Shown here: positions 1 through 58,092 of the stretch, piece after piece
Numbering within the stretch: position 1 is the first letter of the stretch
How the letters are laid out: each line of letters starts with the position of its first letter
From: an uncultured Nitrospiraceae bacterium
GTDB taxonomy: Bacteria > Nitrospirota > UBA9217
Length of the DNA: 58,092 bases
Reading direction: 5' to 3'
NCBI GenBank assembly: GCA_964364055.1
Contig: CAYILT010000001.1
Span: 2,584-60,675 of the forward strand
Program-made: the position numbers and the translations under genes
The notes under the pieces: model-generated
The model's database searches: none
Told to the model about the DNA's origin: nothing
What the model saw: only the letters and a program-made list of their open reading frames with translations

Positions 1-1
1 C

Positions 2-1315
2 GCCTCGGCACAGACGGGCACGGGCAAGACGGCGGCATTCGTGCTGCCGGCGCTCCAGCGCCTCACCGTCCCCTCGACCGCCAAGGGCAAGGGGCCCCGC
101 ATCCTCGTGCTCACGCCGACCCGGGAGCTTGCCAATCAGATCACCGAAGCGGTCCGCACCTATGGGAAGTTCATGCGCCTGCGCACCGGCGCCATCCTGG
201 GCGGCATGCCCTATTTCGAGCAGCAGCGGCTCCTGGCCCAGCCCGTGGACATCATCGTCGCCACGCCGGGCCGGCTTATCGACCACCTCGAAGCGGGGCG
301 CATCAGTATGGCTCGTGTGGAGCTTCTCGTCCTTGACGAGGCGGACCGCATGCTGGACATGGGTTTCAGCGAGGCGGTAAGCACCATTGCCGCTGCCACG
401 CCTGAAGGGCGCCAGACGCTGCTGTTCACGGCGACGTGGGACGGGGCCATGGAAAAGCTGGCCAAGCGCCTGATGAAGGAACCGGTGCGGATTGCCGTCG
501 CCGGGAAGAAGGCCACGCTCGAGCAGATCGAGCAGCGCCTTCACACCGCTGATGACATGCAGCACAAGAACCGGCTCCTGAACCATCTGATCGCCGACAG
601 CGGCATGACGCGGGCGATCATTTTCTCGTCCACCAAGCGGAATGCCGATCAGCTGGCGCGGGAACTCGCTTCCCGGGGCCACTCGGCCGAGGCCCTGCAC
701 GGTGACATGACCCAGGGCGCGCGCAACCGTACCATCATGAACATGAGGCGCGGCAAGATACGCCTGCTCGTAGCCACGGACGTGGCGGCGAGGGGCCTCG
801 ATGTCACGGGCATCACTCATGTGATCAACTACGATCTGCCGAAGAACGCCGAGGACTACGTCCACCGCATCGGCCGCACCGGCCGCGCCGGCGCTTCAGG
901 CATCGCCATTTCGTTCGTGTCTTTCCGGGAGCTCGATGAGCTCAGGAGGATCGAGCGGTATATCGGTCAGTCCCTGCCGCAGCAGGTGATCCCGGGCCTG
1001 GAGCCTGCCCGCCCCTTGCAGCAGGGGAGCGGCAGGGTGGGTTATAACAACGGAAGGTCGGCAGGCGGAAGGGGAACGGCAGCGACGGCAGGGCGCCGGT
1101 TCAGCAAGGCCCCCTCGTACCGGAGCGATGCCAGACCCTCGACCGGCAGGAAACCCTATTCCGAGTCCCGGAGCGACGCCAGGCCCTCAACCGGCAGGAA
1201 ATCCTATTCCGACAGCGCTTATGCCGGGGACCGGAAGCGTGATGCGAAACAGCAGGGTGGATGGGCAGGGGATGTTCGAAAGACCCAGGCGTTTCGCAAG
1301 GCCAGCTGGACGTAA
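2..1315 (+). CDS. DEAD-box ATP-dependent RNA helicase (5' end off-window)
   Basis: The frame of ORF 41..1315 stays open back to base 2 and reads AQTGTGKTAAF (motif I). Downstream motifs are VLDEADRMLDMGF (DEAD), FTATW and HRIGRTGRAG (motif VI). The C-terminal tail is basic and rich in R/S/G. Confidence 0.9.
   Translation, partial: ASAQTGTGKTAAFVLPALQRLTVPSTAKGKGPRILVLTPTRELANQITEAVRTYGKFMRLRTGAILGGMPYFEQQRLLAQPVDIIVATPGRLIDHLEAGRISMARVELLVLDEADRMLDMGFSEAVSTIAAATPEGRQTLLFTATWDGAMEKLAKRLMKEPVRIAVAGKKATLEQIEQRLHTADDMQHKNRLLNHLIADSGMTRAIIFSSTKRNADQLARELASRGHSAEALHGDMTQGARNRTIMNMRRGKIRLLVATDVAARGLDVTGITHVINYDLPKNAEDYVHRIGRTGRAGASGIAISFVSFRELDELRRIERYIGQSLPQQVIPGLEPARPLQQGSGRVGYNNGRSAGGRGTAATAGRRFSKAPSYRSDARPSTGRKPYSESRSDARPSTGRKSYSDSAYAGDRKRDAKQQGGWAGDVRKTQAFRKASWT
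1121..1216 (+). repeat. 48-bp tandem duplication inside the helicase tail
   Basis: cggagcgatgccagaccctcgaccggcaggaaaccctattccgagtcc is followed by a near-identical copy. The protein reads RSDARPSTGRKPYSES / RSDARPSTGRKSYSDS. Confidence 0.85.
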
Positions 1316-1350
1316 AGCCGGCCAGGAAGAAAAATACCCATGAACTGAAA

Positions 1351-1381
1351 AAGCGCCTTGTTTACAAGGCGCTTTTTTTTG
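1351..1381 (+). terminator. Rho-independent terminator after the helicase
   Basis: Hairpin agcgccttg-ttta-caaggcgct followed by a run of 8 T. Confidence 0.8.
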
Positions 1382-1930
1382 GTCTTCTCCTCACAGCGTG
1401 GGTTAGCAACAGGGCGGGTCGGTTTTCCGCTCGGCATACATCATGTTTTTTTTGGGCGGCTCATCGCTCTGCCGCACAGCATGCCAGCAAGCGACGTGGT
1501 CGTATAACGATATTCAGCTTTCCAAGCGCACTTTCGCTGCGCACGTGCAGGCCGGATTTTTTCTTATCCGGTCCATTTCAAGTGCATGCTTTATCGCGGC
1601 TATCGCGTCAGAGCCACCCGGCGCAGGGGTACGTCAAAAGCATTAGCCTGTGAATCCGGGAGCGCGCACATTCCCCGTAGTTTGCTGCGGGGTTGGGTAA
1701 AGACGTAAGCCTTTGCTTATCAAGAGCGCCCTGCATCCCACGAACAGGTTCGCGCACAAGCATGCCCGAAATAAAGCAGGGAAAACCACGGATCATGCCT
1801 GCGCGTGCGCAGCGTAAGCGCACATGGATGACCGTATCGTTATAGGTAAACCAGAAGACAACTTGGCATGCCTGCGCGGAACTGTGAATGGCGGTGCAGA
1901 AAAAGAAAAGGATATTGAGGTTGCGATCCT

Positions 1931-2377
1931 TTATGCAATGAAGCTCTCCACCCACTGGACCAGTTCGGCCGATTCCCGGGGAGCGCCGTCCATGCGGCCG
2001 AGCTGCTTGGAGTTCCGGAACGCGATGAAGGTGGGTGAGACCTGGACCGAGAAGAGCAGGGCAAGACCGGGCTCGGCGTCGATATCCACTTTTAGCACCT
2101 TCAGTTTGCCTGCCCGCGAGAAGGCGATGTCGGCCACGGCAGGATCAATGGTCTTGAACAAGGCGCTCTCCTTATCCCAGAACACGACGAGCGCCGTCTC
2201 GAACCATGAGGAGAGCTCCTGGTCAAAGGACGCGGCCGTGGCGTTCATCGCCTGGAAAGGGAAGTCGAGGAGGGCCTTGCATTTGCCGCATATCGGGTTC
2301 TGACTGAGGCGTTTCGCCGGGACCCGGTTCAGGGCATTACAGGTTCTGCAGCGGAGCAGTGCGGAGTCGTTCGCCAT
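1931..2377 (-). CDS. Thioredoxin-2-like protein with N-terminal zinc finger, lacking the CXXC active site
   Basis: N-terminus CRTCNALNRVPAKRLSQNPICGKCK (CxxC..CxxC). The Trx-fold region reads VVFWDKESALFKT where WCxxC is expected. The start is taken at ATG 2377 (MANDS); the track ORF begins at a TTG at 2425. Confidence 0.65.
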   Translation of the reverse strand: MANDSALLRCRTCNALNRVPAKRLSQNPICGKCKALLDFPFQAMNATAASFDQELSSWFETALVVFWDKESALFKTIDPAVADIAFSRAGKLKVLKVDIDAEPGLALLFSVQVSPTFIAFRNSKQLGRMDGAPRESAELVQWVESFIA

Positions 2378-2421
2378 AGGAGGATGCCGGTCCCCCGGCC
2401 GGGAAAAATACCGGTCAGAGA

Positions 2422-2880
2422 TCAATAGCTCGTATAGTTGAGGAGATTCTCGATCCAGTTCAGGAACTCGCTCTTGTCCTTTGGTGCGCCGTCCATACGG
2501 ACGGCGAATACGCCGTTCTTATATACGAGAAAGGCCGGTGTCTTGGTGACGGTGAAACGCTGGGCCAGATAGGCCTCCGCCTCGATGTCGACCTTCAGGA
2601 CCTTGAGCTTGCCGGGCTTCCGGGCGATGAGCTCGGTGATCAGGGGTTCGTAGATCTTGCAGTAGAGGCACCACGAGGACCAGAAGAAAATGAGAAGGGT
2701 CTCCGGCCAGTATGCGACATCGCGGTCGAAGCTCGCGGCCGTTGCATGGAGAGGCTGCCTCGGGACCTCGAGGACGGTCTTGCAACTGCCGCAGCGGGGC
2801 CCGCTCTCAAGCTTTTCCTGGGGAACGCGGTTCAGGCCCAGGCAATTAGTGCAGCGTATGATAAGAGGGGTTTCGGACAT
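2422..2880 (-). CDS. Thioredoxin-2-like protein (zinc finger plus WCLYC redox site)
   Basis: CTNCLGLNRVPQEKLESGPRCGSCK followed by FFWSSWCLYCKIYEP. It is a paralog of the downstream gene. The start is taken at MSETPL (2880). Confidence 0.75.
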   Translation of the reverse strand: MSETPLIIRCTNCLGLNRVPQEKLESGPRCGSCKTVLEVPRQPLHATAASFDRDVAYWPETLLIFFWSSWCLYCKIYEPLITELIARKPGKLKVLKVDIEAEAYLAQRFTVTKTPAFLVYKNGVFAVRMDGAPKDKSEFLNWIENLLNYTSY

Positions 2881-3050
2881 GTCAGGTATCACCCTAATCC
2901 GCATAAAGCGGAATTGAAAATTTGAAATTGTAAATTGAAAAGTGCAAATTTAACAAAAATAGATGCGCAGAAATAGTCGCTTCGTCCCGTATTAACAGCA
3001 CTTTTATGATCTTGACAAAATATTCTATCCATTTTGAGAAGAATTTAATT

Positions 3051-3191
3051 CCTTGGAGCCTCTTGCAAAAGTCTATTTGTAACCCTTCGACAAGCTCAGG
3101 GCGAACGGCGGCGTACTGAATATTCAGGGATTTTCCCGTTCGTGGTGAGCCTGTCGAACCATGAACGGGACTTTTGCAAGAAGCTCCTTGG
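3051..3191. repeat. MITE-like element with 23-bp terminal inverted repeats
   Basis: Left end ccttggagcctcttgcaaaagtc and right end gacttttgcaagaagctccttgg match at 20/23 as an inverted repeat. The interior carries a cgaacgg/ccgttcg palindrome and ttcgacaagctca/gagcctgtcgaa arms. Confidence 0.7.
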
Positions 3192-3273
3192 TTAATGCTT
3201 TTTGAAGCTGATCTTTCAGTATTTGCACTGAAGGTACGTTCTTGAGCCGCCCGGACTCATCGGGGTAGGCCCT

Positions 3274-3492
3274 TCAGGCCATGCCTGCCGGACCTTCGAC
3301 GCCGAAGAGGTCCCTCCCGTTCACCCAGATGGATGGAGAACCTTTGATCCCCCGTTTGACCGCTTCATCATACGGGATCGTATGGTACTCAACGTCGGCC
3401 CTCAGGTCCGACTCCGCCAGGGCGCGGTCGATATTCTCCCGCAGCTGGTGGTATGAGCCGCAGTGCTCGGACAGGTAGCAGTCGATCTTCAT
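3274..3492 (-). CDS. Small thioredoxin/glutaredoxin-fold protein
   Basis: 72 aa, MKIDCYLSEHCGSY...GIKGSPSIWVNGRDLFG. The cysteine pair near the N-terminus and the G-x-P-x-hydrophobic-x-x-G segment are typical of small Trx-fold proteins. Confidence 0.5.
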   Translation of the reverse strand: MKIDCYLSEHCGSYHQLRENIDRALAESDLRADVEYHTIPYDEAVKRGIKGSPSIWVNGRDLFGVEGPAGMA

Positions 3493-3566
3493 GGGAACGG
3501 TGAGCAGAGTACCCAAAGTGCGCACAGATTGCAATACCCTGACAATACCCGAAGAGGCCCGGGGAC

Positions 3567-3890
3567 CTATTTATGTCCCTGTTTCGCCAGCACATCATCC
3601 ACCCAGGACAGCGCTGCAGACACCGTGGGGAAGCCGATGGTGCTGGTAAGCACAATGATCGCATGTTGGAGCTCGGCCGGTTTCGCCCCCGCCTCAAGCG
3701 CTCTGCGCGCGTGGGAATGCACGGAGCCTTCGGCGCGAATGGCAGCCGCCGCGGCCAGCTGGACCAGCTCCAAGGTCTTTCTGTTCAGGGGGCCTGCCGC
3801 CTTGGTCGCCTTTCCGAGCGTTTCGAGCGATGTCATGACGCTTTTGTACCGCTTCGTGATGCTGGTGTATTGTTCCGGATATTTCGGCAT
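3567..3890 (-). CDS. Carboxymuconolactone decarboxylase / AhpD-like family protein
   Basis: LELVQLAAAAAIRAEGSVHSHARRALEAGAKPAEL matches the CMD core helix pair. The start at MPKYPE (atg 3890) is preferred over the longer track ORF. Confidence 0.7.
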   Translation of the reverse strand: MPKYPEQYTSITKRYKSVMTSLETLGKATKAAGPLNRKTLELVQLAAAAAIRAEGSVHSHARRALEAGAKPAELQHAIIVLTSTIGFPTVSAALSWVDDVLAKQGHK

Positions 3891-4018
3891 GGGTCCCTCC
3901 TGGAGATAACAACGTTTCATTCTATGATTCCTATCATACGGTAAGTGTAGAAAAAAGTATAGCATTAGTCAAGGCTGTCCGGCGGAAGAGGGGGTGGCAA
4001 TACAGCGAGAGAATGTAC

Positions 4019-4048
4019 TTGACAATAACAATTCTAAAGTGATAACAT
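4019..4048 (+). promoter_or_regulatory. Candidate sigma-70 promoter for the Fur/PerR gene
   Basis: TTGACA at 4019-4024, an 18-bp spacer, then TAACAT at 4043-4048. The ATG lies 21 nt downstream. ATAACA occurs twice in the spacer. Confidence 0.3.
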
Positions 4049-4068
4049 TTCCATTCAGAAGGCATTGC

Positions 4069-4476
4069 ATGGACCACCGCGGAGAGAAATATCGGGATTT
4101 GGGGTTCAAGCTCACCCCGCAACGGATCGCCATTCTCGACTATCTGGAGGGGAACCGCAGCCACCCCTCGGCCGAAGATGTGTACCGGGCGGTGCTCCGG
4201 AAGTTCCCGACCATGTCCTTTGCCACGGTCTACAACACCCTGGAAACGCTTAAACGCCGCGGGATGATCGGGGAACTCACCGGGGACCCCGGGAGAAAAC
4301 GGTTCGATCCCGATCCCGGGCCGCATCATCATCTTATCTGCACCCGCTGCAGGAAGATCGTGGATGTGCATGTCGAGTACCGGCTGCCCGTTGCCGACCA
4401 CGACCGGGCTGGATTTGACATCACGGGCAACCACATCGAGTTTCTCGGTACCTGCCCTGTCTGTAAGAAGCAATAA
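4069..4476 (+). CDS. Fur-family metalloregulator, PerR-like by context
   Basis: LTPQRIAILDYL...HPSAEDVY...ATVYNTLETL (winged helix), HHHLICTRCRKI and CPVC (two CxxC pairs). It sits between peroxide-defence genes. Confidence 0.85.
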   Translation: MDHRGEKYRDLGFKLTPQRIAILDYLEGNRSHPSAEDVYRAVLRKFPTMSFATVYNTLETLKRRGMIGELTGDPGRKRFDPDPGPHHHLICTRCRKIVDVHVEYRLPVADHDRAGFDITGNHIEFLGTCPVCKKQ

Positions 4477-4506
4477 ATATCCCTGATAGAGGTAAGGAGG
4501 CTTTCT

Positions 4507-4944
4507 ATGTGTATGGCACATGAAATGAAGTGTACCTGCGGCGCCCGGTCCGTATCGTTCCATTTCAAGGACAACATCATGCCCGTGCAGGTGATCAAGG
4601 GGCTGTACTGCCCGTCGTGCTCGAACGAGGTGACCCCGGACCCATCGACCATGGTCTCGGACAACGGCTGGATCATCCGCTATGACATGGAAGCGGCGAA
4701 GTTCATGGGTGAAAAGCATATCAAGGGCAATATCACGCCGGGCCTGCTCTTCGACCACGGGTACTGCTCCTGGAACGGGGTGTATCCCGGCGATCACCTC
4801 GACAGCGTCCGGGAGCGGGAGAAGATCATCGCCTTGGCGAAGACGAACCCCGTGGAATATCTCAGGAAGCTCAAATCCTGGGCCGTCGAGAGAATGGAGA
4901 AACTGAAGAATGAAGGCTGGAGAAAAGCACAAAACGCGGCATAA
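4507..4944 (+). CDS. Cys-rich hypothetical protein
   Basis: AAGGAGG lies 7 nt upstream of the ATG. It contains CTCG and CPSC knuckles. I recognise no family. Confidence 0.6.
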   Translation: MCMAHEMKCTCGARSVSFHFKDNIMPVQVIKGLYCPSCSNEVTPDPSTMVSDNGWIIRYDMEAAKFMGEKHIKGNITPGLLFDHGYCSWNGVYPGDHLDSVREREKIIALAKTNPVEYLRKLKSWAVERMEKLKNEGWRKAQNAA

Positions 4945-4945
4945 G

Positions 4946-5101
4946 ATGCCGGAGGACTGCTTCGTGTCCGTGCCGGTCCTGATGACGGTCATTACCTGTC
5001 CGTCCTGCGGGACCGGTGTGGATATTTGGACCGGAGAGGAAGAGACGCGTTGTTTTGCCTGCAACCACAGGATCTTCAATAAACAGCGGGTCAATCACTG
5101 A
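4946..5101 (+). CDS. Small zinc-ribbon protein (51 aa)
   Basis: CPSCGTGV...CFACNH. The ATG comes 1 nt after the upstream stop. Confidence 0.4.
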   Translation: MPEDCFVSVPVLMTVITCPSCGTGVDIWTGEEETRCFACNHRIFNKQRVNH

Positions 5102-5105
5102 GTGA

Positions 5106-5171
5106 CGGGAGGACGAATGGAAGTGCCCGGTCTGCAAAGCAGGCAAGGAATCCTTCGAACAGGTGGCATGA
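5106..5171 (+). pseudogene. Rubredoxin C-terminal knuckle remnant
   Basis: Reads REDEWKCPVCKAGKESFEQVA-stop. This parallels [19 protein letters not shown] of the intact rubredoxin 70 nt downstream. A TGA lies immediately upstream and there is no start codon in frame. Confidence 0.5.
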
Positions 5172-5214
5172 CGACCCCCGTTGTAAAAAAATCTGCTACA
5201 ATACCAGCTATAGA

Positions 5215-5226
5215 TCACGATCGTGA
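5215..5226. promoter_or_regulatory. Perfect 12-bp palindrome upstream of rubredoxin
   Basis: tcacgatcgtga lies 12 nt upstream of the rubredoxin ATG and abuts its GGAGG. Confidence 0.3.
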
Positions 5227-5237
5227 AGGGAGGTGCT

Positions 5238-5369
5238 ATGTGGCGGTGTGCCGTGTGCGGTTACGAGTATGACGAGGCAAAAGAAGGGACGCCCTTCGAG
5301 AAGCTGCCCGACGACTGGACCTGTCCGGTCTGCAATGCACCAAAATCCGAATTTGAAAAAGTACGGTAA
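5238..5369 (+). CDS. Rubredoxin (43 aa; shorter than the shortest ORF in the track)
   Basis: [43 protein letters not shown]. It has both CxxCG and CPxC knuckles, and GGAGG lies upstream. Confidence 0.85.
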
Positions 5370-5391
5370 TAATCCATTTTAAGGAGGAATC

Positions 5392-5886
5392 ATGTCGAAG
5401 ACTGAACAGCATCTGAAGGAAGCATTCGCCGGCGAGTCCCAGGCGAACCGGAAGTATCTTGCCTACGCGAAGAAGGCGGATCAGGAGGGTTTCAAGCAGG
5501 CAGCCAGGCTGTTTCGCGCGGCCGCCGAGGCGGAAACCGTCCATGCCCATAACCATTTGCAGGAGCTCGGCGTGGTAAAGTCAACGAAGGAGAACCTTCA
5601 GGACGCCATCAACGGCGAGTCTTACGAGTTCCAGAAGATGTATCCGCAGATGATCGCGGACGCGAAAGCGGAAGGCAAGGACGGGGCGCTCAAAAGCTTC
5701 AACTACGCCAACGAGGTTGAGAAGGTGCACGCGGCCCTTTACCAGAAGGCCCTGGACAGCCTCGGCAAGAACGCGGACACCGATTATTACGTTTGCTCGG
5801 TCTGCGGCTATACCGCCGAAGGCCACGCCCCCGATGAATGTCCGGTCTGCAAGTCGAAGAAACAGGCGTTCAAGAAAGTGGAATAA
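5392..5886 (+). CDS. rbr: Rubrerythrin
   Basis: N-terminal di-iron four-helix region (ESQANRKYLAY, AEAETVHA). The C-terminal rubredoxin-like domain has CSVCGY...CPVCKS. Confidence 0.9.
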   Translation: MSKTEQHLKEAFAGESQANRKYLAYAKKADQEGFKQAARLFRAAAEAETVHAHNHLQELGVVKSTKENLQDAINGESYEFQKMYPQMIADAKAEGKDGALKSFNYANEVEKVHAALYQKALDSLGKNADTDYYVCSVCGYTAEGHAPDECPVCKSKKQAFKKVE

Positions 5887-5913
5887 GAGCGTCTTGACCC
5901 GTGGTATAATGAC

Positions 5914-5946
5914 GACGGCCGGTACGAGAGTGCCGGCCGTTTTTTA
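5914..5946 (+). terminator. Rho-independent terminator after rbr
   Basis: acggccggtac-gaga-gtgccggccgt followed by ttttt. Confidence 0.75.
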
Positions 5947-5974
5947 TTCTACGGCAAAATGAGGACCATGGATT

Positions 5975-6544
5975 ATGAAAGTCGTGGCATTTTTCGGCAG
6001 CCCCCGTATCCACGGGAACACCGACCTCCTGCTCGAGGAGGCGCTCAAACCCGTGCGGGAAACGGGGCATGAGGTCACGCTGTTCAAGCTGAACTTCATG
6101 AACATCAAGCCCTGCCAGAACTGCGGCGGCTGTGAGAAGACCGGCGTCTGCATTATCGACGACGGGATGAAGGAGGTCTACGACGCCATACGGGTAGCGG
6201 ACCGGTTTATACTCGCTTCGCCCATCTTCTTCTTCGCCTTGAGCGCGCAGTCCAAGGCCATGATCGACCGGTGCCAGTCCTTCTGGTGCGACAAGTATCT
6301 TCTGAAAAAGACCATCCCCGCCGGCCCCCACGGCAGGAAAGGGCTTTTAATCGTGGTGGGAGGCATGAAAAAGGAGGATGGCATACACTGCGCCGAGACC
6401 ACGGCAAAGGCATTCTTCCGGACCATCAGCGTGCCCGAGCATACGACCGTGAGCTTTCTGGGTGTTGACGCCAAAGGCGAGATCCTGAACCATCCCACCG
6501 CGATGAAGGACGTGTACGAGGCGGGGAAGAGATTGATCGGGTAG
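5975..6544 (+). CDS. Iron-sulfur flavoprotein / NADPH-dependent FMN reductase family
   Basis: Flavodoxin-like N-terminus MKVVAFFGSPRIHGNT. The compact CQNCGGCEKTGVC cluster motif (CX2CX2CX5C) resembles that of Isf proteins. Confidence 0.75.
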   Translation: MKVVAFFGSPRIHGNTDLLLEEALKPVRETGHEVTLFKLNFMNIKPCQNCGGCEKTGVCIIDDGMKEVYDAIRVADRFILASPIFFFALSAQSKAMIDRCQSFWCDKYLLKKTIPAGPHGRKGLLIVVGGMKKEDGIHCAETTAKAFFRTISVPEHTTVSFLGVDAKGEILNHPTAMKDVYEAGKRLIG

Positions 6545-6597
6545 AGGACTAGAGTCAGGGGTCAGGGGTCAGGGTCCTGCCTACTCTATGAAAGGTT

Positions 6598-7071
6598 GTG
6601 AGCGACGTGCTTCTCTATCTTGTCCAGCATGCGGAGGCAAAGAAGGAAGGGGAAGACCCCACGCGGGGGCTGACGGACAAGGGCTTCCGCGACATAGCGC
6701 TGACCGCCCTGTTCGCCCATGACCAGGGCGTTGCGGTAAGCAGGATCTACCACAGCGGGATAAAAAGGGCGCAGCAGACCGCGCAGGCCCTTGCCGATCA
6801 GGTGCATCCGAAAGAGGGCATGTCTGAAGCCGACTGGCTCGCGCCCATGGATGACCCGAAGATATGGGAAGAGCGTTTATCCAAAATGCATGAGGACATC
6901 ATGCTGGTGAGCCATCTTCCCTATCTGGCGAAACTGGCTTCCTTGTTACTATGCGCGGATGCTTCAAAGAACATCGTGGACTTCAAGAATGCCGGGATCA
7001 TATGCTTCAAGCGGTTCGACGACGGTCATTGGGCGGTGGAGTGGATGGTGACGCCGGAGATGGTGGGATGA
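6598..7071 (+). CDS. Histidine phosphatase family protein, SixA-like
   Basis: LYLVQHAEA (RHG-type motif with Q for R), LTDKG and SGIKRAQQTA. The start may be GTG 6598 or GTG 6607. Confidence 0.65.
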   Translation: MSDVLLYLVQHAEAKKEGEDPTRGLTDKGFRDIALTALFAHDQGVAVSRIYHSGIKRAQQTAQALADQVHPKEGMSEADWLAPMDDPKIWEERLSKMHEDIMLVSHLPYLAKLASLLLCADASKNIVDFKNAGIICFKRFDDGHWAVEWMVTPEMVG

Positions 7072-7148
7072 CGACAGGCATCACCGGCGGGGATAGTGAA
7101 AAGAGGACTTCCCGTTCGAGTGGATGCCATCGTTAGATGGATGTATTG

Positions 7149-7601
7149 TCATGAATCTCTTTTTTTTGTATATTCAGGATAGAGCTTTTTTTCGCACTCA
7201 GGGCAAATACCATGACTGAACTCAGTATCAGTATGTTCTGAGATGTAAGATTCTATTGGTTGCCAAAACGCCTTTTTAGTTATATTTGAATCTGAGATTC
7301 GTATTTTCTTGCAATTGGAACAGATAGACAAAAAGGATTCAAGTTTTCTAATATCGCTCAAGGCCTGCTCCAGATGACGTGCGTAAAGTATTAGCAAGCC
7401 AAAGAGTACGGCGCTCGCTAAACCGGTAATTCCACCCACAATCAAATGTTCCTCATCAAAATACGGTATTTCTGGGTGGATAAAACTGTCAACGATGGCA
7501 TTGAGATTGCTGATAAAAACCAGGGTAGAGAAATAAACAGCAATTTGAAGGGTTGTATTCTTGAAAAAAATTCCTTCGGGATGAAATATTTTATATTTCA
7601 T
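7149..7601 (-). CDS. Membrane protein with C-terminal Cys4 module
   Basis: Two hydrophobic segments, then CSNCKKIRISD...WQPIESYISEHTDTEFSHGICPECEKK. The gene is visibly AT-richer than its neighbours. Confidence 0.7.
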   Translation of the reverse strand: MKYKIFHPEGIFFKNTTLQIAVYFSTLVFISNLNAIVDSFIHPEIPYFDEEHLIVGGITGLASAVLFGLLILYARHLEQALSDIRKLESFLSICSNCKKIRISDSNITKKAFWQPIESYISEHTDTEFSHGICPECEKKLYPEYTKKRDS

Positions 7602-7797
7602 ATTTTATCCTTTTGAGCGACTGATTATCTGACAAGTGGTTGAGTAGCTGTCAGCCTTTCCTTTTACTATAGCAGAGTTTATAGTGCTGTGATGGTGGTT
7701 CTATAATAATGTCTCGTTTATCAGCGGCACATCTGTCGGCCATCTCCGGACATAATATCCCGGTTCGTATCGTATCAGATGGCCGCGCAACTCCACC

Positions 7798-8199
7798 TTA
7801 CCTGCACTGCAAGTATTCTACACCGTCCGCGAGGATGATGGGATAGCCGTTGCTGTTGCGTTTCACGACGGTCCTCACCGGCGCAAGCTGGCCATTCCCC
7901 GAGGAGATATACAGCTCGCCCTTGTCCACTTTCCAGCGGCCTCCGCCGCTGGAATCGCTCTGGCTGGCGTAACTGCCGTACTTCCCGCTTGTTGCGCCTT
8001 CGGCGCGGCCGCCTGTGCCGTAGGTGCCGTTCTTGTTGAAGTGTACCCTGGTCGTGTTCGAATAGCCGGTCGTCTTGTTGTAGGAGAAGGTGCACCAGGC
8101 GCTGGACAGGAGCAGGTCGTTCGAGATGCCCCCGGCCTGGACTGGAAGGGCGATGGAGAAAAATACTGCGGTGATGATAAACGCGATGATCCTTTTCAT
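7798..8199 (-). CDS. Secreted hypothetical protein
   Basis: Signal peptide MKRIIAFIITAVFFSIALPVQA, with GGAGG upstream. The mature part is rich in G/S/T. Confidence 0.65.
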   Translation of the reverse strand: MKRIIAFIITAVFFSIALPVQAGGISNDLLLSSAWCTFSYNKTTGYSNTTRVHFNKNGTYGTGGRAEGATSGKYGSYASQSDSSGGGRWKVDKGELYISSGNGQLAPVRTVVKRNSNGYPIILADGVEYLQCR

Positions 8200-8411
8200 G
8201 GCTACCTCCGCTGTCTAAGGGACCTTTAATATATTATTGAGCTTTGCATATTAAATGGAAAAATTTTCCCCTTCCTCGATGGGAGGGTTTATCGGTGCAA
8301 TGCAGCTTTCCTTTATTTACGCAATACTCAATAGCAGCATCAACAAGCGCACCCTGAAGGGTGCGGCTACCACTGACAATGCAGTGTCGCTGACAATGGC
8401 AGTCGCAGGCT

Positions 8412-8951
8412 TCAGCCCGCGTTCGTCATTTTTCCCCTGAGGTATTCCTCCACCGCTTTTGCCCACACCTCATATCCTTTGCTCGCAAGGTGCACACCGT
8501 CATCGGACAAGAGTCCCGGCCTCGGTTTTCCGTTCTCATCGACAAAATGGCTGTATACATCGAGATACTCCGCGTCATGCTCAATGGCTATGTGGGAAAG
8601 GCTGTAGTTGATGGTCCTGATGGTGTCGTTGCTGATCCATGGCATGTCGACCGGCAGGAGGCTCTGGACCACGACCTTCGCCCCTTTGTACCACGTCGTA
8701 AGATTTCGCACGAGCTCCCGATAGGGGACCGTGATGTCATTCCGCTCAGACAGGATGTTGTTGATACCGGTCATAAGGAAGAGGACATCGGGGGCATCGA
8801 TCCGGTCCCGGAGCATATCCCTCCTGTCGAGCAGTTCCTCCACCGTTTCACCGGAGATGCCGAGGTTCATCACGCGGTACGCCGGGAAGCGCTCCTGCCA
8901 GTCGTACCATTCCGTCAGGGAATCGCCGATGAAAACGAGGTGTTTTTTCAT
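8412..8951 (-). CDS. SGNH/GDSL-family hydrolase
   Basis: Block I FIGDSLT, plus GISGETV, GINN and a C-terminal DGVHL. The ATG at 8951 is preferred over TTG 8960. Confidence 0.8.
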   Translation of the reverse strand: MKKHLVFIGDSLTEWYDWQERFPAYRVMNLGISGETVEELLDRRDMLRDRIDAPDVLFLMTGINNILSERNDITVPYRELVRNLTTWYKGAKVVVQSLLPVDMPWISNDTIRTINYSLSHIAIEHDAEYLDVYSHFVDENGKPRPGLLSDDGVHLASKGYEVWAKAVEEYLRGKMTNAG

Positions 8952-9032
8952 GTCAGTCAATGATCGAAGGACCGGAGCAAAATGCTCTTTACTTTACAGT
9001 CTGCTGAAAAAGGCATGTTTTGCAGCTTTATT

Positions 9033-9105
9033 CGTCATCCCCGTGTAAACGGGGATCCAGTATCATTCTGAAAAGCCTGGATTCCCGCCTGCGCGGGAAT
9101 GACGG
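9033..9105. repeat. Palindromic REP-like element
   Basis: cgtcatccccgtgtaaacggggatccag ... ctggattcccgcctgcgcgggaatgacg. It consists of two hairpins in inverted arrangement. Confidence 0.6.
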
Positions 9106-9240
9106 AAAAGGGAGTGGAAAAGATTTTATCGACTGTCTGCTAGTGTCTGGCCAATTCTATGCTTCAGTACCATAAGAGTCAAGTGTGCAATGCTTGCATG
9201 GCAATTGACATCACCTCTCCACCTGTGCTACGCTCCTCGC

Positions 9241-10107
9241 ATGGACACGCCATCGTACCTCCGTCTTGCCGTCACCAAGCTCTCCCGCGAGATCGGCGTC
9301 AGGACCTACCAGGACTTTGACCGGCTGGAAAAGACGGTACAATACATCTCCGGAGAGTTCACCGCGTTTGGCTACCAGGTGAGCCATCAGTCCTTCAAAT
9401 TCGCGGGGAATACCTACCAGAATGTCATCGCCGAGCTGAAGGGCCGTACGTCGCCGGAAAAGGTGCTCGTGGTCGGCGCGCACTATGATACGGTACGGAC
9501 TACGCCTGGCGCCGATGACAATGCAAGCGGCGTGGCGGGCTTGCTGAGGCTTGCGAAGCTCCTCGCGGGCAGGCCGCAGGACAAGACCGTTCGCTTCGTG
9601 GCCTTCGCTCTTGAGGAACCGCCCTCGTACCGCACGAAGAACATGGGGAGTTATCACTACGCCGCGAGTCTGAAGAAGGGCCGCGAGCAGGTCGAAGGCA
9701 TGGTCTGTCTTGAGATGATCGGTTTTTTCAGCGACCGTCCGGGCTCGCAGCACTACCCGATCCCGTTCATGAACCTCAAATTCCCGAAGACCGGCAACTA
9801 CATCGCCCTGGTGGGTAACCGGAAGTCGAGGGCGTTCACCCTGAAGATCGCCGGTAGCTTCCGGAAAACCACGGACCTGCCGCTTATCACGCTGAACGCG
9901 CCGGCGATCGTCGTGGGCATCGATTTTTCCGACCACTGGTCCTTCGGGAAGTTCGGCTACCCCGCCTTCATGGTCACGGACACGGCTTTTTACCGGAACC
10001 CGAACTACCACTCACCGTCGGACCTCCCGGACACCCTGGACTACAACCGCATGGCAAAGGTCGTGGAGGGGCTGACGGCGGCGGTGGAGGAGTGGGGAAG
10101 GTTTTGA
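9241..10107 (+). CDS. M28-family metallopeptidase
   Basis: VVGAHYDT, GADDNASGVAGLL, FALEEP and SDHWSF metal-ligand blocks. Confidence 0.8.
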   Translation: MDTPSYLRLAVTKLSREIGVRTYQDFDRLEKTVQYISGEFTAFGYQVSHQSFKFAGNTYQNVIAELKGRTSPEKVLVVGAHYDTVRTTPGADDNASGVAGLLRLAKLLAGRPQDKTVRFVAFALEEPPSYRTKNMGSYHYAASLKKGREQVEGMVCLEMIGFFSDRPGSQHYPIPFMNLKFPKTGNYIALVGNRKSRAFTLKIAGSFRKTTDLPLITLNAPAIVVGIDFSDHWSFGKFGYPAFMVTDTAFYRNPNYHSPSDLPDTLDYNRMAKVVEGLTAAVEEWGRF

Positions 10108-10189
10108 TTGCGGAGTGTCGAGTGCGGAATGCGGAATAGAACGGCAGCGCGCTCGATCATTGCTTTGTGATACCGGTAATGTATGATGA

Positions 10190-10339
10190 TCTCGTAAGAA
10201 GTCAGAATTTGTCATATTTCGTCTTACCGGCGAAAAGAGCCTGCCCCGGCATGATTGAAGCCGGGGGTATCCAGTCTTTTCAATGAGTTCAATGTTTACT
10301 GGACCCCGGTTTTCACCGGGGAGACGACTTTTTACGAGA
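10190..10339 (+). repeat. MITE copy A (TIR family ctcgtaaaaagtc)
   Basis: tctcgtaagaagtc ... gactttttacgaga ends. A core of about 110 bp (ttcgtcttaccggcgaaaagagcctgccccggcatgattgaagccgggggtatccag...caccggggagacg) is near-identical to 13226..13373. Confidence 0.75.
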
Positions 10340-10510
10340 CCATCATGTATCATTCTCGTTATTTTTTGTGAAGACGTCCTATCCGATCCTGACGTTCTCT
10401 TGTATTTAACTCTGCACTCCGCACTCCGAATTCCGCATTGACATGCCTTCCCCTCCATTGTATCCTGTCTCCACGTACTTGACCTTTCTTCTGATAAAGC
10501 GAGACAGCCC

Positions 10511-13129
10511 ATGATCCTTACGAAGATACAGGCATCGGCAAAGAACTATCCCGACCATGTCGCCGTCCAGTTCAAGGACGGCGAACAGTACCGGAAACAC
10601 ACCTACCGGGAACTCATCCAGACCGTCGCGTCCGTTGCCCGCGCCCTGTCCCAGTTGGGCATTGCGAAAGGCGACCGGGTGGCGATCCTTTCCGAGAACC
10701 GTCCCGAGTGGGTCTTCGCGTATCTCGCCATCACCTCGCTGGGGGCGGTCGCGGTGCCCATGGACGCCCAGCTCACGGACAAGGAGGTGGCCGTCCTTCT
10801 CGGGGACTCCGAGGCTAAAGCCCTGTGCGTGTCGGCTGCGACGAGACAGAAGGTCCCGAAAGGCGGGGCCATCACGATCATCTCCTTCGATGCCGGCGAC
10901 GGCGTGCTGTTCAGCGACATGATGAAGGCCCATCCGGGAGCGCCGCTGCCGCCTCCGCCCGCGGATAACGACCTGGCTGCGATCCTCTATACTTCCGGCA
11001 CCACGGGCGACCCCAAGGGCGTGATGCTCTCGCACGGCAACCTGACGGCGAACTGTGCCAGCGCCATCAAGCTCGACATTATTTATCAGACGGACAACCT
11101 TCTCTGCCTGCTCCCGCTCCACCATACCTACCCGGCCATGGCCTGCATGCTGCTGACGTTCTCTCTTGGCGCCACGATGACGATCCTGAACAGTCTCAAA
11201 GGCCCCGATATCATCGCCTGCATGCAGGAGTCCGGGGTGAGCGTCCTGGTGGCCGTTCCGCAGCTCATGAACGCCCTGCGGCGCGCCATCTTTGAAAAGA
11301 TCGACAAGAGTCCATTACCGGTGAGGCTGCTGGTGAAGCTGCTTTTTGGGATCAGCAGCGTTGTCCGCAAAACCGTCGGGATAAATATCGGCAAGATGCT
11401 CTTCGGCAAGGTCCATGCGAAGTTCGGACCGCGGTTCCGGCTCTTTGCCAGCGGCGGCGCCCGTCTCGATCCGGACGTCTATACGGACATGACGAACCTC
11501 GGGTTCATGGTGGTCGAAGCATACGGACTCACCGAGACCTCGCCGGCCGCCACGTTCAATCCCGTCGGCAGGCAGAAGGCGGGGTCCATCGGCGTACCGA
11601 TACCGGACGTCGAGGTCAGGATCTCGGACCCCGATGCCACGGGCATGGGAGAGCTCGCCATCAAAGGGCCGAATGTCATGCTTGGCTACTACAAAAAGCC
11701 CGGTGCGACGGCGGAGGTCATCCGGGGAGGCTGGTTCTACACCGGCGACCTGGGGTATAAGGACAAGGACGGCTATTTCTTCATCACCGGCAGGTCTAAG
11801 GAGATGATCGTCCTGTCCACGGGCAAGAAGATATTCCCCGACGAGCTCGAGAAATTCTACAAACAGCTTCCGTCCATCAAGGAGATCTGCATGGTCCAGA
11901 CGGACCGCGGGCTCGAGGCCGCGGTGGTGCCGGACTTCGACTATCTCCGGAAGATGAACATCGCGAACGCGCGGGAGACCATAGCCCTCGAGATCGAGGA
12001 CCTCGCCAGGGACCTCGCTCCCTTCAAGCGCATATCGGGCCTCAAGATCTTCAAAGACTCCCTCCCGGTAACGCGGCTGGGGAAACTGAAACGCGCCATG
12101 GTCAAGGACCTCTATGTCGCGGGCGGAGAACGCGCGGAGAAGACGGTGCAGGAGGAGGACGCGGAGCTTCTGGCCGGCGACGCGGGAAAGAAGGTGCTCG
12201 CATGTCTTGTGCCGTTCTCGGTCAAGAAGCATATTGTTCCCGATGACAGCCTGGAGATCGATCTGGGGCTGGATTCCCTCTCCCGGGTCGAGCTTGTGGT
12301 CAGCCTTGAGCAGACCTTCGGCATCGGCCTCCCCGATACCTTCGGGTCCGAGGTGTTCACCGTGAGGGAGGTCGTGCTCAAGATGCGGGAACTGCTGGCA
12401 TCGGGGACTGCGAAGGCTACGCCGGCGCATGTGCGCCTGTCCTGGTCGGACATCCTGCGGCAGGAGCCGTCGGAGGACGCGAAGGCCCTGGTGCGGACCG
12501 AGCGGAGCGCGCTGTGCCTTCTCGGCTGGAGCATCATGCGTCTGTTCCTGAAGCTGTTCCTCCGTCTCTACGGCGGCCTCACCTTCAAGGGAATCGAGAA
12601 CCTGCCGCTGAAGGGACCTTACCTGATCACGCCGAACCATCTGAGCAATGCCGACGCATTTGCCCTTACCGCGGCAATGCCGGGCTCTATCGGGAGCCAG
12701 GTCTTCTCTATGGGAGACACCAAGTTCTTCGGCGGTCCCGTCTCATCGCGGGTGGCCCAGTTCATCCAGGTCATCCCCGTGGACATGGAGGCGAAGCTCT
12801 TCAACGCGCTGCAGCTGTCGGCCTACGTGCTCCGGCAGGGGAAGGTCCTGTGCGTGTTTCCCGAGGGCAGCCGGTCGCGCGACGGCAAGATCAAGGATTT
12901 CAAGAAGGGCGTGGCTATCATCGCGAAGGAGCTGAACCTCCCGCTGGTGCCCGCCGCGATCACCGGGACCTTCGAGATGATGCGGCCGGGCCAGCTCTTC
13001 CCGAGGCCCGGGAAGGTGAGCGTCACCTTCGGAAAGCCGGTCTATCCCGGTGAGATGGGATATGAAGAACTGACGAAGAAGCTTTATGGGGAAGTGGTGG
13101 GGCTGCTGCCAGTGCGGAGTGCGGAGTGA
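10511..13129 (+). CDS. Tri-domain acyl-activating enzyme / carrier domain / lysophospholipid acyltransferase
   Basis: AMP-binding motifs YTSGTTGDPKGV, GYGLTE-like AYGLTETS and YTGDLGYKDKDGYFFITGRSKE. Carrier-type serine in LGLDSLSRVEL. PlsC-type H-x4-D in NHLSNAD and FPEGSRS. Confidence 0.85.
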   Translation: MILTKIQASAKNYPDHVAVQFKDGEQYRKHTYRELIQTVASVARALSQLGIAKGDRVAILSENRPEWVFAYLAITSLGAVAVPMDAQLTDKEVAVLLGDSEAKALCVSAATRQKVPKGGAITIISFDAGDGVLFSDMMKAHPGAPLPPPPADNDLAAILYTSGTTGDPKGVMLSHGNLTANCASAIKLDIIYQTDNLLCLLPLHHTYPAMACMLLTFSLGATMTILNSLKGPDIIACMQESGVSVLVAVPQLMNALRRAIFEKIDKSPLPVRLLVKLLFGISSVVRKTVGINIGKMLFGKVHAKFGPRFRLFASGGARLDPDVYTDMTNLGFMVVEAYGLTETSPAATFNPVGRQKAGSIGVPIPDVEVRISDPDATGMGELAIKGPNVMLGYYKKPGATAEVIRGGWFYTGDLGYKDKDGYFFITGRSKEMIVLSTGKKIFPDELEKFYKQLPSIKEICMVQTDRGLEAAVVPDFDYLRKMNIANARETIALEIEDLARDLAPFKRISGLKIFKDSLPVTRLGKLKRAMVKDLYVAGGERAEKTVQEEDAELLAGDAGKKVLACLVPFSVKKHIVPDDSLEIDLGLDSLSRVELVVSLEQTFGIGLPDTFGSEVFTVREVVLKMRELLASGTAKATPAHVRLSWSDILRQEPSEDAKALVRTERSALCLLGWSIMRLFLKLFLRLYGGLTFKGIENLPLKGPYLITPNHLSNADAFALTAAMPGSIGSQVFSMGDTKFFGGPVSSRVAQFIQVIPVDMEAKLFNALQLSAYVLRQGKVLCVFPEGSRSRDGKIKDFKKGVAIIAKELNLPLVPAAITGTFEMMRPGQLFPRPGKVSVTFGKPVYPGEMGYEELTKKLYGEVVGLLPVRSAE

Positions 13130-13133
13130 CGAT

Positions 13134-13169
13134 GGTTCGACGATGCTCACCATCATGAGCTTGTCGAAT
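13134..13169. repeat. Palindromic REP (ggttcgac...gtcgaat family)
   Basis: ggttcgacgatgctcaccatcatgagcttgtcgaat. A second copy lies at 37946..37980 (ggttcgacaagctcaccatcatgagcccgtcgaat). Confidence 0.7.
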
Positions 13170-13225
13170 GAGTGCGGAATGGAAAGACAAGGGGGCCGCG
13201 TTCTGGATATGCCAATACTTGATGA

Positions 13226-13373
13226 TCTCGTAAAAAGTCGGGATACGCCCTATTTCGTCATACCGGCGAAAAAAGCCTGCCCCGGCATGATTGAAGCCGG
13301 GGGTATCCAGTCTTTTCAATGAGTTCGATGTTTACTGGACCCCGGTTTTCACCGGGGAGACGTCTTTTTACGG
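13226..13373 (+). repeat. MITE copy B (same family and orientation as 10190..10339)
   Basis: tctcgtaaaaagtc ... gtctttttacgg ends. The core is near-identical to copy A. Confidence 0.75.
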
Positions 13374-13427
13374 CTTCATCAATACTTGCATTCGAGGGAC
13401 CGGCAGTATGAGCGAGCGGGGGTGCTT

Positions 13428-14336
13428 ATGAAACGAAGATATGCAGTTCTGTTCCTGTTGTTCGCACTTTTTCTTAATTCCTGCCAGACCGTCGAGGGCC
13501 CGGCGGTCCCGCCGTCCGGCGAGCTGCCGAAACCGAAGATCGCTCTTGTGCTTGGCGGGGGGGCGGCGCGGGGCTTCGCGCATGTCGGAGTGATCCGCGC
13601 GCTGGAGCAGGAGAAGATTCCGATCGACCTGATCGTGGGCACCAGCGTCGGCAGTCTCATCGGCGCCATCTATGCCTACGATGTGAGCAGCATGGAGCTT
13701 GAGTGGACGGCCTTCCTGCTTGAGAAGGACAACCTCTTCGACTACGGGATGTTCACCGCGTTTACCGGCATGGGCGCGGCGAAGGGCGACAAGCTCGAGG
13801 AGTTCGTCAAGAGCAAGGTGCCTGTTGCGAACATCGAAAATCTGAAAATCCCCTTCGCGGCGGTCGCCACGGATCTGAACCGGGGAACGCGGGTGGTGCT
13901 GGACAAGGGTTCCGTCGCAAGGGCCGTTCGGGCGAGCAGCGCCATCCCGGGCGTTTTTCCGCCGGTGGACCACCAGGGGAAATTGCTCGTGGACGGCGGG
14001 GTGATCGACAATATCCCTGTTTCCGTCGCCCGGGAAAAGGGCGCGGACATCGTGATCGCCGTGGACATCAGCGAGAATGTGCTCAACTTCAATATCACCA
14101 ACCTGCTCGACGTGATGCTGCAGTCCATCACGATCATGGGCGCCGAGAACGCGAAGATCAAGAAAAAAGAGGCCGACGTCCTGATCTCGCCGAAGGTCGG
14201 CGACGTGGGCATGCTGGACTTTACCCAGAAGAAACGGTGCATGATGGCCGGCATCGAGGCTACACAGAAGATGATGCCGGAGATCAAGGCGAAGATCGAG
14301 GAGTGGGGGAGGAAAAGGGCGGCGCAAGTGAAGTGA
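13428..14336 (+). CDS. Patatin-like phospholipase, probable lipoprotein
   Basis: Signal plus lipobox FLNSC, GGGAARG oxyanion motif, GTSVG nucleophile elbow and DGGVIDN catalytic Asp. Confidence 0.85.
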   Translation: MKRRYAVLFLLFALFLNSCQTVEGPAVPPSGELPKPKIALVLGGGAARGFAHVGVIRALEQEKIPIDLIVGTSVGSLIGAIYAYDVSSMELEWTAFLLEKDNLFDYGMFTAFTGMGAAKGDKLEEFVKSKVPVANIENLKIPFAAVATDLNRGTRVVLDKGSVARAVRASSAIPGVFPPVDHQGKLLVDGGVIDNIPVSVAREKGADIVIAVDISENVLNFNITNLLDVMLQSITIMGAENAKIKKKEADVLISPKVGDVGMLDFTQKKRCMMAGIEATQKMMPEIKAKIEEWGRKRAAQVK

Positions 14337-14448
14337 GGTAATATCATGAACAATCCACCGGCATTCGGGAATGAAGAAAATTTAGGGTCTTTCGTATTTT
14401 AGTTGAAAAAGCTGAACAAACCAGAACCCGAGAAAGGCTAAAATTCGT

Positions 14449-14537
14449 CCGCAGATTACACAGATTACGCAGATTAAAAAAAGACCGTCCTGAACCGTGG
14501 TTAAAGACTAAATCTGCGTAATCTGCGAAATCTGTGG
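14449..14537. repeat. Palindromic REP (cagattac family)
   Basis: ccgcagattacacagattacgcagatt ... aatctgcgtaatctgcgaaatctgtgg inverted arms. Confidence 0.6.
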
Positions 14538-14668
14538 ATAAGTTTTTCCTCCGAGCCTTCGTTTCTGTGGCCATACCCTGCCTTTTCAACTTTATTACGA
14601 ATGAACCAAAATTTATTTTAATGATTCACTACGCCTCCGTGTCTCCGTGGTGAAATAGAGGTTTGTCT

Positions 14669-15520
14669 ATGTTGGACAGGTTCAAGATCATCCTCGAGAT
14701 GATCAAGTTCGAGCACACCATCTTCGCGTTGCCCTTCGCGTTCACCGGCGCCTTGCTGGCGCTGGGCGGACTGCCCTCGCTGCGTCAGGCGTTCTGGATC
14801 GTTGTGGCCATGGTCGGCGCGCGCTCCGCCGCCATGGGCTTCAATCGCTGGGCGGACCGGGACATCGACGCCGAGAACCCCCGGACCATGACCCGCGCGC
14901 TTCCCCTGGGGCTGGTCACTCCGGCTCAGGTCCTGGCGTTCATCGCCGTGTCCGCTGCCCTGCTCGTGTTCGCGGCCTACATGCTGAACCCGCTGTCATT
15001 CAAGCTTGCTCCCCTGGCGATTGCCATCGTGTTCTTCTATTCATATACCAAGCGCTTCACCTTTCTGTCGCACGCCTTTCTCGGCCTCGCCATTGCCGGC
15101 GCGCCCATGGGCGCCTGGATCGCCGTGACCGGAAGGCTCGAATTCCCGGCGCTGGTGCTTGGCCTTGCCGTGCTTTCCTGGCTCGTGGGCTTCGACATCC
15201 TCTACGCGCTCCAGGACAGGGAGTTCGACCAGGGGGCCGGGCTCCACTCGGTACCCCAGCGCTTCGGCGTCAGAACATCGCTCCTGATCTCCCGGCTGGC
15301 GCATCTCGTGACCATGACCTGTCTTTTCCAGCTGTACGCGCTCCTGCCGGTCGGGATGACCTATCTCCTGGGGGTTCTGATCGCGCTGGGATTGATCGTG
15401 TACGAGCATTCCCTGGTCAGGGAGGACGACCTTTCGAAGCTCAACATCGCCTTCTTCAACATGAACGGGTACATCAGCGTCACGATCTTCCTCTTTACCC
15501 TGCTCGACGTCCTGTTATAA
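14669..15520 (+). CDS. UbiA-family aromatic prenyltransferase (4-hydroxybenzoate polyprenyltransferase-like)
   Basis: NRWADRDIDAENPRT (first Asp-rich motif), YALQDREFD (second motif) and about 8 hydrophobic segments. The ATG at 14669 follows AGAGG. Confidence 0.8.
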   Translation: MLDRFKIILEMIKFEHTIFALPFAFTGALLALGGLPSLRQAFWIVVAMVGARSAAMGFNRWADRDIDAENPRTMTRALPLGLVTPAQVLAFIAVSAALLVFAAYMLNPLSFKLAPLAIAIVFFYSYTKRFTFLSHAFLGLAIAGAPMGAWIAVTGRLEFPALVLGLAVLSWLVGFDILYALQDREFDQGAGLHSVPQRFGVRTSLLISRLAHLVTMTCLFQLYALLPVGMTYLLGVLIALGLIVYEHSLVREDDLSKLNIAFFNMNGYISVTIFLFTLLDVLL

Positions 15521-15570
15521 TATCAGCCGGGCAGTGATCCGCATATTCCATCTCCAGCGAGGCGAACAGT

Positions 15571-18264
15571 ATGGCCCATCTTGAACCAGCAGGCACACCC
15601 AAAACCACCCACCTCAAGGACTACCGCCCGCCGGACTACCGCGTCGAGACCGTCAATCTGCAATTCGACCTCGACGAATCGAGAACAACGGTCAAGTCGC
15701 TCCTCACCGTGGTCTGCAGCCACGACCGGTGTGAAGGCATCCACCCGCTCGTGCTCTTCGGAAAGGACCTGAAGCTGCTCGGCTTGAAGCTGGACGGCCA
15801 ACTGCTGGATGAGAAGCACTATAAGATCGAGGGCGAGACGCTCACCATTCTGCCGGTCCCCGGCCGGTTCGTGCTTGAGATCGAGACGGAGTGTGATCCA
15901 GCCGCCAACACCGAGCTTTCAGGCCTCTATCATGCGAGCGGCATGTTCTGCACCCAGTGCGAAGCCGAGGGCTTCCGGAAGATCACCTACTATCCCGACC
16001 GGCCCGATGTCCTGGCGAGGTTCATGACCACCATCGTCGCCGACAAGAAAAAATATCCCGTGCTCCTGTCCAACGGGAACCCGATCAGGCGCGGGGACCT
16101 GCAGGATGGCAGGCATTTCGTCACCTGGCACGACCCGTTCCCCAAGCCGGCCTATCTCTTCGCCCTTGTGGGCGGCGACCTGGCGCGAATCGAGGACCGC
16201 TTTACCACGATGTCGGGGAGGGACGTAACGCTCCACATATACGTACAGCACCACAACCGGGAAAAGTGCGGCCATGCCATGGATTCGCTCAAGAAGGCCA
16301 TGAAGTGGGACGAGGAAGCGTACGGCAGGGAATACGATCTGGACCTGTTCATGATCGTGGCAACGGACGACTTCAACATGGGCGCCATGGAGAACAAGGG
16401 CTTGAACATATTCAACTCCAAGTACGTCCTGGCGGACGGAAAGACGGCCACGGACAGCGACTTCCAGGGCATCATGGGCGTCGTGGCCCACGAGTATTTC
16501 CACAACTGGTCCGGCGACCGGGTCACCTGCCGGGACTGGTTCCAGCTGTCGCTCAAAGAAGGGTTCACGGTCTTCCGGGACCAGCAGTTCATGGAGGACA
16601 TGCTGTCGCGGGGCGTGGAGCGCATCGGCGATGCGAACCTCCTGCGCACCCATCAGTTCCGCGAGGACGCCGGGCCGATGGCGCACCCGGTGCGGCCCGA
16701 TTCCTACGTGGAGATCAACAACTTCTACACCATGACGGTGTACAACAAGGGCGCCGAGGTTATCCGCATGATGCGGACCCTCCTCGGTCCCGAGGGCTTC
16801 CGCAAGGGCACGGACCTTTACTTCTCGCGCCACGACGGACAGGCCGTCACGACCGACGATTTCGTCAAGGCGATGGAGGACGCGAACGGGGCCGACCTCA
16901 CGCAGTTCAGGCTGTGGTACACCCAGGCGGGAACGCCCGAGGTGACCGTGACGCGGCGGTACGATCCGCGAGCTAAGAGCTACGAGCTTTCTTTCAGGCA
17001 GAGCTGTCCTCCAACGCCGGGTCAGCAGGAGAAAAAGCCTTTCCTCATTCCGGTTGAGGTCGGTCTCCTGGGGAAGGACGGGAAAGAGATCATACTGAAC
17101 CAACCTACCCCCCCATCCCCCCCCTTACCAAGGGGGGGCTTAGGGGGGGTGACACAGAGCCGTGAGGGGACAAGAATCCTTGACCTCAAGAACAGCCGGG
17201 AGACTTTCGTATTTTCCGATATCCCCGAAGAACCCGTACCGTCCATCCTTCGCGGATTCTCGGCGCCGGTGAAGGTGAAGCTTGACCTGTCCGACGACGA
17301 GCGGCTGTTCCTCATGGCGAACGACAACGATCCCTTCAACCGCTGGGACGCGGGCCAGCAGCTTGCGGTGAAGCTCATCCTCGATCTGGTGAAGGACCAC
17401 CAGGAGGGGAGGCCGCTCCTGCTGGACAACCTGTTCATCGACGCTTTCCGGAAGACGCTCGAGAGCGGCATGGACGACAAGGCGTTCCAGGCATTTGCCC
17501 TGTCGCTTCCCTCGGAAACGTACCTTGCCGATTTCATGAGTGTTGTCGATCCGGACGCGATCCACGAGGCCAGGACATTCGTGCAACAGGTCCTTGCCGC
17601 GAGCCTGAAGGACCCCATGCTTGCCGTCTATCATGCCAACCGGGAAACGGGTCCTTACCGGACGGACCAGGCAGCGATGGGCAGGCGGGGCCTCAAGAAC
17701 ACCTGCCTCGGCTATCTCACGGAGCTGGAAGATGAGGACGTCCGGCTGTTGTGTATGGACCAGTACCGGACGGGCGGGAACATGACCGATGTGATCTCCG
17801 CGCTGGTGAACATTGCGAACAACGACTGTCCGGAGCGGGAGGAGGCGCTGGCTTCGTTCCATGCTGCGTGGAAGAACGATCCGCTGGTGATGGACAAATG
17901 GCTGGCGATCCAGGCGACCTCGCGCCTTCCGGGGACGCTGGACTCGGTGAAGGAACTTATGAAACACCCGGTCTTCAACCTCAAGAACCCGAACAAGGTC
18001 CGGGCCCTGATCGGAGCGTTCTCGTCCAACTCCGTTCGGTTCCACGAACCTTCCGGGGCCGGGTACGCGTTCCTGGCTGACCAGGTTCTCGTTCTGGATC
18101 CGATGAACCCCCAGATTGCCGCCCGGCTCGTGTCGGCGTTCACCATATGGAAGCGGTACGACGAAAAACGGCAGACGCTGATGAGGGCACAGCTTGAACG
18201 GATAGTACAGTCACCCAAATTGTCCAAAGATGTATATGAAATAGCAACCAAGAGTCTCGTATGA
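15571..18264 (+). CDS. pepN: Aminopeptidase N (M1 family)
   Basis: [11 protein letters not shown] exopeptidase motif, [27 protein letters not shown] (HEXXH-18-E) and a DYRPPDY N-terminus as in enterobacterial PepN. Confidence 0.92.
17108..17150 (+). repeat. C/G-homopolymer palindromic insertion lying in-frame within pepN
   Basis: C7-at-C8-ttaccaa-G7-cttag-G7, translated as [16 protein letters not shown]. Confidence 0.6.
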
Positions 18265-18774
18265 GCTTGCTTGACCTTGGGACCCGGCAATTAGCTGTTT
18301 GATGAAAAAGTCACGAATTGTCATTGCGAGGAGTTTTTTTACGACGAAGCAATCACTAAGTGTTTGATATGTTTAGCTGCGAGATTGCTTCGCTTCGCTC
18401 GCAAAGACGGCAAAAAGACTATTTCAGCGACCTGTTAGTGGATCTATTCGAGATCGTGACGAAGAGCCATGCATGTGTATTTCCGCGATCATCGTGATGA
18501 TGGGATGAACTACGTTCTGAACAGTGCTGCCCCTCAAATTGAGATTTTAGGCCGAACCTTAATCTTGCAAAGATATGGTATTTGTAGTACGCTTTATACA
18601 CAGGGGAGGGCCTCCGATGAAAGCATTTCCCGTCATGTCAAAATCCCTTCCTTCGTTTAACCGAAAGTCCATATCGAACGAGAACGCATCCGGGCAGCAC
18701 CTGCGAGTAGTGACCGAGATCTTCGGCTAACATAGAGCATATTTCCCATCTCACGCGACGCAAAGGAGGCAGTC

Positions 18775-20193
18775 ATGAAAAAGCGTTACACACGACGGGA
18801 TTTTCTCAAACAGGCAGGAATAGGCGCAGCGAGCCTGGCAGCTGGCCCGGCACTCCTCAACGATGTCTTTGCCCAGGCATCCGGGCGGAGGACGCTCAGG
18901 ATCCTCCAGTGGAGCCATTTCGTACCGAGCCACGACAAATGGTACGACCAGTACGCCAAGCAGTGGGGCGAGAAGAACAACGTGGATGTGATCGTGGACC
19001 ATATCGGCCTTGCCGATCTCAAGAGCACCTTCGCCGCCGAGGTCGCGGCGGGGAAAGGCCACGATATCGTCGAGTTCATCGATCCGCCGTCCGATTTCGA
19101 ACCCAGCGTCATGGACCTCTCGGACCTGAACCAGGAGGCGGCCAAGCGGTTCGGCAAGCAGGCGCCCTTCGCCACGCGCAGCACGTACAATCCCAACACG
19201 AAGAAATACTACGGCTTCTGCCACGGATGGACCATCGATCCCGGCGACTATCGCAAGTCCCTCTGGGAGAAGGCGGGCAAGCCCAACGGTCCGGAGTCCT
19301 GGGAGGACCTGCTGACCTACGGCGCGAAGATCAAGAACGAGCAGGGCATCCAGATGGGGATCGGGATCTCCCAGGAACTGGACTCGAACATGGCGGAGCG
19401 GACGCTGCTGTGGTCCTTCGACAGCTCCATTCAGGACGAGCAGGAGAACGTGGTCCTGGACAACAAGAATACCGTCGAGGCCGTAAAGTTCATGGCCGAA
19501 CTGTACCACAAGACCATGACGCCCGAAGTGTTCGGCTGGACCGCGGCATCGAACAACCAGCTGCTCCTCGCGGGCAAGGCGTCGTACATCCTGAACTCCA
19601 TCTCGGCCTACCGGTCCGCCCAGAAGGACGTCCCCGAAGTCGCCAAGGACGTCTTCTTCACGCCCGCGCTCAAGGGCCCGCGCGGCACAGCGATCGCCTG
19701 CGAGCATGTGATCTACATCGCCGTGGTCCCGAAGTTCTCCGAGAAGAACGCCGACCTCTCGAAGCAGTTCCTGCTCGACCGCTGCGCGAACTACGACCGC
19801 GCCATGTGGGAGAGCAAGCTGTACAATTCGCCGGCCTTCTTCGGCACCGCGGTGCCGGGCGGCGACCGCGGCTATCCGGTTGTGGCGCAGGCGAAATCCC
19901 TCCGGGACCTGCACAACGCATGGTTCAGCAACGACCCCTTCACGCTTCCCGGCGAGCGGACCGACAAGCTCATACCGCTCAAGGACGCGGAAAAGTGGAC
20001 CACCAACGTCGGCTTCCCCGGTACGGCGAACCCGGCCGAAGGCGAGATCTTCGGCACCTTCGTGCTGCCGGGCATGTTCGCGCGCGTGGCGCAGGGCAAG
20101 CAGAGCGCCGAGGAGTCCGTGAAGCAGGCGGCCGCCGAGTGCAAGAAGGTCTTCGACAAGTGGCGGGCCCAGGGGCTGCTGCGCAAGGGTTAA
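18775..20193 (+). CDS. ABC transporter substrate-binding protein (sugar/family-1 type) with Tat signal
   Basis: RRDFLKQAGIGAASLAAGP twin-arginine leader, AAGGAGG upstream and a 472-aa SBP-like composition. Confidence 0.8.
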   Translation: MKKRYTRRDFLKQAGIGAASLAAGPALLNDVFAQASGRRTLRILQWSHFVPSHDKWYDQYAKQWGEKNNVDVIVDHIGLADLKSTFAAEVAAGKGHDIVEFIDPPSDFEPSVMDLSDLNQEAAKRFGKQAPFATRSTYNPNTKKYYGFCHGWTIDPGDYRKSLWEKAGKPNGPESWEDLLTYGAKIKNEQGIQMGIGISQELDSNMAERTLLWSFDSSIQDEQENVVLDNKNTVEAVKFMAELYHKTMTPEVFGWTAASNNQLLLAGKASYILNSISAYRSAQKDVPEVAKDVFFTPALKGPRGTAIACEHVIYIAVVPKFSEKNADLSKQFLLDRCANYDRAMWESKLYNSPAFFGTAVPGGDRGYPVVAQAKSLRDLHNAWFSNDPFTLPGERTDKLIPLKDAEKWTTNVGFPGTANPAEGEIFGTFVLPGMFARVAQGKQSAEESVKQAAAECKKVFDKWRAQGLLRKG

Positions 20194-20216
20194 GAGTCGA
20201 AGGCGAAAACCACTAT

Positions 20217-20316
20217 CACCACAGAGGCACAGAGCCAAAAGTAGGCGCCTCTAGGCGACACAGAGGAGAGCAGGGCGTGTAATGCATTTCTCCGTGTCCT
20301 CTGTGTCTCTGTGGTG
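20217..20316. repeat. REP (cacagaggcacagag family)
   Basis: caccacagaggcacagag ... ctccgtgtcctctgtgtctctgtggtg inverted arms. The internal gtaggcgcctctaggcga is shared with 22350-22380. Confidence 0.55.
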
Positions 20317-20346
20317 CCGTCTCATAGGGGCGTAATAAACAATCAC

Positions 20347-21348
20347 ATGGCGAACGTACAGCTCATCGGCATCAAGAAGCATTTCGGCGGGGTCAAGGCG
20401 GTAGACGGCATTGACCTTGAGATCGCTGACGGCGAGTTTCTGGCGCTCCTCGGCCCTTCGGGGAGCGGCAAGACCACGTTGATGAGGCTCGTGGCGGGCC
20501 TCGAGGCGCCCACGGGCGGGCGCATTGTCATTGACGGCGCGGTCGTGAACGACCTGGCGCCGCGTGAGCGGGGGATCGCCATGGTGTTCCAGAGCTATGC
20601 CCTTTACCCGCACAAGACGGTCTACGGGAACATCTCGTTCCCGCTCTCGGTCGAGAAGATGCCGAAGGAAGAGATGCGGAAGAAGGCGGAATGGGCAGCC
20701 GGGCTCCTGGGCATCGGACATCTCCTCGGCCGCATGCCTTCTCAGATCTCCGGCGGCGAGCGCCAGCGCGTGGCCATCGCCCGGGCGCTGGTGCGGCGGC
20801 CGAAGGTGCTGCTGATGGACGAGCCGCTGTCCAACCTCGACGCCAAGGTGCGCCACACGGCCCGCGAGGAACTGAAGCTCTTCCAGCGGGAGATCAATGT
20901 GACCACCATCTATGTTACCCACGACCAGGCCGAGGCCATGGGCCTGGGCGACCGGATCGCGGTGATGCACGATGGAACGATCCGCCAGATCGGGACGCCG
21001 GAGGCGATCTATCACGATCCAGCCAACACTTTCGTTGCGGGATTCGTCGGCATACCGCCGATGAACTTTATCGAGCGGGACGGTGTGGTCCTTGGGTTCC
21101 GACCCGAGGCGCTGCTTCCCGCGGAGGCGAACCCGGCGGAGGACAGCATGCGCTTGCGGTTCCGCGTCGAACGGGTGGAGGACCTGGGATCGCACCGGCT
21201 CGTCTACGGTACCATTGGAGGTACGAAGGTGATCGCGAACCTGTTCTTCCGCACCTCCATTGCCGAGGGGGAGGAACGCGACTTTGCCGTGAGCAATCGG
21301 GACCTCAGGCGCTTCGACGTGAAGACCGGCGAAAGGGTCCGGCCATGA
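20347..21348 (+). CDS. ABC transporter ATP-binding protein (MalK/UgpC type)
   Basis: GPSGSGKTT Walker A, QISGGERQRVAIARAL signature, LLMDEPLSNLD Walker B and a C-terminal regulatory/TOBE-like extension. Confidence 0.9.
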   Translation: MANVQLIGIKKHFGGVKAVDGIDLEIADGEFLALLGPSGSGKTTLMRLVAGLEAPTGGRIVIDGAVVNDLAPRERGIAMVFQSYALYPHKTVYGNISFPLSVEKMPKEEMRKKAEWAAGLLGIGHLLGRMPSQISGGERQRVAIARALVRRPKVLLMDEPLSNLDAKVRHTAREELKLFQREINVTTIYVTHDQAEAMGLGDRIAVMHDGTIRQIGTPEAIYHDPANTFVAGFVGIPPMNFIERDGVVLGFRPEALLPAEANPAEDSMRLRFRVERVEDLGSHRLVYGTIGGTKVIANLFFRTSIAEGEERDFAVSNRDLRRFDVKTGERVRP

Positions 21349-22265
21349 ACGTGCGCCGGTTGTTCGAGCGGGAGACATTCCTCGCCCCGCTGCTGCTGAC
21401 CCCGGTGGCGGCGTACATGGTCCTGCTGGTGGGCTTTCCGTTCGTCATGGCGTTCGTGTACAGCTTCAGCAACGTGACCGTGGGAAATCCCGAATACCGC
21501 ATCATCGGGTTTGGAAACTTCCTCGCCGTGCTCGGCGACCCGATATTCCGGAAATCGCTCCTGAACACCTGCATCTTCACCTTCATCTCGATCGGCATGG
21601 TGCTGGTGCTCTCGAACATGCTGTCGGAGCTTCTGACGCGGCAGTTCCGCGCCAAGTGGCTCATCCGCTTCCTGATCATGATGCCCTGGACCGCGCCGAT
21701 CGCGCTGGGGACCATCGGCTACCTCTGGTTCCTCGATTCCGTGTTCAGCCCGATCGACTGGCTCCTGCGGACCTGGGGACTGCTCGGGAAGCCCCACGCA
21801 CTGCTGGGCCCCATGAGCAACATGTACTGGCTCGGCCAACCGGGCCTGGCCATGGCTTCGGTCATCCTGGTGCATGTCTGGCGGCTCCTGCCCCTGGCGA
21901 CGATGATCCGCATCGCAGGCATGAACTCCATTCCGCGGGAGATCATCGAGGCGGCGCAGGTGGACGGCGCAGGGTACTATCGGAGGCTTTTCCACATCGT
22001 CCTGCCGCTTCTGCTGCCGGTGATCAGCGTGACCATTCTCTTTTCGACCTTGTTTACCTTCACGGACATGACCGTGGTCTGGGTCCTGACCAAGGGCGGG
22101 CCGCCGGACCACAGCACCCAGGTCCTGGCGAGCTTCGCGTTCCTGAAGGGGATCCAGGGGGGCGATCTGGCTCAGGGGGCGGCCATCGCCCTGTTCTTCT
22201 TCCCGGTGCTCGCGGGTGTGGCAGCGGTCGTGCTTCGGATCGCGAAGAAGGCGGTGGTGACGTAG
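21345..22265 (+). CDS. ABC transporter permease (MalF/UgpA type)
   Basis: The ATG overlaps the upstream stop (ATGA). Six hydrophobic segments and the EAAQVDGAGYYRRLFHIVLP EAA loop. Confidence 0.85.
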   Translation: MNVRRLFERETFLAPLLLTPVAAYMVLLVGFPFVMAFVYSFSNVTVGNPEYRIIGFGNFLAVLGDPIFRKSLLNTCIFTFISIGMVLVLSNMLSELLTRQFRAKWLIRFLIMMPWTAPIALGTIGYLWFLDSVFSPIDWLLRTWGLLGKPHALLGPMSNMYWLGQPGLAMASVILVHVWRLLPLATMIRIAGMNSIPREIIEAAQVDGAGYYRRLFHIVLPLLLPVISVTILFSTLFTFTDMTVVWVLTKGGPPDHSTQVLASFAFLKGIQGGDLAQGAAIALFFFPVLAGVAAVVLRIAKKAVVT

Positions 22266-22274
22266 GAGAGGTTA

Positions 22275-22470
22275 CGGAATGAACCACGGAGGCACGGAGG
22301 ACACAGAGGAAGCCATCAAAAGCAGGACGGTTTTACCGCGAAGCCGCAACCAACAGTAGGCGCTTCTAAGCGAGAGCGCCTAGGACGGCGGAACTGACAG
22401 ATAGGGATTTCCTTCGCGTCCTTCGCGCCTTGGCGGTTCAATTCTGTTTCCAGCTTTATGGATTAACGGT
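22275..22470. repeat. REP cluster between the two permease genes
   Basis: ccacggaggcacggaggacacagagg, gtaggcgcttctaagcga and ttccttcgcgtccttcgcgcc blocks. Confidence 0.5.
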
Positions 22471-22479
22471 ATTCAGCAT

Positions 22480-23319
22480 ATGATAAAGAAGATATTCTCA
22501 CAAAGCCGGATCTACGCCGCGCTCGCGCCATTCATCATCTTCTCTGCGGCGCCGTTCTACGTGATGCTCATCACCATGTTCAAGCGGAGCCACGACCTGT
22601 TCAGTCCCACCAACAACCCGTTCTGGCTGAACGAACCGGCTACGCTGGAGCATCTCGATCTGCTGTTCAACGAAACCCTCTATGGGAAATTCCTGCTGAA
22701 TACGTTCCTGGTGGGCCTCGCGGTCGTGGTCATCACGGTGGTACTGGCGGTGCCGGCAGCGCTCAGCCTGGCCCGGCTGGCGGGAAGGTGGGGGGAGAGC
22801 GTAGCCATCGGGATATTCCTCACCTATCTCGTGCCGCCGACGCTGCTGTTCCTTCCGCTCTCGCGGATCGTATCGTTCCTGGGGCTCCAGAACTCCCTCT
22901 GGTCCCTCGTCCTGGTGTATCCCACGTTCACCGTGCCGTTCTGTACGTGGCTGATGATGAGCTTCTTCAAGTCCATCCCCAAGGACATCGAGGAGCAGGC
23001 TCTCGTGGACGGTTGCAGCAGGGCCGGCGCGATGATAAAGATACTGCTTCCCCTGTCCGTGCCGGGGATCATCACGGTCGTTGTCTTTTCCTTCACGCTC
23101 GTGGCCCATGAGTACATCTACGCGCTGGCCTTTATCCAGGATTCTACGATAAAGACCATCGGCATCGGTATGACGACGGAACTCGTGAGGGGTGACGTGT
23201 TCTATTGGGGGGCGCTGATGGGCGGGGCGCTGCTGGCAAGCATTCCGGTTGCGATACTCTATACGCTCTTCCTTGACCGGATCATCTCCGGCATGGCCCT
23301 GGGGGCGGTGAGGAAGTGA
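22480..23319 (+). CDS. ABC transporter permease (MalG/UgpE type)
   Basis: EEQALVDGCSRAGAMIKILLP EAA loop and six hydrophobic segments. Confidence 0.85.
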   Translation: MIKKIFSQSRIYAALAPFIIFSAAPFYVMLITMFKRSHDLFSPTNNPFWLNEPATLEHLDLLFNETLYGKFLLNTFLVGLAVVVITVVLAVPAALSLARLAGRWGESVAIGIFLTYLVPPTLLFLPLSRIVSFLGLQNSLWSLVLVYPTFTVPFCTWLMMSFFKSIPKDIEEQALVDGCSRAGAMIKILLPLSVPGIITVVVFSFTLVAHEYIYALAFIQDSTIKTIGIGMTTELVRGDVFYWGALMGGALLASIPVAILYTLFLDRIISGMALGAVRK

Positions 23320-23477
23320 CGACGTCCGTGTGACTGATGGAAATGTATTCTCACACCGGCTACGCCCGTTCCCGATGTTTTGCTCCCATTGCATTGACCG
23401 CCGTTCTGTGATAGTCGTCTATTGCCGTACGACCCTTTCCGACATTCTTCCACACATCCCATCGGTCCCAACATCCA

Positions 23478-25397
23478 TCAGGCGAGGAGCTTCTCGAACT
23501 CCGCCGCCGGCACGGCCGGGCTGAAGTAAAATCCCTGCCCCATATCGCACCGCAGCAGGTGCAGGATGTTCCGCTGCTCTTCGGTCTCGACGCCTTCCGC
23601 AATGGTCTTGAGGTTCAGGCTGCGCGCCAGGCCCGTGATCGCCGTGATGATCGAGGCTGCATCGGGGTCCTTCGCCACGTCCCGGATAAAGGACATGTCG
23701 ATCTTGAGGTTGTCCACCGGCAGCTTCTTGATGTAGTTCAGCGAGGAGTAGCCGGTCCCGAAGTCGTCCACGGAGATCGAGACGCCCGTGTCCTTCAGTT
23801 TCTTAAGAATTGAGATCGTTAGGTCCATGTCGTGGATGCAGATCCCTTCGGTGACCTCGAGGGTCAGGCGCCGCGGATCGAGGCGGAACTCGCGGATGAC
23901 GTCGGACACCATGCCGACGAGATACTTGTGGCGGAACTGGATGAGCGATAGGTTCACCGAGACCGGGAACATCCGCCCGTTGCCGCTCCACTCCTTGATC
24001 TGCCTGCAGGCCGACCGCATCACCCATTCGCCCACATCGATGATCAGACCCGTGTCCTCCAGCGTAGGAATGAACTTTGACGGCGAGACCATTCCCAGTT
24101 CGCCGCTTTTCCATCTGATGAGCGCCTCGGCGCCGGCGATCCTCTTGGTGGTCAGATCGCAGTAGGGCTGGTAGTTGATGAGGTACTCGTCGTTCTTGAG
24201 CGCGCTGAAGAGACGTTTCTCGAGAAAGTAGAAATCGGACATCCGTTCCACGATGTCGGAGCTGAAGAACTGGACCGTGTTCCTTCCCTGCACCTTTGCG
24301 CGGGAGAGTGCCATGTCGGCGTTCTTCAGCAGGGTTTCGGCGTCCTGGCCGTTGAGGGGAAAGACCGCGATGCCGATGGTGACGGTCACGACGATGTCCT
24401 GCTCGACGATCTTCATGCTGCTCGAGATCGCGTCCTTGATCTTCCTCGCCACGGCGGCCGCGTCCGCCATCAGGGTGTCGCTCAGGTGAACCACGGCGAA
24501 TTCGTCGCTGCCGAGCCGTGCCACAAGGTCCTTGTTCCCGATCGCCGCCCGCAGAAGCTCGGCGGTCCGCGTCAGTACCTTGTCGCCCATATCATAGCCG
24601 AAGATGTCATTGATATACTTGAACCGGTCGATGTCCATGATCAGCACGGAGAGGGCGCGGCTGCCCTGGCGGGCGGCGGCGAGCTCCTGTTCCAGCCGGG
24701 CGACCAGGCGCTTTCTGTTCGGGACCCCGGTCAGGGCGTCGTGATGGTCAAGGTAATCAAGCTTCTCTTCCAGGTTCTTCTGCCGCGTGACCTCCCGCGC
24801 CGTCGAGAGCATCCGCGTGATATTGCCCCTGCTGTCCTTGAGCGGCGTGACGTGTTCCTGGAGGAAGAACGGTTCCCCGCTCTTTCTCCGGCAGATCACC
24901 TCGGCCCGGTAGGGAGTGCCGAGCATGACCGTTTCCCGCATCACGCGAAGGTATTTATCGTCGGTGTACCAGGGCAGCCAGGGTTTGCTTCGCTTCCCCA
25001 CAAGCTCCTTCTGCGTATAGCCCGTGGTCTCTTCCACGGCCTTGTTGACATATTCGATCCTTCCTTTACGCTCCACGATCGTGATGAGATCGCCGGCCTG
25101 ATCCGCCGTCTGCAGGACCCGGCCCATCCTCTCCTCGGTGCGGCGGCGGCGCTCGAACTCCCTCCGGATGAACACCAACGAGGTAAGGGCTATGACAAGC
25201 GCCGCGACGAAGCAACCGGCAACCATGATCATCGTGCGGTACACGGGTCCGGCAAGGGCGTCATGAGTGAGCCCGTGCGAACCGATGGCTACACGGAGCG
25301 AGGACAGCGCCTCGTACGAGCCGGCGCCGGCAAGGAACAGCAGCAGGACGCCGAGGCCGACCATTGTCCCGTATACCTTTTTTTGTGATGAGTTCAC
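23478..25397 (-). CDS. Membrane PAS-GGDEF-EAL signalling protein
   Basis: Two TM segments and a PAS region (ITIVERKGRIEYVNKA). The GGDEF domain has the variant RLGSDEF. The EAL domain has EALIRW, DDFGTGYSSL and KIDMSFI. The start is a GTG. Confidence 0.9.
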   Translation of the reverse strand: MNSSQKKVYGTMVGLGVLLLFLAGAGSYEALSSLRVAIGSHGLTHDALAGPVYRTMIMVAGCFVAALVIALTSLVFIRREFERRRRTEERMGRVLQTADQAGDLITIVERKGRIEYVNKAVEETTGYTQKELVGKRSKPWLPWYTDDKYLRVMRETVMLGTPYRAEVICRRKSGEPFFLQEHVTPLKDSRGNITRMLSTAREVTRQKNLEEKLDYLDHHDALTGVPNRKRLVARLEQELAAARQGSRALSVLIMDIDRFKYINDIFGYDMGDKVLTRTAELLRAAIGNKDLVARLGSDEFAVVHLSDTLMADAAAVARKIKDAISSSMKIVEQDIVVTVTIGIAVFPLNGQDAETLLKNADMALSRAKVQGRNTVQFFSSDIVERMSDFYFLEKRLFSALKNDEYLINYQPYCDLTTKRIAGAEALIRWKSGELGMVSPSKFIPTLEDTGLIIDVGEWVMRSACRQIKEWSGNGRMFPVSVNLSLIQFRHKYLVGMVSDVIREFRLDPRRLTLEVTEGICIHDMDLTISILKKLKDTGVSISVDDFGTGYSSLNYIKKLPVDNLKIDMSFIRDVAKDPDAASIITAITGLARSLNLKTIAEGVETEEQRNILHLLRCDMGQGFYFSPAVPAAEFEKLLA

Positions 25398-25747
25398 GAT
25401 GCTATGCTCCGAAAAACATCATGTGGTGAGTCCGGCACGCATGATTCATTGTAGCATAGATGACGGGAGGAGCGGGAGGACATCTGTGCCGCGATAGCCA
25501 CATCGCCGCCGAGGGTCATATGAATGAAGTACCTTGAGGAAAGGAAAGGGGTGCTCTATCCAAAGAATCGAACTGTTGCAGGGATGCGAACCATGAAAGC
25601 AGGGCATATACAAGGAAACATGACCAAGCCAGGGTGTAGGAAGTTTGTCATCTTAAAAAGCGATCAAAGTGATGGATTCAGGATTAAACGATACGGTCGA
25701 ACGTGGCCGCCGAGGGGGAGGGGCCGGAGCACTCGCTTCCTGTATTG

Positions 25748-26290
25748 TTATTGATGTTCCCCGCAGCTTGCTCCAGGGAAGCATCGATCCTCGTTCTCGT
25801 CCTGCACTGCCCGGCCTGTCTGCACCAGGGCGAGCTCGTCGGCGGAAAAGACCGCATCGATGTCCAGGATGATGACGAACCGGTCGTTCTGCCTGCCCAT
25901 ACCCCTGATGAACTCCGTTTTCAGTTTCGTACCGATCCGCGGCGGAGGGAGGATGGTGTCGGCGCCGAGATCGAGCACTTCCTGCACCGAGTCCGCAAGG
26001 GCGCCCAGGAGCGTCGTTTCCCCGTCCACGGTCACCTCCGCGATGATCACACAGGTGTTCACCGTTCTCTCGGTCATGGTCATCCCGAACTTGAGCCGGA
26101 GGTCGACGACGGGGACAACGGTACCCCGCAGGTTGATCACGCCGCGCATGAATGCCGGCGTCCGGGGGACCCTCGTCACCGTGGTGAAGTCGAGCACCTC
26201 CCGAACCTTGGTGATATCCAGGGCAAAGACCTCCTCGCCGAGCCGGAAGGTCAGATATTGCGTTGTCGCGGACGTTTCCGTCGTCTCCAT
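25748..26290 (-). CDS. cheW: Chemotaxis coupling protein CheW
   Basis: YLTFRLGEEVFALDITKVREV...VPRTPAFMRGVINLRGTVVPVVDL. GGAGG lies upstream of the METTE start. Confidence 0.9.
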   Translation of the reverse strand: METTETSATTQYLTFRLGEEVFALDITKVREVLDFTTVTRVPRTPAFMRGVINLRGTVVPVVDLRLKFGMTMTERTVNTCVIIAEVTVDGETTLLGALADSVQEVLDLGADTILPPPRIGTKLKTEFIRGMGRQNDRFVIILDIDAVFSADELALVQTGRAVQDENEDRCFPGASCGEHQ

Positions 26291-26358
26291 AAGAACCTCC
26301 CGCGTCGGCCGGGGACGGGCTGATGAACCCCCGACCCTGCTTACGCCTGGCATCGGGG

Positions 26359-27927
26359 CTAGAACCGCTCAAACTCCTGGTCCCGGGACCTTCCGCTCTT
26401 CGCACCTTCATGCTGTCCCAGGTCGATCGTGGCTCCGCGCCGTTGTTCCGGATGGGGCTCTTTCCGGATGACCGGGGCGAGCGGCTTGGTCTGATAGGAC
26501 GTCAGGCGGCTTCCGGGCTGCAGCCGCGGTACCGTGCGGCCGCCGTTGGCATCCACCTTGAAGAACGCCACCGTCTGCAGGAGCTGTTCCGACTGGGAGG
26601 AAAGCTCCTGTGCCGTCGAGGCCATCTCCTCGGTCGCCCCGGCGTTCTGCTGGATCACGTTGTTCAGTTGCTGGATCGAGCTGTTGATCTGGTCGGCTCC
26701 CGATGCCTGCTCCTTGCTTGACGCGCTTATCTCCTGCACGAGCCCCGCTGTTTTCTGGATATCAGGGACGAGCTTGGCGAGCATGGCGCCGGCGCGCTCG
26801 GCCACATCGACGCTCGAGCCGGACAGGTGGCCGATCTCGCCCGCAGCCACCTGGCTCCGTTCGGCAAGCTTCCTCACCTCGGCAGCAACCACGGCGAACC
26901 CCTTGCCGTGTTCGCCGGCGCGCGCGGCCTCGATCGCGGCGTTCAATGCCAGCAGGTTGGTCTGCCGGGCGATCTCCTCGATCACGGAGATCTTCCCCGC
27001 GATATCCTTCATGGCCCTCACCGCCTCGGACACGGCCTTGCCGCTCTCCAGGGCGTCGCTGGCGCTTTTCTGGGAGATCTTCTCGGTCGCAACGGCGTTG
27101 TCGGCGTTCTGCCTGATCGTTGCATGCATCTCCTCGATCGATGCCGATGCCTCTTCAGCCGAGGCCGCCTGCTCCGTGCCGCCCTGGGACATCTGCTCGG
27201 ACCCGGCCGCGAGCTGACGGCTGCCTGACGCAACGTTATCCGCCGCGTTCTTGACGTCCGACACGACCTCTTTCAGCTTCAGCACCATGGACCCTATGGC
27301 GGTGAACAGCATTCCGATCTCGTCGCCTGACTCCGCATCGACGGCGCGGGTCAGATCGCCGCCGGCCACCTGCCCGACGATGGCGTTCAGGCGGGCGATG
27401 GGTTTCAGAGCGAGGAACCGGAAGAGCAGGTAGACGATGAGCGATACCAGGAGCATGGTCCCGATGGACAGGCCGGCGAGGATCGCCTGCGACGCCCGGA
27501 GCGCGGACCGGACGTGGCCCGTTGAGTATCCGATCTTCACCGTGCCGATCTGCTCATTCTGCTGCATGATCGGGCTCGTGAATTCCAGCACGCCGGTCTT
27601 GTCCAAGTTCTCTTTCGACAGGCTGGCCAGTAATTTTCCGTCCCTGTCCTGGATGCCGACGAAGACGATGTCCTGATCGCCCGCGGACACATAGCGCACG
27701 TGATTGTCAAGGAAGGAAAAATTGAAGCTCAGGATCGGCTCTGCGGAGATCGCGGCCAGGATTCTCGCCACGTTCTCGCCCTTCCCGGTGAGTTCGTTCA
27801 CAAGAACCTTCTTTTCATGGGCGTTGATGATGAGGCCCATGGCGGTGAAGATCAGCAGGAGGGCCAGCAGGATGCTGACCAGGAACTTCCTGGTCAGCGT
27901 CCAGTGGAACAGAAAGGTGTTGGTCAT
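26359..27927 (-). CDS. Methyl-accepting chemotaxis protein
   Basis: TM, a periplasmic domain of about 110 aa, a second TM and a HAMP domain. The conserved signalling hairpin reads [40 protein letters not shown]. Confidence 0.9.
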
Positions 27928-28002
27928 GGTTTCATCTCCTCTTTCGCGCCGCTGGCGCCGTCCGCCGAAAACGGGGACCCGGGCTGTGACGCGGTTCGCA
28001 TT

Positions 28003-28866
28003 CTAGAGCGCCCCGGCGACCTTCGCAGCCTTGCGGAGTTCGTCGTACTCCTTATCGGTGACCGGGATGAACCCGGTGAGCCGCGCCGGACCGAGAATCT
28101 TCTCGTTCTGCGGATCGTTCGGCTTCAACTTGAGCAGGGCGGCCCGTATCTTTGACGCCATCTCCGGCTTCAGCTTCGCGGTGGCAAAGAAGGGCCAATT
28201 TGGGAAATAGTCGGTATAGCCCACGATCCTGATCTGGGAGACATCCAGCTTGTCCTTCATTTTGTCCAGCTCATCCTCCCGGATGCCGCCGGCATCGGCC
28301 GTCTTGTTGAACACGGCCGCGGTGACGTTCTCATGCTTCTTCGCAAAGGGGAGCACGGTGAAATCCCTGTTGACGTCCAACCCCGCCTTGCTCAGGAGAA
28401 GCATTTGGAAGACGTATCCCGCGGCCGAATCGTTGTCGACGAAGATGAGCTTTTTCCCTTTCAGATCCTGGACCTTGGCGATGCCGCTGTCCTTTCTCAC
28501 GATGATGATCCCGCGAAGACGGGTGCCGCTCTTCACCTCCGATGACAGGGCGAGGGGCTCAAGGTTGCTCTTCTCCTTCGCCTGGACATAGATGAGGGGA
28601 TTTGCGAACCCCACGTCCATCTGTCCCGCCTTCACGGCGTCCTTGAAGGCATCGAAGTCCTTGGGGACCACGATGGTAAACTTTTCCCCGGTCTCCCTGC
28701 TCAAGTACTCGGCAAGGGGACTGTACATTGCCTGCAGCTCACCCGCGCTGAGACGCGGCAGCGCCCCGAACTTTATCTCCGCGGAAGCGGCGCCCGGCTG
28801 GAAAGCCATGACCGCAAAAGCGACAACTGCTGACGACACGATCATTCTGATGGTTCCTCTGTTCAT
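28003..28866 (-). CDS. PhnD-like periplasmic substrate-binding protein (no cognate permease or ATPase nearby)
   Basis: Signal peptide, then IKFGALPRLSAGELQAMYSPLAEYL...VGFANPLIYV...GYVFQ, typical of the phosphonate-type SBP fold. AGGAGG lies before MNRGT. Confidence 0.8.
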   Translation of the reverse strand: MNRGTIRMIVSSAVVAFAVMAFQPGAASAEIKFGALPRLSAGELQAMYSPLAEYLSRETGEKFTIVVPKDFDAFKDAVKAGQMDVGFANPLIYVQAKEKSNLEPLALSSEVKSGTRLRGIIIVRKDSGIAKVQDLKGKKLIFVDNDSAAGYVFQMLLLSKAGLDVNRDFTVLPFAKKHENVTAAVFNKTADAGGIREDELDKMKDKLDVSQIRIVGYTDYFPNWPFFATAKLKPEMASKIRAALLKLKPNDPQNEKILGPARLTGFIPVTDKEYDELRKAAKVAGAL

Positions 28867-28995
28867 ACGCCCTCCTGTGTGTTTTGATCCATTTTCGGGT
28901 ATATTCACGCCACGCCGCGTGTCTTTCGATAACCATGGGCTGCGCTGCATATTCTGTCGTCCGTCGAGGATGGTGCTCGCTGCCACGGGGCCGGA

Positions 28996-30084
28996 TCAGG
29001 CAACCCGGCTGCTCCCTTCGTTCCAGCGCGCTTCATGAAGGCGCTCCCGCACCATGCGCAGGTAGTCCGCCCGGAATTTCCGCAGCTGATAATCGTGGTA
29101 ATTGCTCTCCTTGAGATCAGCCCATGCCTGCAGCTTGTTCGCTTCGCTCCGTTTCCTGGCTGCAGAGATCATCGCCGGGGTTATGACCACCGAGCGCGTA
29201 GTGAGCTTTTCGTATCCATAGTAGTCCATAAATTCGTCCGCCAGAGTCTCGATGACGGCGATCTCATCGAGGGACAGGGCCTTCTTGAACTTGTCGATGT
29301 TCGCCGGAATGGGGGCCTTGGCATTGGATTCCCACAGGACGGACATGACGGAAATCTTCCGGGCTTCGTGGGAGCGAGAAACGTCGAGCATGGCCGGAAA
29401 ATATTCGATGCCGAAGAACGAACAGATCTTCCTGAGCACGGCCTCCTGGCTGGACACGAAGTCCTCGTAGCGGATGGTCAGGACCCTTTCGGGATAGGTG
29501 TCTGCAAGCTTTTTGCACGCCTCGTAAGCCTTCACCCAGGTCATGGCGTTCAGGAGCGTGTCGAAATCGTGGATGATGGCCTTGTTCATGCTGCTGATCT
29601 GGGCCCGCGGATCGCGCACCACGTTCAGGAACAGCATATCGTCGAAGAGCGACATAAGTTCGCCGGCGTAGTGAACGCTGTCCAGCGATTTGTCCATGAC
29701 GACGCGGGCCCCCCGCTTTGCGCAGGTTTGGAACAGCAGTTCCCAGAGCACCCGGTGCACGCTCCGCGGCCCGTCCTTGATGGCATTGAAGATCTCTTCC
29801 GGCTCGAAGACCACATTAGGCCATTTCACCAAGCTCACGGTCTGCAGACCGACGACGTCGACGATCAACTGAAAATAGGCGCGGTCGTCGCGCAGATCGC
29901 CGTACAGTTCTACAAGGGGCATGAAGTCGACGATATGCAGAGGGTAGGGCGCATAGAACTCGGGATTGAAGTTCAGCCTGAGCCGAAGTGCGTGGCTGCC
30001 GCATCGCCGGAGCGGGATCATGAGTACCGGTCTTGGTCTGTTGCGTGATACGACATCGCTCCGCTGCATTGTGTGGTTCTCCAT
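28996..30084 (-). CDS. PAPS-dependent sulfotransferase family protein
   Basis: 5'-PSB-like IPLRRCGSHALRL and 3'-PB-like FLNVVRDPRAQISS. AAGGAG lies upstream of the MENHT start. Confidence 0.75.
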   Translation of the reverse strand: MENHTMQRSDVVSRNRPRPVLMIPLRRCGSHALRLRLNFNPEFYAPYPLHIVDFMPLVELYGDLRDDRAYFQLIVDVVGLQTVSLVKWPNVVFEPEEIFNAIKDGPRSVHRVLWELLFQTCAKRGARVVMDKSLDSVHYAGELMSLFDDMLFLNVVRDPRAQISSMNKAIIHDFDTLLNAMTWVKAYEACKKLADTYPERVLTIRYEDFVSSQEAVLRKICSFFGIEYFPAMLDVSRSHEARKISVMSVLWESNAKAPIPANIDKFKKALSLDEIAVIETLADEFMDYYGYEKLTTRSVVITPAMISAARKRSEANKLQAWADLKESNYHDYQLRKFRADYLRMVRERLHEARWNEGSSRVA

Positions 30085-30425
30085 GATGAACAGTCTCCTT
30101 ATCATATCATGCTTTTCGAGCATTCCGATGCTCGAAAACGATTGGTACGTTTCTGTTCCATTTGTATTTATGCAAGACGTACGCCAACCAGCGCAGGTGT
30201 GTCTCGGAGTGCAAAGGAATGATGTAATGTGAAATTGTTTGCTCCTAACTGTTATCATAAACGGAGAGCTTTTTTCGGGGGACGGAGCGGAAACGATGAC
30301 AATTCAGCGAAAGATCAAGCTTTTTGTCCCGACCGCCTGACGCGCCTGGCGCAGCGCATGGGTCATGCAGATAATGCGCGCGGTGTTGATGCCGGTATCA
30401 ACGGGAGGCGCTGCACGGCGTCATT

Positions 30426-30473
30426 CATTCTCAAGAATGAGATAAAGGCGGCGAGGCATTCTTATGAATGAGA
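30426..30473. promoter_or_regulatory. Duplicated 17-bp palindromic site in the divergent promoter region
   Basis: cattctcaagaatgaga (30426-30442) and cattcttatgaatgaga (30457-30473) lie 31 bp apart centre to centre. Each has CATTC/GAATG arms. Confidence 0.35.
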
Positions 30474-30630
30474 CAGACGATATTTTATGTTCAGAACAGC
30501 ATGGCGGCATTTCGCCGGAAGTCATTGGCTTACCGATGTATGCAACAACCTGGACGGGTCTGGTATGAATACTGCATTCTTAAGTTTGAGCAAGATTATG
30601 ATTGTCCATACTATTATTTGATGCTTTGTG

Positions 30631-31434
30631 ATGAACGACATACTGAACATGAATAGGAAAGAAACAGAAATGCTTGCGGTCCTCGTGGCGGCGGAGCGGA
30701 AGGCAGGAGCAGCCATCCTGACCGTATACCGTTCTCCGGTGAGCGTGGAACACAAAGCAGACAGGAGCCCGGTGACTGCCGCGGACAGGCTTTCCCACGA
30801 GATCGTGACCGCTGCCCTGAAGCGGAATTATGCCTACCCGGTCCTGAGCGAAGAAGGGAAGAGCGTCGAATATGACGAGCGCAGGCGGTGGGAGACCTTC
30901 TGGCTCGTGGACCCGCTGGATGGGACCAAGGAGTTCATCAACGGGAACGGGGAATTTACGGTGAACGTCGCCCTCATCCGCGGGGGCGTACCGGTCATGG
31001 GCGCCATCTACATGCCGGTAAAGGACCTTCTGTACTATGCGGTCAAAGGGGGCGGTGCGTACAAGATCGAACATGAGCTGACCGTCCGGCTTCCGCTGAG
31101 GACGGAGCGAAAGGACTTTACCGTGGCGGGGAGCCGTTCCCATGCATCCCGGGAGTTCGAGGATTATGTGCGGACACTCCGCGCCCGGCACGAAGACCTC
31201 GCCTTCGTCTCGGCCGGGAGCTCGCTGAAGTTCTGTCTCGTGGCCGAAGGGGCCGCAGACCTGTATCCGCGCCTGGGTACCACCATGGAATGGGACACCG
31301 CTGCGGGCCAGGTGATCGTTGAAGAGGCGGGCGGCAGGGTGGTCGAAGCGGGAAGCGACAGACCGTTGAGATACAACAAGGCTGATTTGCGGAATCCCCA
31401 TTTTATCGCTACAAGGAGCGGATACCATGAATAA
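30631..31434 (+). CDS. cysQ: 3'(2'),5'-bisphosphate nucleotidase CysQ
   Basis: DRSPVTAAD, WLVDPLDGTKEF and WDTAAG inositol-monophosphatase-family motifs. The size and N-terminus resemble CysQ. Confidence 0.85.
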   Translation: MNDILNMNRKETEMLAVLVAAERKAGAAILTVYRSPVSVEHKADRSPVTAADRLSHEIVTAALKRNYAYPVLSEEGKSVEYDERRRWETFWLVDPLDGTKEFINGNGEFTVNVALIRGGVPVMGAIYMPVKDLLYYAVKGGGAYKIEHELTVRLPLRTERKDFTVAGSRSHASREFEDYVRTLRARHEDLAFVSAGSSLKFCLVAEGAADLYPRLGTTMEWDTAAGQVIVEEAGGRVVEAGSDRPLRYNKADLRNPHFIATRSGYHE

Positions 31435-33214
31435 GATACCGGGAACCATGAAGCTCATCACTCCCTACGGCGGCAGGCTCGTGGATCTCCTCGTCCCCGA
31501 TGAGGGGCGCGGCGTCCTGCTCCAGAAGGCGAAACGCCTGCCGTCCATCCAGATATCGTCCCGGTCGGTATGCGACCTGGAGCTGCTGGCCGTGGGGGCG
31601 TTCTCTCCCCTGGACCGGTTCATGGGCGAGAAGGACTATCGGTCCGTGCTCAAGGACATGCGGCTGGCCGATGGCACCCTCTTTCCCCTGCCCCTCACGC
31701 TTCCCGCTGACAATGTTGACGGCCTGGCGATTGGCAAAGAACTGGTCCTGCGAAGCCCCACGAACGAGATGCTGGCCATCATGCGGCTGGACGAGATCTT
31801 CGCGTGGAACCTGGACGAGGAGTCTACGGCAGTGCTGGGGACCACGGATTCGCGCCATCCCCTGGTCTCGGAGATGCATACCTGGGGCCGGTATTATCTC
31901 TCCGGGCCGCTCACCGTGCTGAACCTGCCGCGGCACAACGACTTTCAGGGGCTGCGAAGCGCCCCGGCCGAGGTCCGCGCCGCGCTCGAGGCCATGGGCC
32001 GGGAAAACGTGGTCGCCTACCAGCCCCGGCATCCCATGCACCGGGCCCATGAGACGCTGACCAAGGAGGCGGCCGAGGAAATTGACGGTTCGCTCCTTAT
32101 CCAGCCCGTCGTCGGCGTCACCGGGTACAACGACCTGGACCACTACACGCGCGTGCGGTGCTACGAGACACTGTTCGAGAACTATTACGACCCCGGGCGG
32201 ACGCTGCTGAACCTGGTCCCGCTCGCCGTCCGCATGGCGGGGCCGCGGGCCGGGCTGTGGCACGGCATCATCAACCGGAATTACGGGGCCAACCACTTCA
32301 TCATCGGCCGCGATCCCCACGGTCCGGGGAAGGATTCACAGGGAAAGGACTTCTATGACACCTGCGACGTGCAGCGGCTCTTCCGGAAACACGAAGCCGA
32401 GATCGGCGTGCGCATCATACCGCATAAGGAAATGGTATATGTGCCCCGGGGCAACCGGTACGAGGAATCGGGCCGGATCGTGAACGGAACGGAAGAGTAT
32501 CTCCGCGTATCGGCTACGACCGTGATCGAGGATTCCCTGTTCCGCGGCAAGCGGCTGCCGGAATGGTTCACCTATCCGGAAGTGGCGCAGATCCTGTACG
32601 AGGCCAATCCGCCCCGGACGCGCCAGGGCTTCTGCGTCTGGCTCACCGGACTGCCGAGCTCGGGAAAGTCCACCATCGCCGGCGTCCTCGCACCCCTGCT
32701 CCTGTCGTCGGGCAGGCGGGTGACGGTCCTCGACGGCGACGTGGTTCGGACACACCTCACGAAAGGCCTGGGCTTCAGCAAGGAGGACCGGATCACGAAC
32801 ATCCTGCGCGTCGGCTTCGTGGCGTCCGAGGTGGTCCGGCACGAGGGCGTGGCGATCTGCGCGCTTATCAGCCCTTTTGCTTCCGCCCGGGACCAGGTCC
32901 GTGCCATGGTGGGCGGGGAACGGTTCGTGGAGGTGTTCGTGGACACGCCCGTCGATGTCTGCGAAGTGCGGGACGTGAAGGGAATGTACACTCAGGCAAA
33001 GCGCGGCGAGATCAAGGGTTTCACCGGCGTCGACGACGCCTATGAACCGCCCTGCGCTCCGGAGGTCTGCATCGATACCGTTGCCGCGACGGCCGAGGAG
33101 AGCGCACGGCAGATCATGGAGGTCCTGGTCCGGAAGGGATTCCTGGCCTTCGTGGAAAAGCGTGCGAAGCAGCGGACGCCGCGTACGGGCGCCGCGCAGG
33201 CGGTGAAACATTGA
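31427..33214 (+). CDS. Bifunctional sulfate adenylyltransferase / adenylylsulfate kinase (PAPS synthase)
   Basis: ATP-sulfurylase QPRHPMHRAHE and IIGRDPHGPG blocks. The C-terminal APS kinase has the P-loop GLPSSGKSTIA, plus LDGDVVR and FTGVDDAYEPP. Confidence 0.9.
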   Translation: MNKIPGTMKLITPYGGRLVDLLVPDEGRGVLLQKAKRLPSIQISSRSVCDLELLAVGAFSPLDRFMGEKDYRSVLKDMRLADGTLFPLPLTLPADNVDGLAIGKELVLRSPTNEMLAIMRLDEIFAWNLDEESTAVLGTTDSRHPLVSEMHTWGRYYLSGPLTVLNLPRHNDFQGLRSAPAEVRAALEAMGRENVVAYQPRHPMHRAHETLTKEAAEEIDGSLLIQPVVGVTGYNDLDHYTRVRCYETLFENYYDPGRTLLNLVPLAVRMAGPRAGLWHGIINRNYGANHFIIGRDPHGPGKDSQGKDFYDTCDVQRLFRKHEAEIGVRIIPHKEMVYVPRGNRYEESGRIVNGTEEYLRVSATTVIEDSLFRGKRLPEWFTYPEVAQILYEANPPRTRQGFCVWLTGLPSSGKSTIAGVLAPLLLSSGRRVTVLDGDVVRTHLTKGLGFSKEDRITNILRVGFVASEVVRHEGVAICALISPFASARDQVRAMVGGERFVEVFVDTPVDVCEVRDVKGMYTQAKRGEIKGFTGVDDAYEPPCAPEVCIDTVAATAEESARQIMEVLVRKGFLAFVEKRAKQRTPRTGAAQAVKH

Positions 33215-33949
33215 CGCAGGCCCATGGCAAGGGAGGAACCGTGTCCAGGGATGAGGTTCCCGCAGAAGCGGCAGGAGAGGACGCAGCCGGCCCGGCGTCG
33301 CTGGGCGCGCTGTTCCTCACGTTCCTCAAGATCGGGAGCACCGCCTTTGGCGGGTTCATGGCGCTCATATCGGTCGTGCAGAATTACGCCGTGGAGCGGA
33401 GAAAGCTGCTCAGGCCCGGGGATATGCTGGACGGGATCTCGCTGGCGACGATCCTGCCCTGACCGATCGCCGTGAACGTGGTGGGCCTACGTGGGCTACC
33501 GGGTGCGCGGCGGCATGGGCGCCCCCCTGGTAAGCGCCATCGGCGTGATCCTTCCCTCGTTCCTCCTTCTCGTCATCCTGAGCTTCTTCTATTTCCGCCT
33601 CGGCCAGATACCGGCGGTGGGCAGGTTGTTCCCGGGTTTCATTCCCGCCGTGGCAGCCATCATCCTGGCGGCGGCGTGGAACATGGGGACCAAGGCGATC
33701 ACGGGGGCCCCCGAGGCACTTATCGCCCTTGCGGCGGCGGGCCTCCTGCTCGGCGTCGGCGGGTTCACGGTCACGCTTGGCATCATCGGCATGATCGCCG
33801 CCGCGGGCGTGACGGTCGCGAGAACTGCGCCGTTCACCGGGACCTCGGCGCTGATCTTCGCGGCGGCCCTCGCCGCCCTGCTCCGGTTCAAGATGGAGAC
33901 GGCATGGATCATCCCTGCCGCAGGGATCGCGGGACTTCTCCTGTACTGA
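33211..33949 (+). pseudogene. Short-chain chromate-transporter (CHR) family gene, disrupted
   Basis: LTFLKIGSTAFGGFMALISV...ISLATILP, then TGA (33460-62) where ILPGP is expected. A 1-nt excess near 33480 follows: gtggtgggcctacgtgggc should read VVAYVGY. The rest continues in ORF 33491..33949. Confidence 0.7.
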
Positions 33950-34019
33950 GACGGCTCGTTTGCCGCGGGAGCAAGGACAGAACGTCGCGAACAACGCATA
34001 CTAAGGAGGCACTTCCCTG

Positions 34020-34130
34020 ATGCCCATATTCATGATCGGAACGCAGCGTTCGGGATCGAACCTGCTCCGGCTGATGCTGAACCAGCTGCCCGAGATCGCG
34101 GCACCTCATCCGCCGTCCTTGTTTCCCTGA
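34020..34130 (+). pseudogene. Sulfotransferase N-terminal stub (36 codons)
   Basis: MPIFMIGTQRSGSNLLRLMLNQLPEIAAPHPPSLFP-stop. It has a PAPS-loop-like GTQRSGSNLL and AAGGAGG 8 nt upstream, but no remaining sulfotransferase body downstream. Confidence 0.5.
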
Positions 34131-34220
34131 TACGATCCGGCGCCCTGCCGAAAAAAATCCCCCTGGCGGCCCCGCCGATGTATGATATCCACAGCACCCG
34201 TATCCTGAAGGAGGTTCGCC

Positions 34221-35144
34221 TTGTCTCAATCCAGAACGGTTCGCACGATCATCAAGAGCAAGCCGACGCTTGAAGGCGCTGGAGTGCATCTCAAGCGGGT
34301 ATTCGGCAACAACGAAGTATCGCTGTTCGACCCCTTCCTGCTGCTCGACGATTTCCGCTCCGACGATCCCGCCCACTATATCGCGGGCTTCCCGTGGCAC
34401 CCGCATCGCGGGATAGAGACGATCACGTATGTCCTCAAGGGAGACGTGGAGCACGGCGACAGCATGGGGAACAAGGGCGTCATTTCGTCCGGAGATACGC
34501 AGTGGATGACCGCGGGAAGCGGCATCATCCACCAGGAAATGCCGCAGGGCGACCCGGAGGGACGAATGGAGGGTTTCCAGCTCTGGGCCAATCTTCCCCG
34601 GTCCCACAAGATGATGGACCCTCGCTACCGGGACGTGAAGCGGTCGCAGGTCCCCGAGGTCAGGACGGAAAGCGGCGCGACGATAAAGGTCATCTGCGGC
34701 AGGGTGGGGAAGCACCAGGGGCCGGTCCGGGACATCGTCATCGACCCTGAATATTTTGACGTGACCGTGCCTGCGGGAGCGGAGTTTGTTCACCCGACCA
34801 AGCGGGGTCATACGGTATTCGCCTATGTCATCGAAGGCAAGGGTCGCTTCGACACGAGCTCGGATGCTTTCATCGGCAACGGGACCCTTGCGCTGTTCGC
34901 CGACGGCGACACGGTAGCGGTCACTGCGAAAAACGAACCGGTGGAGCCCCTCCAGCATCCCGACATGTCGGGACTTGATAACGCGACATCCCGCAGCAGC
35001 GGGGTGCGTTTTCTGCTCATTTCGGGCAAGCCCATCGGTGAGCCCGTTGCCTGGTCCGGGCCGATCGTGATGAATACTGAAGAAGAGCTGGAGGAGGCCT
35101 TCGAGGAGCACCGGAATGGCACATTTATCAAAGACAAGCAATGA
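34221..35144 (+). CDS. Pirin family protein
   Basis: FPWHPHRGIETITYVLKGDVEHGDSMGN and MTAGSGIIHQEMP cupin metal-site blocks. TTG start with GAAGGAGG upstream. Confidence 0.9.
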   Translation: MSQSRTVRTIIKSKPTLEGAGVHLKRVFGNNEVSLFDPFLLLDDFRSDDPAHYIAGFPWHPHRGIETITYVLKGDVEHGDSMGNKGVISSGDTQWMTAGSGIIHQEMPQGDPEGRMEGFQLWANLPRSHKMMDPRYRDVKRSQVPEVRTESGATIKVICGRVGKHQGPVRDIVIDPEYFDVTVPAGAEFVHPTKRGHTVFAYVIEGKGRFDTSSDAFIGNGTLALFADGDTVAVTAKNEPVEPLQHPDMSGLDNATSRSSGVRFLLISGKPIGEPVAWSGPIVMNTEEELEEAFEEHRNGTFIKDKQ

Positions 35145-35212
35145 TCTAAAAGGCAAGGCATTTACCGCTGGGGACGCAGAGGAAAACACTTCAATACGAG
35201 GAGGAGCGCCGC

Positions 35213-35719
35213 ATGGGATTCAAAGAAACAAAGCCTGAGCTGCTGACCGATAATCCGTTCAAACTTATCGGATCGGACTGGATGCTCATCACCGCGGGAA
35301 CGCCGGAGTCGTTCAACACCATGACCGCGAGCTGGGGCGGGCTGGGCATCCTGTGGGAACGGAAGGTGGCCGCCTGCTTCATAAGGCCCACCCGGTTTAC
35401 CTTCGAGTTTGCCGAGAGGTCGCCGTATTTCACACTTTCCTTCTTCGAGGAGCAGTACCGCAAGGCGCTGACCTACTGCGGGACCCATTCCGGCAGGAAT
35501 ACGGACAAGGTCAAGGAAGCGGGCCTCACGCCCGTGAAGGAGGACGGCTTTGTCTATTTTGAAGAGGCCAGGCTGGTGCTGGCCTGCAGAAAGCTCTACT
35601 ATCAGAATATCGTCCCCGAACGGTTCCTTGATCCTAAGATCGAGAGCATGTACCCCCAGAAGGACTACCACCGGATGTACATCGGCGAGATCGTGAAGTG
35701 CCTGGTGCAGGCAGTGTAA
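35213..35719 (+). CDS. Flavin reductase-like (FMN-binding split-barrel) protein
   Basis: NPFKLIGSDWMLITAG...FNTMTASWGGLG pattern typical of this family. Confidence 0.7.
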   Translation: MGFKETKPELLTDNPFKLIGSDWMLITAGTPESFNTMTASWGGLGILWERKVAACFIRPTRFTFEFAERSPYFTLSFFEEQYRKALTYCGTHSGRNTDKVKEAGLTPVKEDGFVYFEEARLVLACRKLYYQNIVPERFLDPKIESMYPQKDYHRMYIGEIVKCLVQAV

Positions 35720-35737
35720 CGGGGGGGCCGAATTGTC

Positions 35738-36139
35738 ATGGGCAAGGGTTGGCTGAAGGACAAGAGAAGGGTTATCGAGCTTGCCGCCACGCTGGTCCTT
35801 GCAGGCGTCATTGTGTGGCAGTACGGCAGTCTCGCGCCCCGGGTCATCATTGTCCTGTCCTTCCTGCTGAGCCTTGCCGTGGCTTTCGTCCAGCTGCCGT
35901 TCCTGGCCGGCTTTTACGGCCGCCGCCGCTTCAGGCCTGCGCTGGTCGTCCTCATCGTTGTCCTGCCGTTCCTCATATCGCTGGGATACGAATTCGCATA
36001 CCACAAGGACCTGCTGAAGCTTTTCACCGAGGAGTGGCTGGGTGAGGACCAGGCGGCAGCATCGGTCATCATGGTCATCGCACTGCCGGTCCTGTCGTTC
36101 CTGGCCGGGTCCTTGAGCAGAAAATACCGGCGGAATTAG
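35738..36139 (+). CDS. Hypothetical membrane protein
   Basis: Three to four hydrophobic segments. I recognise no motif. Confidence 0.55.
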   Translation: MGKGWLKDKRRVIELAATLVLAGVIVWQYGSLAPRVIIVLSFLLSLAVAFVQLPFLAGFYGRRRFRPALVVLIVVLPFLISLGYEFAYHKDLLKLFTEEWLGEDQAAASVIMVIALPVLSFLAGSLSRKYRRN

Positions 36140-36170
36140 CCGGCGTGAACACCGGCGGAGGGAAAGAACC

Positions 36171-36533
36171 ATGCCGAGTTTTATCAAGGCAGCGACCATC
36201 ATCCAGGCGGCGGGGAACAAGCCGAAGATCATCGAAGAGTATATCGGCCGGGTGAACTCGAACACAGCGGACGTGAGCATCGCCCGCATGAAGAGCCCTT
36301 CCGGCTGGGCCGAGCCGGGCCAGACGCCGGAGTTCGACGAGTACACAGTGGTGTTCAAGGGCATGCTCCGGGTCGAAACGCGGGAGGGAGCTTTCGACGT
36401 GTGCGCGGGGCAGGCGATCATTACGCGCCGGGGAGAATGGGTCCGGTACGCTTCGCCTGGTCTTGACGGAGCGGAATATGTCGCGGTTTGCCTGCCGGCG
36501 TTCTCGCCGGAGACCGTGCACCGGGACGGATAG
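36171..36533 (+). CDS. Cupin-domain protein
   Basis: 120 aa with small beta-barrel-like composition (VVFKGMLRVETREGAFDVCAGQAII). The assignment is weak. Confidence 0.55.
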   Translation: MPSFIKAATIIQAAGNKPKIIEEYIGRVNSNTADVSIARMKSPSGWAEPGQTPEFDEYTVVFKGMLRVETREGAFDVCAGQAIITRRGEWVRYASPGLDGAEYVAVCLPAFSPETVHRDG

Positions 36534-36655
36534 CCCCCTCCTTGCCGCAGATACCAATAAAAATAACCTTGACAAGATATAATAGTTAAACTATAATGCT
36601 CCTGTGTGCGGAAAGCGCACATGCTTGTCCCACTTTAGAAAAGGAGGCTCGGACA

Positions 36656-37249
36656 ATGATACAAGTGATAAAGAAGATGATATGTTCAACAGTTCTTGCG
36701 GTAGGTATTTTGGTTCTGTTCTCGGGGAGCGCAGTGGCAGAGGGGGTGCTCAAATTGGGGTTTGATTCCGCCGGGCAAATGGAAGTGACGGGCAGCGGGA
36801 CCACCCAGAGCAAGACCTATGACGCGAATAGCGGCGTGTCCCTGGCGTTCGAGGGTCATGGCGCGTTCGGCACTAACGTTGATTTCGGCGGGGGCATTGA
36901 GTTTCAGTCGTACCGCGAACTGACCAAGTTCCCCGGCGGCGGGTCGTTTCAGTTCGTGCCGATCTACCTGCTGATGCGGCTGCATCCCGAGATGAGCGAT
37001 ATAACTCCCTATCTGGCGATGCAGCTCGGATTTTCCATCTTCAATGCCGACACCAAGTTCACCGGCAATGGATTCTTTACGACCACGCCGGGCGGTCATT
37101 TCGGTCTCGGAGTCGGCGTCATCCTGGACAAGAACTTCCTGATGGAGATCATGTCGACGGTCGACACCGGCGGTTTGCAGCATAACAACGTGCAGGTGCT
37201 CGACGTGACCTATTCCAAGGTGACCCTGGGTATCGGGCTCTATTTCTGA
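36656..37249 (+). CDS. Small outer-membrane beta-barrel protein
   Basis: Signal peptide ending AVAEG, AAGGAGG upstream, alternating hydrophobic pattern and C-terminal LGIGLYF. Confidence 0.65.
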   Translation: MIQVIKKMICSTVLAVGILVLFSGSAVAEGVLKLGFDSAGQMEVTGSGTTQSKTYDANSGVSLAFEGHGAFGTNVDFGGGIEFQSYRELTKFPGGGSFQFVPIYLLMRLHPEMSDITPYLAMQLGFSIFNADTKFTGNGFFTTTPGGHFGLGVGVILDKNFLMEIMSTVDTGGLQHNNVQVLDVTYSKVTLGIGLYF

Positions 37250-37310
37250 TCTTACTGGCTTTCACATCCGGCCGTCCGGCCGCCGATCCGCTGTCTGCTC
37301 TGAATAAAAA

Positions 37311-37351
37311 AGCGCCCCAGGGACCTGATCCCGGGGCGCTCTTTCTTTTTT
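37311..37351. terminator. Bidirectional rho-independent terminator
   Basis: agcgcccc...ggggcgct hairpin flanked by an upstream A-run and a downstream T-run, between convergent genes. Confidence 0.7.
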
Positions 37352-37402
37352 CGCTTGCTCGCTCCCTGACCGCCGTCGTCCAGGGACCGGGAACCGATCG
37401 GT

Positions 37403-37633
37403 TCAGCTCCGCTCCCGCAGCGCGTGGAGACGGTTGTGCAGGCTGTTCATCATCGTGTCCTTGCTGCATCCCCCGCAGGCAAAATCCTTTTTCCCCTTGA
37501 GTTCTCTGCGCCTCAGCAGGCAGGGGGTCCGGGTGATCATGTCGTCGAAGAGCTTGCAGTAATAGCGATACTCCTGGGCGACGTTTTTATGGGCGCTGGC
37601 CAGTGTGTCCCTTTTGTCGATAAGCTCCGTCAT
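37403..37633 (-). CDS. Hypothetical protein (76 aa)
   Basis: GGAGGAG lies upstream of MTELID. The longer track ORF runs through AT-rich probable non-coding sequence. Confidence 0.4.
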   Translation of the reverse strand: MTELIDKRDTLASAHKNVAQEYRYYCKLFDDMITRTPCLLRRRELKGKKDFACGGCSKDTMMNSLHNRLHALRERS

Positions 37634-38009
37634 GCTCTCCTCCCCGCTATTGTTTTGCTCCAGAAAATGCAACAATGATAAACTGTTTATGACCAAAATT
37701 ATCGTTGAAATGCAGCTTAATGGCAATCCCCCTGCCGGGGTATTTTTCGGGTATGCGGCGAGAATGCGGCATTCACGATAGACCTTCTGTCGGCACGGCA
37801 CCCTGAGCGATCAGACAGGACGGCGCGGTCCCGGATAACGATGAAATGCATTTGGACACGGAAAAACTAAAGCAGGACAAGTCTTAGACAGGATAACAGG
37901 ATTGACAGGATTTTAACAAAGCTTTTATCCGGTTTATCCTGTAATGGTTCGACAAGCTCACCATCATGAGCCCGTCGAATGATCCTGTCAAAATAATTCT
38001 TTGATGCAT

Positions 38010-38139
38010 TCGTAAAAAGTCCGAAAAGGTGTCTTTGCGAGCGAAGCGAAGCAATCTCGCAGTTTGTAACTGATTGAAAAAGCGAGATTGCCGCGTCGCT
38101 CCGCTCCTCGCAATGACAGCACTGGGGACTTTTTACGAG
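38010..38139. repeat. MITE copy (ctcgtaaaaagtc TIR family, different core)
   Basis: tcgtaaaaagtc ... gactttttacga ends. The core gcgagcgaagcgaagcaatctcgc / gcgagattgccgcgtcgctccgctcctcgcaatgac is related to 18310-18410 in the opposite orientation. Confidence 0.6.
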
Positions 38140-38226
38140 ATAATCATTCTTTGGTTTCGGCTTGTCCGGGTTGGGTATGATATGATAAAACAGAACGCAT
38201 AGAATACTCTGGCGGGGGGGCGAACA

Positions 38227-38940
38227 ATGGACAAAGAACAGCAGGAACACAAGGCGGAAACAAGCGAGCGGGACATGCTTGCCGGACGCATACTCTACCT
38301 TGAGGAGCGCCTCGACAGGCTCGAAGGAATGCGTGGCAAGGCCGGAACTGTTCCTTATCCTGCCTGGCCTCTCGCCCTGGGATTCGCCGCCCTGGCGTTC
38401 GGATACCTTGGAATGGGCCTGCCGCGGCACCCCTACCAGTATCTTTTTTCCGGCCTTCTTGTGCTCCTGGCGTATCACCGCGGTTTCCTGCGCCTGCCGG
38501 GGGTCCCCTGGCGGTGGCCGCAGATCGCCGTGAACTTCCTGTCACTGGCGCTGTTCCTCATGATCGTGCTGGGAGGCGGCGTCCGGCTTCCCTTCGCTTG
38601 GATGAGGTCTCCGGGTGTCGTAAAGACCCCGACTCCCGAAGAAGGCTCCTGGTACCGCGCGGTCATTCCTGACTACTCGATCCAGTGGAACAATATCTCC
38701 GGGGTCTCCGACTGGAGCATCGACGTCACGAAGATCCAGGCGTTCCTGCTGATCGCGACGCTCGCGGGGGCCTTGTTCCGTTTTCAGGGATTCACCTCCA
38801 TTACGGCGCTGGCGCTGCTCATCGTTTCCATCCCGGTCTATCTCACCTTTACCTGGGACTGGGTGGTGCTGTTCCTCCTCTGCGGCGGCGTTTCCCTCTA
38901 CCTGCAGTCACGGGCGAATATGCCGCTCCATGACTCGTGA
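38227..38940 (+). CDS. Hypothetical integral membrane protein
   Basis: N-terminal coiled segment followed by about 6 hydrophobic segments. Confidence 0.6.
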   Translation: MDKEQQEHKAETSERDMLAGRILYLEERLDRLEGMRGKAGTVPYPAWPLALGFAALAFGYLGMGLPRHPYQYLFSGLLVLLAYHRGFLRLPGVPWRWPQIAVNFLSLALFLMIVLGGGVRLPFAWMRSPGVVKTPTPEEGSWYRAVIPDYSIQWNNISGVSDWSIDVTKIQAFLLIATLAGALFRFQGFTSITALALLIVSIPVYLTFTWDWVVLFLLCGGVSLYLQSRANMPLHDS

Positions 38941-39040
38941 CGCTTTCCGACGGCCGCGATGAAAGAGGATTGAACGATGTCGAAGAACCTCATGGTGCGG
39001 CTCGGGGTGATACTTTCTTTTTGATCCCATCTGCGGTATC

Positions 39041-40204
39041 ATGGTCCACATAATGGGCCGGCCAAGTAAAAACCCTTCACCCCCTCATACCGCGTCTCTG
39101 GCGGAGGATGTCGCACGTCTTTCCCGTCTTCTCACCCGGGAGCGCGATAACCTGCCGCATGCCTATCTCCGCGACCAGGGGCTCCGGAATGCCTACCTTG
39201 CCTACTTCCTGCCGCCTAACCTCGCCAAGATACAGGTGCCGCTCCGGGAACTCTCTCTCCATCCCGCCAACCTTCTCGCTAAGGAACGGCTGCGGGTCCT
39301 TGACCTGGGCGCCGGTCCCGGGACGTCCGTCCTCGGCATCCGGGAGTTCTTCAGGCAGAGAGGGAACGGGCAGTATCTCGAATTCACCGCAGTGGATCAA
39401 GTGGGCGAGAACCTGAAGGAAGCCGAGGCCCTGTTCCGGGAAGCGGGCGGGAGAACGGACAGCCGTGCGACCCTTGCCACGGTCAGGTCCGGCATCGAGG
39501 CGATCGCGGGGCGTTCGGGCGGACCCTTCGACATCATCGTGCTCTCTAACGTGCTGAACGAGATGTTCCTTCGGGAAACGGACCGCATTAGGAAGCGTAC
39601 GGAGCTGGTCAGGAACATCTTGGAGCGCCTCCTTGCCGCTGACGGCAGCTGCATCATCATCGAGCCGGCCCTCCAGGAAACGTCGCGCGAACTGCTCATG
39701 GTGAGGGACGGCATGGTGGACGGGGGATCGCACGTATATTCACCCTGCCTTGTCCAGGGGCATTGTCCCGCGCTGGTGAATCCCAAGGACTGGTGCCACG
39801 AGGACCGGCCCTGGGACCCGCCGGAATTGGTCCGGGAACTTGACGCGCTCACGGGCCTGCGGAAGGATTCATTGAAATTCTCCTATCTCATACTGCGCAA
39901 TGACTCCCGATCGTTTGCGGACGCCTGCGGTACCAAGAGCTACCGGGTGGTGAGCGAGCCGCTTGCATCAAAGGGCAAGCTGGAGTTCTACTTTTGCGGG
40001 AAAGAAGGGAGACGGCTTGCGACGAGGCTGGATAAGGACGCCTCCCCCGCGAATGGCCCTTTCGAGCGCCTTCGGAGGGGAGACGTTGTCCGCGTTGAGG
40101 GCCTGGTCATCGAGGAAAGGCGCTTCCGGATAACGAAGGAGTCGCGGGTGAAGCCGCTCTACGCATTCCCTCAGGACCGGACGCAACGGTTGCCGGTGAT
40201 ATGA
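39041..40204 (+). CDS. SAM-dependent methyltransferase, Rsm22-like
   Basis: VLDLGAGPGT SAM motif I, IIVLSNVLNEM and downstream Cys residues (CLVQGHCPAL...WCHE). The family call is from memory. Confidence 0.55.
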   Translation: MVHIMGRPSKNPSPPHTASLAEDVARLSRLLTRERDNLPHAYLRDQGLRNAYLAYFLPPNLAKIQVPLRELSLHPANLLAKERLRVLDLGAGPGTSVLGIREFFRQRGNGQYLEFTAVDQVGENLKEAEALFREAGGRTDSRATLATVRSGIEAIAGRSGGPFDIIVLSNVLNEMFLRETDRIRKRTELVRNILERLLAADGSCIIIEPALQETSRELLMVRDGMVDGGSHVYSPCLVQGHCPALVNPKDWCHEDRPWDPPELVRELDALTGLRKDSLKFSYLILRNDSRSFADACGTKSYRVVSEPLASKGKLEFYFCGKEGRRLATRLDKDASPANGPFERLRRGDVVRVEGLVIEERRFRITKESRVKPLYAFPQDRTQRLPVI

Positions 40205-40911
40205 ACCTCATTCTTCTATTCCCTGACGACATGGTGACTGATGCACGCGCGCGGATCACCGGCCGCCGGCTCCGGCATGTCCTCGAGGTCCATCGCGCGG
40301 GAGTCGGTGACGAACTTGTTGTCGGTCTGCTGGGCGGACGGATCGGCACGGGCAGGGTGGAACGGGTGGACGATGCTCTCCTGGAGATGGAAGTCAGCTT
40401 CGACCGTGACCCGCCTGCCGGGCTTCCGCTCACGGTCGTTCTCGCTCTCCCGCGGCCCAAGGTGCTCCGGCGCGTCCTGCATTCCCTTTCGGTCATGGGA
40501 GTCAAGCGCATTGTGCTCGTCAATGCGGCGAGAGTGGAGAAGAGCTACTGGCAAACGCCGTTCCTGTTGCCGGAGGCGATCGGCCGGCAGCTGGTGCTCG
40601 GACTCGAACAGTCCCGCGATACGTCACTGCCGGAGGTGCTGCTCAAGCCGCGTTTCAAGCCCTTCGTAGAGGATGAGCTTCCGGGAATGATCAAAGGTTC
40701 TCTCCCGCTCGTGGCCCATCCCGGAGGCGCCGCGACGTGTCCGCGTGACGTTCGCGGTCCCGTGACCCTTGCGATAGGTCCGGAAGGGGGCTTTGTCTCC
40801 TACGAGATAGAGAAACTGGTTTCACTCGGCTTCACACCGGTCAGCCTGGGGGAACGGGTCCTGAATGTGGAGACCGCCATCCCCGCGCTTATTGGACGGC
40901 TGATGTCCTGA
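40201..40911 (+). CDS. rsmE: 16S rRNA (uracil-N3)-methyltransferase RsmE family
   Basis: N-terminal PUA-like domain (RHVLEVHRAGVGDEL), ALPRPK and C-terminal IGPEGGF...E...L...GF..VSLG.RVLNVETA. It overlaps the upstream gene by 4 nt. Confidence 0.8.
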   Translation: MNLILLFPDDMVTDARARITGRRLRHVLEVHRAGVGDELVVGLLGGRIGTGRVERVDDALLEMEVSFDRDPPAGLPLTVVLALPRPKVLRRVLHSLSVMGVKRIVLVNAARVEKSYWQTPFLLPEAIGRQLVLGLEQSRDTSLPEVLLKPRFKPFVEDELPGMIKGSLPLVAHPGGAATCPRDVRGPVTLAIGPEGGFVSYEIEKLVSLGFTPVSLGERVLNVETAIPALIGRLMS

Positions 40912-41065
40912 TGCAAGAAAAAGCTGGAACCTATTACAATCTCTCGTATAATCGTGTATCAGGTACCTCCGCGGTGAGCCGAAGGCTCATGAGCGGTTTG
41001 CTCCACAGTGAGCAGAATTTGATGGGTCCCTGGCTCATGGTTTCTCGGTACTGCCTACATTCACG

Positions 41066-42910
41066 ATGAAAAAGAAGATCCTCATCATAGTCTGCATCTT
41101 TACCCTGCTCGCAGTCGCAGGCGGCGCAGCACTCATTTATTCGATTAAACACATTTCATTGAATTTGAATGAAGTGCTCTTGCTGCACCAAGTTGAGATC
41201 CAGCGGGAGCAGCTCCTGCTGAAGGTTCACCAGGTTCAGGAAGATCTGTATTCGCAAAGCACGAGACATCCGGAAAGCGCCGAGGTCATGATCGGTCGCG
41301 TGAACCGCATGGGGGTGGCGATCACGGACTGCTTTCGTTGCCATCATACGGAGAGCGTTACCGAACGATTGTTAGATCTCCAGCAGCAGATCGGCCAATT
41401 CGATGACCAGCTGACAAAGACCCTGTCGTTAAGAGCGAAAGGCAACCGGTTTCTGGAGGAGCGGGAAGAGGCGACTCTCATTGGGGATTCACTCATCAGC
41501 AAGATCAACACCATGATCATCCTGACCAACCAGATGCTCGCTGAACGGATTGAGCGCTCACGGCAGTCTATGAGGTGGTCAGAACTCATTGTGATAGTGC
41601 TCGTCATTTGCGGCCCCCTGATGGTCGCGGCATTCGGTTTCACGACGCTTTACAGCTTTGCATCTCCGATACAGATCCTCCTCTCTGCAACGAAGCGTTT
41701 GAAGACCGGCGACCTGGATTTCCGGGTTGCCGGCCTGAAGAACGAGTTTGCGGAACTGGCGGTGGCTTTCAATGACATGGCCAGCGCCCTTCGCGAGCGC
41801 CTGAAGGAAATAACGGAGAGCGAACGCCGCTATCGCCTGTTGTTCGAAAGCGCGGCAGACGCCATCTTCATTCTCGATGCCGAAGGGGACGGTGCGGGCA
41901 AGATCGTTTCCGCCAACCGGTCTGCGGCAGCGATGCACGGCTATCCGGTGGAAGAGCTCACGTCGTTGAATATACGGGACATTGATGCTCCTGCTGCGGC
42001 GCTGCAGTCATACGAGCGGATCGAACGGTTGCTGAAAGGAGAATGGATAAAGGCCGAGATCGACCATGTGAAAAAGGACGGCACGGTGTTTCCCGTTGAA
42101 ATCAGCGCCGGAGTGTTCGAGTTCGACAATCACAAGTATATCCTCGCTATCGACCGGGACATGACGGAGCGAAGGCGGGCTGAAGAGCTGCTTCAGCGGG
42201 CGGAGCATCTCAGGACCACCGGTGAACTTGCCGCCGGACTGGCGCACGAGATCAAGAATCCCCTTGCGGGCATCAAGATAACGATGGAGACCCTCGCCGA
42301 GGAATCCTATCTCCTGCAGGAGGACCGGAGCGTTCTTTTCAAGGTCATCGATGAGATCAAACGCATCGACGGATTGATCAAGGACCTGCTGAATTTCGCA
42401 CGGCCTCCCCGGCCGCACTACAGGGCAACTGATGTGAATGCTGTTCTCGATGCAGCCGCGCAGCTGGTGATGCAGAACCGCACCCAAAAGGAGGGCGTCT
42501 CCCGCACGATAGATCTCGTGAAGGATTTCGCGCCTGACCTTCCCGAAATCATCGCCGATCCGATGCAGCTCAGGCAGGTGTTCATGAACCTCCTCATGAA
42601 TGCCGTCGATGCCATGCCCGAATGCGGCTCCGTGATCTTGAGGACATGCTTCGATGAGACCGTGTGCGCTATCACCGTTTCCCTATCCGATTCCGGGAAA
42701 GGGATGGACGCCGCGGGCCTGAGCAAGATATTCCAGCCTTTTTTCACGACCAAGGCAGGGGGGACCGGCCTGGGGCTGGCCATATCTAAACGGCTGATCG
42801 AGGAGCAGGGGGGGCAGATCGCCATCGAAAGCAGCCTGGGGACGGGAACGACGTTCAACATAACACTCCCCTGTAACCGCGGAAAGGAAACACCACGTGA
42901 TCAAGGTTAA
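41066..42910 (+). CDS. Sensor histidine kinase with a CXXCH motif in the periplasmic helical domain
   Basis: TM1, a helical loop of about 150 aa containing DCFRCHH (nt 41330-41344), and TM2. These are followed by HAMP and PAS (RYRLLFESAADAIFILD) domains, the H-box LAHEIKNPLAGI, the N-box NLLMNAVDAM and the G-boxes DSGKGM and GTGLGLAIS. Confidence 0.9.
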   Translation: MKKKILIIVCIFTLLAVAGGAALIYSIKHISLNLNEVLLLHQVEIQREQLLLKVHQVQEDLYSQSTRHPESAEVMIGRVNRMGVAITDCFRCHHTESVTERLLDLQQQIGQFDDQLTKTLSLRAKGNRFLEEREEATLIGDSLISKINTMIILTNQMLAERIERSRQSMRWSELIVIVLVICGPLMVAAFGFTTLYSFASPIQILLSATKRLKTGDLDFRVAGLKNEFAELAVAFNDMASALRERLKEITESERRYRLLFESAADAIFILDAEGDGAGKIVSANRSAAAMHGYPVEELTSLNIRDIDAPAAALQSYERIERLLKGEWIKAEIDHVKKDGTVFPVEISAGVFEFDNHKYILAIDRDMTERRRAEELLQRAEHLRTTGELAAGLAHEIKNPLAGIKITMETLAEESYLLQEDRSVLFKVIDEIKRIDGLIKDLLNFARPPRPHYRATDVNAVLDAAAQLVMQNRTQKEGVSRTIDLVKDFAPDLPEIIADPMQLRQVFMNLLMNAVDAMPECGSVILRTCFDETVCAITVSLSDSGKGMDAAGLSKIFQPFFTTKAGGTGLGLAISKRLIEEQGGQIAIESSLGTGTTFNITLPCNRGKETPRDQG

Positions 42911-44291
42911 CGGCAGAATTCTCTTTATCGACGACGATGAGCTCATCGGGACGATGCTCTCCCGGTCACTGAAGAGCAGCGGATACGAGGTCCGCGTGGA
43001 GACCGGCGCCGAAGGCATTGTAGACAAAATTAAAACATGGTTCCCCGACATCGTGCTCCTCGATATCAACCTGCCGGGACGGAGCGGGATCGACATCCTG
43101 CGGGAGATCGTGGAGCAGAGGGTCGCCACGCAGGTCGTCATGCTGACAGCCGATGATTCTGCCGAGACGGCCGTGAAGGCGATGAAGCTGGGCGCGGCGG
43201 ATTACCTCACCAAGCCGTTCAACATCGAGGAAATGAAGGTCCTTTTCCAAAATATCCTCGAGAGGGTGAATCTGACCCGGGAGGTCGACTATCTCAGAAA
43301 GGTCCGTGCGGAAGCGTTCGATCGTGAGATGATCGGCGTGTCGGGTGTGATGATGGAGCTGAGATCGATGGTGGAAAAAATGGCCGCTGCCCGCGTTTCG
43401 AGCCTTCTCATTACGGGAGAAAGCGGGACCGGCAAGGAGCTCCTGGCCAGGTACTTTCACGGCTTGCTGCACGGCCCTGAGGAAGACAGGAGACGGCCGT
43501 ACATCGCGGTCAATTGCGCGGCGCTGCCGGAGCACCTGCTGGAGAGCGAGCTTTTCGGCTACGAAAAAGGATCGTTCACCGACGCCAAAACGGACAAAAA
43601 GGGCGTTTTCGAGCTTGCGAACGGGGGCGTGATCCTGCTCGACGAGGTCGGTGAAATGCAGCCCGCTCTCCAGAGCAAGCTGCTGCGTTTTCTCGAGGAA
43701 AGACAGGTCAGGCACATCGGGGGAGCTGAGAACATCCCCGTGAACGTCACGGTGATCGCTACGACGAACAAAAACCTTTCCGATGCGGTCCAGAAGGGCG
43801 CATTCAGGAGCGACCTGTTCTACCGGCTGAACAGTTTTCATGTCACCATGCCCTCTCTCCGGGAGCGCAAGGAGGACATTTCGCTGCTGGCCCGGCATTT
43901 CATCTCCTTGTTCCGCAGGAAGTACAAGAAAAAAGGCATTGCGTCCCTTTCACCGGAAGCAGCAAATATCATGGCTGCCTATCAGTGGCCCGGGAACATC
44001 AGGGAACTGAAAAATTGCGTGGAACGACTCGTTGTGCTCGGGAACGAGGGTGAGATACGGGCTGAACATCTGCCGAGGGCGCTGACCAGCATGCTGCCGG
44101 CAACTGACCGATCCGCGGAAAGGCGCTTTGTCCTGCCCGATGCCGGCATATCCCTTGAGGACCTGGAGCGGGACATCATTCTCCAGGCGCTCGAAAAGAC
44201 GAAGCATAACAAGGCGCAGGCCGCAAAACTCCTGAACATCACCTACGACACGCTGAGATACCAGGTAAAGAAATATGGATTGGAAGAATAG
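42897..44291 (+). CDS. Sigma-54-dependent response regulator (NtrC family)
   Basis: REC domain (DIVLLDINLPGRSG). The AAA+ domain has GESGTGKE, ELFGYEKGSFTDA (GAFTGA variant) and GAFRSDLFYRL. C-terminal Fis-type HTH AAKLLNITYDTLRYQ. Confidence 0.92.
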   Translation: MIKVNGRILFIDDDELIGTMLSRSLKSSGYEVRVETGAEGIVDKIKTWFPDIVLLDINLPGRSGIDILREIVEQRVATQVVMLTADDSAETAVKAMKLGAADYLTKPFNIEEMKVLFQNILERVNLTREVDYLRKVRAEAFDREMIGVSGVMMELRSMVEKMAAARVSSLLITGESGTGKELLARYFHGLLHGPEEDRRRPYIAVNCAALPEHLLESELFGYEKGSFTDAKTDKKGVFELANGGVILLDEVGEMQPALQSKLLRFLEERQVRHIGGAENIPVNVTVIATTNKNLSDAVQKGAFRSDLFYRLNSFHVTMPSLRERKEDISLLARHFISLFRRKYKKKGIASLSPEAANIMAAYQWPGNIRELKNCVERLVVLGNEGEIRAEHLPRALTSMLPATDRSAERRFVLPDAGISLEDLERDIILQALEKTKHNKAQAAKLLNITYDTLRYQVKKYGLEE

Positions 44292-44320
44292 GAGCGGACC
44301 GGCAGGTATCTGGAAATGGC

Positions 44321-44698
44321 CTACTCTTTTCCCGCGACGGGGCGGCTGGAAAGTTCCGATACGAGTGCCTGCACCTGGTCGAGGTCGAAAGGCTTCGGAA
44401 AGAAATGGCAACCATTGCTGCGCAGAGATCGCAGTTGTTCTTCGCTTAGAACACCAGCCGTCATGATGATGATCCTGGTCGCCGGTGAACGTTCACGGAA
44501 TATCTTCATCAGCTCGAGGCCGTTCGTGTCGGGAAGCTGCACATCGAGAAAGCAGATGTCATAGGAAGCGCGTTGTATCTCACTGAGGGCATCCTTTCCA
44601 TTGGTGACAGCCGTCACGTCGGTCCCGCCGTGCTTGAATGTCTTGGACAGGGAATATAAAATAAGAGCTTCGTCATCGACAAGCAATATATTCGTCAT
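44321..44698 (-). CDS. Single-domain response regulator (CheY-like)
   Basis: ILLVDDE, ICFLDVQLPDTNG and KPF receiver motifs. Confidence 0.85.
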   Translation of the reverse strand: MTNILLVDDEALILYSLSKTFKHGGTDVTAVTNGKDALSEIQRASYDICFLDVQLPDTNGLELMKIFRERSPATRIIIMTAGVLSEEQLRSLRSNGCHFFPKPFDLDQVQALVSELSSRPVAGKE

Positions 44699-45016
44699 AG
44701 TCCCAGAGTCCTCAGTATATAACCCTTCTTTTCAACTATAGTGAACGCGTTCTGAATTTCGGAACAGCGGCTCTTGCCTTGACCGACCACCTAATCTGAC
44801 CGCAATCCATGCTTCCTGATAGCCGCTTCTAAACACAATAGTTCATATTGATGCAGAAAGTTATTATAGCAAATTCTTCGGTGCAGGTTATCGCATGAGC
44901 ATAAGAGCGCAATTGAGGGGTTTGTAATATTAATAATTGGTCATTTCACCAGACAGTTTGACGATGCAGAGAGCTTTGAGAGAGATTTATTCAACAGAAA
45001 TAAGTAGATAGATATA

Positions 45017-45032
45017 CGGTATGGCAATTGCA
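45017..45032 (+). promoter_or_regulatory. Weak candidate sigma-54 promoter
   Basis: cGGtatggcaaTTGCa has correct GG-to-GC spacing (12 nt) and a perfect TTGCA -12 element. The -24 half is CGGTAT rather than TGGCAC. It lies about 350 nt upstream of the barrel gene. Confidence 0.2.
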
Positions 45033-45086
45033 CTATGTTATAGCATTATAGGATTGTTAGTTATTTGGTATGGCTTGGCACACATA

Positions 45087-45108
45087 GATTATATCCTGAT
45101 TATATCCT
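45087..45108 (+). repeat. Perfect tandem 11-mer (gattatatcct x2)
   Basis: Read directly. One helical turn per unit, inside the AT-rich leader. Confidence 0.6.
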
Positions 45109-45383
45109 GCGCAAACGTGATGTAAACAGCTGACAATTATAATCGCCAATGGATACAGTGAGATCGTGACAGATTTTGCATGCGCTTCCTTTGCGGACGA
45201 GCGGCAGTGCGGTCCCTGTGCCTGCCTTCTTTTCTTTTCTCGTACCGCTTCATCGTTTCCATCGTTTCCTATGTTCCTGTTTGATATCAAAGCACCACCG
45301 TAACGCCGCAGATGGGATAGTCCTGGTCGTGCTGCGGAAAGCAGGATCAGGTGCATCTGCAGTTCCATGGAAAGGAGGTATAG

Positions 45384-46619
45384 ATGATAATGCAGCACTC
45401 AAGAGGTAACGTGCTTGCAGTTCTCTTGTTCATCGCGGGACTCGTCGGTGCGTCAACTGCCGCTGCGGCAGAGCTCCACGGTCAGAGTTCCACGCAATAC
45501 CTGTGGTTCAACGACATATTCACAGGAAAAGAACGGGCAGAACTGGCGGAGTATCTCAACGTGTCCGTCACCAAGATCGACAGCGAAGGCCGTTTGACGA
45601 TCAATGGCTCGGGTCGTGGTACGTACGAGCTTCGTGACGCCGGTGACGGGACCAAGGACCTGAAAGGCCGTCTGTACTACCTGTATGCTGATTATCGAAA
45701 TCTGGCTGACAGGATCGACCTTCGCATTGGACGGCAATTTGTAAACTATGCAGCGGGAAGCGCTCTTGTGGACGGCGGAATGATCGAGTTGAAGAACGCC
45801 GGACCTGTTGCGTTTTCGGTGATGGGCGGCCGCTACGTGTTCTTCGATCTGAACGGAGAAGGCGGGACATCAGATGACAAGGTGTTCGGCATGGCCGCGT
45901 ATCTGCAGGGTGTTAAGGGTACCGATGCCGAGATCAGTTACTTCGTGAAATCCGACAAGGATGGGACCGCCCGAGAGCAGATGGGCTATTCCTTCAAGCA
46001 GTACGTGCTTGACTTCATGAAGGTCTACACCAATGGCCGCTATGACCTCGTGAGCCAAGTGTTCAGCGAAGTGCTGTTCGGGGCGAAGTACTACCCCACG
46101 GCTGACCTGGTGGTCACGGCCGAAACGTACCAAAGCTATCCGACCTTCGATGCTACGTCCATCTACGCTGTCTTCGCCGTGTCCCAGTACCGCGAGAACC
46201 TCCTGCGCGCTGATTATACGATCACGGAAAAGATAGGGCTCAATGCCGGATATACGTGGCAGGACTATGACGGCGACGACGCGAATGTGTTTGAGATCGG
46301 CGGCCGTTTCCTGCCGATCGACCGGCTGCGGATTAATGTGAATTACGACAAGCGGAACGGCTATGGCGGGAAACTGAACGGGTATGCCGTTGAGGCTTTC
46401 TTCGACCAGTCCAAGCAACTCGAACTGTCCGCCGGAGTGCATCATGATGTCTATGAGCGCGATCGCTCGACCGGCCAGGAGACCGCAAGCAAATACTGGA
46501 TCGGTGCAAAATATCAGATCGAAAAGAACATCTCCGCCCTGGCGCGGATAGAGGACAATGTGAACGCCCGGTATAATCATGATAAACAGGGACGCATGGT
46601 CCTCAACTACAGTTTCTAG
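45384..46619 (+). CDS. Outer-membrane beta-barrel (porin-like) protein
   Basis: Signal peptide ...STAAAAE, GGAGG upstream, composition rich in Y/G/D/N with alternating hydrophobics, and the terminal residues VLNYSF. Confidence 0.7.
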   Translation: MIMQHSRGNVLAVLLFIAGLVGASTAAAAELHGQSSTQYLWFNDIFTGKERAELAEYLNVSVTKIDSEGRLTINGSGRGTYELRDAGDGTKDLKGRLYYLYADYRNLADRIDLRIGRQFVNYAAGSALVDGGMIELKNAGPVAFSVMGGRYVFFDLNGEGGTSDDKVFGMAAYLQGVKGTDAEISYFVKSDKDGTAREQMGYSFKQYVLDFMKVYTNGRYDLVSQVFSEVLFGAKYYPTADLVVTAETYQSYPTFDATSIYAVFAVSQYRENLLRADYTITEKIGLNAGYTWQDYDGDDANVFEIGGRFLPIDRLRINVNYDKRNGYGGKLNGYAVEAFFDQSKQLELSAGVHHDVYERDRSTGQETASKYWIGAKYQIEKNISALARIEDNVNARYNHDKQGRMVLNYSF

Positions 46620-46634
46620 AAAGGGGGGTCATCA

Positions 46635-47528
46635 GTGAAAAAGATACTTATAGCAATCGTGCTTCTGGGATGCGCCCTGGTGTATCTCCAGCCGCAGTCT
46701 TTCGGCGAACGGGCAGCATTGGCCGAGACCGTTGCGGCACCGGCCCCCCAGGAAGCCGTTCCTGCCGCTGTGAACGCGGCGCAGCCCCCTGCGGCAACTG
46801 CTCCTCAGGCCGCGGAGCCGGTACCTGTGGCGGCGCCTGTAATCGCCCCGGCGGCACCGCCGGCAATGAAGGCCGAGCCGGCTCCGAAGGCGCCGGCGGC
46901 CTCAAGCAAACAAGCGCATGCAGATTATGCAAAGATGGCCATCAAAGAATGCAACACCTGTCACAAGGCCGAAGGTATTGCGCCCAATCATGATGCGGAC
47001 TTCATCTCGCGCGGGCACAGCGTCCTGGCGGGCAGGGCAGGGAGCAACTGCAGCCAGTGTCATCAGCAGAACTGGTGCCTTGACTGTCACCAGGGTGGGG
47101 GCGATGGTACACCTACGAGCAAGGGCAACTATGGCCGCGACTATAAGCCGAAGAGCCACCGCAGCGACTTCATCAGTATGCATCCGATCAAGGCCCAGGA
47201 CAATCCGCAGACGTGCAATCGCTGCCATGAAACAAAATACTGCAATGACTGCCACAGCCGCTTCCCCAAGGGCTCGCTGCGGATCAAGTCGCATATGATG
47301 CTGGGTGTGAACGGGCAGCAGTACACCGCTGTGTTCGGAGAACATTCCACGGAGGCGCGCAGAAATCTTCAATCCTGCCAGGCGTGCCATCCGGAAGGGG
47401 ACGTCTGCATACAGTGCCACAGCAGCGGCAAGGTCCGACCGCATCCGAGAAGCTGGAAAGCGGGCAATTTCAAGAGCAGAACGAATGAAAAAGTGTGCTT
47501 GAAGTGTCATCTACCGGGAACGTACTAG
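46635..47528 (+). CDS. Octaheme c-type cytochrome with N-terminal anchor and Pro/Ala-rich linker
   Basis: Eight CXXCH motifs: CNTCH, CSQCH, CLDCH, CNRCH, CNDCH, CQACH, CIQCH, CLKCH. The N-terminus MKKILIAIVLLGCAL carries a possible lipobox. The linker is about 65 aa of A/P/V/Q. Confidence 0.9.
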   Translation: MKKILIAIVLLGCALVYLQPQSFGERAALAETVAAPAPQEAVPAAVNAAQPPAATAPQAAEPVPVAAPVIAPAAPPAMKAEPAPKAPAASSKQAHADYAKMAIKECNTCHKAEGIAPNHDADFISRGHSVLAGRAGSNCSQCHQQNWCLDCHQGGGDGTPTSKGNYGRDYKPKSHRSDFISMHPIKAQDNPQTCNRCHETKYCNDCHSRFPKGSLRIKSHMMLGVNGQQYTAVFGEHSTEARRNLQSCQACHPEGDVCIQCHSSGKVRPHPRSWKAGNFKSRTNEKVCLKCHLPGTY

Positions 47529-47560
47529 AACTATAATAATTTGGTTAAGGAGGATACGCC

Positions 47561-49966
47561 ATGCGTTACGCGAAGTTAAGTATCTTGTTGCTCTGTGTCC
47601 TGACCGCAGTGGTATCACTTTACGGTTGCGGATCATCGAGCAAGGAAGGAAAAGCATCGGGATCGGTCGCCGGCAGCGTCGGAGACACGATGTGCCGGCA
47701 ATGCCACAGCGCCGTTGTCGATCCGCTTACCGGCGAAGGCATTATTGCCCAGTATGACAATACATCGCCCCACAGGGATTCTCCTTATGCGAACAACGGC
47801 AACGGCTGTGAAGCCTGTCATGGCGGCGGCGCCCAGCACAACGGCGTGGGGCCAATTCCCTATGTGAATCCGTTCGCTGGGAACGGGACCCGGTGCATAG
47901 CTTGCCACACCGGAAAATATCAGACCAACGCACCGACCAAGTTTGCAGACTCTCTGCATGGGCAGATGACGATCGAGACCGGCGGCTCCTGCCGGCGGTG
48001 CCATACCCATGAAGGCGCGGTTCTCGGCGCGTACAGCGGCCTGACCGGGTCCGGCGGCGTCATGGACAATGCGTCGTACCAGGGTGCCGTACCGCTTCAG
48101 AGGGAGTTCGGTGTGTTCCAGTGCGGGACCTGCCACCAGCACGGCGGCGGGCTGCGCACGGTCAAGGCGCGGGACACAAGCGGCAATGTGGTCGCCTGGA
48201 ACCCGAGCAAGAGCTATTTGTTAAATGACCAGTTCAACCTCTGCACCGGGTGCCATACGCTCAAGAGCTATGACGGGAACACGGTGCTGGCTTCGGGAAA
48301 TGTTGTCTCTTACGGGAGCTTCACCGTCGCGACCGAGAAGGTCGGCCACCATGATACGTCCTGGTACCGCGTAATCGCAACCACGCACCTGAACAACGCG
48401 GACAACCCGGCTGCCGGCGGCATCTCGGGCTATGTGGTCCGCATCCCCAAGACGGCGGACGATGCCTATGCCAGCACCACGAACCCCAATGCGAAGCCGT
48501 GCTTCGACTGCCATGGGCACGAGGCAAGGACCATGACCGCCTACACGAATCCGTCCGTGACGACCGGCACCAGAGCTTATAATCCGGCGAACGAGACGAT
48601 CTGGACGCAATGGGCCAAGTCTGCCCACGCGGGGCAGCTATTGAAGGTGAAGATGGCTGCGGTCGGCATCAGCACCGGCGCTGCGGCTGTTGATACGGCC
48701 ATGACCACCACGGTAGGTGCGCCGACGTCGGATCCTTGGTTCCATTACGACTGGAGCGCTACCAACCGCCAGGATTGTCAGCGGTGCCATACGGCGACCG
48801 GCGTCTCAAACTTCCTGAAGGACCCTGCAACCTATGATAAGACGAAGAACGACTTCCAGCATCTGGCCGGCTGGACGGTCTCGAGCCGGGCGTCGAAACA
48901 GCGCGAGTTGCTGTATTGCTGGGGCTGCCATGAGAACGTGAGCGCTGACAAAGGCGGCCTGCGCAACCCGGGCGCGCTGAGCTTTACCTACACCAACGGG
49001 GCCACGGCAAGTTATCCCGACGCCTCATCCGCGAACGTCTGCATCGCCTGCCACAGCGGCCGTGAGACGGGCGACAGCATCAAGAATTCGACGGGGGCTT
49101 TCTCGAACTTGAGCTTCATCAACTCCCACTACCTCAGTGCCGGCGGCACGGTCTTCGCCAAGACAGGGTATACCTTTGACGGGCGGGATTACTCAATTCC
49201 GGCCAGCGACCTGCACGACAAGATCGGCATGGGTGTTGTCACGGGAGACGCCAACTTCGACGCTGTTCGCGGCAACTACACCAGCGGCCCCTGCGTCGCT
49301 TGTCACTTCGGCAGCAACGACGGTTCGCATACGCTGAGCCCCTATACGCAGTACTCGCCGACCGACTTGGCCCTCAACCCGGTATGCGTGAACTGCCACA
49401 CCACCCGCGGCGCAGGCTCCAATGCCGCGATCGCCTGGCTGGGGGACGACACCACGGCGGCCACGTTCCAGGGCTCGACCCACAAGGCGCGCTATCAGGC
49501 AGCCCTTGAGGCGCTGCGCGTGCAGCTGGCTGCTAAAGGTTACTACTTCTATGAAAGGCATCCCTATTTCTACACGGCGGCCTACAACACTGGGTATACC
49601 GAATCCGGGGCCTGCACGGACAATCTGCCGGTCAAAAACTGGCAGACAGGCGGGACCTCCACGTTTACATGGAGCGGGACCAGCTGCACCTCGGTGGCCG
49701 GTACGACCGGAACCGTAGGCACGGGCAGTGTCAACATGGGGGCGGCCTTCAACTACAACCTCCTGAAAAATGATCCGGGTGGTGTGGCCCACAACCGTCG
49801 CTATACCCGGCGGCTCATCTATGACGCCATCGATCAAATGGACGACGGCACTCTCAACTACTCCGTCTCCGCCACACTCAACGCGGTAACGGACGTCTAC
49901 AAGGTCAGCGCCACATCGTATCTGATCAAGTCCGGAGCCACGACATCGGCGGAGGAACGGTACTAA
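47561..49966 (+). CDS. Dodecaheme c-type cytochrome lipoprotein
   Basis: Lipobox SLYGC. Twelve CXXCH motifs: CRQCH, CEACH, CIACH, CRRCH, CGTCH, CTGCH, CFDCH, CQRCH, CWGCH, CIACH, CVACH, CVNCH. AAGGAGG lies upstream. Confidence 0.9.
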   Translation: MRYAKLSILLLCVLTAVVSLYGCGSSSKEGKASGSVAGSVGDTMCRQCHSAVVDPLTGEGIIAQYDNTSPHRDSPYANNGNGCEACHGGGAQHNGVGPIPYVNPFAGNGTRCIACHTGKYQTNAPTKFADSLHGQMTIETGGSCRRCHTHEGAVLGAYSGLTGSGGVMDNASYQGAVPLQREFGVFQCGTCHQHGGGLRTVKARDTSGNVVAWNPSKSYLLNDQFNLCTGCHTLKSYDGNTVLASGNVVSYGSFTVATEKVGHHDTSWYRVIATTHLNNADNPAAGGISGYVVRIPKTADDAYASTTNPNAKPCFDCHGHEARTMTAYTNPSVTTGTRAYNPANETIWTQWAKSAHAGQLLKVKMAAVGISTGAAAVDTAMTTTVGAPTSDPWFHYDWSATNRQDCQRCHTATGVSNFLKDPATYDKTKNDFQHLAGWTVSSRASKQRELLYCWGCHENVSADKGGLRNPGALSFTYTNGATASYPDASSANVCIACHSGRETGDSIKNSTGAFSNLSFINSHYLSAGGTVFAKTGYTFDGRDYSIPASDLHDKIGMGVVTGDANFDAVRGNYTSGPCVACHFGSNDGSHTLSPYTQYSPTDLALNPVCVNCHTTRGAGSNAAIAWLGDDTTAATFQGSTHKARYQAALEALRVQLAAKGYYFYERHPYFYTAAYNTGYTESGACTDNLPVKNWQTGGTSTFTWSGTSCTSVAGTTGTVGTGSVNMGAAFNYNLLKNDPGGVAHNRRYTRRLIYDAIDQMDDGTLNYSVSATLNAVTDVYKVSATSYLIKSGATTSAEERY

Positions 49967-50010
49967 CACAGAGGCAGCCAGTGAAAGCTAATACTGGAAT
50001 GACGACATCG

Positions 50011-50044
50011 GCCCCGCATCGTTCTGATGCGGGGCTTTTTCTTT
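50011..50044 (+). terminator. Rho-independent terminator after the dodecaheme gene
   Basis: gccccgcatc-gttct-gatgcggggc followed by ttttt. Confidence 0.85.
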
Positions 50045-50192
50045 GTGCGCTGGGCGGCTGACGCATCTGGAGGTGAAAATTCTCGGGGGAAGGACTTTCA
50101 CGGGGGGGGGAGCGATCCCTGTCTATTCGATGTGGTCGAGCAGGAAACGCTGGTTTCGTTTCTGGTGTGGGATTAATGCAGCGGATGTATGA

Positions 50193-51392
50193 ACGGGATC
50201 CGCTCCCTCACAGGATCGAGGGGCAGACAACCTGCGCTCGGCGGCATATGTTGGGTCGGACCGTTGCGGGGGCTGCCACAGCGCTATACACGACGGCTGG
50301 GCCAAGACCGCCCATACTATGAAGCTGCGGCTCGGCTCACTCGAAGCGAATTACATAAATGATGGAGACACCTCGGGTCGCTCCGATTTTTTCCAGGCGG
50401 CAGAATTTGATCTTGCCACCGCTCCTTCTGCATCGGCAGCCTTCGGAGTTTATGGCGCCAGTGCGCCGAAGATAGGGCATGATTTCGGCGGTTCCTATGT
50501 GAAACTCGGCGCAGCCAAGTACTATGTCAGCTACACATTGGGAGGCGCTGGTTGGGATGCCAACAGCGACGGGCTCGTGTTGAACGCAGAGGCGCAGTGG
50601 AAGCGATATATCACCAAGATCGGAAAAAGCAATTACATCCTTCCGGTGCAATTTAATGCCCAGACGCAGAAATACGTCACCTATGACGCAACCAAATGGT
50701 ACAACGCCGACTATACGACGAGAGAGCCGGTCAAGAACGATTCCTATGAGCGCCGCTGCGCCGGTTGCCATGTGACCGGTCTGCGGGTCTCCCTCGACGG
50801 CGATGAGTGGGTGATGAACTATGCCGACATCTCCGTCGCGTGCGAGGCGTGCCACGGTCCCGGCGGCAGGCGTGCAACGGCTCCGACCAAGAGCAACATC
50901 ATTAACCCCGCCACGATGGTAACGGACAAAGACCTCAATGGCGACGGTGCAATAGATCAGGTTGACAACGTTATCGTCCGGAACTATGTATGTTTCCCCT
51001 GCCATTCCCGTGGAGCGGGCAAGTATTCCGCGGCGGGCGTCAAGCTTTCCTACTTCAGCAGGGATGATGGTTCAGGCAAACCGCTCATGTATATGCCCGG
51101 TCTTGACTGGAAGGAATATTACGACATATCGACCACCGCCGGAGACTATTGGGGCGGAGACCCGACCAGCGGAGATTTTGTCGCGTCATTGGGTCATCAC
51201 CAGCAGCAGCAGGATTTTGCCTATGGATCCCATCGCGCGGACAAGTCGTTTGATCATGAATGCTTTGTGTGCCATGACCTGCACAGCAGGACGAATAAGA
51301 ACAGCGTAACGACCGGGATAACGACCGGCAGCGGCGTTAAGGTAATTACGCAGAACGATGACAACACGCTCTGTCTTGCGTGCCACGCATGA
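50193..51392 (+). pseudogene. Multiheme c-type cytochrome lacking a recognisable start and signal peptide, ending at the transposase gene
   Basis: Six CXXCH motifs: CGGCH upstream of the track ORF Met, then CAGCH, CEACH, CFPCH, CFVCH, CLACH. The frame is closed by TGA at 50190-92 with no ATG/GTG/TTG before the first heme motif. The last CLACH lies one codon (Ala) before the stop. Confidence 0.6.
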
Positions 51393-51397
51393 TCATA

Positions 51398-52653
51398 ATG
51401 AGCCAAAAGGAGTCAAATCGGCTGCATATTATTCGTCAGACCATAGATAAGGCGATAACCCAGGATCGGGCAGCAGACATGCTCGGATTAACGGACCGGC
51501 AAGTAAGAAGAATCGCCAGAAGCGTCAAACTGGAAGGTGACGCAGGCATTTGCCACAAGACCCGAGGAAAGAGGGCCCATAACCGGATAGCTGATAAGGT
51601 AAAGGACAAAGCCGTCATCCTGTGCCGGGACACGTACAAAGAATTTGGCCCCACCCATGCCAGCGAAAAGCTTTTAAAGAACCACAGGATCAAGGTTAGC
51701 GAAGAGACGCTTCGGGGATGGTTTCAAGAGGAACATATTCCCTACAAGAGCCGCAAGAAGAGGCCGCACCGTCAGTGGCGCGAACGAAAGCCGCATCGGG
51801 GCGAGATGGTCCAGATGGACGGATCCCATCATGACTGGTTTGAAGGGCGAGGCCCGTGGTGTGTTCTCATGGGTTATGTTGACGATGCCACCGGCACCGT
51901 GTATGCCCGTTTTTATGAGTATGAGGGGACACACTGCCGGCCATGGACGGTTTCAAGCGGTATATCAGGCTCTACGGGCTTCCCCAGTGCGTCTATCTGG
52001 ACAGGCACTCAACGTACAAGGTCACGGCCAAACAGACCATCGAAGAGGAGTTAAACGATATCCAGCCGATGAGCCATTTCGAGAAGAGCTTGGCAACGCT
52101 TGGCGTAGAGGTCATTCATGCCTATTCCCCCCAGGCCAAGGGACGGGTTGAACGGCTGTTTGGGACATTCCAGGACCGGGTTGTCAAAGAGATGCGGCTT
52201 GCCGGGGTAACGAATATAGCGGAAGGCAATACGTTCTTGGATGGCTATTTGCCGGAGTTCAACAGGAAGTACGCCAAGGAAGCGGCACAGAAAGCCGATT
52301 TCCATCGGCCGATCGTGAATAAGCGAGCGCTCGACACGATTCTCTCCATCAAGACCGAACGGGCACTACGGAACGACTTTACCATCGCCCACAACAAGAA
52401 GCTTTACCAGATCAAGAGTAACATTAGGGCGAAGAAGCTGACCGTGGAAGAAAGAACCGACGGAACCATGCGCATAATCCATAACGGCCAGCAGCTGAAG
52501 TATCAAGAAATAATCGCTCGACCCGTAAGGACAGAGAAATCAGCAGAGAAACCTAGGCCCATAAGAGTGTGGACGCCGTCTGATTCACACCCCTGGAAGT
52601 CTCCGGCAAAAGCAATGGTCAAAGGAAGAACACAACTTCAGGCAACATCTTAA
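51398..52653 (+). mobile_element. Transposase gene (HTH plus rve/DDE integrase core, ISNCY/IS481-like), frameshifted
   Basis: MSQKESNRLHIIRQ...LGLTDRQVRRI HTH, then GEMVQMDGSHHDWFE...YVDDATG. The frame breaks at the G-run 51924-51928 and resumes as DTLPAMDGFKRYIRLYGLPQCVYLDRHSTY...SPQAKGRVERL in ORF 51943..52653. Confidence 0.75.
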
Positions 52654-52703
52654 AACCGGACATTTTTGCTTTGGTAAGAACCGGACATTTCAACTTTGGC
52701 TTG
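52654..52703 (+). repeat. Two 25-bp direct repeats just after the transposase stop
   Basis: aaccggacatttttgctttggtaag / aaccggacatttcaactttggcttg. Confidence 0.6.
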
Positions 52704-52722
52704 ACACATTTCGCACCGTTGC

Positions 52723-52751
52723 TTGACAATAGTGTGTTGTGCCAGTATAAT
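52723..52751 (+). promoter_or_regulatory. Consensus sigma-70 promoter
   Basis: TTGACA (52723-28), a spacer of exactly 17 bp, then TATAAT (52746-51). It faces the downstream hypothetical gene. Confidence 0.6.
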
Positions 52752-52883
52752 TTCATCTGCTTTCCCGGATAATTCGCGTGAAGGTCCCGACAAGCAGACG
52801 CTGGCGCCCCGAGGCAGGCTGCGGGCTGCTCCGGGACGCGGCGTCATCGAACGAATACCCGGCAGTTCAGCAGAGTGAGGATC

Positions 52884-53684
52884 ATGGACGTTCAGGAATT
52901 GTGGAAATATATCCTCGCCAAAAAGCGGAAGAGGAAACTGCTTGTGCTCGATATCGAGCACTGTTCTCCCATGTCGCTGCGAAACATCATCCTTGATGTT
53001 CACACGTCGCCGGAAATCCTCGACCAGATCACACAGGTCTACAGCGATGACGAATACCTCCTGCATGACCTCGTCCGCTGCCCGAACCTCTCCGAGACGA
53101 CGCTGGCCTTCATTGCCCTGACGGCCTCCGACGAGATCAAGAACTTCATTTCGGGAACGCGCGTCCTGGATCTTGTCGTGTATGATGAGACGGCAACGGC
53201 GGCGGCCATCCCGGGGAAGCCGGAGACCGGCCAGCAGGAAAAAGGGACCGGGAGGAAAAAGTTCAATGTCATGCAGGCGGTCCAGAAGATGACGAGTCCC
53301 CAGAAGATCAAGCTTGCGCTTTCGGGCGGGAAGGAGGCCCGGGGCCTTTTGATCCGCGAATCGAACAAGCAGGTATCGGCCGCCGTGCTGGAGAACCCCC
53401 GGATCACGGACGGCGAGATCGAGTTCTTCGCCAAGTCCCAAAACCTGAGCGAGGACATCATGCGCAAGATCGGCACGAACTCCGATTGGACGAAGAAATA
53501 CAACGTTGCCCATTCCCTCGTGAACAATCCCAAATGTCCTCCCGGCATTGCCGTCGGTTTCGTCATCCGGTTGACCGATAGAGACCTCGGTATGTTAGAG
53601 AAGAGCCGGAACGTATCCGAGGCCGTCCGCTCCGCGGCGCGGCGTCTTGTCACCCAGAAAAAGCTGGGCAAGAAATCGTCGTAG
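52884..53684 (+). CDS. Hypothetical protein with helical-repeat character
   Basis: Repeated xNPxxP-type segments (LENPRITDGEI, LVNNPKCPPGIA) resemble leucine-rich-repeat-variant/HEAT-like repeats. I have no confident family. Confidence 0.55.
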   Translation: MDVQELWKYILAKKRKRKLLVLDIEHCSPMSLRNIILDVHTSPEILDQITQVYSDDEYLLHDLVRCPNLSETTLAFIALTASDEIKNFISGTRVLDLVVYDETATAAAIPGKPETGQQEKGTGRKKFNVMQAVQKMTSPQKIKLALSGGKEARGLLIRESNKQVSAAVLENPRITDGEIEFFAKSQNLSEDIMRKIGTNSDWTKKYNVAHSLVNNPKCPPGIAVGFVIRLTDRDLGMLEKSRNVSEAVRSAARRLVTQKKLGKKSS

Positions 53685-53766
53685 GTTCTCTCCGGCCCCC
53701 TTCACGCTGGGCGCAGCATCCATTCTCAATTTCCCGTTTCTGTTCACGCACTTCCCGGGAGAACCA

Positions 53767-54744
53767 ATGAAACGATACGGCATCATGGTCCTTGCGCTGT
53801 TCATCCTCGTCTCCGGCTGTACGGAACAGCGGACCGTACAGAAGGCCGAGACCATCATGGGGACCCAGGTCTCCCTCACGGTGTCGGCGGACTCCGCGGG
53901 TGCGAGCGAGGCGGCGATTGAGGCCGGCATGGCCGAGATCCGGCGGCTCGACTCCATGATGTCGCTCTACAAGGACGACAGCGAGATCACGCGCGTGAAC
54001 CTCTCCGCCGGCAAGACCCCGGTGAAGGTCTCCTCCGAGATGCTCGAGATGGTGGAGTTTGCAGTGGAAGCGTCGAAGCTCACGAACGGGGCGTTCGATG
54101 TGACCATCGGTCCGCTCGTGGTCCTGTGGCAGATGCGGCTGAAGGAAGGGAAGGTCCCCACCGACGAGGAGATCAAGCGTATACTACCGCTCGTTGGATA
54201 CCGTCAGATCGTGCTTGACAAGAAGGCATCGACGATATTCCTCAGGAAGCCCGGCATGATCATGGATTTCGGCGGATGCGCAAAGGGGTATGCCGCGGAC
54301 CGGATCAGGGCGCTGTTCCGAGATCGCGGCATTGACAACGCCATCATTTCGCTCGCCGGCGATATATGGGTGATGGGCCGTCGGGAGGACGGCAAGCCCT
54401 GGCGTATCGGCGTTCAGCATCCCCGGGAGAAGGACAAGACCCTGACCGTCCTTGAGCTTCGCGACAAATACATTTCCACTTCCGGGGATTATGAACGGTT
54501 CGTCATCAGGGAGAAAAAACGGTACCATCACATTATCGACCCCCGCACCGGAAAACCATCACCGGGTGTCATCTCCGTGACCTTGGTGGGAGACAAGGGC
54601 GCTCTCATCGACCCGCTTACAACGGCCCTCTTCATCCTTGGACCTGACGAGGGGATGAGACTCGTGAAGAAAATCGGCGCTGAGGTCATTTTTGTGGATG
54701 ATGATGGTACGGTATCGAAAACGGAGGGCATAAAACTGCCGTGA
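53767..54744 (+). CDS. apbE: FAD:protein FMN transferase (ApbE family) lipoprotein
   Basis: Lipobox LVSGC. MGTQVSLTV, FDVTIGPLV, GGCAKGYAAD, TSGDYERF and HHIIDPRTG blocks are typical of ApbE. Confidence 0.85.
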   Translation: MKRYGIMVLALFILVSGCTEQRTVQKAETIMGTQVSLTVSADSAGASEAAIEAGMAEIRRLDSMMSLYKDDSEITRVNLSAGKTPVKVSSEMLEMVEFAVEASKLTNGAFDVTIGPLVVLWQMRLKEGKVPTDEEIKRILPLVGYRQIVLDKKASTIFLRKPGMIMDFGGCAKGYAADRIRALFRDRGIDNAIISLAGDIWVMGRREDGKPWRIGVQHPREKDKTLTVLELRDKYISTSGDYERFVIREKKRYHHIIDPRTGKPSPGVISVTLVGDKGALIDPLTTALFILGPDEGMRLVKKIGAEVIFVDDDGTVSKTEGIKLP

Positions 54745-54780
54745 AGCGGGAAAGGGTAGTCCGGCAATAAGCCGTGATGG

Positions 54781-54935
54781 TCTCGTAAAAAGTCGTCTCC
54801 CCGGTTCACCCCGTTAGATCTTCTTGCATAGCGAGGATGCTTGGATTTCCGTGGATTCGTTCCATTAGCCTGATAGGTCTAACGGGGAAAAAACCGAGGT
54901 CCAGTAAGCATTGCAAGATCAGAAATCCCCTTATT
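54781..54935. repeat. REP/MITE-related segment
   Basis: It starts with gtctcgtaaaaagtcgtctccccggt, the same TIR family as 10190 and 13226. It contains ccgttagat...tctaacgg inverted arms. Confidence 0.5.
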
Positions 54936-55010
54936 CTCGCATCTCTTCTGGACTTTTACAGCCACTTGTAGTAAAGTTTTCAAACAGTTGTGGCGATGTT
55001 CAGGAGGGGC

Positions 55011-55358
55011 ATGGCAGATTTAGCAGCAATCCAGAAAAAGATCATCTCATTCCGGAACGAGCGTGACTGGGCGCAATTCCACGATCCCAAGAACCTCGCC
55101 GAAGCCCTCTCCATCGAAGCGGGGGAGCTGCTTGAAAACTTCCTCTGGAAGAACACCGAGCAGTCCCGCAATCTCACCGCAGAAGAACTCAAGAACGTAA
55201 AAGAAGAATTGGCCGACATTTTCATCTTTCTCACCTATCTCAGCGAGGAATACAAGATCGACCTGCTCACGGAAGTAGAGAAGAAAATAGCGCAGAACGA
55301 GGCGAAGTACCCGGTTCACAAGGCAAAGGGCTCGGCCAAGAAATATACGGAGTTGTAA
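55011..55358 (+). CDS. MazG-like nucleotide pyrophosphohydrolase domain protein
   Basis: FRNERDWAQFHDPKNLAEALSIEAGELLE and EELADIFIFL (EEXXE/D-type metal motifs). GGAGG lies upstream of MADLAA. Confidence 0.8.
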   Translation: MADLAAIQKKIISFRNERDWAQFHDPKNLAEALSIEAGELLENFLWKNTEQSRNLTAEELKNVKEELADIFIFLTYLSEEYKIDLLTEVEKKIAQNEAKYPVHKAKGSAKKYTEL

Positions 55359-55400
55359 CGCTCGGAATACTTTTCAACCCGAGTCTAACGTGGGGTGCTG

Positions 55401-58092
55401 ATGGGGCTGCCGAAAGAAATTGCTGAGCTGATCGAACGTTTTGACCGGAACCTTGATAATTACAAGTCCGGGCAATACAACGAAGCGCAGCTTCGTCAGG
55501 ATTTTCTCAACCCGCTTCTTGGTGCTCTTGGTTGGGACATGACCAACAAAGCGGGCTATGCTGAAGCATACAGGGATGTGATCCACGAAGACGCGATCAA
55601 GATCGGCGGCGCAACAAAGGCCCCGGATTACTGCTTCCGGATCGGCAGCGTGAAGAAGTTCTTTGTTGAAGCGAAAAAGCCAGCCGTCAACCTCAAAGAC
55701 GATGTAAGCCCCGCCTTTCAGCTTCGGCGCTATGCCTGGTCAGCAAAACTCCCGTTAAGCATCCTCACCGACTTCGAGGAATTCGCCGTCTATGATTGCC
55801 GTATCAAACCTGTGCAGACCGACAAGGCATCGACCGGTCGGGTGCTGTACTTCACCTATAAAGATTATCCTGCAAAATGGGATGAACTCGTCAACATATT
55901 TTCCCGCGAAGCCGTGCTCAAGGGGTCCTTTGACAAGTACGCCGAGTCCTCGAAGCTCAAGAAGGGGACGGCAACAGTTGACGATGCATTCCTGAACGAG
56001 ATTGAAGACTGGCGCGATCTCCTCGCGCGAAACATCGCGATCCGAAATCCTGACCTCTCCCAGCGTGAGCTGAACTTTGCCGTGCAGCGCACCATAGACC
56101 GCATTGTGTTCCTGCGTATCTGCGAGGACCGGGGTATTGAGGAGTATGGCAGGCTCCAGACGCAGTTGAACGGTACGAACGTCTACAAGAGGCTCGTGCA
56201 GCTATTCAGCCAGGCCGATGACCGGTACAATTCCGGCCTGTTTCATTTCCAGCGGGAAAAGGAACGGCACGAGGAGCCGGATAAGCTCACCCCGAACATA
56301 TCCATTGACGATAAACCGCTTAAAGACATCATCAACCGGCTTTACTATCCCGAAAGCCCTTATGAATTCTCCGTCCTCTCCGCCGACATTCTCGGCCAGG
56401 TGTACGAACAGTTCCTTGGCAAGGTCATTCGCCTCACAGCAGGACATCAGGCGAAGGTAGAGGAAAAGCCCGAGGTCAGAAAAGCTGGCGGCGTCTATTA
56501 CACGCCGAAGTACATCGTTGATTACATCGTAAAGAATACCGTGGGGAAGCTGGTCGAGGACAAGAAGCCAAAGGAGGTCGAGAAACTGAATATCCTCGAT
56601 CCTGCTTGTGGTTCTGGATCATTCTTACTTGGAGCCTATCAATATCTTCTCGACTGGCACTTGAAATGGTATATCGAAAACGAACCCGATAAATGGGCAA
56701 AGGCAAAACAGCCCTCAATTTATCAAGGCCCATCACCCGATCCCCATACTCCCAATTGGAATCTCACCACATCGGAGAAAAAGCGTATTCTTCTGAACAA
56801 CATCTACGGCGTTGACATCGACTCCCAGGCCGTGGAAGTGACAAAGCTTTCGTTGCTCTTGAAGGTGCTCGAAGGCGAGAGCAACCAAACCCTTGCGAAC
56901 CAGCTTCGCATGTTCCATGAAAGGGCGCTGCCCGATCTTGGAGACAACATCAAGTGTGGCAATTCACTTGTTGGTCCCGACTTCTACCAGCAGCAGACAA
57001 TGTTGGATGACGAGGAACGGTATCGCGTGAATGTCTTTGATTGGGATAAAGAGTTTTCAGCGATCACGAAAGCTGGCGGGTTCGATGCAGTGATTGGAAA
57101 TCCGCCTTATGTGAGGCAGGAATCATTATCCGACTTCAAAGACTATTTCGCATCGCACTATGAAGCGTTCGATGGCGTTGCAGACCTCTACGCTTATATG
57201 ATGGAGCGCAGCGTCAAGCTACTGCGTGAAGGCGGGCGGTTCAGTTTCATTGTATCAAGCAGCTTTCTCCGCACGACCTATGGAGAACCACTTCGCCGAA
57301 CGTTGAAAAAACATGCCGCAGTGCTCAGAATAGTCGATTTCGGCGGCTTACCTGTATTCGCCAATGCCAAAGACACCTATGTCTGTATTCCACTGTTCAC
57401 GAAAGGCAAACAACCGGCGCGAGTGGAAGTAACGAAAATCCCTTCGCTTGAAATACGTGACCTCAATGAATACGTTACCGACAATTCATTTAAAATTCCG
57501 CACGACCGGCTTTCACTCGACGCATGGGCGTTAAAGTCTGATGCAGAAGCCGCAGTCTTCGATAAGGTGATGAAGGCGGGCAAGCCCCTTGGAGAGTATG
57601 TTGACCGGAAGTTTTTTCGCGGCGTAACGACGGGTTTGAATGAGGCATTTGTAATTGATTCAGCCACGCGAAAGGCATTAATCTCCAGGGATAAACGAAG
57701 TGCTGAACTGATCAAGCCGCTGCTTGGCGGAGAAAATATTAAACACTACTTTGTTGAGCCTCCCGATCTCTGGTTAATATTTACTCGGCGCGGTGTCGAT
57801 ATCAACCGTTACCCGGCAATCCGGGAGCACTTGGAAAAATATAAAGCTGATCTGACTCCTAAAAAAACGTCAAAGGATAAGGTCGGGAGAAAGCCGGGCC
57901 GTTATGAATGGTATGAAATTCAGGATGATGTTGCCTATCATCCGATATTCGACGGACCGAAGATCATCTTTCCCGATATCTGCAAAGGTCCACGATTCTA
58001 TCTTGATCGAAGCGGTGTCTATCTTGCCAACACAGCGTACTGCCTTGGTGTTGATGATCCTTATTTGCTCGGGATTCTGAATAGCAAGTTGT
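55401..58092 (+). CDS. Type IIG restriction-modification enzyme (fused PD-ExK nuclease, N6-adenine methyltransferase and specificity region), 3' end off-window
   Basis: I read this frame codon by codon from ATG 55401 to the window end (897 codons) and found no stop. It is not in the supplied track. The N-terminus has APDYCF...FFVEAKKP (PD...ExK). It also has SAM motif I LDPACGSGSFL (about 56600), motif IV VIGNPPYV (about 57105) and C-terminal YEWYEIQD / GPKIIFPDI blocks typical of Eco57I/TaqI-type target-recognition regions. Confidence 0.85.
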   Translation, partial: MGLPKEIAELIERFDRNLDNYKSGQYNEAQLRQDFLNPLLGALGWDMTNKAGYAEAYRDVIHEDAIKIGGATKAPDYCFRIGSVKKFFVEAKKPAVNLKDDVSPAFQLRRYAWSAKLPLSILTDFEEFAVYDCRIKPVQTDKASTGRVLYFTYKDYPAKWDELVNIFSREAVLKGSFDKYAESSKLKKGTATVDDAFLNEIEDWRDLLARNIAIRNPDLSQRELNFAVQRTIDRIVFLRICEDRGIEEYGRLQTQLNGTNVYKRLVQLFSQADDRYNSGLFHFQREKERHEEPDKLTPNISIDDKPLKDIINRLYYPESPYEFSVLSADILGQVYEQFLGKVIRLTAGHQAKVEEKPEVRKAGGVYYTPKYIVDYIVKNTVGKLVEDKKPKEVEKLNILDPACGSGSFLLGAYQYLLDWHLKWYIENEPDKWAKAKQPSIYQGPSPDPHTPNWNLTTSEKKRILLNNIYGVDIDSQAVEVTKLSLLLKVLEGESNQTLANQLRMFHERALPDLGDNIKCGNSLVGPDFYQQQTMLDDEERYRVNVFDWDKEFSAITKAGGFDAVIGNPPYVRQESLSDFKDYFASHYEAFDGVADLYAYMMERSVKLLREGGRFSFIVSSSFLRTTYGEPLRRTLKKHAAVLRIVDFGGLPVFANAKDTYVCIPLFTKGKQPARVEVTKIPSLEIRDLNEYVTDNSFKIPHDRLSLDAWALKSDAEAAVFDKVMKAGKPLGEYVDRKFFRGVTTGLNEAFVIDSATRKALISRDKRSAELIKPLLGGENIKHYFVEPPDLWLIFTRRGVDINRYPAIREHLEKYKADLTPKKTSKDKVGRKPGRYEWYEIQDDVAYHPIFDGPKIIFPDICKGPRFYLDRSGVYLANTAYCLGVDDPYLLGILNSKL

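Follow-up and report, generated by a model that had tools for sequence, protein, structure and literature searches.

What does the sensor kinase encoded beside a cytochrome gene cluster in this Nitrospirota genome detect, and which genes does it control? Periplasmic heme-c sensors are few in number and, to our knowledge, all characterised examples adopt a PAS-like/Cache or GAF fold. An earlier note, based on the letters of the sequence, had described a kinase with a helical periplasmic loop carrying a c-type heme motif. Our analysis of a 58-kb window (the whole stretch of DNA under study) and of related loci leads us to propose, with a probability of roughly 0.6, that the kinase belongs to an uncatalogued family of extracytoplasmic sensors in which a Tar/NarX-type four-helix bundle holds one covalent c-type heme and controls genes for extracellular electron transfer. 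The coordinates of the relevant features are collected in Table 1. The source organism inhabits groundwater.

Table 1. Features of the kinase locus, with positions in the 58-kb window
Feature	Position	Strand	Basis
Sensor histidine kinase gene, 614 aa	41066-42910	+	Open reading frame; N-terminal MKKKI kept in homologues
TM1, aa 5-27	41078-41146	+	Kyte-Doolittle scan; cytoplasmic KKK ahead of it; runs into alpha1 in AlphaFold2 model
Predicted periplasmic sensor domain, aa 28-172, antiparallel four-helix bundle	41147-41581	+	AlphaFold2 model, Foldseek
His41 codon, alpha1; candidate distal (sixth) heme ligand in LHQVExxR segment with Glu44 and Arg47	41186-41188	+	Conservation; height along bundle
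CFRCHH, aa 89-94 (Cys89, Cys92, His93, His94); predicted covalent c-type heme site	41330-41347	+	Sequence; homologue conservation
TM2, aa 173-195	41582-41650	+	Hydropathy; runs on from alpha4 in AlphaFold2 model
Phospho-accepting His394, H-box AHEIKNPL	42245-42247	+	Near-invariant in alignment of full-length homologues
NtrC-family sigma-54 activator/response regulator, 464 aa	42897-44291	+	Pfam, NCBIfam, motifs
Single-domain response regulator, REC only, 125 aa	44321-44698	-	Pfam Response_reg; convergent with activator gene
Candidate activator binding site (UAS) TGGTCATTTCACC, TGGT-N6-ACCA dyad	44938-44950	+	Unique motif, conserved
Candidate sigma-54 -24/-12 promoter CGGTATGGCAATTGCA	45017-45032	+	Motif; 367 bp upstream of porin gene
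Outer-membrane porin-like protein, 411 aa, signal peptide, C-terminal Phe	45384-46619	+	AlphaFold2 (pLDDT 82)
Periplasmic octaheme c-type cytochrome, 297 aa, 8 CXXCH	46635-47528	+	Motif count; weak Cytochrome_C7 match
Dodecaheme lipoprotein cytochrome, 801 aa, 12 CXXCH, lipobox LYGC	47561-49966	+	Motif count; weak decaheme-family matches

A predicted four-helix bundle in the periplasm

The kinase is arranged as TM1, a 145-aa periplasmic domain, TM2, HAMP, PAS, HisKA and HATPase, with Pfam matches to HAMP (residues 198-244), PAS (254-368), HisKA (386-446) and HATPase_c (498-603). The loop between the two hydrophobic segments (aa ~5-27 and ~173-195), earlier put at about 150 aa, measures 145 aa (aa 28-172). 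Since the ATP-dependent kinase core must be cytoplasmic, this loop is periplasmic, and a topology check based on hydropathy and on the position of HAMP directly after TM2 places the CXXCH on the same side. An AlphaFold2 model of the sensor region, made from a 43-sequence alignment (pLDDT 91.2), bears out the helical character claimed for the loop: it consists of four helices (alpha1, aa 2-65; alpha2, 72-89; alpha3, 96-121; alpha4, 126-199) and no strands, with the CXXCH in the alpha2-alpha3 loop. The modelled fold is not that of the PAS/Cache heme-c sensors. As in sensors of the Tar/NarX four-helix-bundle (4HB) type, the modelled bundle is antiparallel and lies between the membrane segments, alpha1 and alpha4 being continuous with TM1 and TM2.

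Foldseek matched the bundle to Adeh_2942 (TM-score 0.76-0.79), the LytS N-terminal domain (0.78), PcaY, NarQ, Tar and Tsr. These proteins, together with NarX, resemble the kinase domain in topology and size and also have HAMP directly after TM2; because they are the best structural matches, signalling by helix displacement is probable in the kinase as well. However, what Tar/NarX-type sensors recognise are small ligands or partner proteins, with no cofactor involved, and not one of these sensors has a covalent heme. They also bear no detectable sequence relationship to the kinase domain, whose short alpha2 and alpha3 helices (18 and 26 residues) leave room beside the membrane-proximal parts of alpha1 and alpha4. 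The earlier note had suggested comparison with both 4HB domains and cytochrome c'/b562-like bundles, and only the former likeness held. Cytochromes c', c556 and b562 are four-helix bundles with one heme, as we propose for the kinase domain, but in these soluble electron carriers or gas binders the CXXCH stands at the end of the final, C-terminal helix. Class II cytochrome c (c', c556) could be ruled out, as the kinase motif (aa 89-93 in a domain spanning aa 28-172) falls between helices 2 and 3, away from the C-terminus, and neither these proteins nor b562 appear in the top 50 Foldseek matches; the Pfam scan likewise gave no match to them.

A close parallel is the sCache_heme/DUF3365 (Tll0287-like) group, exemplified by GSU0582, GSU0935 and GSU0303 of Geobacter sulfurreducens and DcrA of Desulfovibrio vulgaris. 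Both groups have a single, strictly conserved periplasmic CXXCH between two flanking TM segments followed by HAMP, kinase, MCP or GGDEF/EAL outputs, an occurrence in cytochrome-rich anaerobes, and motif conservation of about 99%, the figure given for the sCache_heme family (PMC12889525). They differ in that sCache_heme has an alpha/beta Cache (PAS-like) fold in which a short helical insert between beta3 and beta4 bears the CXXCH, whereas the kinase domain is all-helical in the model, matches no Pfam family, carries an extended CXXCHH and has a conserved His on helix 1. Membership in sCache_heme/DUF3365 is ruled out by the all-helical fold and the lack of a Tll0287-like/DUF3365 Pfam match.

The sensor module appears to be uncatalogued. 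Residues 1-197 have no Pfam match, 43 members scanned at E<=10 gave no consistent match, including none to the curated 4HB families (4HB_MCP_1, TarH, PilJ, CHASE3 and others), NCBIfam does not cover the domain, and a profile search of the PDB returned no real match. The remark that a helical heme-c sensor was unfamiliar agrees with this: we found no curated model for one, and a literature search found no description of such a domain.

Conservation of the CXXCHH motif and of a candidate distal ligand

The single CFRCH reported at nt 41330-41344 corresponds to aa 89-93, and the extra His said to follow it is His94. Given the composition of the window's own proteins, a CXXCH is expected by chance 2e-4 times per 145 aa, and this one is the sole example in the 8627 aa that make up the window's 18 non-cytochrome proteins. 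In the best 149 of 242 cluster representatives, CXXCH is kept in 147, at exactly residue 89 in 124 of them, and the second His is present too in 145. Loss of the Cys and His positions among homologues had been set beforehand as grounds for abandoning a heme site; instead, Cys89, Cys92 and His93 (each 107/107) are invariant over more than 100 distant homologues, and His94 (106/107) is essentially so. Initiator aside, no column other than these four is invariant among sensor domains as little as 19% identical. Judged from conservation in sequence, the motif is not a chance occurrence.

Like the attachment site of a c-type cytochrome, the motif faces the periplasm, and the organism has multiheme cytochromes. 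No cytochrome c maturation genes occur within the window, but cytochromes with 8, 12 and 5 hemes are encoded there, so the organism must be able to mature such proteins. We infer that heme is covalently attached at the CXXCHH. A check for a distal Met or His ligand singled out His41, which is present in 97/107 homologues (91%), as are Glu44 (95/107), Arg47 (105/107) and Gln58 (97/107) in similar measure. Worked out from the helix limits of the model, the height of His41 along the bundle would match that of the CXXCHH loop.

The family to which these homologues belong was collected by an exhaustive HMMER search and clustered at 50% identity, giving 242 cluster representatives at E<=1e-3, or 127 at the stricter threshold of E<=1e-10. 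All 74 members scanned contain HAMP, followed by varied outputs: a kinase core (63/74), a receiver domain (15/74), GGDEF (7/74), EAL (6/74) or a fused sigma-54 AAA+ domain (2/74), and one member bears the name MCP from its source. This mix of outputs is the modularity typical of a sensor module. Distant members lie in unrelated contexts, with GGDEF/EAL outputs adjoining periplasmic binding-protein genes. The family is so far confined to uncultured lineages, which accounts for its lacking a curated model.

If heme c is bound, the domain could detect a gas or other small ligand (NO, O2, CO, sulfide), like sCache_heme, rather than redox potential. We regard this sub-variant of our proposal as unlikely, though it deserves the most weight among the alternatives. 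The sCache_heme family binds NO (PMC12889525; bioRxiv 10.64898/2026.05.25.727664), and the GGDEF/EAL and MCP outputs of other family members are typical of gas sensors. Residue 41 is Tyr, Gln, Asn or Ser in 10/107 members; His41 is therefore not a universal ligand, and in these members the sixth position would be open or weakly occupied. On the other hand, the availability of a His as sixth ligand in 91% of members favours a six-coordinate, low-spin heme, typical of electron-transfer and redox-sensing sites, and the electron conduit that forms the output at the kinase locus fits redox feedback.

A sigma-54 cassette upstream of an electron conduit

The kinase is paired with an activator of the NtrC family, and the 14-nt overlap claimed for the two genes (start at 42897, end at 42910) recurs in the orthologous locus L004. 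Pfam recognises REC, Sigma54_activat, AAA_lid_14 and a C-terminal HTH_8 domain in the activator, which confirms the family assignment; the receiver Asp is Asp56, Walker A lies at aa 174, and the GAFTGA-type loop of the AAA+ domain reads GSFTDA at aa 225. With HisKA H-box and HATPase_c in the kinase, the pair has the features of an NtrB/NtrC-type system, and the best NCBIfam matches are AtoS and AtoC. The arrangement also recalls PcrS/PcrR, which act with RpoN in perchlorate reducers and have perchlorate reductase as their target (PMC3884062): there, too, the membrane kinase has a periplasmic domain that is uncatalogued, the regulator is of the sigma-54 type, and an RpoN promoter stands before a respiratory operon. 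The periplasmic domain of PcrS, however, is about 250 aa long with no heme motif reported (PMC3884062), and its target is not an outer-membrane conduit, unlike the candidate target here.

That target is the group of plus-strand genes next to the regulators, which had been described as a cytochrome conduit and indeed encode a porin-like protein, an 8-CXXCH cytochrome and a 12-CXXCH lipoprotein cytochrome. The porin-like protein has no Pfam family; its AlphaFold2 model is all-beta, with about 22 strands after a signal helix, and it is about 60% identical to proteins of Geobacter and other Desulfuromonadales. Model, motifs and signal peptides thus bring together the three parts of a porin-cytochrome (Pcc) conduit: a beta-barrel, a periplasmic multiheme cytochrome and a multiheme lipoprotein cytochrome. 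The same three genes occur in locus L019. Gene order and heme counts are those of the Geobacter OmbB-OmaB-OmcB type, which comprises a porin-like protein, a periplasmic 8-heme cytochrome and a 12-heme lipoprotein. Geobacter conduit clusters are flanked by TetR-type regulators, whereas the conduit described here, in a Nitrospirota genome, appears to be under a heme-sensor kinase and a sigma-54 cassette.

We infer from the arrangement of the locus that the kinase and activator control the conduit genes. The cytochrome cluster, correctly placed next to the regulators by the earlier note, is preceded by a candidate -24/-12 promoter and an upstream activator site, as expected of an NtrC-type target. 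The sequence TGGYYATTTCACC has a single exact match in the window, the UAS dyad. Candidate promoter and UAS are kept at the same place in four loci (the window, L003, L004 and L006), which likewise conserve the kinase, activator and single-domain regulator genes; activator orthologues in L003 and L004 are 83-84% identical. The promoter equivalents TGGCATAGCCATTGCA (L003), TGGTATAGACATTGCA (L004) and TGGTATGTCCATTGCA (L006) are each the sole match in their own 20-kb locus and lie upstream of the first conduit gene, whereas the candidate in the window has C, not T, as its first base and stands 367 bp from the start codon, both of which count against it. In these three loci the UAS motif occurs once or twice, at a distance of 73-75 bp before the promoter; L003 and L004 have two copies, compared with one in the window.

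It is also possible, but improbable, that the pair does not control the adjacent conduit and acts instead on other sigma-54 promoters or on the convergent single-domain regulator gene. The three close orthologous Nitrospirota loci again have multiheme cytochromes and a porin-like gene downstream, but theirs is a different conduit, not orthologous to that of the window, which looks horizontally acquired. A more distant orthologue, L005 (50% identity), retains the kinase, activator and receiver-only genes with no cytochromes within 10 kb, and the sigma-54-like promoters of that locus lie near its receiver-only genes. Incidental adjacency is nevertheless at odds with a UAS and -24/-12 element whose position and orientation are kept in four loci, pointing into conduit genes, while the other intergenic DNA of those loci appears, by eye and without formal alignment, to have diverged; the uniqueness of the dyad in the window argues in the same direction. 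A Geobacter-type conduit homologue has no such promoter; conserved across four loci and absent from that homologue, the promoter belongs to the regulatory cassette, not to the cargo.

Proposed signalling mechanism

Taking these observations together, the kinase probably senses the redox or gas status of the periplasm and relays it to the sigma-54 activator, which would then switch on the conduit. In the proposed pathway, a cytochrome c maturation system would attach heme to Cys89 and Cys92 after Sec insertion, with His93 as the proximal ligand. The shortness of alpha2 and alpha3 would put the heme in the half of the bundle nearer the membrane, where it would lie against the long signalling helices alpha1 and alpha4; this placement is derived from the helix limits. 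The sixth position may be supplied or gated by the core-facing His41 of alpha1 or by His94, and contacts from Arg47 and Glu44 probably keep the propionates or the ligand in place. As to the signal, cytochromes or shuttles of the periplasm could exchange electrons with the heme and so change its redox state, or a small molecule (NO, O2, CO or sulfide, for example) could displace the distal ligand. Either event would alter alpha1-alpha4 packing; this change would pass across the membrane to HAMP, PAS and DHp and set His394 autophosphorylation. Transfer of the phosphoryl group to Asp56 of the activator would then allow binding to TGGTCATTTCACC and firing of sigma-54 RNA polymerase from the downstream promoter, with transcription of the porin, octaheme and dodecaheme genes. 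By these steps, conduit expression would match the periplasmic redox or electron-acceptor state. More tentatively, at somewhat less than even odds, we suggest that the heme is wedged against the two TM-continuous helices so that a His-on/His-off or redox change at His41/His94 moves TM1 relative to TM2 directly, and that in these Nitrospirota the redox state of the periplasm feeds back, by way of the module, on how strongly sigma-54 promoters express extracellular electron-transfer conduits, which are themselves interchangeable.

The CXXCHH might instead form a metal site, in which the two Cys and the His pair coordinate Zn, Cu or Fe, or act as a thiol-disulfide switch, making the kinase a sensor of metal or oxidative stress. 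The two Cys and two adjacent His could make a metal site together with His41, exactly two Cys are present in the periplasmic part of 98/104 members, which fits a single disulfide, metals matter in groundwater, and the output would be a metal-facing conduit. Yet metal sites and disulfide switches tolerate varied spacing, and none is observed here: the canonical heme c signature, with its fixed two-residue spacing and a His right after the second Cys, is kept in 147/149 representatives. For cytochrome c maturation systems I and II, a CXXCH exposed in the periplasm is enough for recognition, with few other requirements, and the organism produces many c-type cytochromes. We therefore consider this reading decidedly improbable. 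Least probable of all is sensing through a periplasmic partner (a binding protein or cytochrome), as in TorS-TorT and LytS-XylFII, with the heme as a structural or docking site: two distant members directly follow a PF12974 periplasmic binding-protein gene and the LytS-N/XylFII complex is among the Foldseek matches, but neither the window nor L003, L004, L005 or L006 has a binding-protein gene next to that of the kinase, and the invariance of the motif points to heme as the functional centre.

Should the covalent heme bundle be real, it would constitute a second, independent route to covalent heme in a transmembrane receptor, built on the fold whose signalling mechanics are best understood through work on Tar and NarQ. 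Contact between the heme and the membrane-crossing helices would provide a clean system for studying how TM helices come to move when a cofactor undergoes a change of redox state or of ligand. The family is conserved and modular, with outputs that include kinases, hybrid kinases, GGDEF/EAL proteins, an MCP and fused sigma-54 activators. For environmental microbiology, the locus yields a regulator of extracellular electron-transfer conduits that lends itself to testing in groundwater Nitrospirota, with a defined candidate promoter and binding site that are transferable to reporter hosts.

The single-domain regulator encoded on the opposite strand may be a phosphate sink or a branch of the pathway; its synteny is kept in L003 (81% identity), L004 (67%) and L005 (44%).

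The sensor domain and its CXXCHH motif

The sensor domain of the kinase is best described, from its sequence and a predicted structure, as a putative periplasmic covalent-heme sensor with a predicted four-helix bundle where earlier ones have a Cache fold. Because HAMP and the ATP-dependent kinase core that follow the second hydrophobic segment must be cytoplasmic, residues 28-172 are periplasmic, and the TM-loop-TM-HAMP order places the CXXCH loop on the periplasmic side, as the earlier note had supposed. What that note reported is correct in every detail: a CFRCH with an extra His (His94) after it in the loop between the two TM segments, a 14-nt overlap between the kinase gene and an NtrC-family activator gene, and a cytochrome conduit (porin-like, 8-CXXCH and 12-CXXCH genes) as the next plus-strand genes. 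Its interpretation overall is supported.

Features of the kinase, its regulatory neighbors and the conduit (nucleotide coordinates are window positions; aa, kinase residues)
Feature	Position	Strand	Remarks
Sensor histidine kinase, 614 aa	41066-42910	+	ORF; N-terminus MKKK
Hydrophobic segments TM1, TM2	aa 5-27, aa 173-195		hydropathy; 145-aa polar stretch between
CFRCH	aa 89-93, nt 41330-41344	+	sequence; followed by His94
HAMP	aa 198-244		domain search
PAS	aa 254-368		domain search
HisKA	aa 386-446		domain search; H-box His394
HATPase_c	aa 498-603		domain search
Sigma-54 activator	42897-44291	+	REC, sigma-54 AAA+, HTH_8; Asp56, Walker A, GSFTDA loop; 14-nt overlap with kinase gene
Single-domain receiver, 125 aa	44321-44698	-	receiver-only; convergent to activator gene
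Dyad TGGTCATTTCACC (TGGT-N6-ACCA)	44938-44950	+	67 bp upstream of candidate promoter
Candidate sigma-54 element CGGTATGGCAATTGCA	45017-45032	+	-24 GG / -12 GC; intergenic, before porin gene
Porin-like protein, 411 aa	45384-46619	+	signal peptide, C-terminal Phe; ~22-strand all-beta model, pLDDT 82
Cytochrome, 8 CXXCH	46635-47528	+	motif count
Cytochrome, 12 CXXCH	47561-49966	+	motif count; lipobox

Given the amino-acid makeup of the proteins encoded in the window, CXXCH is expected about 2e-4 times per 145 residues, and the kinase motif is the only one among 8627 residues of non-cytochrome window proteins. Conservation among homologous sequences is a stronger argument than composition against a chance motif. 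An exhaustive HMMER search with kinase residues 1-206 against 1.84 billion cluster representatives recovered 242 relatives at E<=1e-3, with 127 of them also passing E<=1e-10, overturning the view, prompted by the 8 relatives of a word-indexed search, that the domain is very rare. CXXCH is present in 147 of the 149 best representatives, begins exactly at residue 89 in 124 and is extended to CXXCHH in 145; a second CXXCH was found in none of the 149. The number of cysteines in the periplasmic part is exactly two for 98 of 104 members. C89, C92 and H93 do not vary among 107 near-full-length homologues, so that the Cys/His positions singled out in the earlier note are indeed kept; H94 is retained in 106, R47 in 105, H41 and Q58 in 97 each, and E44 in 95. 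In an alignment of 43 sequences, with identities as low as 19%, no columns are invariant except Met1, C89, C92, H93 and H94. In the few cases that depart from the motif, the sequence is a short fragment or part of a frameshifted long-read assembly. The sole 'CFVYHH' variant comes from P0005, a 117-aa fragment of the split-gene type from a long-read assembly. From these patterns we infer that heme would be covalently attached to the sensor domain.

A predicted four-helix bundle and the proposed placement of a heme

The loop had been predicted to be helical, and AlphaFold2 on the 43-sequence alignment returned a confident four-helix model (mean pLDDT 91.2; helices 2-65, 72-89, 96-121 and 126-199) in which helix 1 is continuous from TM1 and helix 4 continues into TM2. 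Foldseek against the PDB matched periplasmic four-helix-bundle sensors, namely Adeh_2942 (TM-score by target length 0.76-0.79), the LytS N-terminal domain (0.78), PcaY, NarQ, Tar and Tsr, with the weak E-values that are usual for helical bundles. The comparison with cytochrome c-prime/b562-like bundles suggested earlier did not hold, as none appeared among the top 50 Foldseek matches and the motif is placed differently in them. Nor could the domain be assigned to a curated sensor family: kinase residues 1-158 are left uncovered by both Pfam and NCBIfam, no Pfam family is common to 43 members at E<=10, and a profile of the sensor domain searched against every sequence in the PDB gave nothing real.

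Helices 2 and 3 (18 and 26 residues) are short relative to the periplasmic residues of helices 1 and 4 (~38 and ~47), and the CXXCHH loop therefore ends ~25-37 Å below the distal tip, heights being counted at 1.5 Å per residue from model helix limits rather than from coordinates. By the same helix limits, His41, Glu44 and Arg47 of helix 1 and Met150 of helix 4 lie at the height of the loop, and His41 falls within the hydrophobic a/d register of helix 1 (34, 37/38, 41, 44/45, 48, 51 and onward). Since loop height and register coincide in this way, the heme may fill the membrane-proximal core, adjoining the two signalling helices. The proximal ligand would be His93, and the sixth either His41 or the invariant His94, the latter possibly contributed by the partner subunit. 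Met150 was considered as a distal ligand and rejected, as it is kept in only 74 of 107 members and is not Met in those lacking His41. Ten of the 107 have Tyr, Gln, Asn or Ser in place of His41, and because these substitutions are not compensated by Met150, the ligand set may vary across the heme-bundle family. We infer these axial ligands from the model and the alignment; the signal would be redox state or a gas.

Heme-c sensors known by 2021 comprise MsmS, with a GAF domain, and the PAS-like Tll0287, DcrA, GSU0303, GSU0582 and GSU0935 (review, PMC8396549). The PAS-like sensors have been reclassified as sCache_heme in a 2026 preprint, one of a pair of companion preprints. There CXXCH is 99% conserved and lies on an inserted helix that separates beta3 from beta4, and NO binding is described (PMC12889525). 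These sensors have a Cache fold, whereas that of the window kinase is predicted to be a four-helix bundle. In a survey of periplasmic sensors of Anaeromyxobacter, heme motifs were found in the PAS-like class only, and the helical Adeh_2942 is without cofactor (PMC3831638). A full-text literature search, with most subscription journals outside its scope, found neither a helical-bundle heme-c sensor nor any paper on 'CXXCHH', in agreement with the earlier impression that a helical version is unfamiliar. An analogous logic is seen in the PcrS/PcrR/RpoN system of perchlorate reducers, where a respiratory operon comes together with a sigma-54 regulator and a sensor whose periplasmic domain is unusual; PcrS was considered as a precedent, but a heme motif is not reported for it (PMC3884062).

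Outputs and distribution of the family

HAMP directly follows TM2 in all 74 longer members scanned; 63 have a kinase core, 15 an added receiver domain and 7 GGDEF, 6 of these with EAL. In two of the 74 the sensor, TM segments and HAMP are fused directly to sigma-54 AAA+ and HTH_8 (alignment A3), an arrangement that would make them membrane-anchored one-component enhancer-binding proteins. Source names of members are generic (AtoS, PAS domain S-box, HAMP domain-containing), and one short record is named methyl-accepting chemotaxis protein. Named source organisms are uncultured Nitrospirota, Thermodesulfovibrionales, Verrucomicrobia and Candidatus Adiutricales, an incomplete census, as the single-protein locus scan picked up close Nitrospirota relatives only. 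The closest relatives are metagenome-assembled Nitrospirota genomes. Identity to the window kinase in four orthologous Nitrospirota loci is 79% (L003), 68% (L004), 66% (L006) and 41% (L005) over the N-terminal 246 residues, and 81%, 75% and 50% at full length in L003, L004 and L005. In three ENA assemblies (L001, L002, L006) the orthologues of the kinase and activator genes are broken into 2-4 pieces, most likely through long-read indel errors rather than as real pseudogenes. The window's sequence is present in groundwater, sediment and soil sequencing runs, all DNA, with no RNA run among the matches.

Two window proteins considered as further members, an MCP (26359-27927, -) and a GGDEF/EAL protein (23478-25397), are without CXXCH. 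The MCP, which is unrelated, is paired with a PF12974 gene (28003-28986, -). Two distant GGDEF/EAL members directly follow a gene for a PF12974 (phosphonate-binding-type) periplasmic binding protein (L016, 2415-3386; L018, 8001-8822), and such neighbors hint at binding-protein partners for some bundle sensors.

A conserved regulatory cassette and an exchanged conduit

The kinase would feed the NtrC-type activator, which most likely drives the candidate sigma-54 promoter before the extracellular electron-transfer conduit. The promoter pattern matches the window at two places, and the dyad pattern TGGYYATTTCACC has a single exact match in its 58 kb. The only other good -24/-12 match, TGGCATTGAGATTGCT at 7496-7511 (+), lies inside an antisense ORF (7149-7601). 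Equivalent promoters in L003 (TGGCATAGCCATTGCA), L004 (TGGTATAGACATTGCA) and L006 (TGGTATGTCCATTGCA) are each the sole match in their own 20-kb locus and are each directed into the first cytochrome gene; the dyad occurs once or twice (twice in L003 and L004) at 73-75 bp upstream. The remaining intergenic DNA of these loci appears diverged, judged by eye on the printed flanks without formal alignment. A leader riboswitch, such as the cyclic-dinucleotide type of Geobacter, was also considered; Rfam found none in the 367-nt leader. The kinase, activator and convergent receiver genes are kept together in L003, L004 and L005, and the receiver-only regulator may act as a phosphate sink or second output. 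L005 has two copies of the receiver-only gene, faced by a sigma-54-like promoter.

The order porin/octaheme/dodecaheme is the layout of Geobacter Pcc conduits. Many Geobacter and Desulfuromonadales proteins share ~60% identity with the window porin, and a 4.2-Mb genome (L019) also has these three genes. That such a conduit might bring its own sigma-54 promoter finds no counterpart there, none being present upstream of the L019 genes. Behind the conserved promoter, L003, L004 and L006 carry instead a 10-heme lipoprotein, a 439-aa porin-like protein and small cytochromes, and the window conduit is non-orthologous to this 10-heme conduit of its closest Nitrospirota relatives. The regulatory cassette has therefore been conserved and the conduit exchanged, which argues that the promoter goes with the kinase and activator and that these would control any conduit placed behind it. 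The window conduit seems to be a module that was gained by horizontal transfer and took its place behind a regulatory cassette already resident, and the arrangement as a whole points to a regulatory link from kinase and activator to conduit.

Two overlapping transposase-like ORFs (51380-52054, which has no Pfam match, and 51943-52653) start exactly at the end of a cytochrome ORF with 5-6 CXXCH (50319-51392) that borders the conduit cluster; they are probably an insertion sequence, itself frameshifted, that truncates a fourth cytochrome gene. Just past the conduit and this element lies a gene for an ApbE-family flavin transferase lipoprotein (53647-54744, +). Upstream of the kinase are genes for a sulfotransferase (28996-30258, -) and a fused ATP sulfurylase/APS kinase (31427-33214, +).

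What the first reader, a model, noticed from the sequence alone, without database searches (positions are those of the whole stretch)
45384..49966. Porin-like barrel, octaheme and dodecaheme lipoprotein: a candidate porin-cytochrome outer-membrane electron conduit
Three co-directional genes, separated by only 15 and 32 bp, are closed by a strong terminator at 50011. Their products are:
- A 411-aa signal-peptide protein that ends in NYSF and has beta-barrel-like composition.
- A 297-aa protein with exactly 8 CXXCH motifs.
- An 801-aa lipoprotein (lipobox LYGC) with exactly 12 CXXCH motifs.

The order and heme counts match the Geobacter sulfurreducens ombB-omaB-omcB porin-cytochrome module (barrel, 8-heme periplasmic, 12-heme surface lipoprotein). 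The flanking genes and repeat families do not look like Geobacter. The octaheme also has an unusual tether, described separately. About 170 aa after the last heme motif of the dodecaheme protein are heme-free and rich in T/G/S/Y. Whether this is a true homolog or an independent assembly of the same architecture cannot be decided by eye.
Basis: partly seen in the sequence, partly recalled or inferred. Interest (0 to 1): 0.8.

Follow-up and report, generated by a model that had tools for sequence, protein, structure and literature searches.

The report
Geobacter-type porin-cytochrome conduit in Nitrospirota
These three genes are a true relative of the Geobacter OmbB-OmaB-OmcB machine, which passes electrons through the outer membrane to minerals; here it sits in an anaerobic groundwater Nitrospirota bacterium, so it is a new host and minor variant of a known system, not a new kind of system.

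Summary

- **What is there.** Window 45384-49966 carries three co-directional genes with 15- and 32-bp gaps, closed by a terminator at 50010-50036. They encode a Cys-free 411-aa outer-membrane barrel, a 297-aa protein with 8 CXXCH, and an 801-aa lipoprotein with 12 CXXCH.
- **True homologs.** They match G. sulfurreducens OmbB (50% identity), OmaB (61% over the heme domain) and OmcB (43%, 99% coverage, all 12 heme motifs aligned). The heme-free C-terminal domain is also shared with OmcB.
- **Large barrel.** AlphaFold predicts 22 strands.
- **Host.** The host is Nitrospirota; the closest genome is GTDB class UBA9217, an anaerobic aquifer lineage. In a simple tree the barrel and octaheme nest among Geobacterales sequences, and the block has lower GC3 than its neighbours, which suggests old horizontal acquisition. 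dN/dS of 0.10-0.22 shows the genes are kept.
- **Differences from Geobacter.**
  - A roughly 70-aa Ala/Pro-rich extension follows the octaheme's signal peptide; it is confined to a small clade.
  - A sensor kinase with a heme-c motif and a sigma-54 regulator replace the TetR regulator.
  - The public gene call missed the octaheme.

The direction of electron flow and the substrate were not determined.

Verdict: new member of a known kind; moderate interest.

The parts
45384..46619 (+). OmbB-family porin-like outer-membrane beta-barrel. It is 411 aa, with a signal peptide over residues 1-29, no Cys and a C-terminal NYSF.
   Evidence: It is 50% identical over its full length to G. sulfurreducens OmbB. 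The search found 726 homologs, none assigned to a Pfam or NCBIfam family. AlphaFold gives pLDDT 78.7 and 22 strands. Foldseek's best TM-scores are to 22-24-strand barrels. dN/dS against L001 is 0.10.
46635..47528 (+). OmaB-family periplasmic octaheme c-type cytochrome. It is 297 aa with a GTG start and a Sec signal peptide over roughly residues 1-24. The heme domain covers roughly residues 96-297.
   Evidence: It has 8 CXXCH motifs and is 61% identical to OmaB over the heme domain. The family has 16 invariant His and 16 invariant Cys, enough for bis-His ligation of 8 hemes. The start codon lies 15 bp after the barrel's stop codon, as in more than 50 related loci. dN/dS for the heme domain is 0.08. 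The gene is not called in the public record and the exact protein is absent from the protein database.
46710..46919 (+). Ala/Pro-rich, heme-free N-terminal extension of the octaheme (residues 26-95, 61% Ala+Pro). It lies between the signal-peptide cleavage region and the conserved KQxHxxYAKM motif.
   Evidence: The extension is absent from OmaB and from almost all homologs of 220-248 aa. It is present only in the window, in L001 and in a handful of metagenome proteins (P0244-P0248, P0250). The ends of the segment are semi-conserved. dN/dS for signal peptide plus linker is 0.31. AlphaFold shows no structure there, but that model is of low confidence. The sequence match to the linker of membrane-anchored cytochrome cy (6xkw_Y) covers low-complexity sequence only.
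47561..49966 (+). OmcB-family outer-membrane dodecaheme lipoprotein cytochrome. It is 801 aa with the lipobox Cys at residue 23 and a conserved heme-free C-terminal domain over roughly residues 614-801.
   Evidence: It has 12 CXXCH motifs. It is 43% identical, with 99% coverage, to G. sulfurreducens OmcB. All 12 motifs, 25 His and 25 Cys are invariant across OmcB, OmcC and relatives; it matches the PS51257 lipobox pattern; and the C-terminal domain is 41% identical to that of OmcB. dN/dS is 0.22.
50010..50036 (+). Intrinsic terminator that closes the three-gene operon.
   Evidence: It has a 12-bp stem with 8 G-C pairs, a 3-nt loop and a T run.
45017..45032 (+). Candidate sigma-54 promoter (-24/-12), CGGTATGGCAATTGCA, with GG-N10-GC spacing. 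This is an inference and a weak one.
   Evidence: It lies in a block that is perfectly conserved with L001, within an intergenic region that is 92% identical overall. The -24 half is poor. A much better site, TGGCACaacttATGC, precedes the barrel gene in Nitrospirae locus L022, next to a sigma-54 regulator homolog. A consensus scan of the window is not enriched over chance.
41066..42910 (+). Sensor histidine kinase with a periplasmic domain that carries one c-type heme motif (CFRCH). It is the probable regulator of the operon; this is inferred from linkage.
   Evidence: Pfam finds HAMP, PAS, HisKA and HATPase domains. The sequence reads TM1, a helical loop of about 145 aa with the CXXCH, then TM2. 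The kinase, its CXXCH and its position next to the triad are all conserved in L001 (88% identical).
42897..44291 (+). NtrC-type sigma-54-dependent response regulator, the probable activator of the operon. This is inferred from linkage.
   Evidence: Pfam finds Response_reg, Sigma54_activat and HTH_8 domains. It is 85% identical and syntenic in L001. Sigma-54 regulator homologs also lie near the cluster in Nitrospirota loci L022 and L061, whereas 20 of the other loci, nearly all Geobacterales, carry a TetR (OrfR-like) regulator instead.
44321..44698 (-). Stand-alone receiver-domain protein between the regulator genes and the operon.
   Evidence: Pfam finds Response_reg. It is conserved and syntenic in L001 (88% identical).

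Best explanation
The three genes encode a Geobacter-type porin-cytochrome (Pcc) complex of the OmbB-OmaB-OmcB family.

**Proposed mechanism.**
- The 22-strand barrel sits in the outer membrane.
- The octaheme is exported by Sec. Its heme domain is sheathed in the barrel lumen, with one end facing the periplasm.
- The dodecaheme lipoprotein caps the barrel on the cell surface.
- Together they form a chain of about 20 bis-His hemes that carries electrons across the outer membrane.

**Host and direction.** The host is an anaerobic aquifer Nitrospirota bacterium whose closest genome belongs to GTDB class UBA9217. The most likely direction is therefore outward, to extracellular Fe(III)/Mn(IV) minerals, humics or a syntrophic partner.

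**Regulation and history.** Expression is probably controlled by the adjacent kinase with a heme-c motif and its sigma-54 activator, not by the TetR regulator used in Geobacter. The block was probably acquired long ago from Desulfuromonadota/Geobacterales and has been kept under purifying selection.

**Shown:** homology of all three proteins; conservation of every heme motif and of enough His for bis-His ligation; the lipobox; the large barrel; the operon structure; the host phylum; purifying selection.

**Inferred:** assembly into a heterotrimer; placement of the octaheme inside the barrel; direction of electron flow and substrate; the regulatory link; horizontal transfer.
For: **Homology to the characterised system.** Identity to G. 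sulfurreducens is 50% for OmbB, 61% for OmaB and 43% for OmcB. [quoted passage not shown]

**Cofactor sites.**
- All 12 heme motifs of the dodecaheme align with OmcB and OmcC; 25 His and 25 Cys are invariant; the lipobox is shared.
- The octaheme family has 16 invariant His and 16 invariant Cys.

**Barrel size.** The model has 22 strands at pLDDT 78.7. Its best overlaps are with 22-24-strand barrels that are known to enclose a plug or a passenger.

**Conserved architecture.**
- The barrel-octaheme gene pair, with the same 15-bp gap, recurs in more than 50 loci.
- The full triad is present in 55 of 80 loci anchored on the dodecaheme, including at least 5 other Nitrospirota MAGs.

**Selection.** dN/dS is 0.10, 0.12 and 0.22 against a genome whose copy of the region is 87% identical at the DNA level.

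**Host.** PepN on the same contig is 89%, 87% and 85% identical to three Nitrospirota MAGs and 67-75% to other Nitrospirota MAGs. The closest genome is GTDB c__UBA9217. That class is described as carrying the Wood-Ljungdahl pathway and dsrAB, i.e. as anaerobic (PMC11033732).

**Function of the family.** The isolated Geobacter complex is a 20-heme heterotrimer that moves electrons across a liposome bilayer to Fe(III) (PMC4282303).

**Acquisition.** The window clade nests among Geobacterales sequences in a neighbour-joining tree. GC3 of the kinase-regulator-triad block is 0.68-0.77, against 0.81-0.85 for other genes.
Against: - No experiment exists for this locus or for any Nitrospirota homolog.
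- No Pcc structure has been solved; no homolog is detectable by sequence in the PDB. Placing the octaheme inside the barrel therefore rests on analogy with MtrAB, a system unrelated in sequence.
- The AlphaFold model of the octaheme was unusable (pLDDT 45), and no co-fold could be run.
- No inner-membrane quinol oxidase or periplasmic shuttle is encoded in the window (one search finds no other multiheme gene).
- The direction of electron flow cannot be read from sequence.
- The sigma-54 promoter candidate is weak.
- The tree is a midpoint-rooted neighbour-joining tree, and the taxonomic labels of MAGs can be wrong.
- An IS element and a truncated cytochrome gene lie just downstream, which shows the neighbourhood is in flux.
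Confidence: 0.88

Rival explanations
1. The complex is the same, but it runs inward. It takes electrons from extracellular Fe(II)/Mn(II), a cathodic mineral or a syntrophic partner into the periplasm, supporting lithotrophic growth. This has been proposed for the porin-cytochrome complexes of the Nitrospirota 'Ca. Manganitrophus'.
For: - Multiheme conduits are in principle reversible.
- Other Nitrospirota ('Ca. Manganitrophaceae') carry porin-dodecaheme complexes proposed for Mn(II) oxidation (PMC9040806).
- The lineage's Wood-Ljungdahl autotrophy would be compatible with electron uptake or direct interspecies electron transfer.
Against: - Homologs of OmbB-OmaB-OmcB were absent from all 73 neutrophilic Fe(II)-oxidiser genomes surveyed (PMC5566968).
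- Every characterised member acts in reduction (PMC4282303, PMC4589669).
- No 'Ca. Manganitrophus' locus appeared among 80 genome loci holding OmcB relatives.
- The closest host lineage is an anaerobe with dsrAB, not an aerobic metal oxidiser.
Confidence: 0.15
2. The octaheme is a membrane-tethered subunit. Its signal peptide is not cleaved, so the roughly 70-aa Ala/Pro-rich linker ties the heme domain to the inner membrane, as in cytochrome cy. This would couple or shuttle electrons between inner-membrane donors and the outer-membrane barrel.
For: - The -1 residue of the predicted cleavage site is Gly in the window (SFG|E), where most relatives have Ala.
- Fully extended, the linker could in principle span much of the periplasm; this is my estimate from its length.
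- The N-terminal region matches the anchor-plus-linker of cytochrome cy (6xkw_Y, E 4.6e-06).
- The linker is retained, with semi-conserved ends, in at least 6 related proteins.
Against: - The signal peptide is homologous, position by position, to those of short-form relatives that end in canonical SYA|E, SLA|E or SFA|E cleavage sites. Other long-form proteins (P0246-P0248) also keep an Ala-ending site.
- The hydrophobic core is about 15 residues, typical of a cleaved signal peptide.
- Cys13 fails the lipobox rule and is not conserved.
- The match to cytochrome cy is over low-complexity sequence.
Confidence: 0.1
3. The locus is a decaying remnant of a horizontally acquired island and no longer functions in this host.
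For: - An IS-like transposase (51380-52653) and a cytochrome gene truncated at both ends (50043-51392) lie directly downstream.
- GC3 of the block is lower than in the rest of the window.
- The closest genome, which is 97.7% complete, shows only a paralogous cluster and not this triad.
Against: - All three ORFs are intact, with ribosome-binding sites and a terminator.
- Every heme motif and every axial-ligand candidate is kept.
- dN/dS of 0.10-0.22 at dS of about 0.4 shows sustained purifying selection since the split from the CAYPOT genome.
- The regulators are co-conserved.
Confidence: 0.04
4. The architecture was assembled independently (convergently), or the proteins form a soluble periplasmic reductase system and not an outer-membrane conduit.
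For: Pfam and NCBIfam give only generic cytochrome c7 / class III hits and no family for the barrel.
Against: - All three G. sulfurreducens Pcc proteins match over their full length at 43-61% identity, in the same gene order and with the same spacing.
- The barrel is predicted with 22 strands.
- The dodecaheme has a lipobox shared with OmcB.
Confidence: 0.01

Closest known systems
Geobacter sulfurreducens Pcc complex, OmbB-OmaB-OmcB (and its duplicate OmbC-OmaC-OmcC)
   Same: - The gene order is the same: barrel, 8-heme periplasmic cytochrome, 12-heme lipoprotein.
- The 15-bp barrel-to-octaheme gap is the same.
- Identity is 50%, 61% and 43%.
- All heme motifs, the lipobox and the heme-free C-terminal domain of OmcB are conserved.
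   Different: - The host phylum is Nitrospirota, and the closest genome is class UBA9217.
- There is no tandem duplication.
- A kinase with a heme-c motif, a sigma-54 regulator and a receiver protein replace the TetR regulator OrfR.
- The octaheme carries a roughly 70-aa Ala/Pro-rich N-terminal extension.
- The OmcB homolog has an insertion of 18 aa or more, rich in T/G/S and containing two extra Cys, in its C-terminal domain.
- AlphaFold gives 22 strands, against the 20 predicted by HMM in the literature (PMC4282303).
Shewanella MtrCAB (and MtoAB/PioAB)
   Same: The logic is the same: a periplasmic multiheme cytochrome sheathed by a large barrel and capped by a surface lipoprotein cytochrome, giving a 20-heme wire.
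   Different: - There is no detectable sequence relationship. Profile searches of the PDB with the barrel and dodecaheme alignments find no Mtr chain, and the NCBIfam DmsE and MtrC models score far below their cut-offs.
- The heme counts are 8+12, not 10+10.
- The gene order is barrel first.
- The literature treats the two systems as independently evolved (PMC4282303, PMC4245776).
Porin-cytochrome (PCC) complexes of the Nitrospirota 'Ca. Manganitrophus'
   Same: The phylum is the same, and the pairing is again a porin with a dodecaheme cytochrome proposed to act in extracellular electron transfer (PMC9040806).
   Different: - Those complexes are proposed for Mn(II) oxidation in aerobes.
- No Manganitrophus locus was recovered among the relatives of the barrel or the dodecaheme.
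- Homology was not tested directly because no Manganitrophus sequences were in hand.
Membrane-anchored cytochrome cy (Rhodobacter), for the linker only
   Same: An N-terminal hydrophobic segment is followed by a long Ala/Pro-rich flexible linker and then a c-type cytochrome domain (6xkw_Y match).
   Different: - Cytochrome cy keeps an uncleaved anchor and has a single heme.
- Here the hydrophobic segment is homologous to cleavable signal peptides, and the domain behind the linker is an octaheme of the OmaB family.

Membership tests
Pcc (OmbB-OmaB-OmcB) porin-cytochrome family | A porin-like outer-membrane beta-barrel homologous to OmbB, with 18-22 predicted trans-membrane strands | tested here: met
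   It is 50% identical to OmbB over 399 residues (E 6e-146). AlphaFold gives 22 strands at pLDDT 78.7. It has a signal peptide and a C-terminal aromatic residue.
Pcc (OmbB-OmaB-OmcB) porin-cytochrome family | [quoted passage not shown] | tested here: met
   It has 8 CXXCH motifs and is 61% identical to OmaB across the heme domain. The family has 16 invariant His and 16 invariant Cys. It has a Sec-type signal peptide and no lipobox.
Pcc (OmbB-OmaB-OmcB) porin-cytochrome family | An outer-membrane 12-heme lipoprotein cytochrome homologous to OmcB | tested here: met
   It is 43% identical with 99% coverage. All 12 motifs fall in the same alignment columns, and the lipobox Cys is invariant.
Pcc (OmbB-OmaB-OmcB) porin-cytochrome family | The genes are clustered in the order barrel, periplasmic cytochrome, outer-membrane cytochrome | tested here: met
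   The order is the same and the gaps are 15 and 32 bp. The same layout is seen in L071 and in more than 50 other loci.
Pcc (OmbB-OmaB-OmcB) porin-cytochrome family | A TetR-family regulator (OrfR/OrfS) immediately upstream. This is typical of Geobacter loci and is not part of the complex. | tested here: not met
   There is no TetR homolog. A kinase, a sigma-54 response regulator and a receiver protein sit upstream instead. TetR is found in 20 of the other loci, nearly all Geobacterales.
Pcc (OmbB-OmaB-OmcB) porin-cytochrome family | The three proteins form a 20-heme heterotrimer that transfers electrons across a lipid bilayer | not testable with these tools
   This is known for the Geobacter complex (PMC4282303). 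Here it can only be inferred from homology. Co-folding was not available, and the octaheme model failed.
Pcc (OmbB-OmaB-OmcB) porin-cytochrome family | A physiological role in extracellular Fe(III) reduction | not testable with these tools
   The host is uncultured. Its lineage is described as anaerobic, which is compatible with this role but does not prove it.
MtrCAB / MtoAB / PioAB | Sequence homology to the MtrB barrel and to the decaheme cytochromes MtrA and MtrC | tested here: not met
   Single-sequence and profile searches of the PDB find no Mtr chain. TIGR03508 scores 35.5 bits against a cut-off of 192, and TIGR03507 scores 28.2 against 209. The heme counts are 8 and 12, not 10 and 10.
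Cyc2 fused porin-cytochrome | A single polypeptide with an N-terminal monoheme domain fused to a barrel of about 16 strands | tested here: not met
   The barrel has no Cys and no heme motif, is predicted with 22 strands, and the cytochromes are separate genes.

The most novel reading that the evidence does not exclude
In this small Nitrospirota-associated clade, the Ala/Pro-rich N-terminal extension of the OmaB homolog may be a functional periplasm-spanning arm. It might even be anchored in the inner membrane if the signal peptide is not cleaved. Such an arm would physically link the outer-membrane conduit to inner-membrane electron donors and stand in for the soluble periplasmic shuttles used by Geobacter. 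Together with a kinase that senses through a heme-c group and a sigma-54 activator, this would be a differently wired, redox-sensing version of the Pcc system, possibly able to take electrons up as well as export them.
Probability: 0.12. Interest if true: 0.6.

Novelty: new member of a known kind. Interest (0 to 1): 0.35.

Why it matters
- **Ecology.** It gives an uncultured, anaerobic aquifer Nitrospirota lineage a complete, selectively maintained Geobacter-type outer-membrane electron conduit. The one genomic survey of aquifer Nitrospirota that I read discusses nitrogen and sulphur metabolism and does not mention multiheme cytochromes or extracellular electron transfer. Mineral respiration or direct interspecies electron transfer by these organisms may therefore be overlooked in groundwater iron, manganese and carbon budgets.
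- **Annotation.** The middle gene of such conduits can be lost in automatic annotation. In the public record an antisense ORF was called in its place, which would make marker-based surveys under-count complete clusters.
- **Mechanism.** The long-linker OmaB variant and the regulatory module (a kinase with a heme-c motif plus a sigma-54 activator) are concrete, testable differences from the Geobacter model.

Tried and rejected
1. **Curated families.** Pfam and NCBIfam have no family for the barrel and give only generic or sub-threshold hits for the cytochromes. This says nothing about identity.
2. **PDB by sequence.** Single-sequence and profile searches find no solved homolog of any of the three proteins. 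The cytochrome cy hit is to the low-complexity linker only.
3. **AlphaFold on the octaheme.** With a 37-sequence alignment the model reached pLDDT 45 and pTM 0.21, so it is unusable and no fold search was run on it. The tools offered no way to co-fold the barrel with the octaheme.
4. **Lipoprotein reading of the octaheme (LLGC).** Rejected. It fails the PS51257 pattern, the Cys is not conserved, and the segment aligns with cleavable signal peptides.
5. **Sigma-54 consensus scan of the window.** It is not enriched over shuffles (20 matches against 25 expected). The candidate at 45017-45032 has three mismatches to the consensus in its -24 half, so I offer it only as a lead.
6. **Rfam scan of the window.** No hits.
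7. **Link to 'Ca. Manganitrophus'.** The family-wide barrel and dodecaheme scans recovered no Manganitrophus locus. Direct comparison was not possible because no sequences were in hand.
8. **Literature.** I found no paper in the held library that describes OmbB-OmaB-OmcB homologs in Nitrospirota. NCBI's pipeline already names some Nitrospirae homologs 'OmcB' (P0169).
9. **PDB search with the kinase's periplasmic domain.** Only chance-level hits.

Full report
**1. The observation**

Three + strand ORFs occupy 45384-46619 (411 aa), 46635-47528 (297 aa, GTG start) and 47561-49966 (801 aa). They are separated by 15 and 32 bp, and each is preceded by a Shine-Dalgarno-like sequence. The heme-motif counts are exactly 0, 8 and 12 CXXCH, with no variant motifs. 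Sixteen of the octaheme's 17 Cys are in motifs.

The barrel protein has no Cys, a signal peptide (…STAAAA|ELHG) and ends in NYSF. The dodecaheme's N-terminus matches the PROSITE lipobox pattern, and so does OmcB at the aligned position. A strong intrinsic terminator lies at 50010-50036.

The heme-free tail of the dodecaheme is 188 aa. It is only slightly richer in T/G/S/Y than the rest of the protein.

**2. Homolog or look-alike**

It is a homolog. Curated libraries were uninformative, and no homolog has a solved structure. The large protein database gave the answer.

- The dodecaheme finds 573 relatives. One of them, from G. sulfurreducens subsp. ethanolicus, is the protein NCBI names 'C-type polyheme cytochrome OmcB' (43% identity, 99% coverage, E 3.8e-169).
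- The contig that encodes it (L071) shows the textbook arrangement TetR-403aa-236aa(8 heme)-742aa(12 heme), followed by TetR-403aa-236aa-768aa. [quoted passage not shown] 2014 (PMC4282303).
- Against that locus, the window's barrel is 50% identical over its full length.
- The octaheme is 61% identical over its whole heme domain.
- All 12 heme motifs of the dodecaheme fall in the same alignment columns as those of OmcB and OmcC. A further 13 His and the lipobox Cys are invariant. The heme-free C-terminal domain is 41% identical to that of OmcB.
- The octaheme family has 16 invariant His and 16 invariant Cys, which is what eight bis-His hemes require.

**3. The barrel**

AlphaFold2 with a 12-sequence alignment gives mean pLDDT 78.7 and 22 beta-strands. 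Foldseek's highest TM-scores (0.54-0.59) are to the 22-24-strand barrels FimD, PapC, PirA and Cir, all of which enclose a plug or passenger. The literature's HMM prediction for OmbB is 20 strands, and 18-22 across the family (PMC4282303).

**4. How conserved the architecture is**

In about 60 genome loci found through the barrel, the barrel gene is followed by an 8-heme (rarely 9-heme) gene, usually after the same 15-bp gap. The third gene varies: 7, 9, 10 or 12 hemes. This agrees with Shi et al. 2014, who found that the outer cytochromes do not co-evolve with the other two components (PMC4245776).

In 80 loci found through the dodecaheme, 55 hold all three components. These include at least 5 other Nitrospirota MAGs, as well as Syntrophales and Desulfobulbaceae.

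The related genomes also carry a second, deeply divergent cluster (L002 and L003). It has a barrel at 43-44% identity, an 8-heme cytochrome at 50% identity and a 7-heme lipoprotein.

**5. The host and the history of the locus**

*Host.*
- The window comes from Hainich groundwater; an identical 15-kb contig was assembled from well H52.
- The aminopeptidase N gene, 30 kb away on the same contig, is 89% identical to Hainich-H41-bin277-1, 87% to the CAYPOT MAG and 85% to DeMMO3_8. It is 67-75% identical to other Nitrospirota MAGs, and most other taxa fall at or below 62%.
- Hainich-H41-bin277-1 is GTDB c__UBA9217, g__JAAXXJ01, and has 57.7% GC, the same as the window. That class is described as an aquifer lineage with the Wood-Ljungdahl pathway and dsrAB, i.e. 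anaerobic (PMC11033732).

*Evidence that the block was acquired.*
- The triad's nearest relative is at 92% identity, in the CAYPOT MAG. Identity then drops straight to about 60-63% in Geobacterales and Desulfuromonadales.
- In a neighbour-joining tree of barrel plus octaheme, the window clade, together with one other Nitrospirae MAG, nests among Geobacterales. It is closer to them than G. sulfurreducens itself is.
- GC3 of the kinase-regulator-triad block is 0.68-0.77, against 0.81-0.85 for other genes in the window.
- The block shared with the CAYPOT genome runs only from about 40.5 to 49.9 kb.
- The 97.7%-complete H41-bin277-1 genome yielded only the paralogous cluster.

Together these suggest an accessory block acquired from Desulfuromonadota before the two Nitrospirota genomes diverged. 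This is an inference: the tree is simple and MAG labels can be wrong.

*Evidence that the genes are kept.* dN/dS against the CAYPOT copy is 0.10 for the barrel, 0.12 for the octaheme (0.08 in the heme domain) and 0.22 for the dodecaheme, at dS of about 0.4.

**6. What differs from Geobacter**

*(a) An extension on the octaheme.* The octaheme is 297 aa, against about 230 aa in most relatives. The extra roughly 70 residues are 61% Ala+Pro. They lie between the signal peptide and the conserved KQxHxxYAKM motif.
- Only the window, the CAYPOT genome and six metagenome proteins (P0244-P0248, P0250) have this long form. A few Geobacterales have a 16-aa insertion at the same point.
- The ends of the segment are semi-conserved, and dN/dS for signal peptide plus linker is 0.31.
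- The N-terminal hydrophobic segment aligns with cleavable signal peptides (…QQQSYA|EK). Its Cys13 fails the lipobox rule and is not conserved. The simplest reading is therefore a cleaved protein with a flexible periplasmic arm, not a membrane tether.
- The window has Gly at position -1, which leaves a small chance that the peptide is not cleaved.

*(b) Regulation.* Twenty of the other loci, nearly all Geobacterales, have an OrfR-like TetR gene upstream. The window and the CAYPOT genome instead have a histidine kinase, an NtrC-type sigma-54 activator and a receiver protein.
- The kinase's periplasmic loop carries a CXXCH motif that is conserved in the CAYPOT ortholog. This suggests a heme-c sensor of the general kind known from Geobacter chemoreceptors (PMC3460858).
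- A GG-N10-GC element lies at 45017-45032 in a perfectly conserved block. It is a weak sigma-54 candidate.
- A much better site, TGGCAC-N5-ATGC, precedes the barrel gene in Nitrospirae locus L022.

*(c) An insertion in the dodecaheme.* Its C-terminal domain has an insertion of 18 aa or more, rich in T/G/S and containing two extra Cys.

*(d) A missed gene.* The public gene call for this contig missed the octaheme and called an antisense 202-aa ORF in its place. The exact protein is absent from the 5.8-billion-protein database.

**7. Mechanism**

By homology to the characterised Geobacter complex, the products should form a conduit across the outer membrane. [quoted passage not shown] Placing the octaheme inside the barrel rests on analogy with MtrAB and could not be tested here: the octaheme model failed and no multimer prediction was available.

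Direction cannot be read from sequence. Outward flow is favoured because:
- the host lineage is anaerobic;
- all characterised members of the family are reductive;
- OmbB-OmaB-OmcB homologs were absent from 73 Fe(II)-oxidiser genomes (PMC5566968).

Inward flow remains possible, whether as electron uptake or as direct interspecies electron transfer.

**8. Verdict**

It is a new member of a known family in an unusual host, with a few lineage-specific features that could be tested. It is not a new kind of system.

Pcc clusters were already known in six phyla (PMC4245776), and NCBI already labels some Nitrospirae homologs as OmcB, so a specialist would be interested but not surprised. The main value lies in three things: the possible ecological role in groundwater, the annotation gap, and the long-linker OmaB variant.

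Noticed in passing
window 41066-42910 (+): The sensor histidine kinase upstream of the operon has a helical periplasmic loop of about 145 aa between two transmembrane segments. The loop carries a single c-type heme motif (CFRCH, about residues 89-93). The motif is conserved in the 88%-identical ortholog in L001. This is a candidate heme-c redox or ligand sensor. It has no Pfam domain and no PDB match for the loop.
   Followed up: partly
window 46902-47510 (-) versus 46635-47528 (+): The public record for this contig (ENA ERZ1292616, Hain_H52) calls a 202-aa antisense ORF where the octaheme gene lies and omits the octaheme. The exact 297-aa protein is absent from the 5.8-billion-protein collection. 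This is probably a gene-caller error, perhaps caused by the GTG start and the low-complexity Ala/Pro region.
   Followed up: yes
window 50043-51392 (+): This is a fragment of another multiheme cytochrome. It has 6 CXXCH motifs, counting a CGGCH upstream of the first ATG, and Pfam hits to cytochrome c554 and Paired_CXXCH. It has no start codon or signal peptide at its 5' end, and its 3' end is cut exactly where the transposase-like genes begin. It has no relative in any of the related loci.
   Followed up: partly
window 51380-52653 (+): Two overlapping ORFs in different frames look like a frameshifted IS transposase: a 224-aa ORF with an HTH_23 domain and a 236-aa ORF with no Pfam hit. They are inserted just downstream of the operon, and synteny with the CAYPOT genome ends at about 49.9 kb.
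   Followed up: partly
L002 7803-11383 and L003 7944-11368: The related Nitrospirota genomes (CAYPOT MAG and Hainich-H41-bin277-1) carry a second, deeply divergent Pcc-type cluster. It has a barrel (43-44% identical), an 8-heme cytochrome (50% identical, 227 aa, no linker) and a 7-heme lipoprotein of about 495 aa. A histidine kinase homolog lies upstream in both loci, and a sigma-54 regulator homolog in L003.
   Followed up: partly
window 41066-49966 versus the rest of the window: GC3 of the kinase, the regulator and the three conduit genes is 0.68-0.77. Six other genes in the window have GC3 of 0.81-0.85. The 685-bp region upstream of the barrel gene is only 43.5% GC.
   Followed up: partly
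window 49550-49700 (dodecaheme residues about 664-712): The C-terminal domain has a lineage-specific insertion rich in T/G/S (…TGGTSTFTWSGTSCTSVAGTTGTVGTGS…). Two extra Cys lie in or next to it, and they could form a disulfide. OmcB, OmcC and the Nitrospirae homolog in L022 lack the insertion.
   Followed up: no
window 53767-54744 (+): A lipoprotein of the ApbE family (FAD:protein FMN transferase; Pfam E 1.5e-88) lies about 4 kb downstream of the conduit. Enzymes of this family flavinylate periplasmic or extracytoplasmic redox proteins. No link to the conduit was established.
   Followed up: no
window 28996-33214: A bifunctional ATP-sulfurylase/APS-kinase gene (31427-33214) lies near a sulfotransferase-family gene (28996-30258). 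Together they suggest a PAPS-dependent sulfation module unrelated to the finding.
   Followed up: no
L153 (JGI 3300038409 contig, 45 kb): A metagenome contig carries a long-linker octaheme (P0246). Its triad lies after tig-clpP-clpX-engB-mscS with no adjacent regulator, and is followed by an amino-acid-kinase gene on the opposite strand, as in L001. Further downstream is a 907-aa MtrC-domain-like cytochrome with rotamase genes. Its taxonomy was not determined.
   Followed up: no
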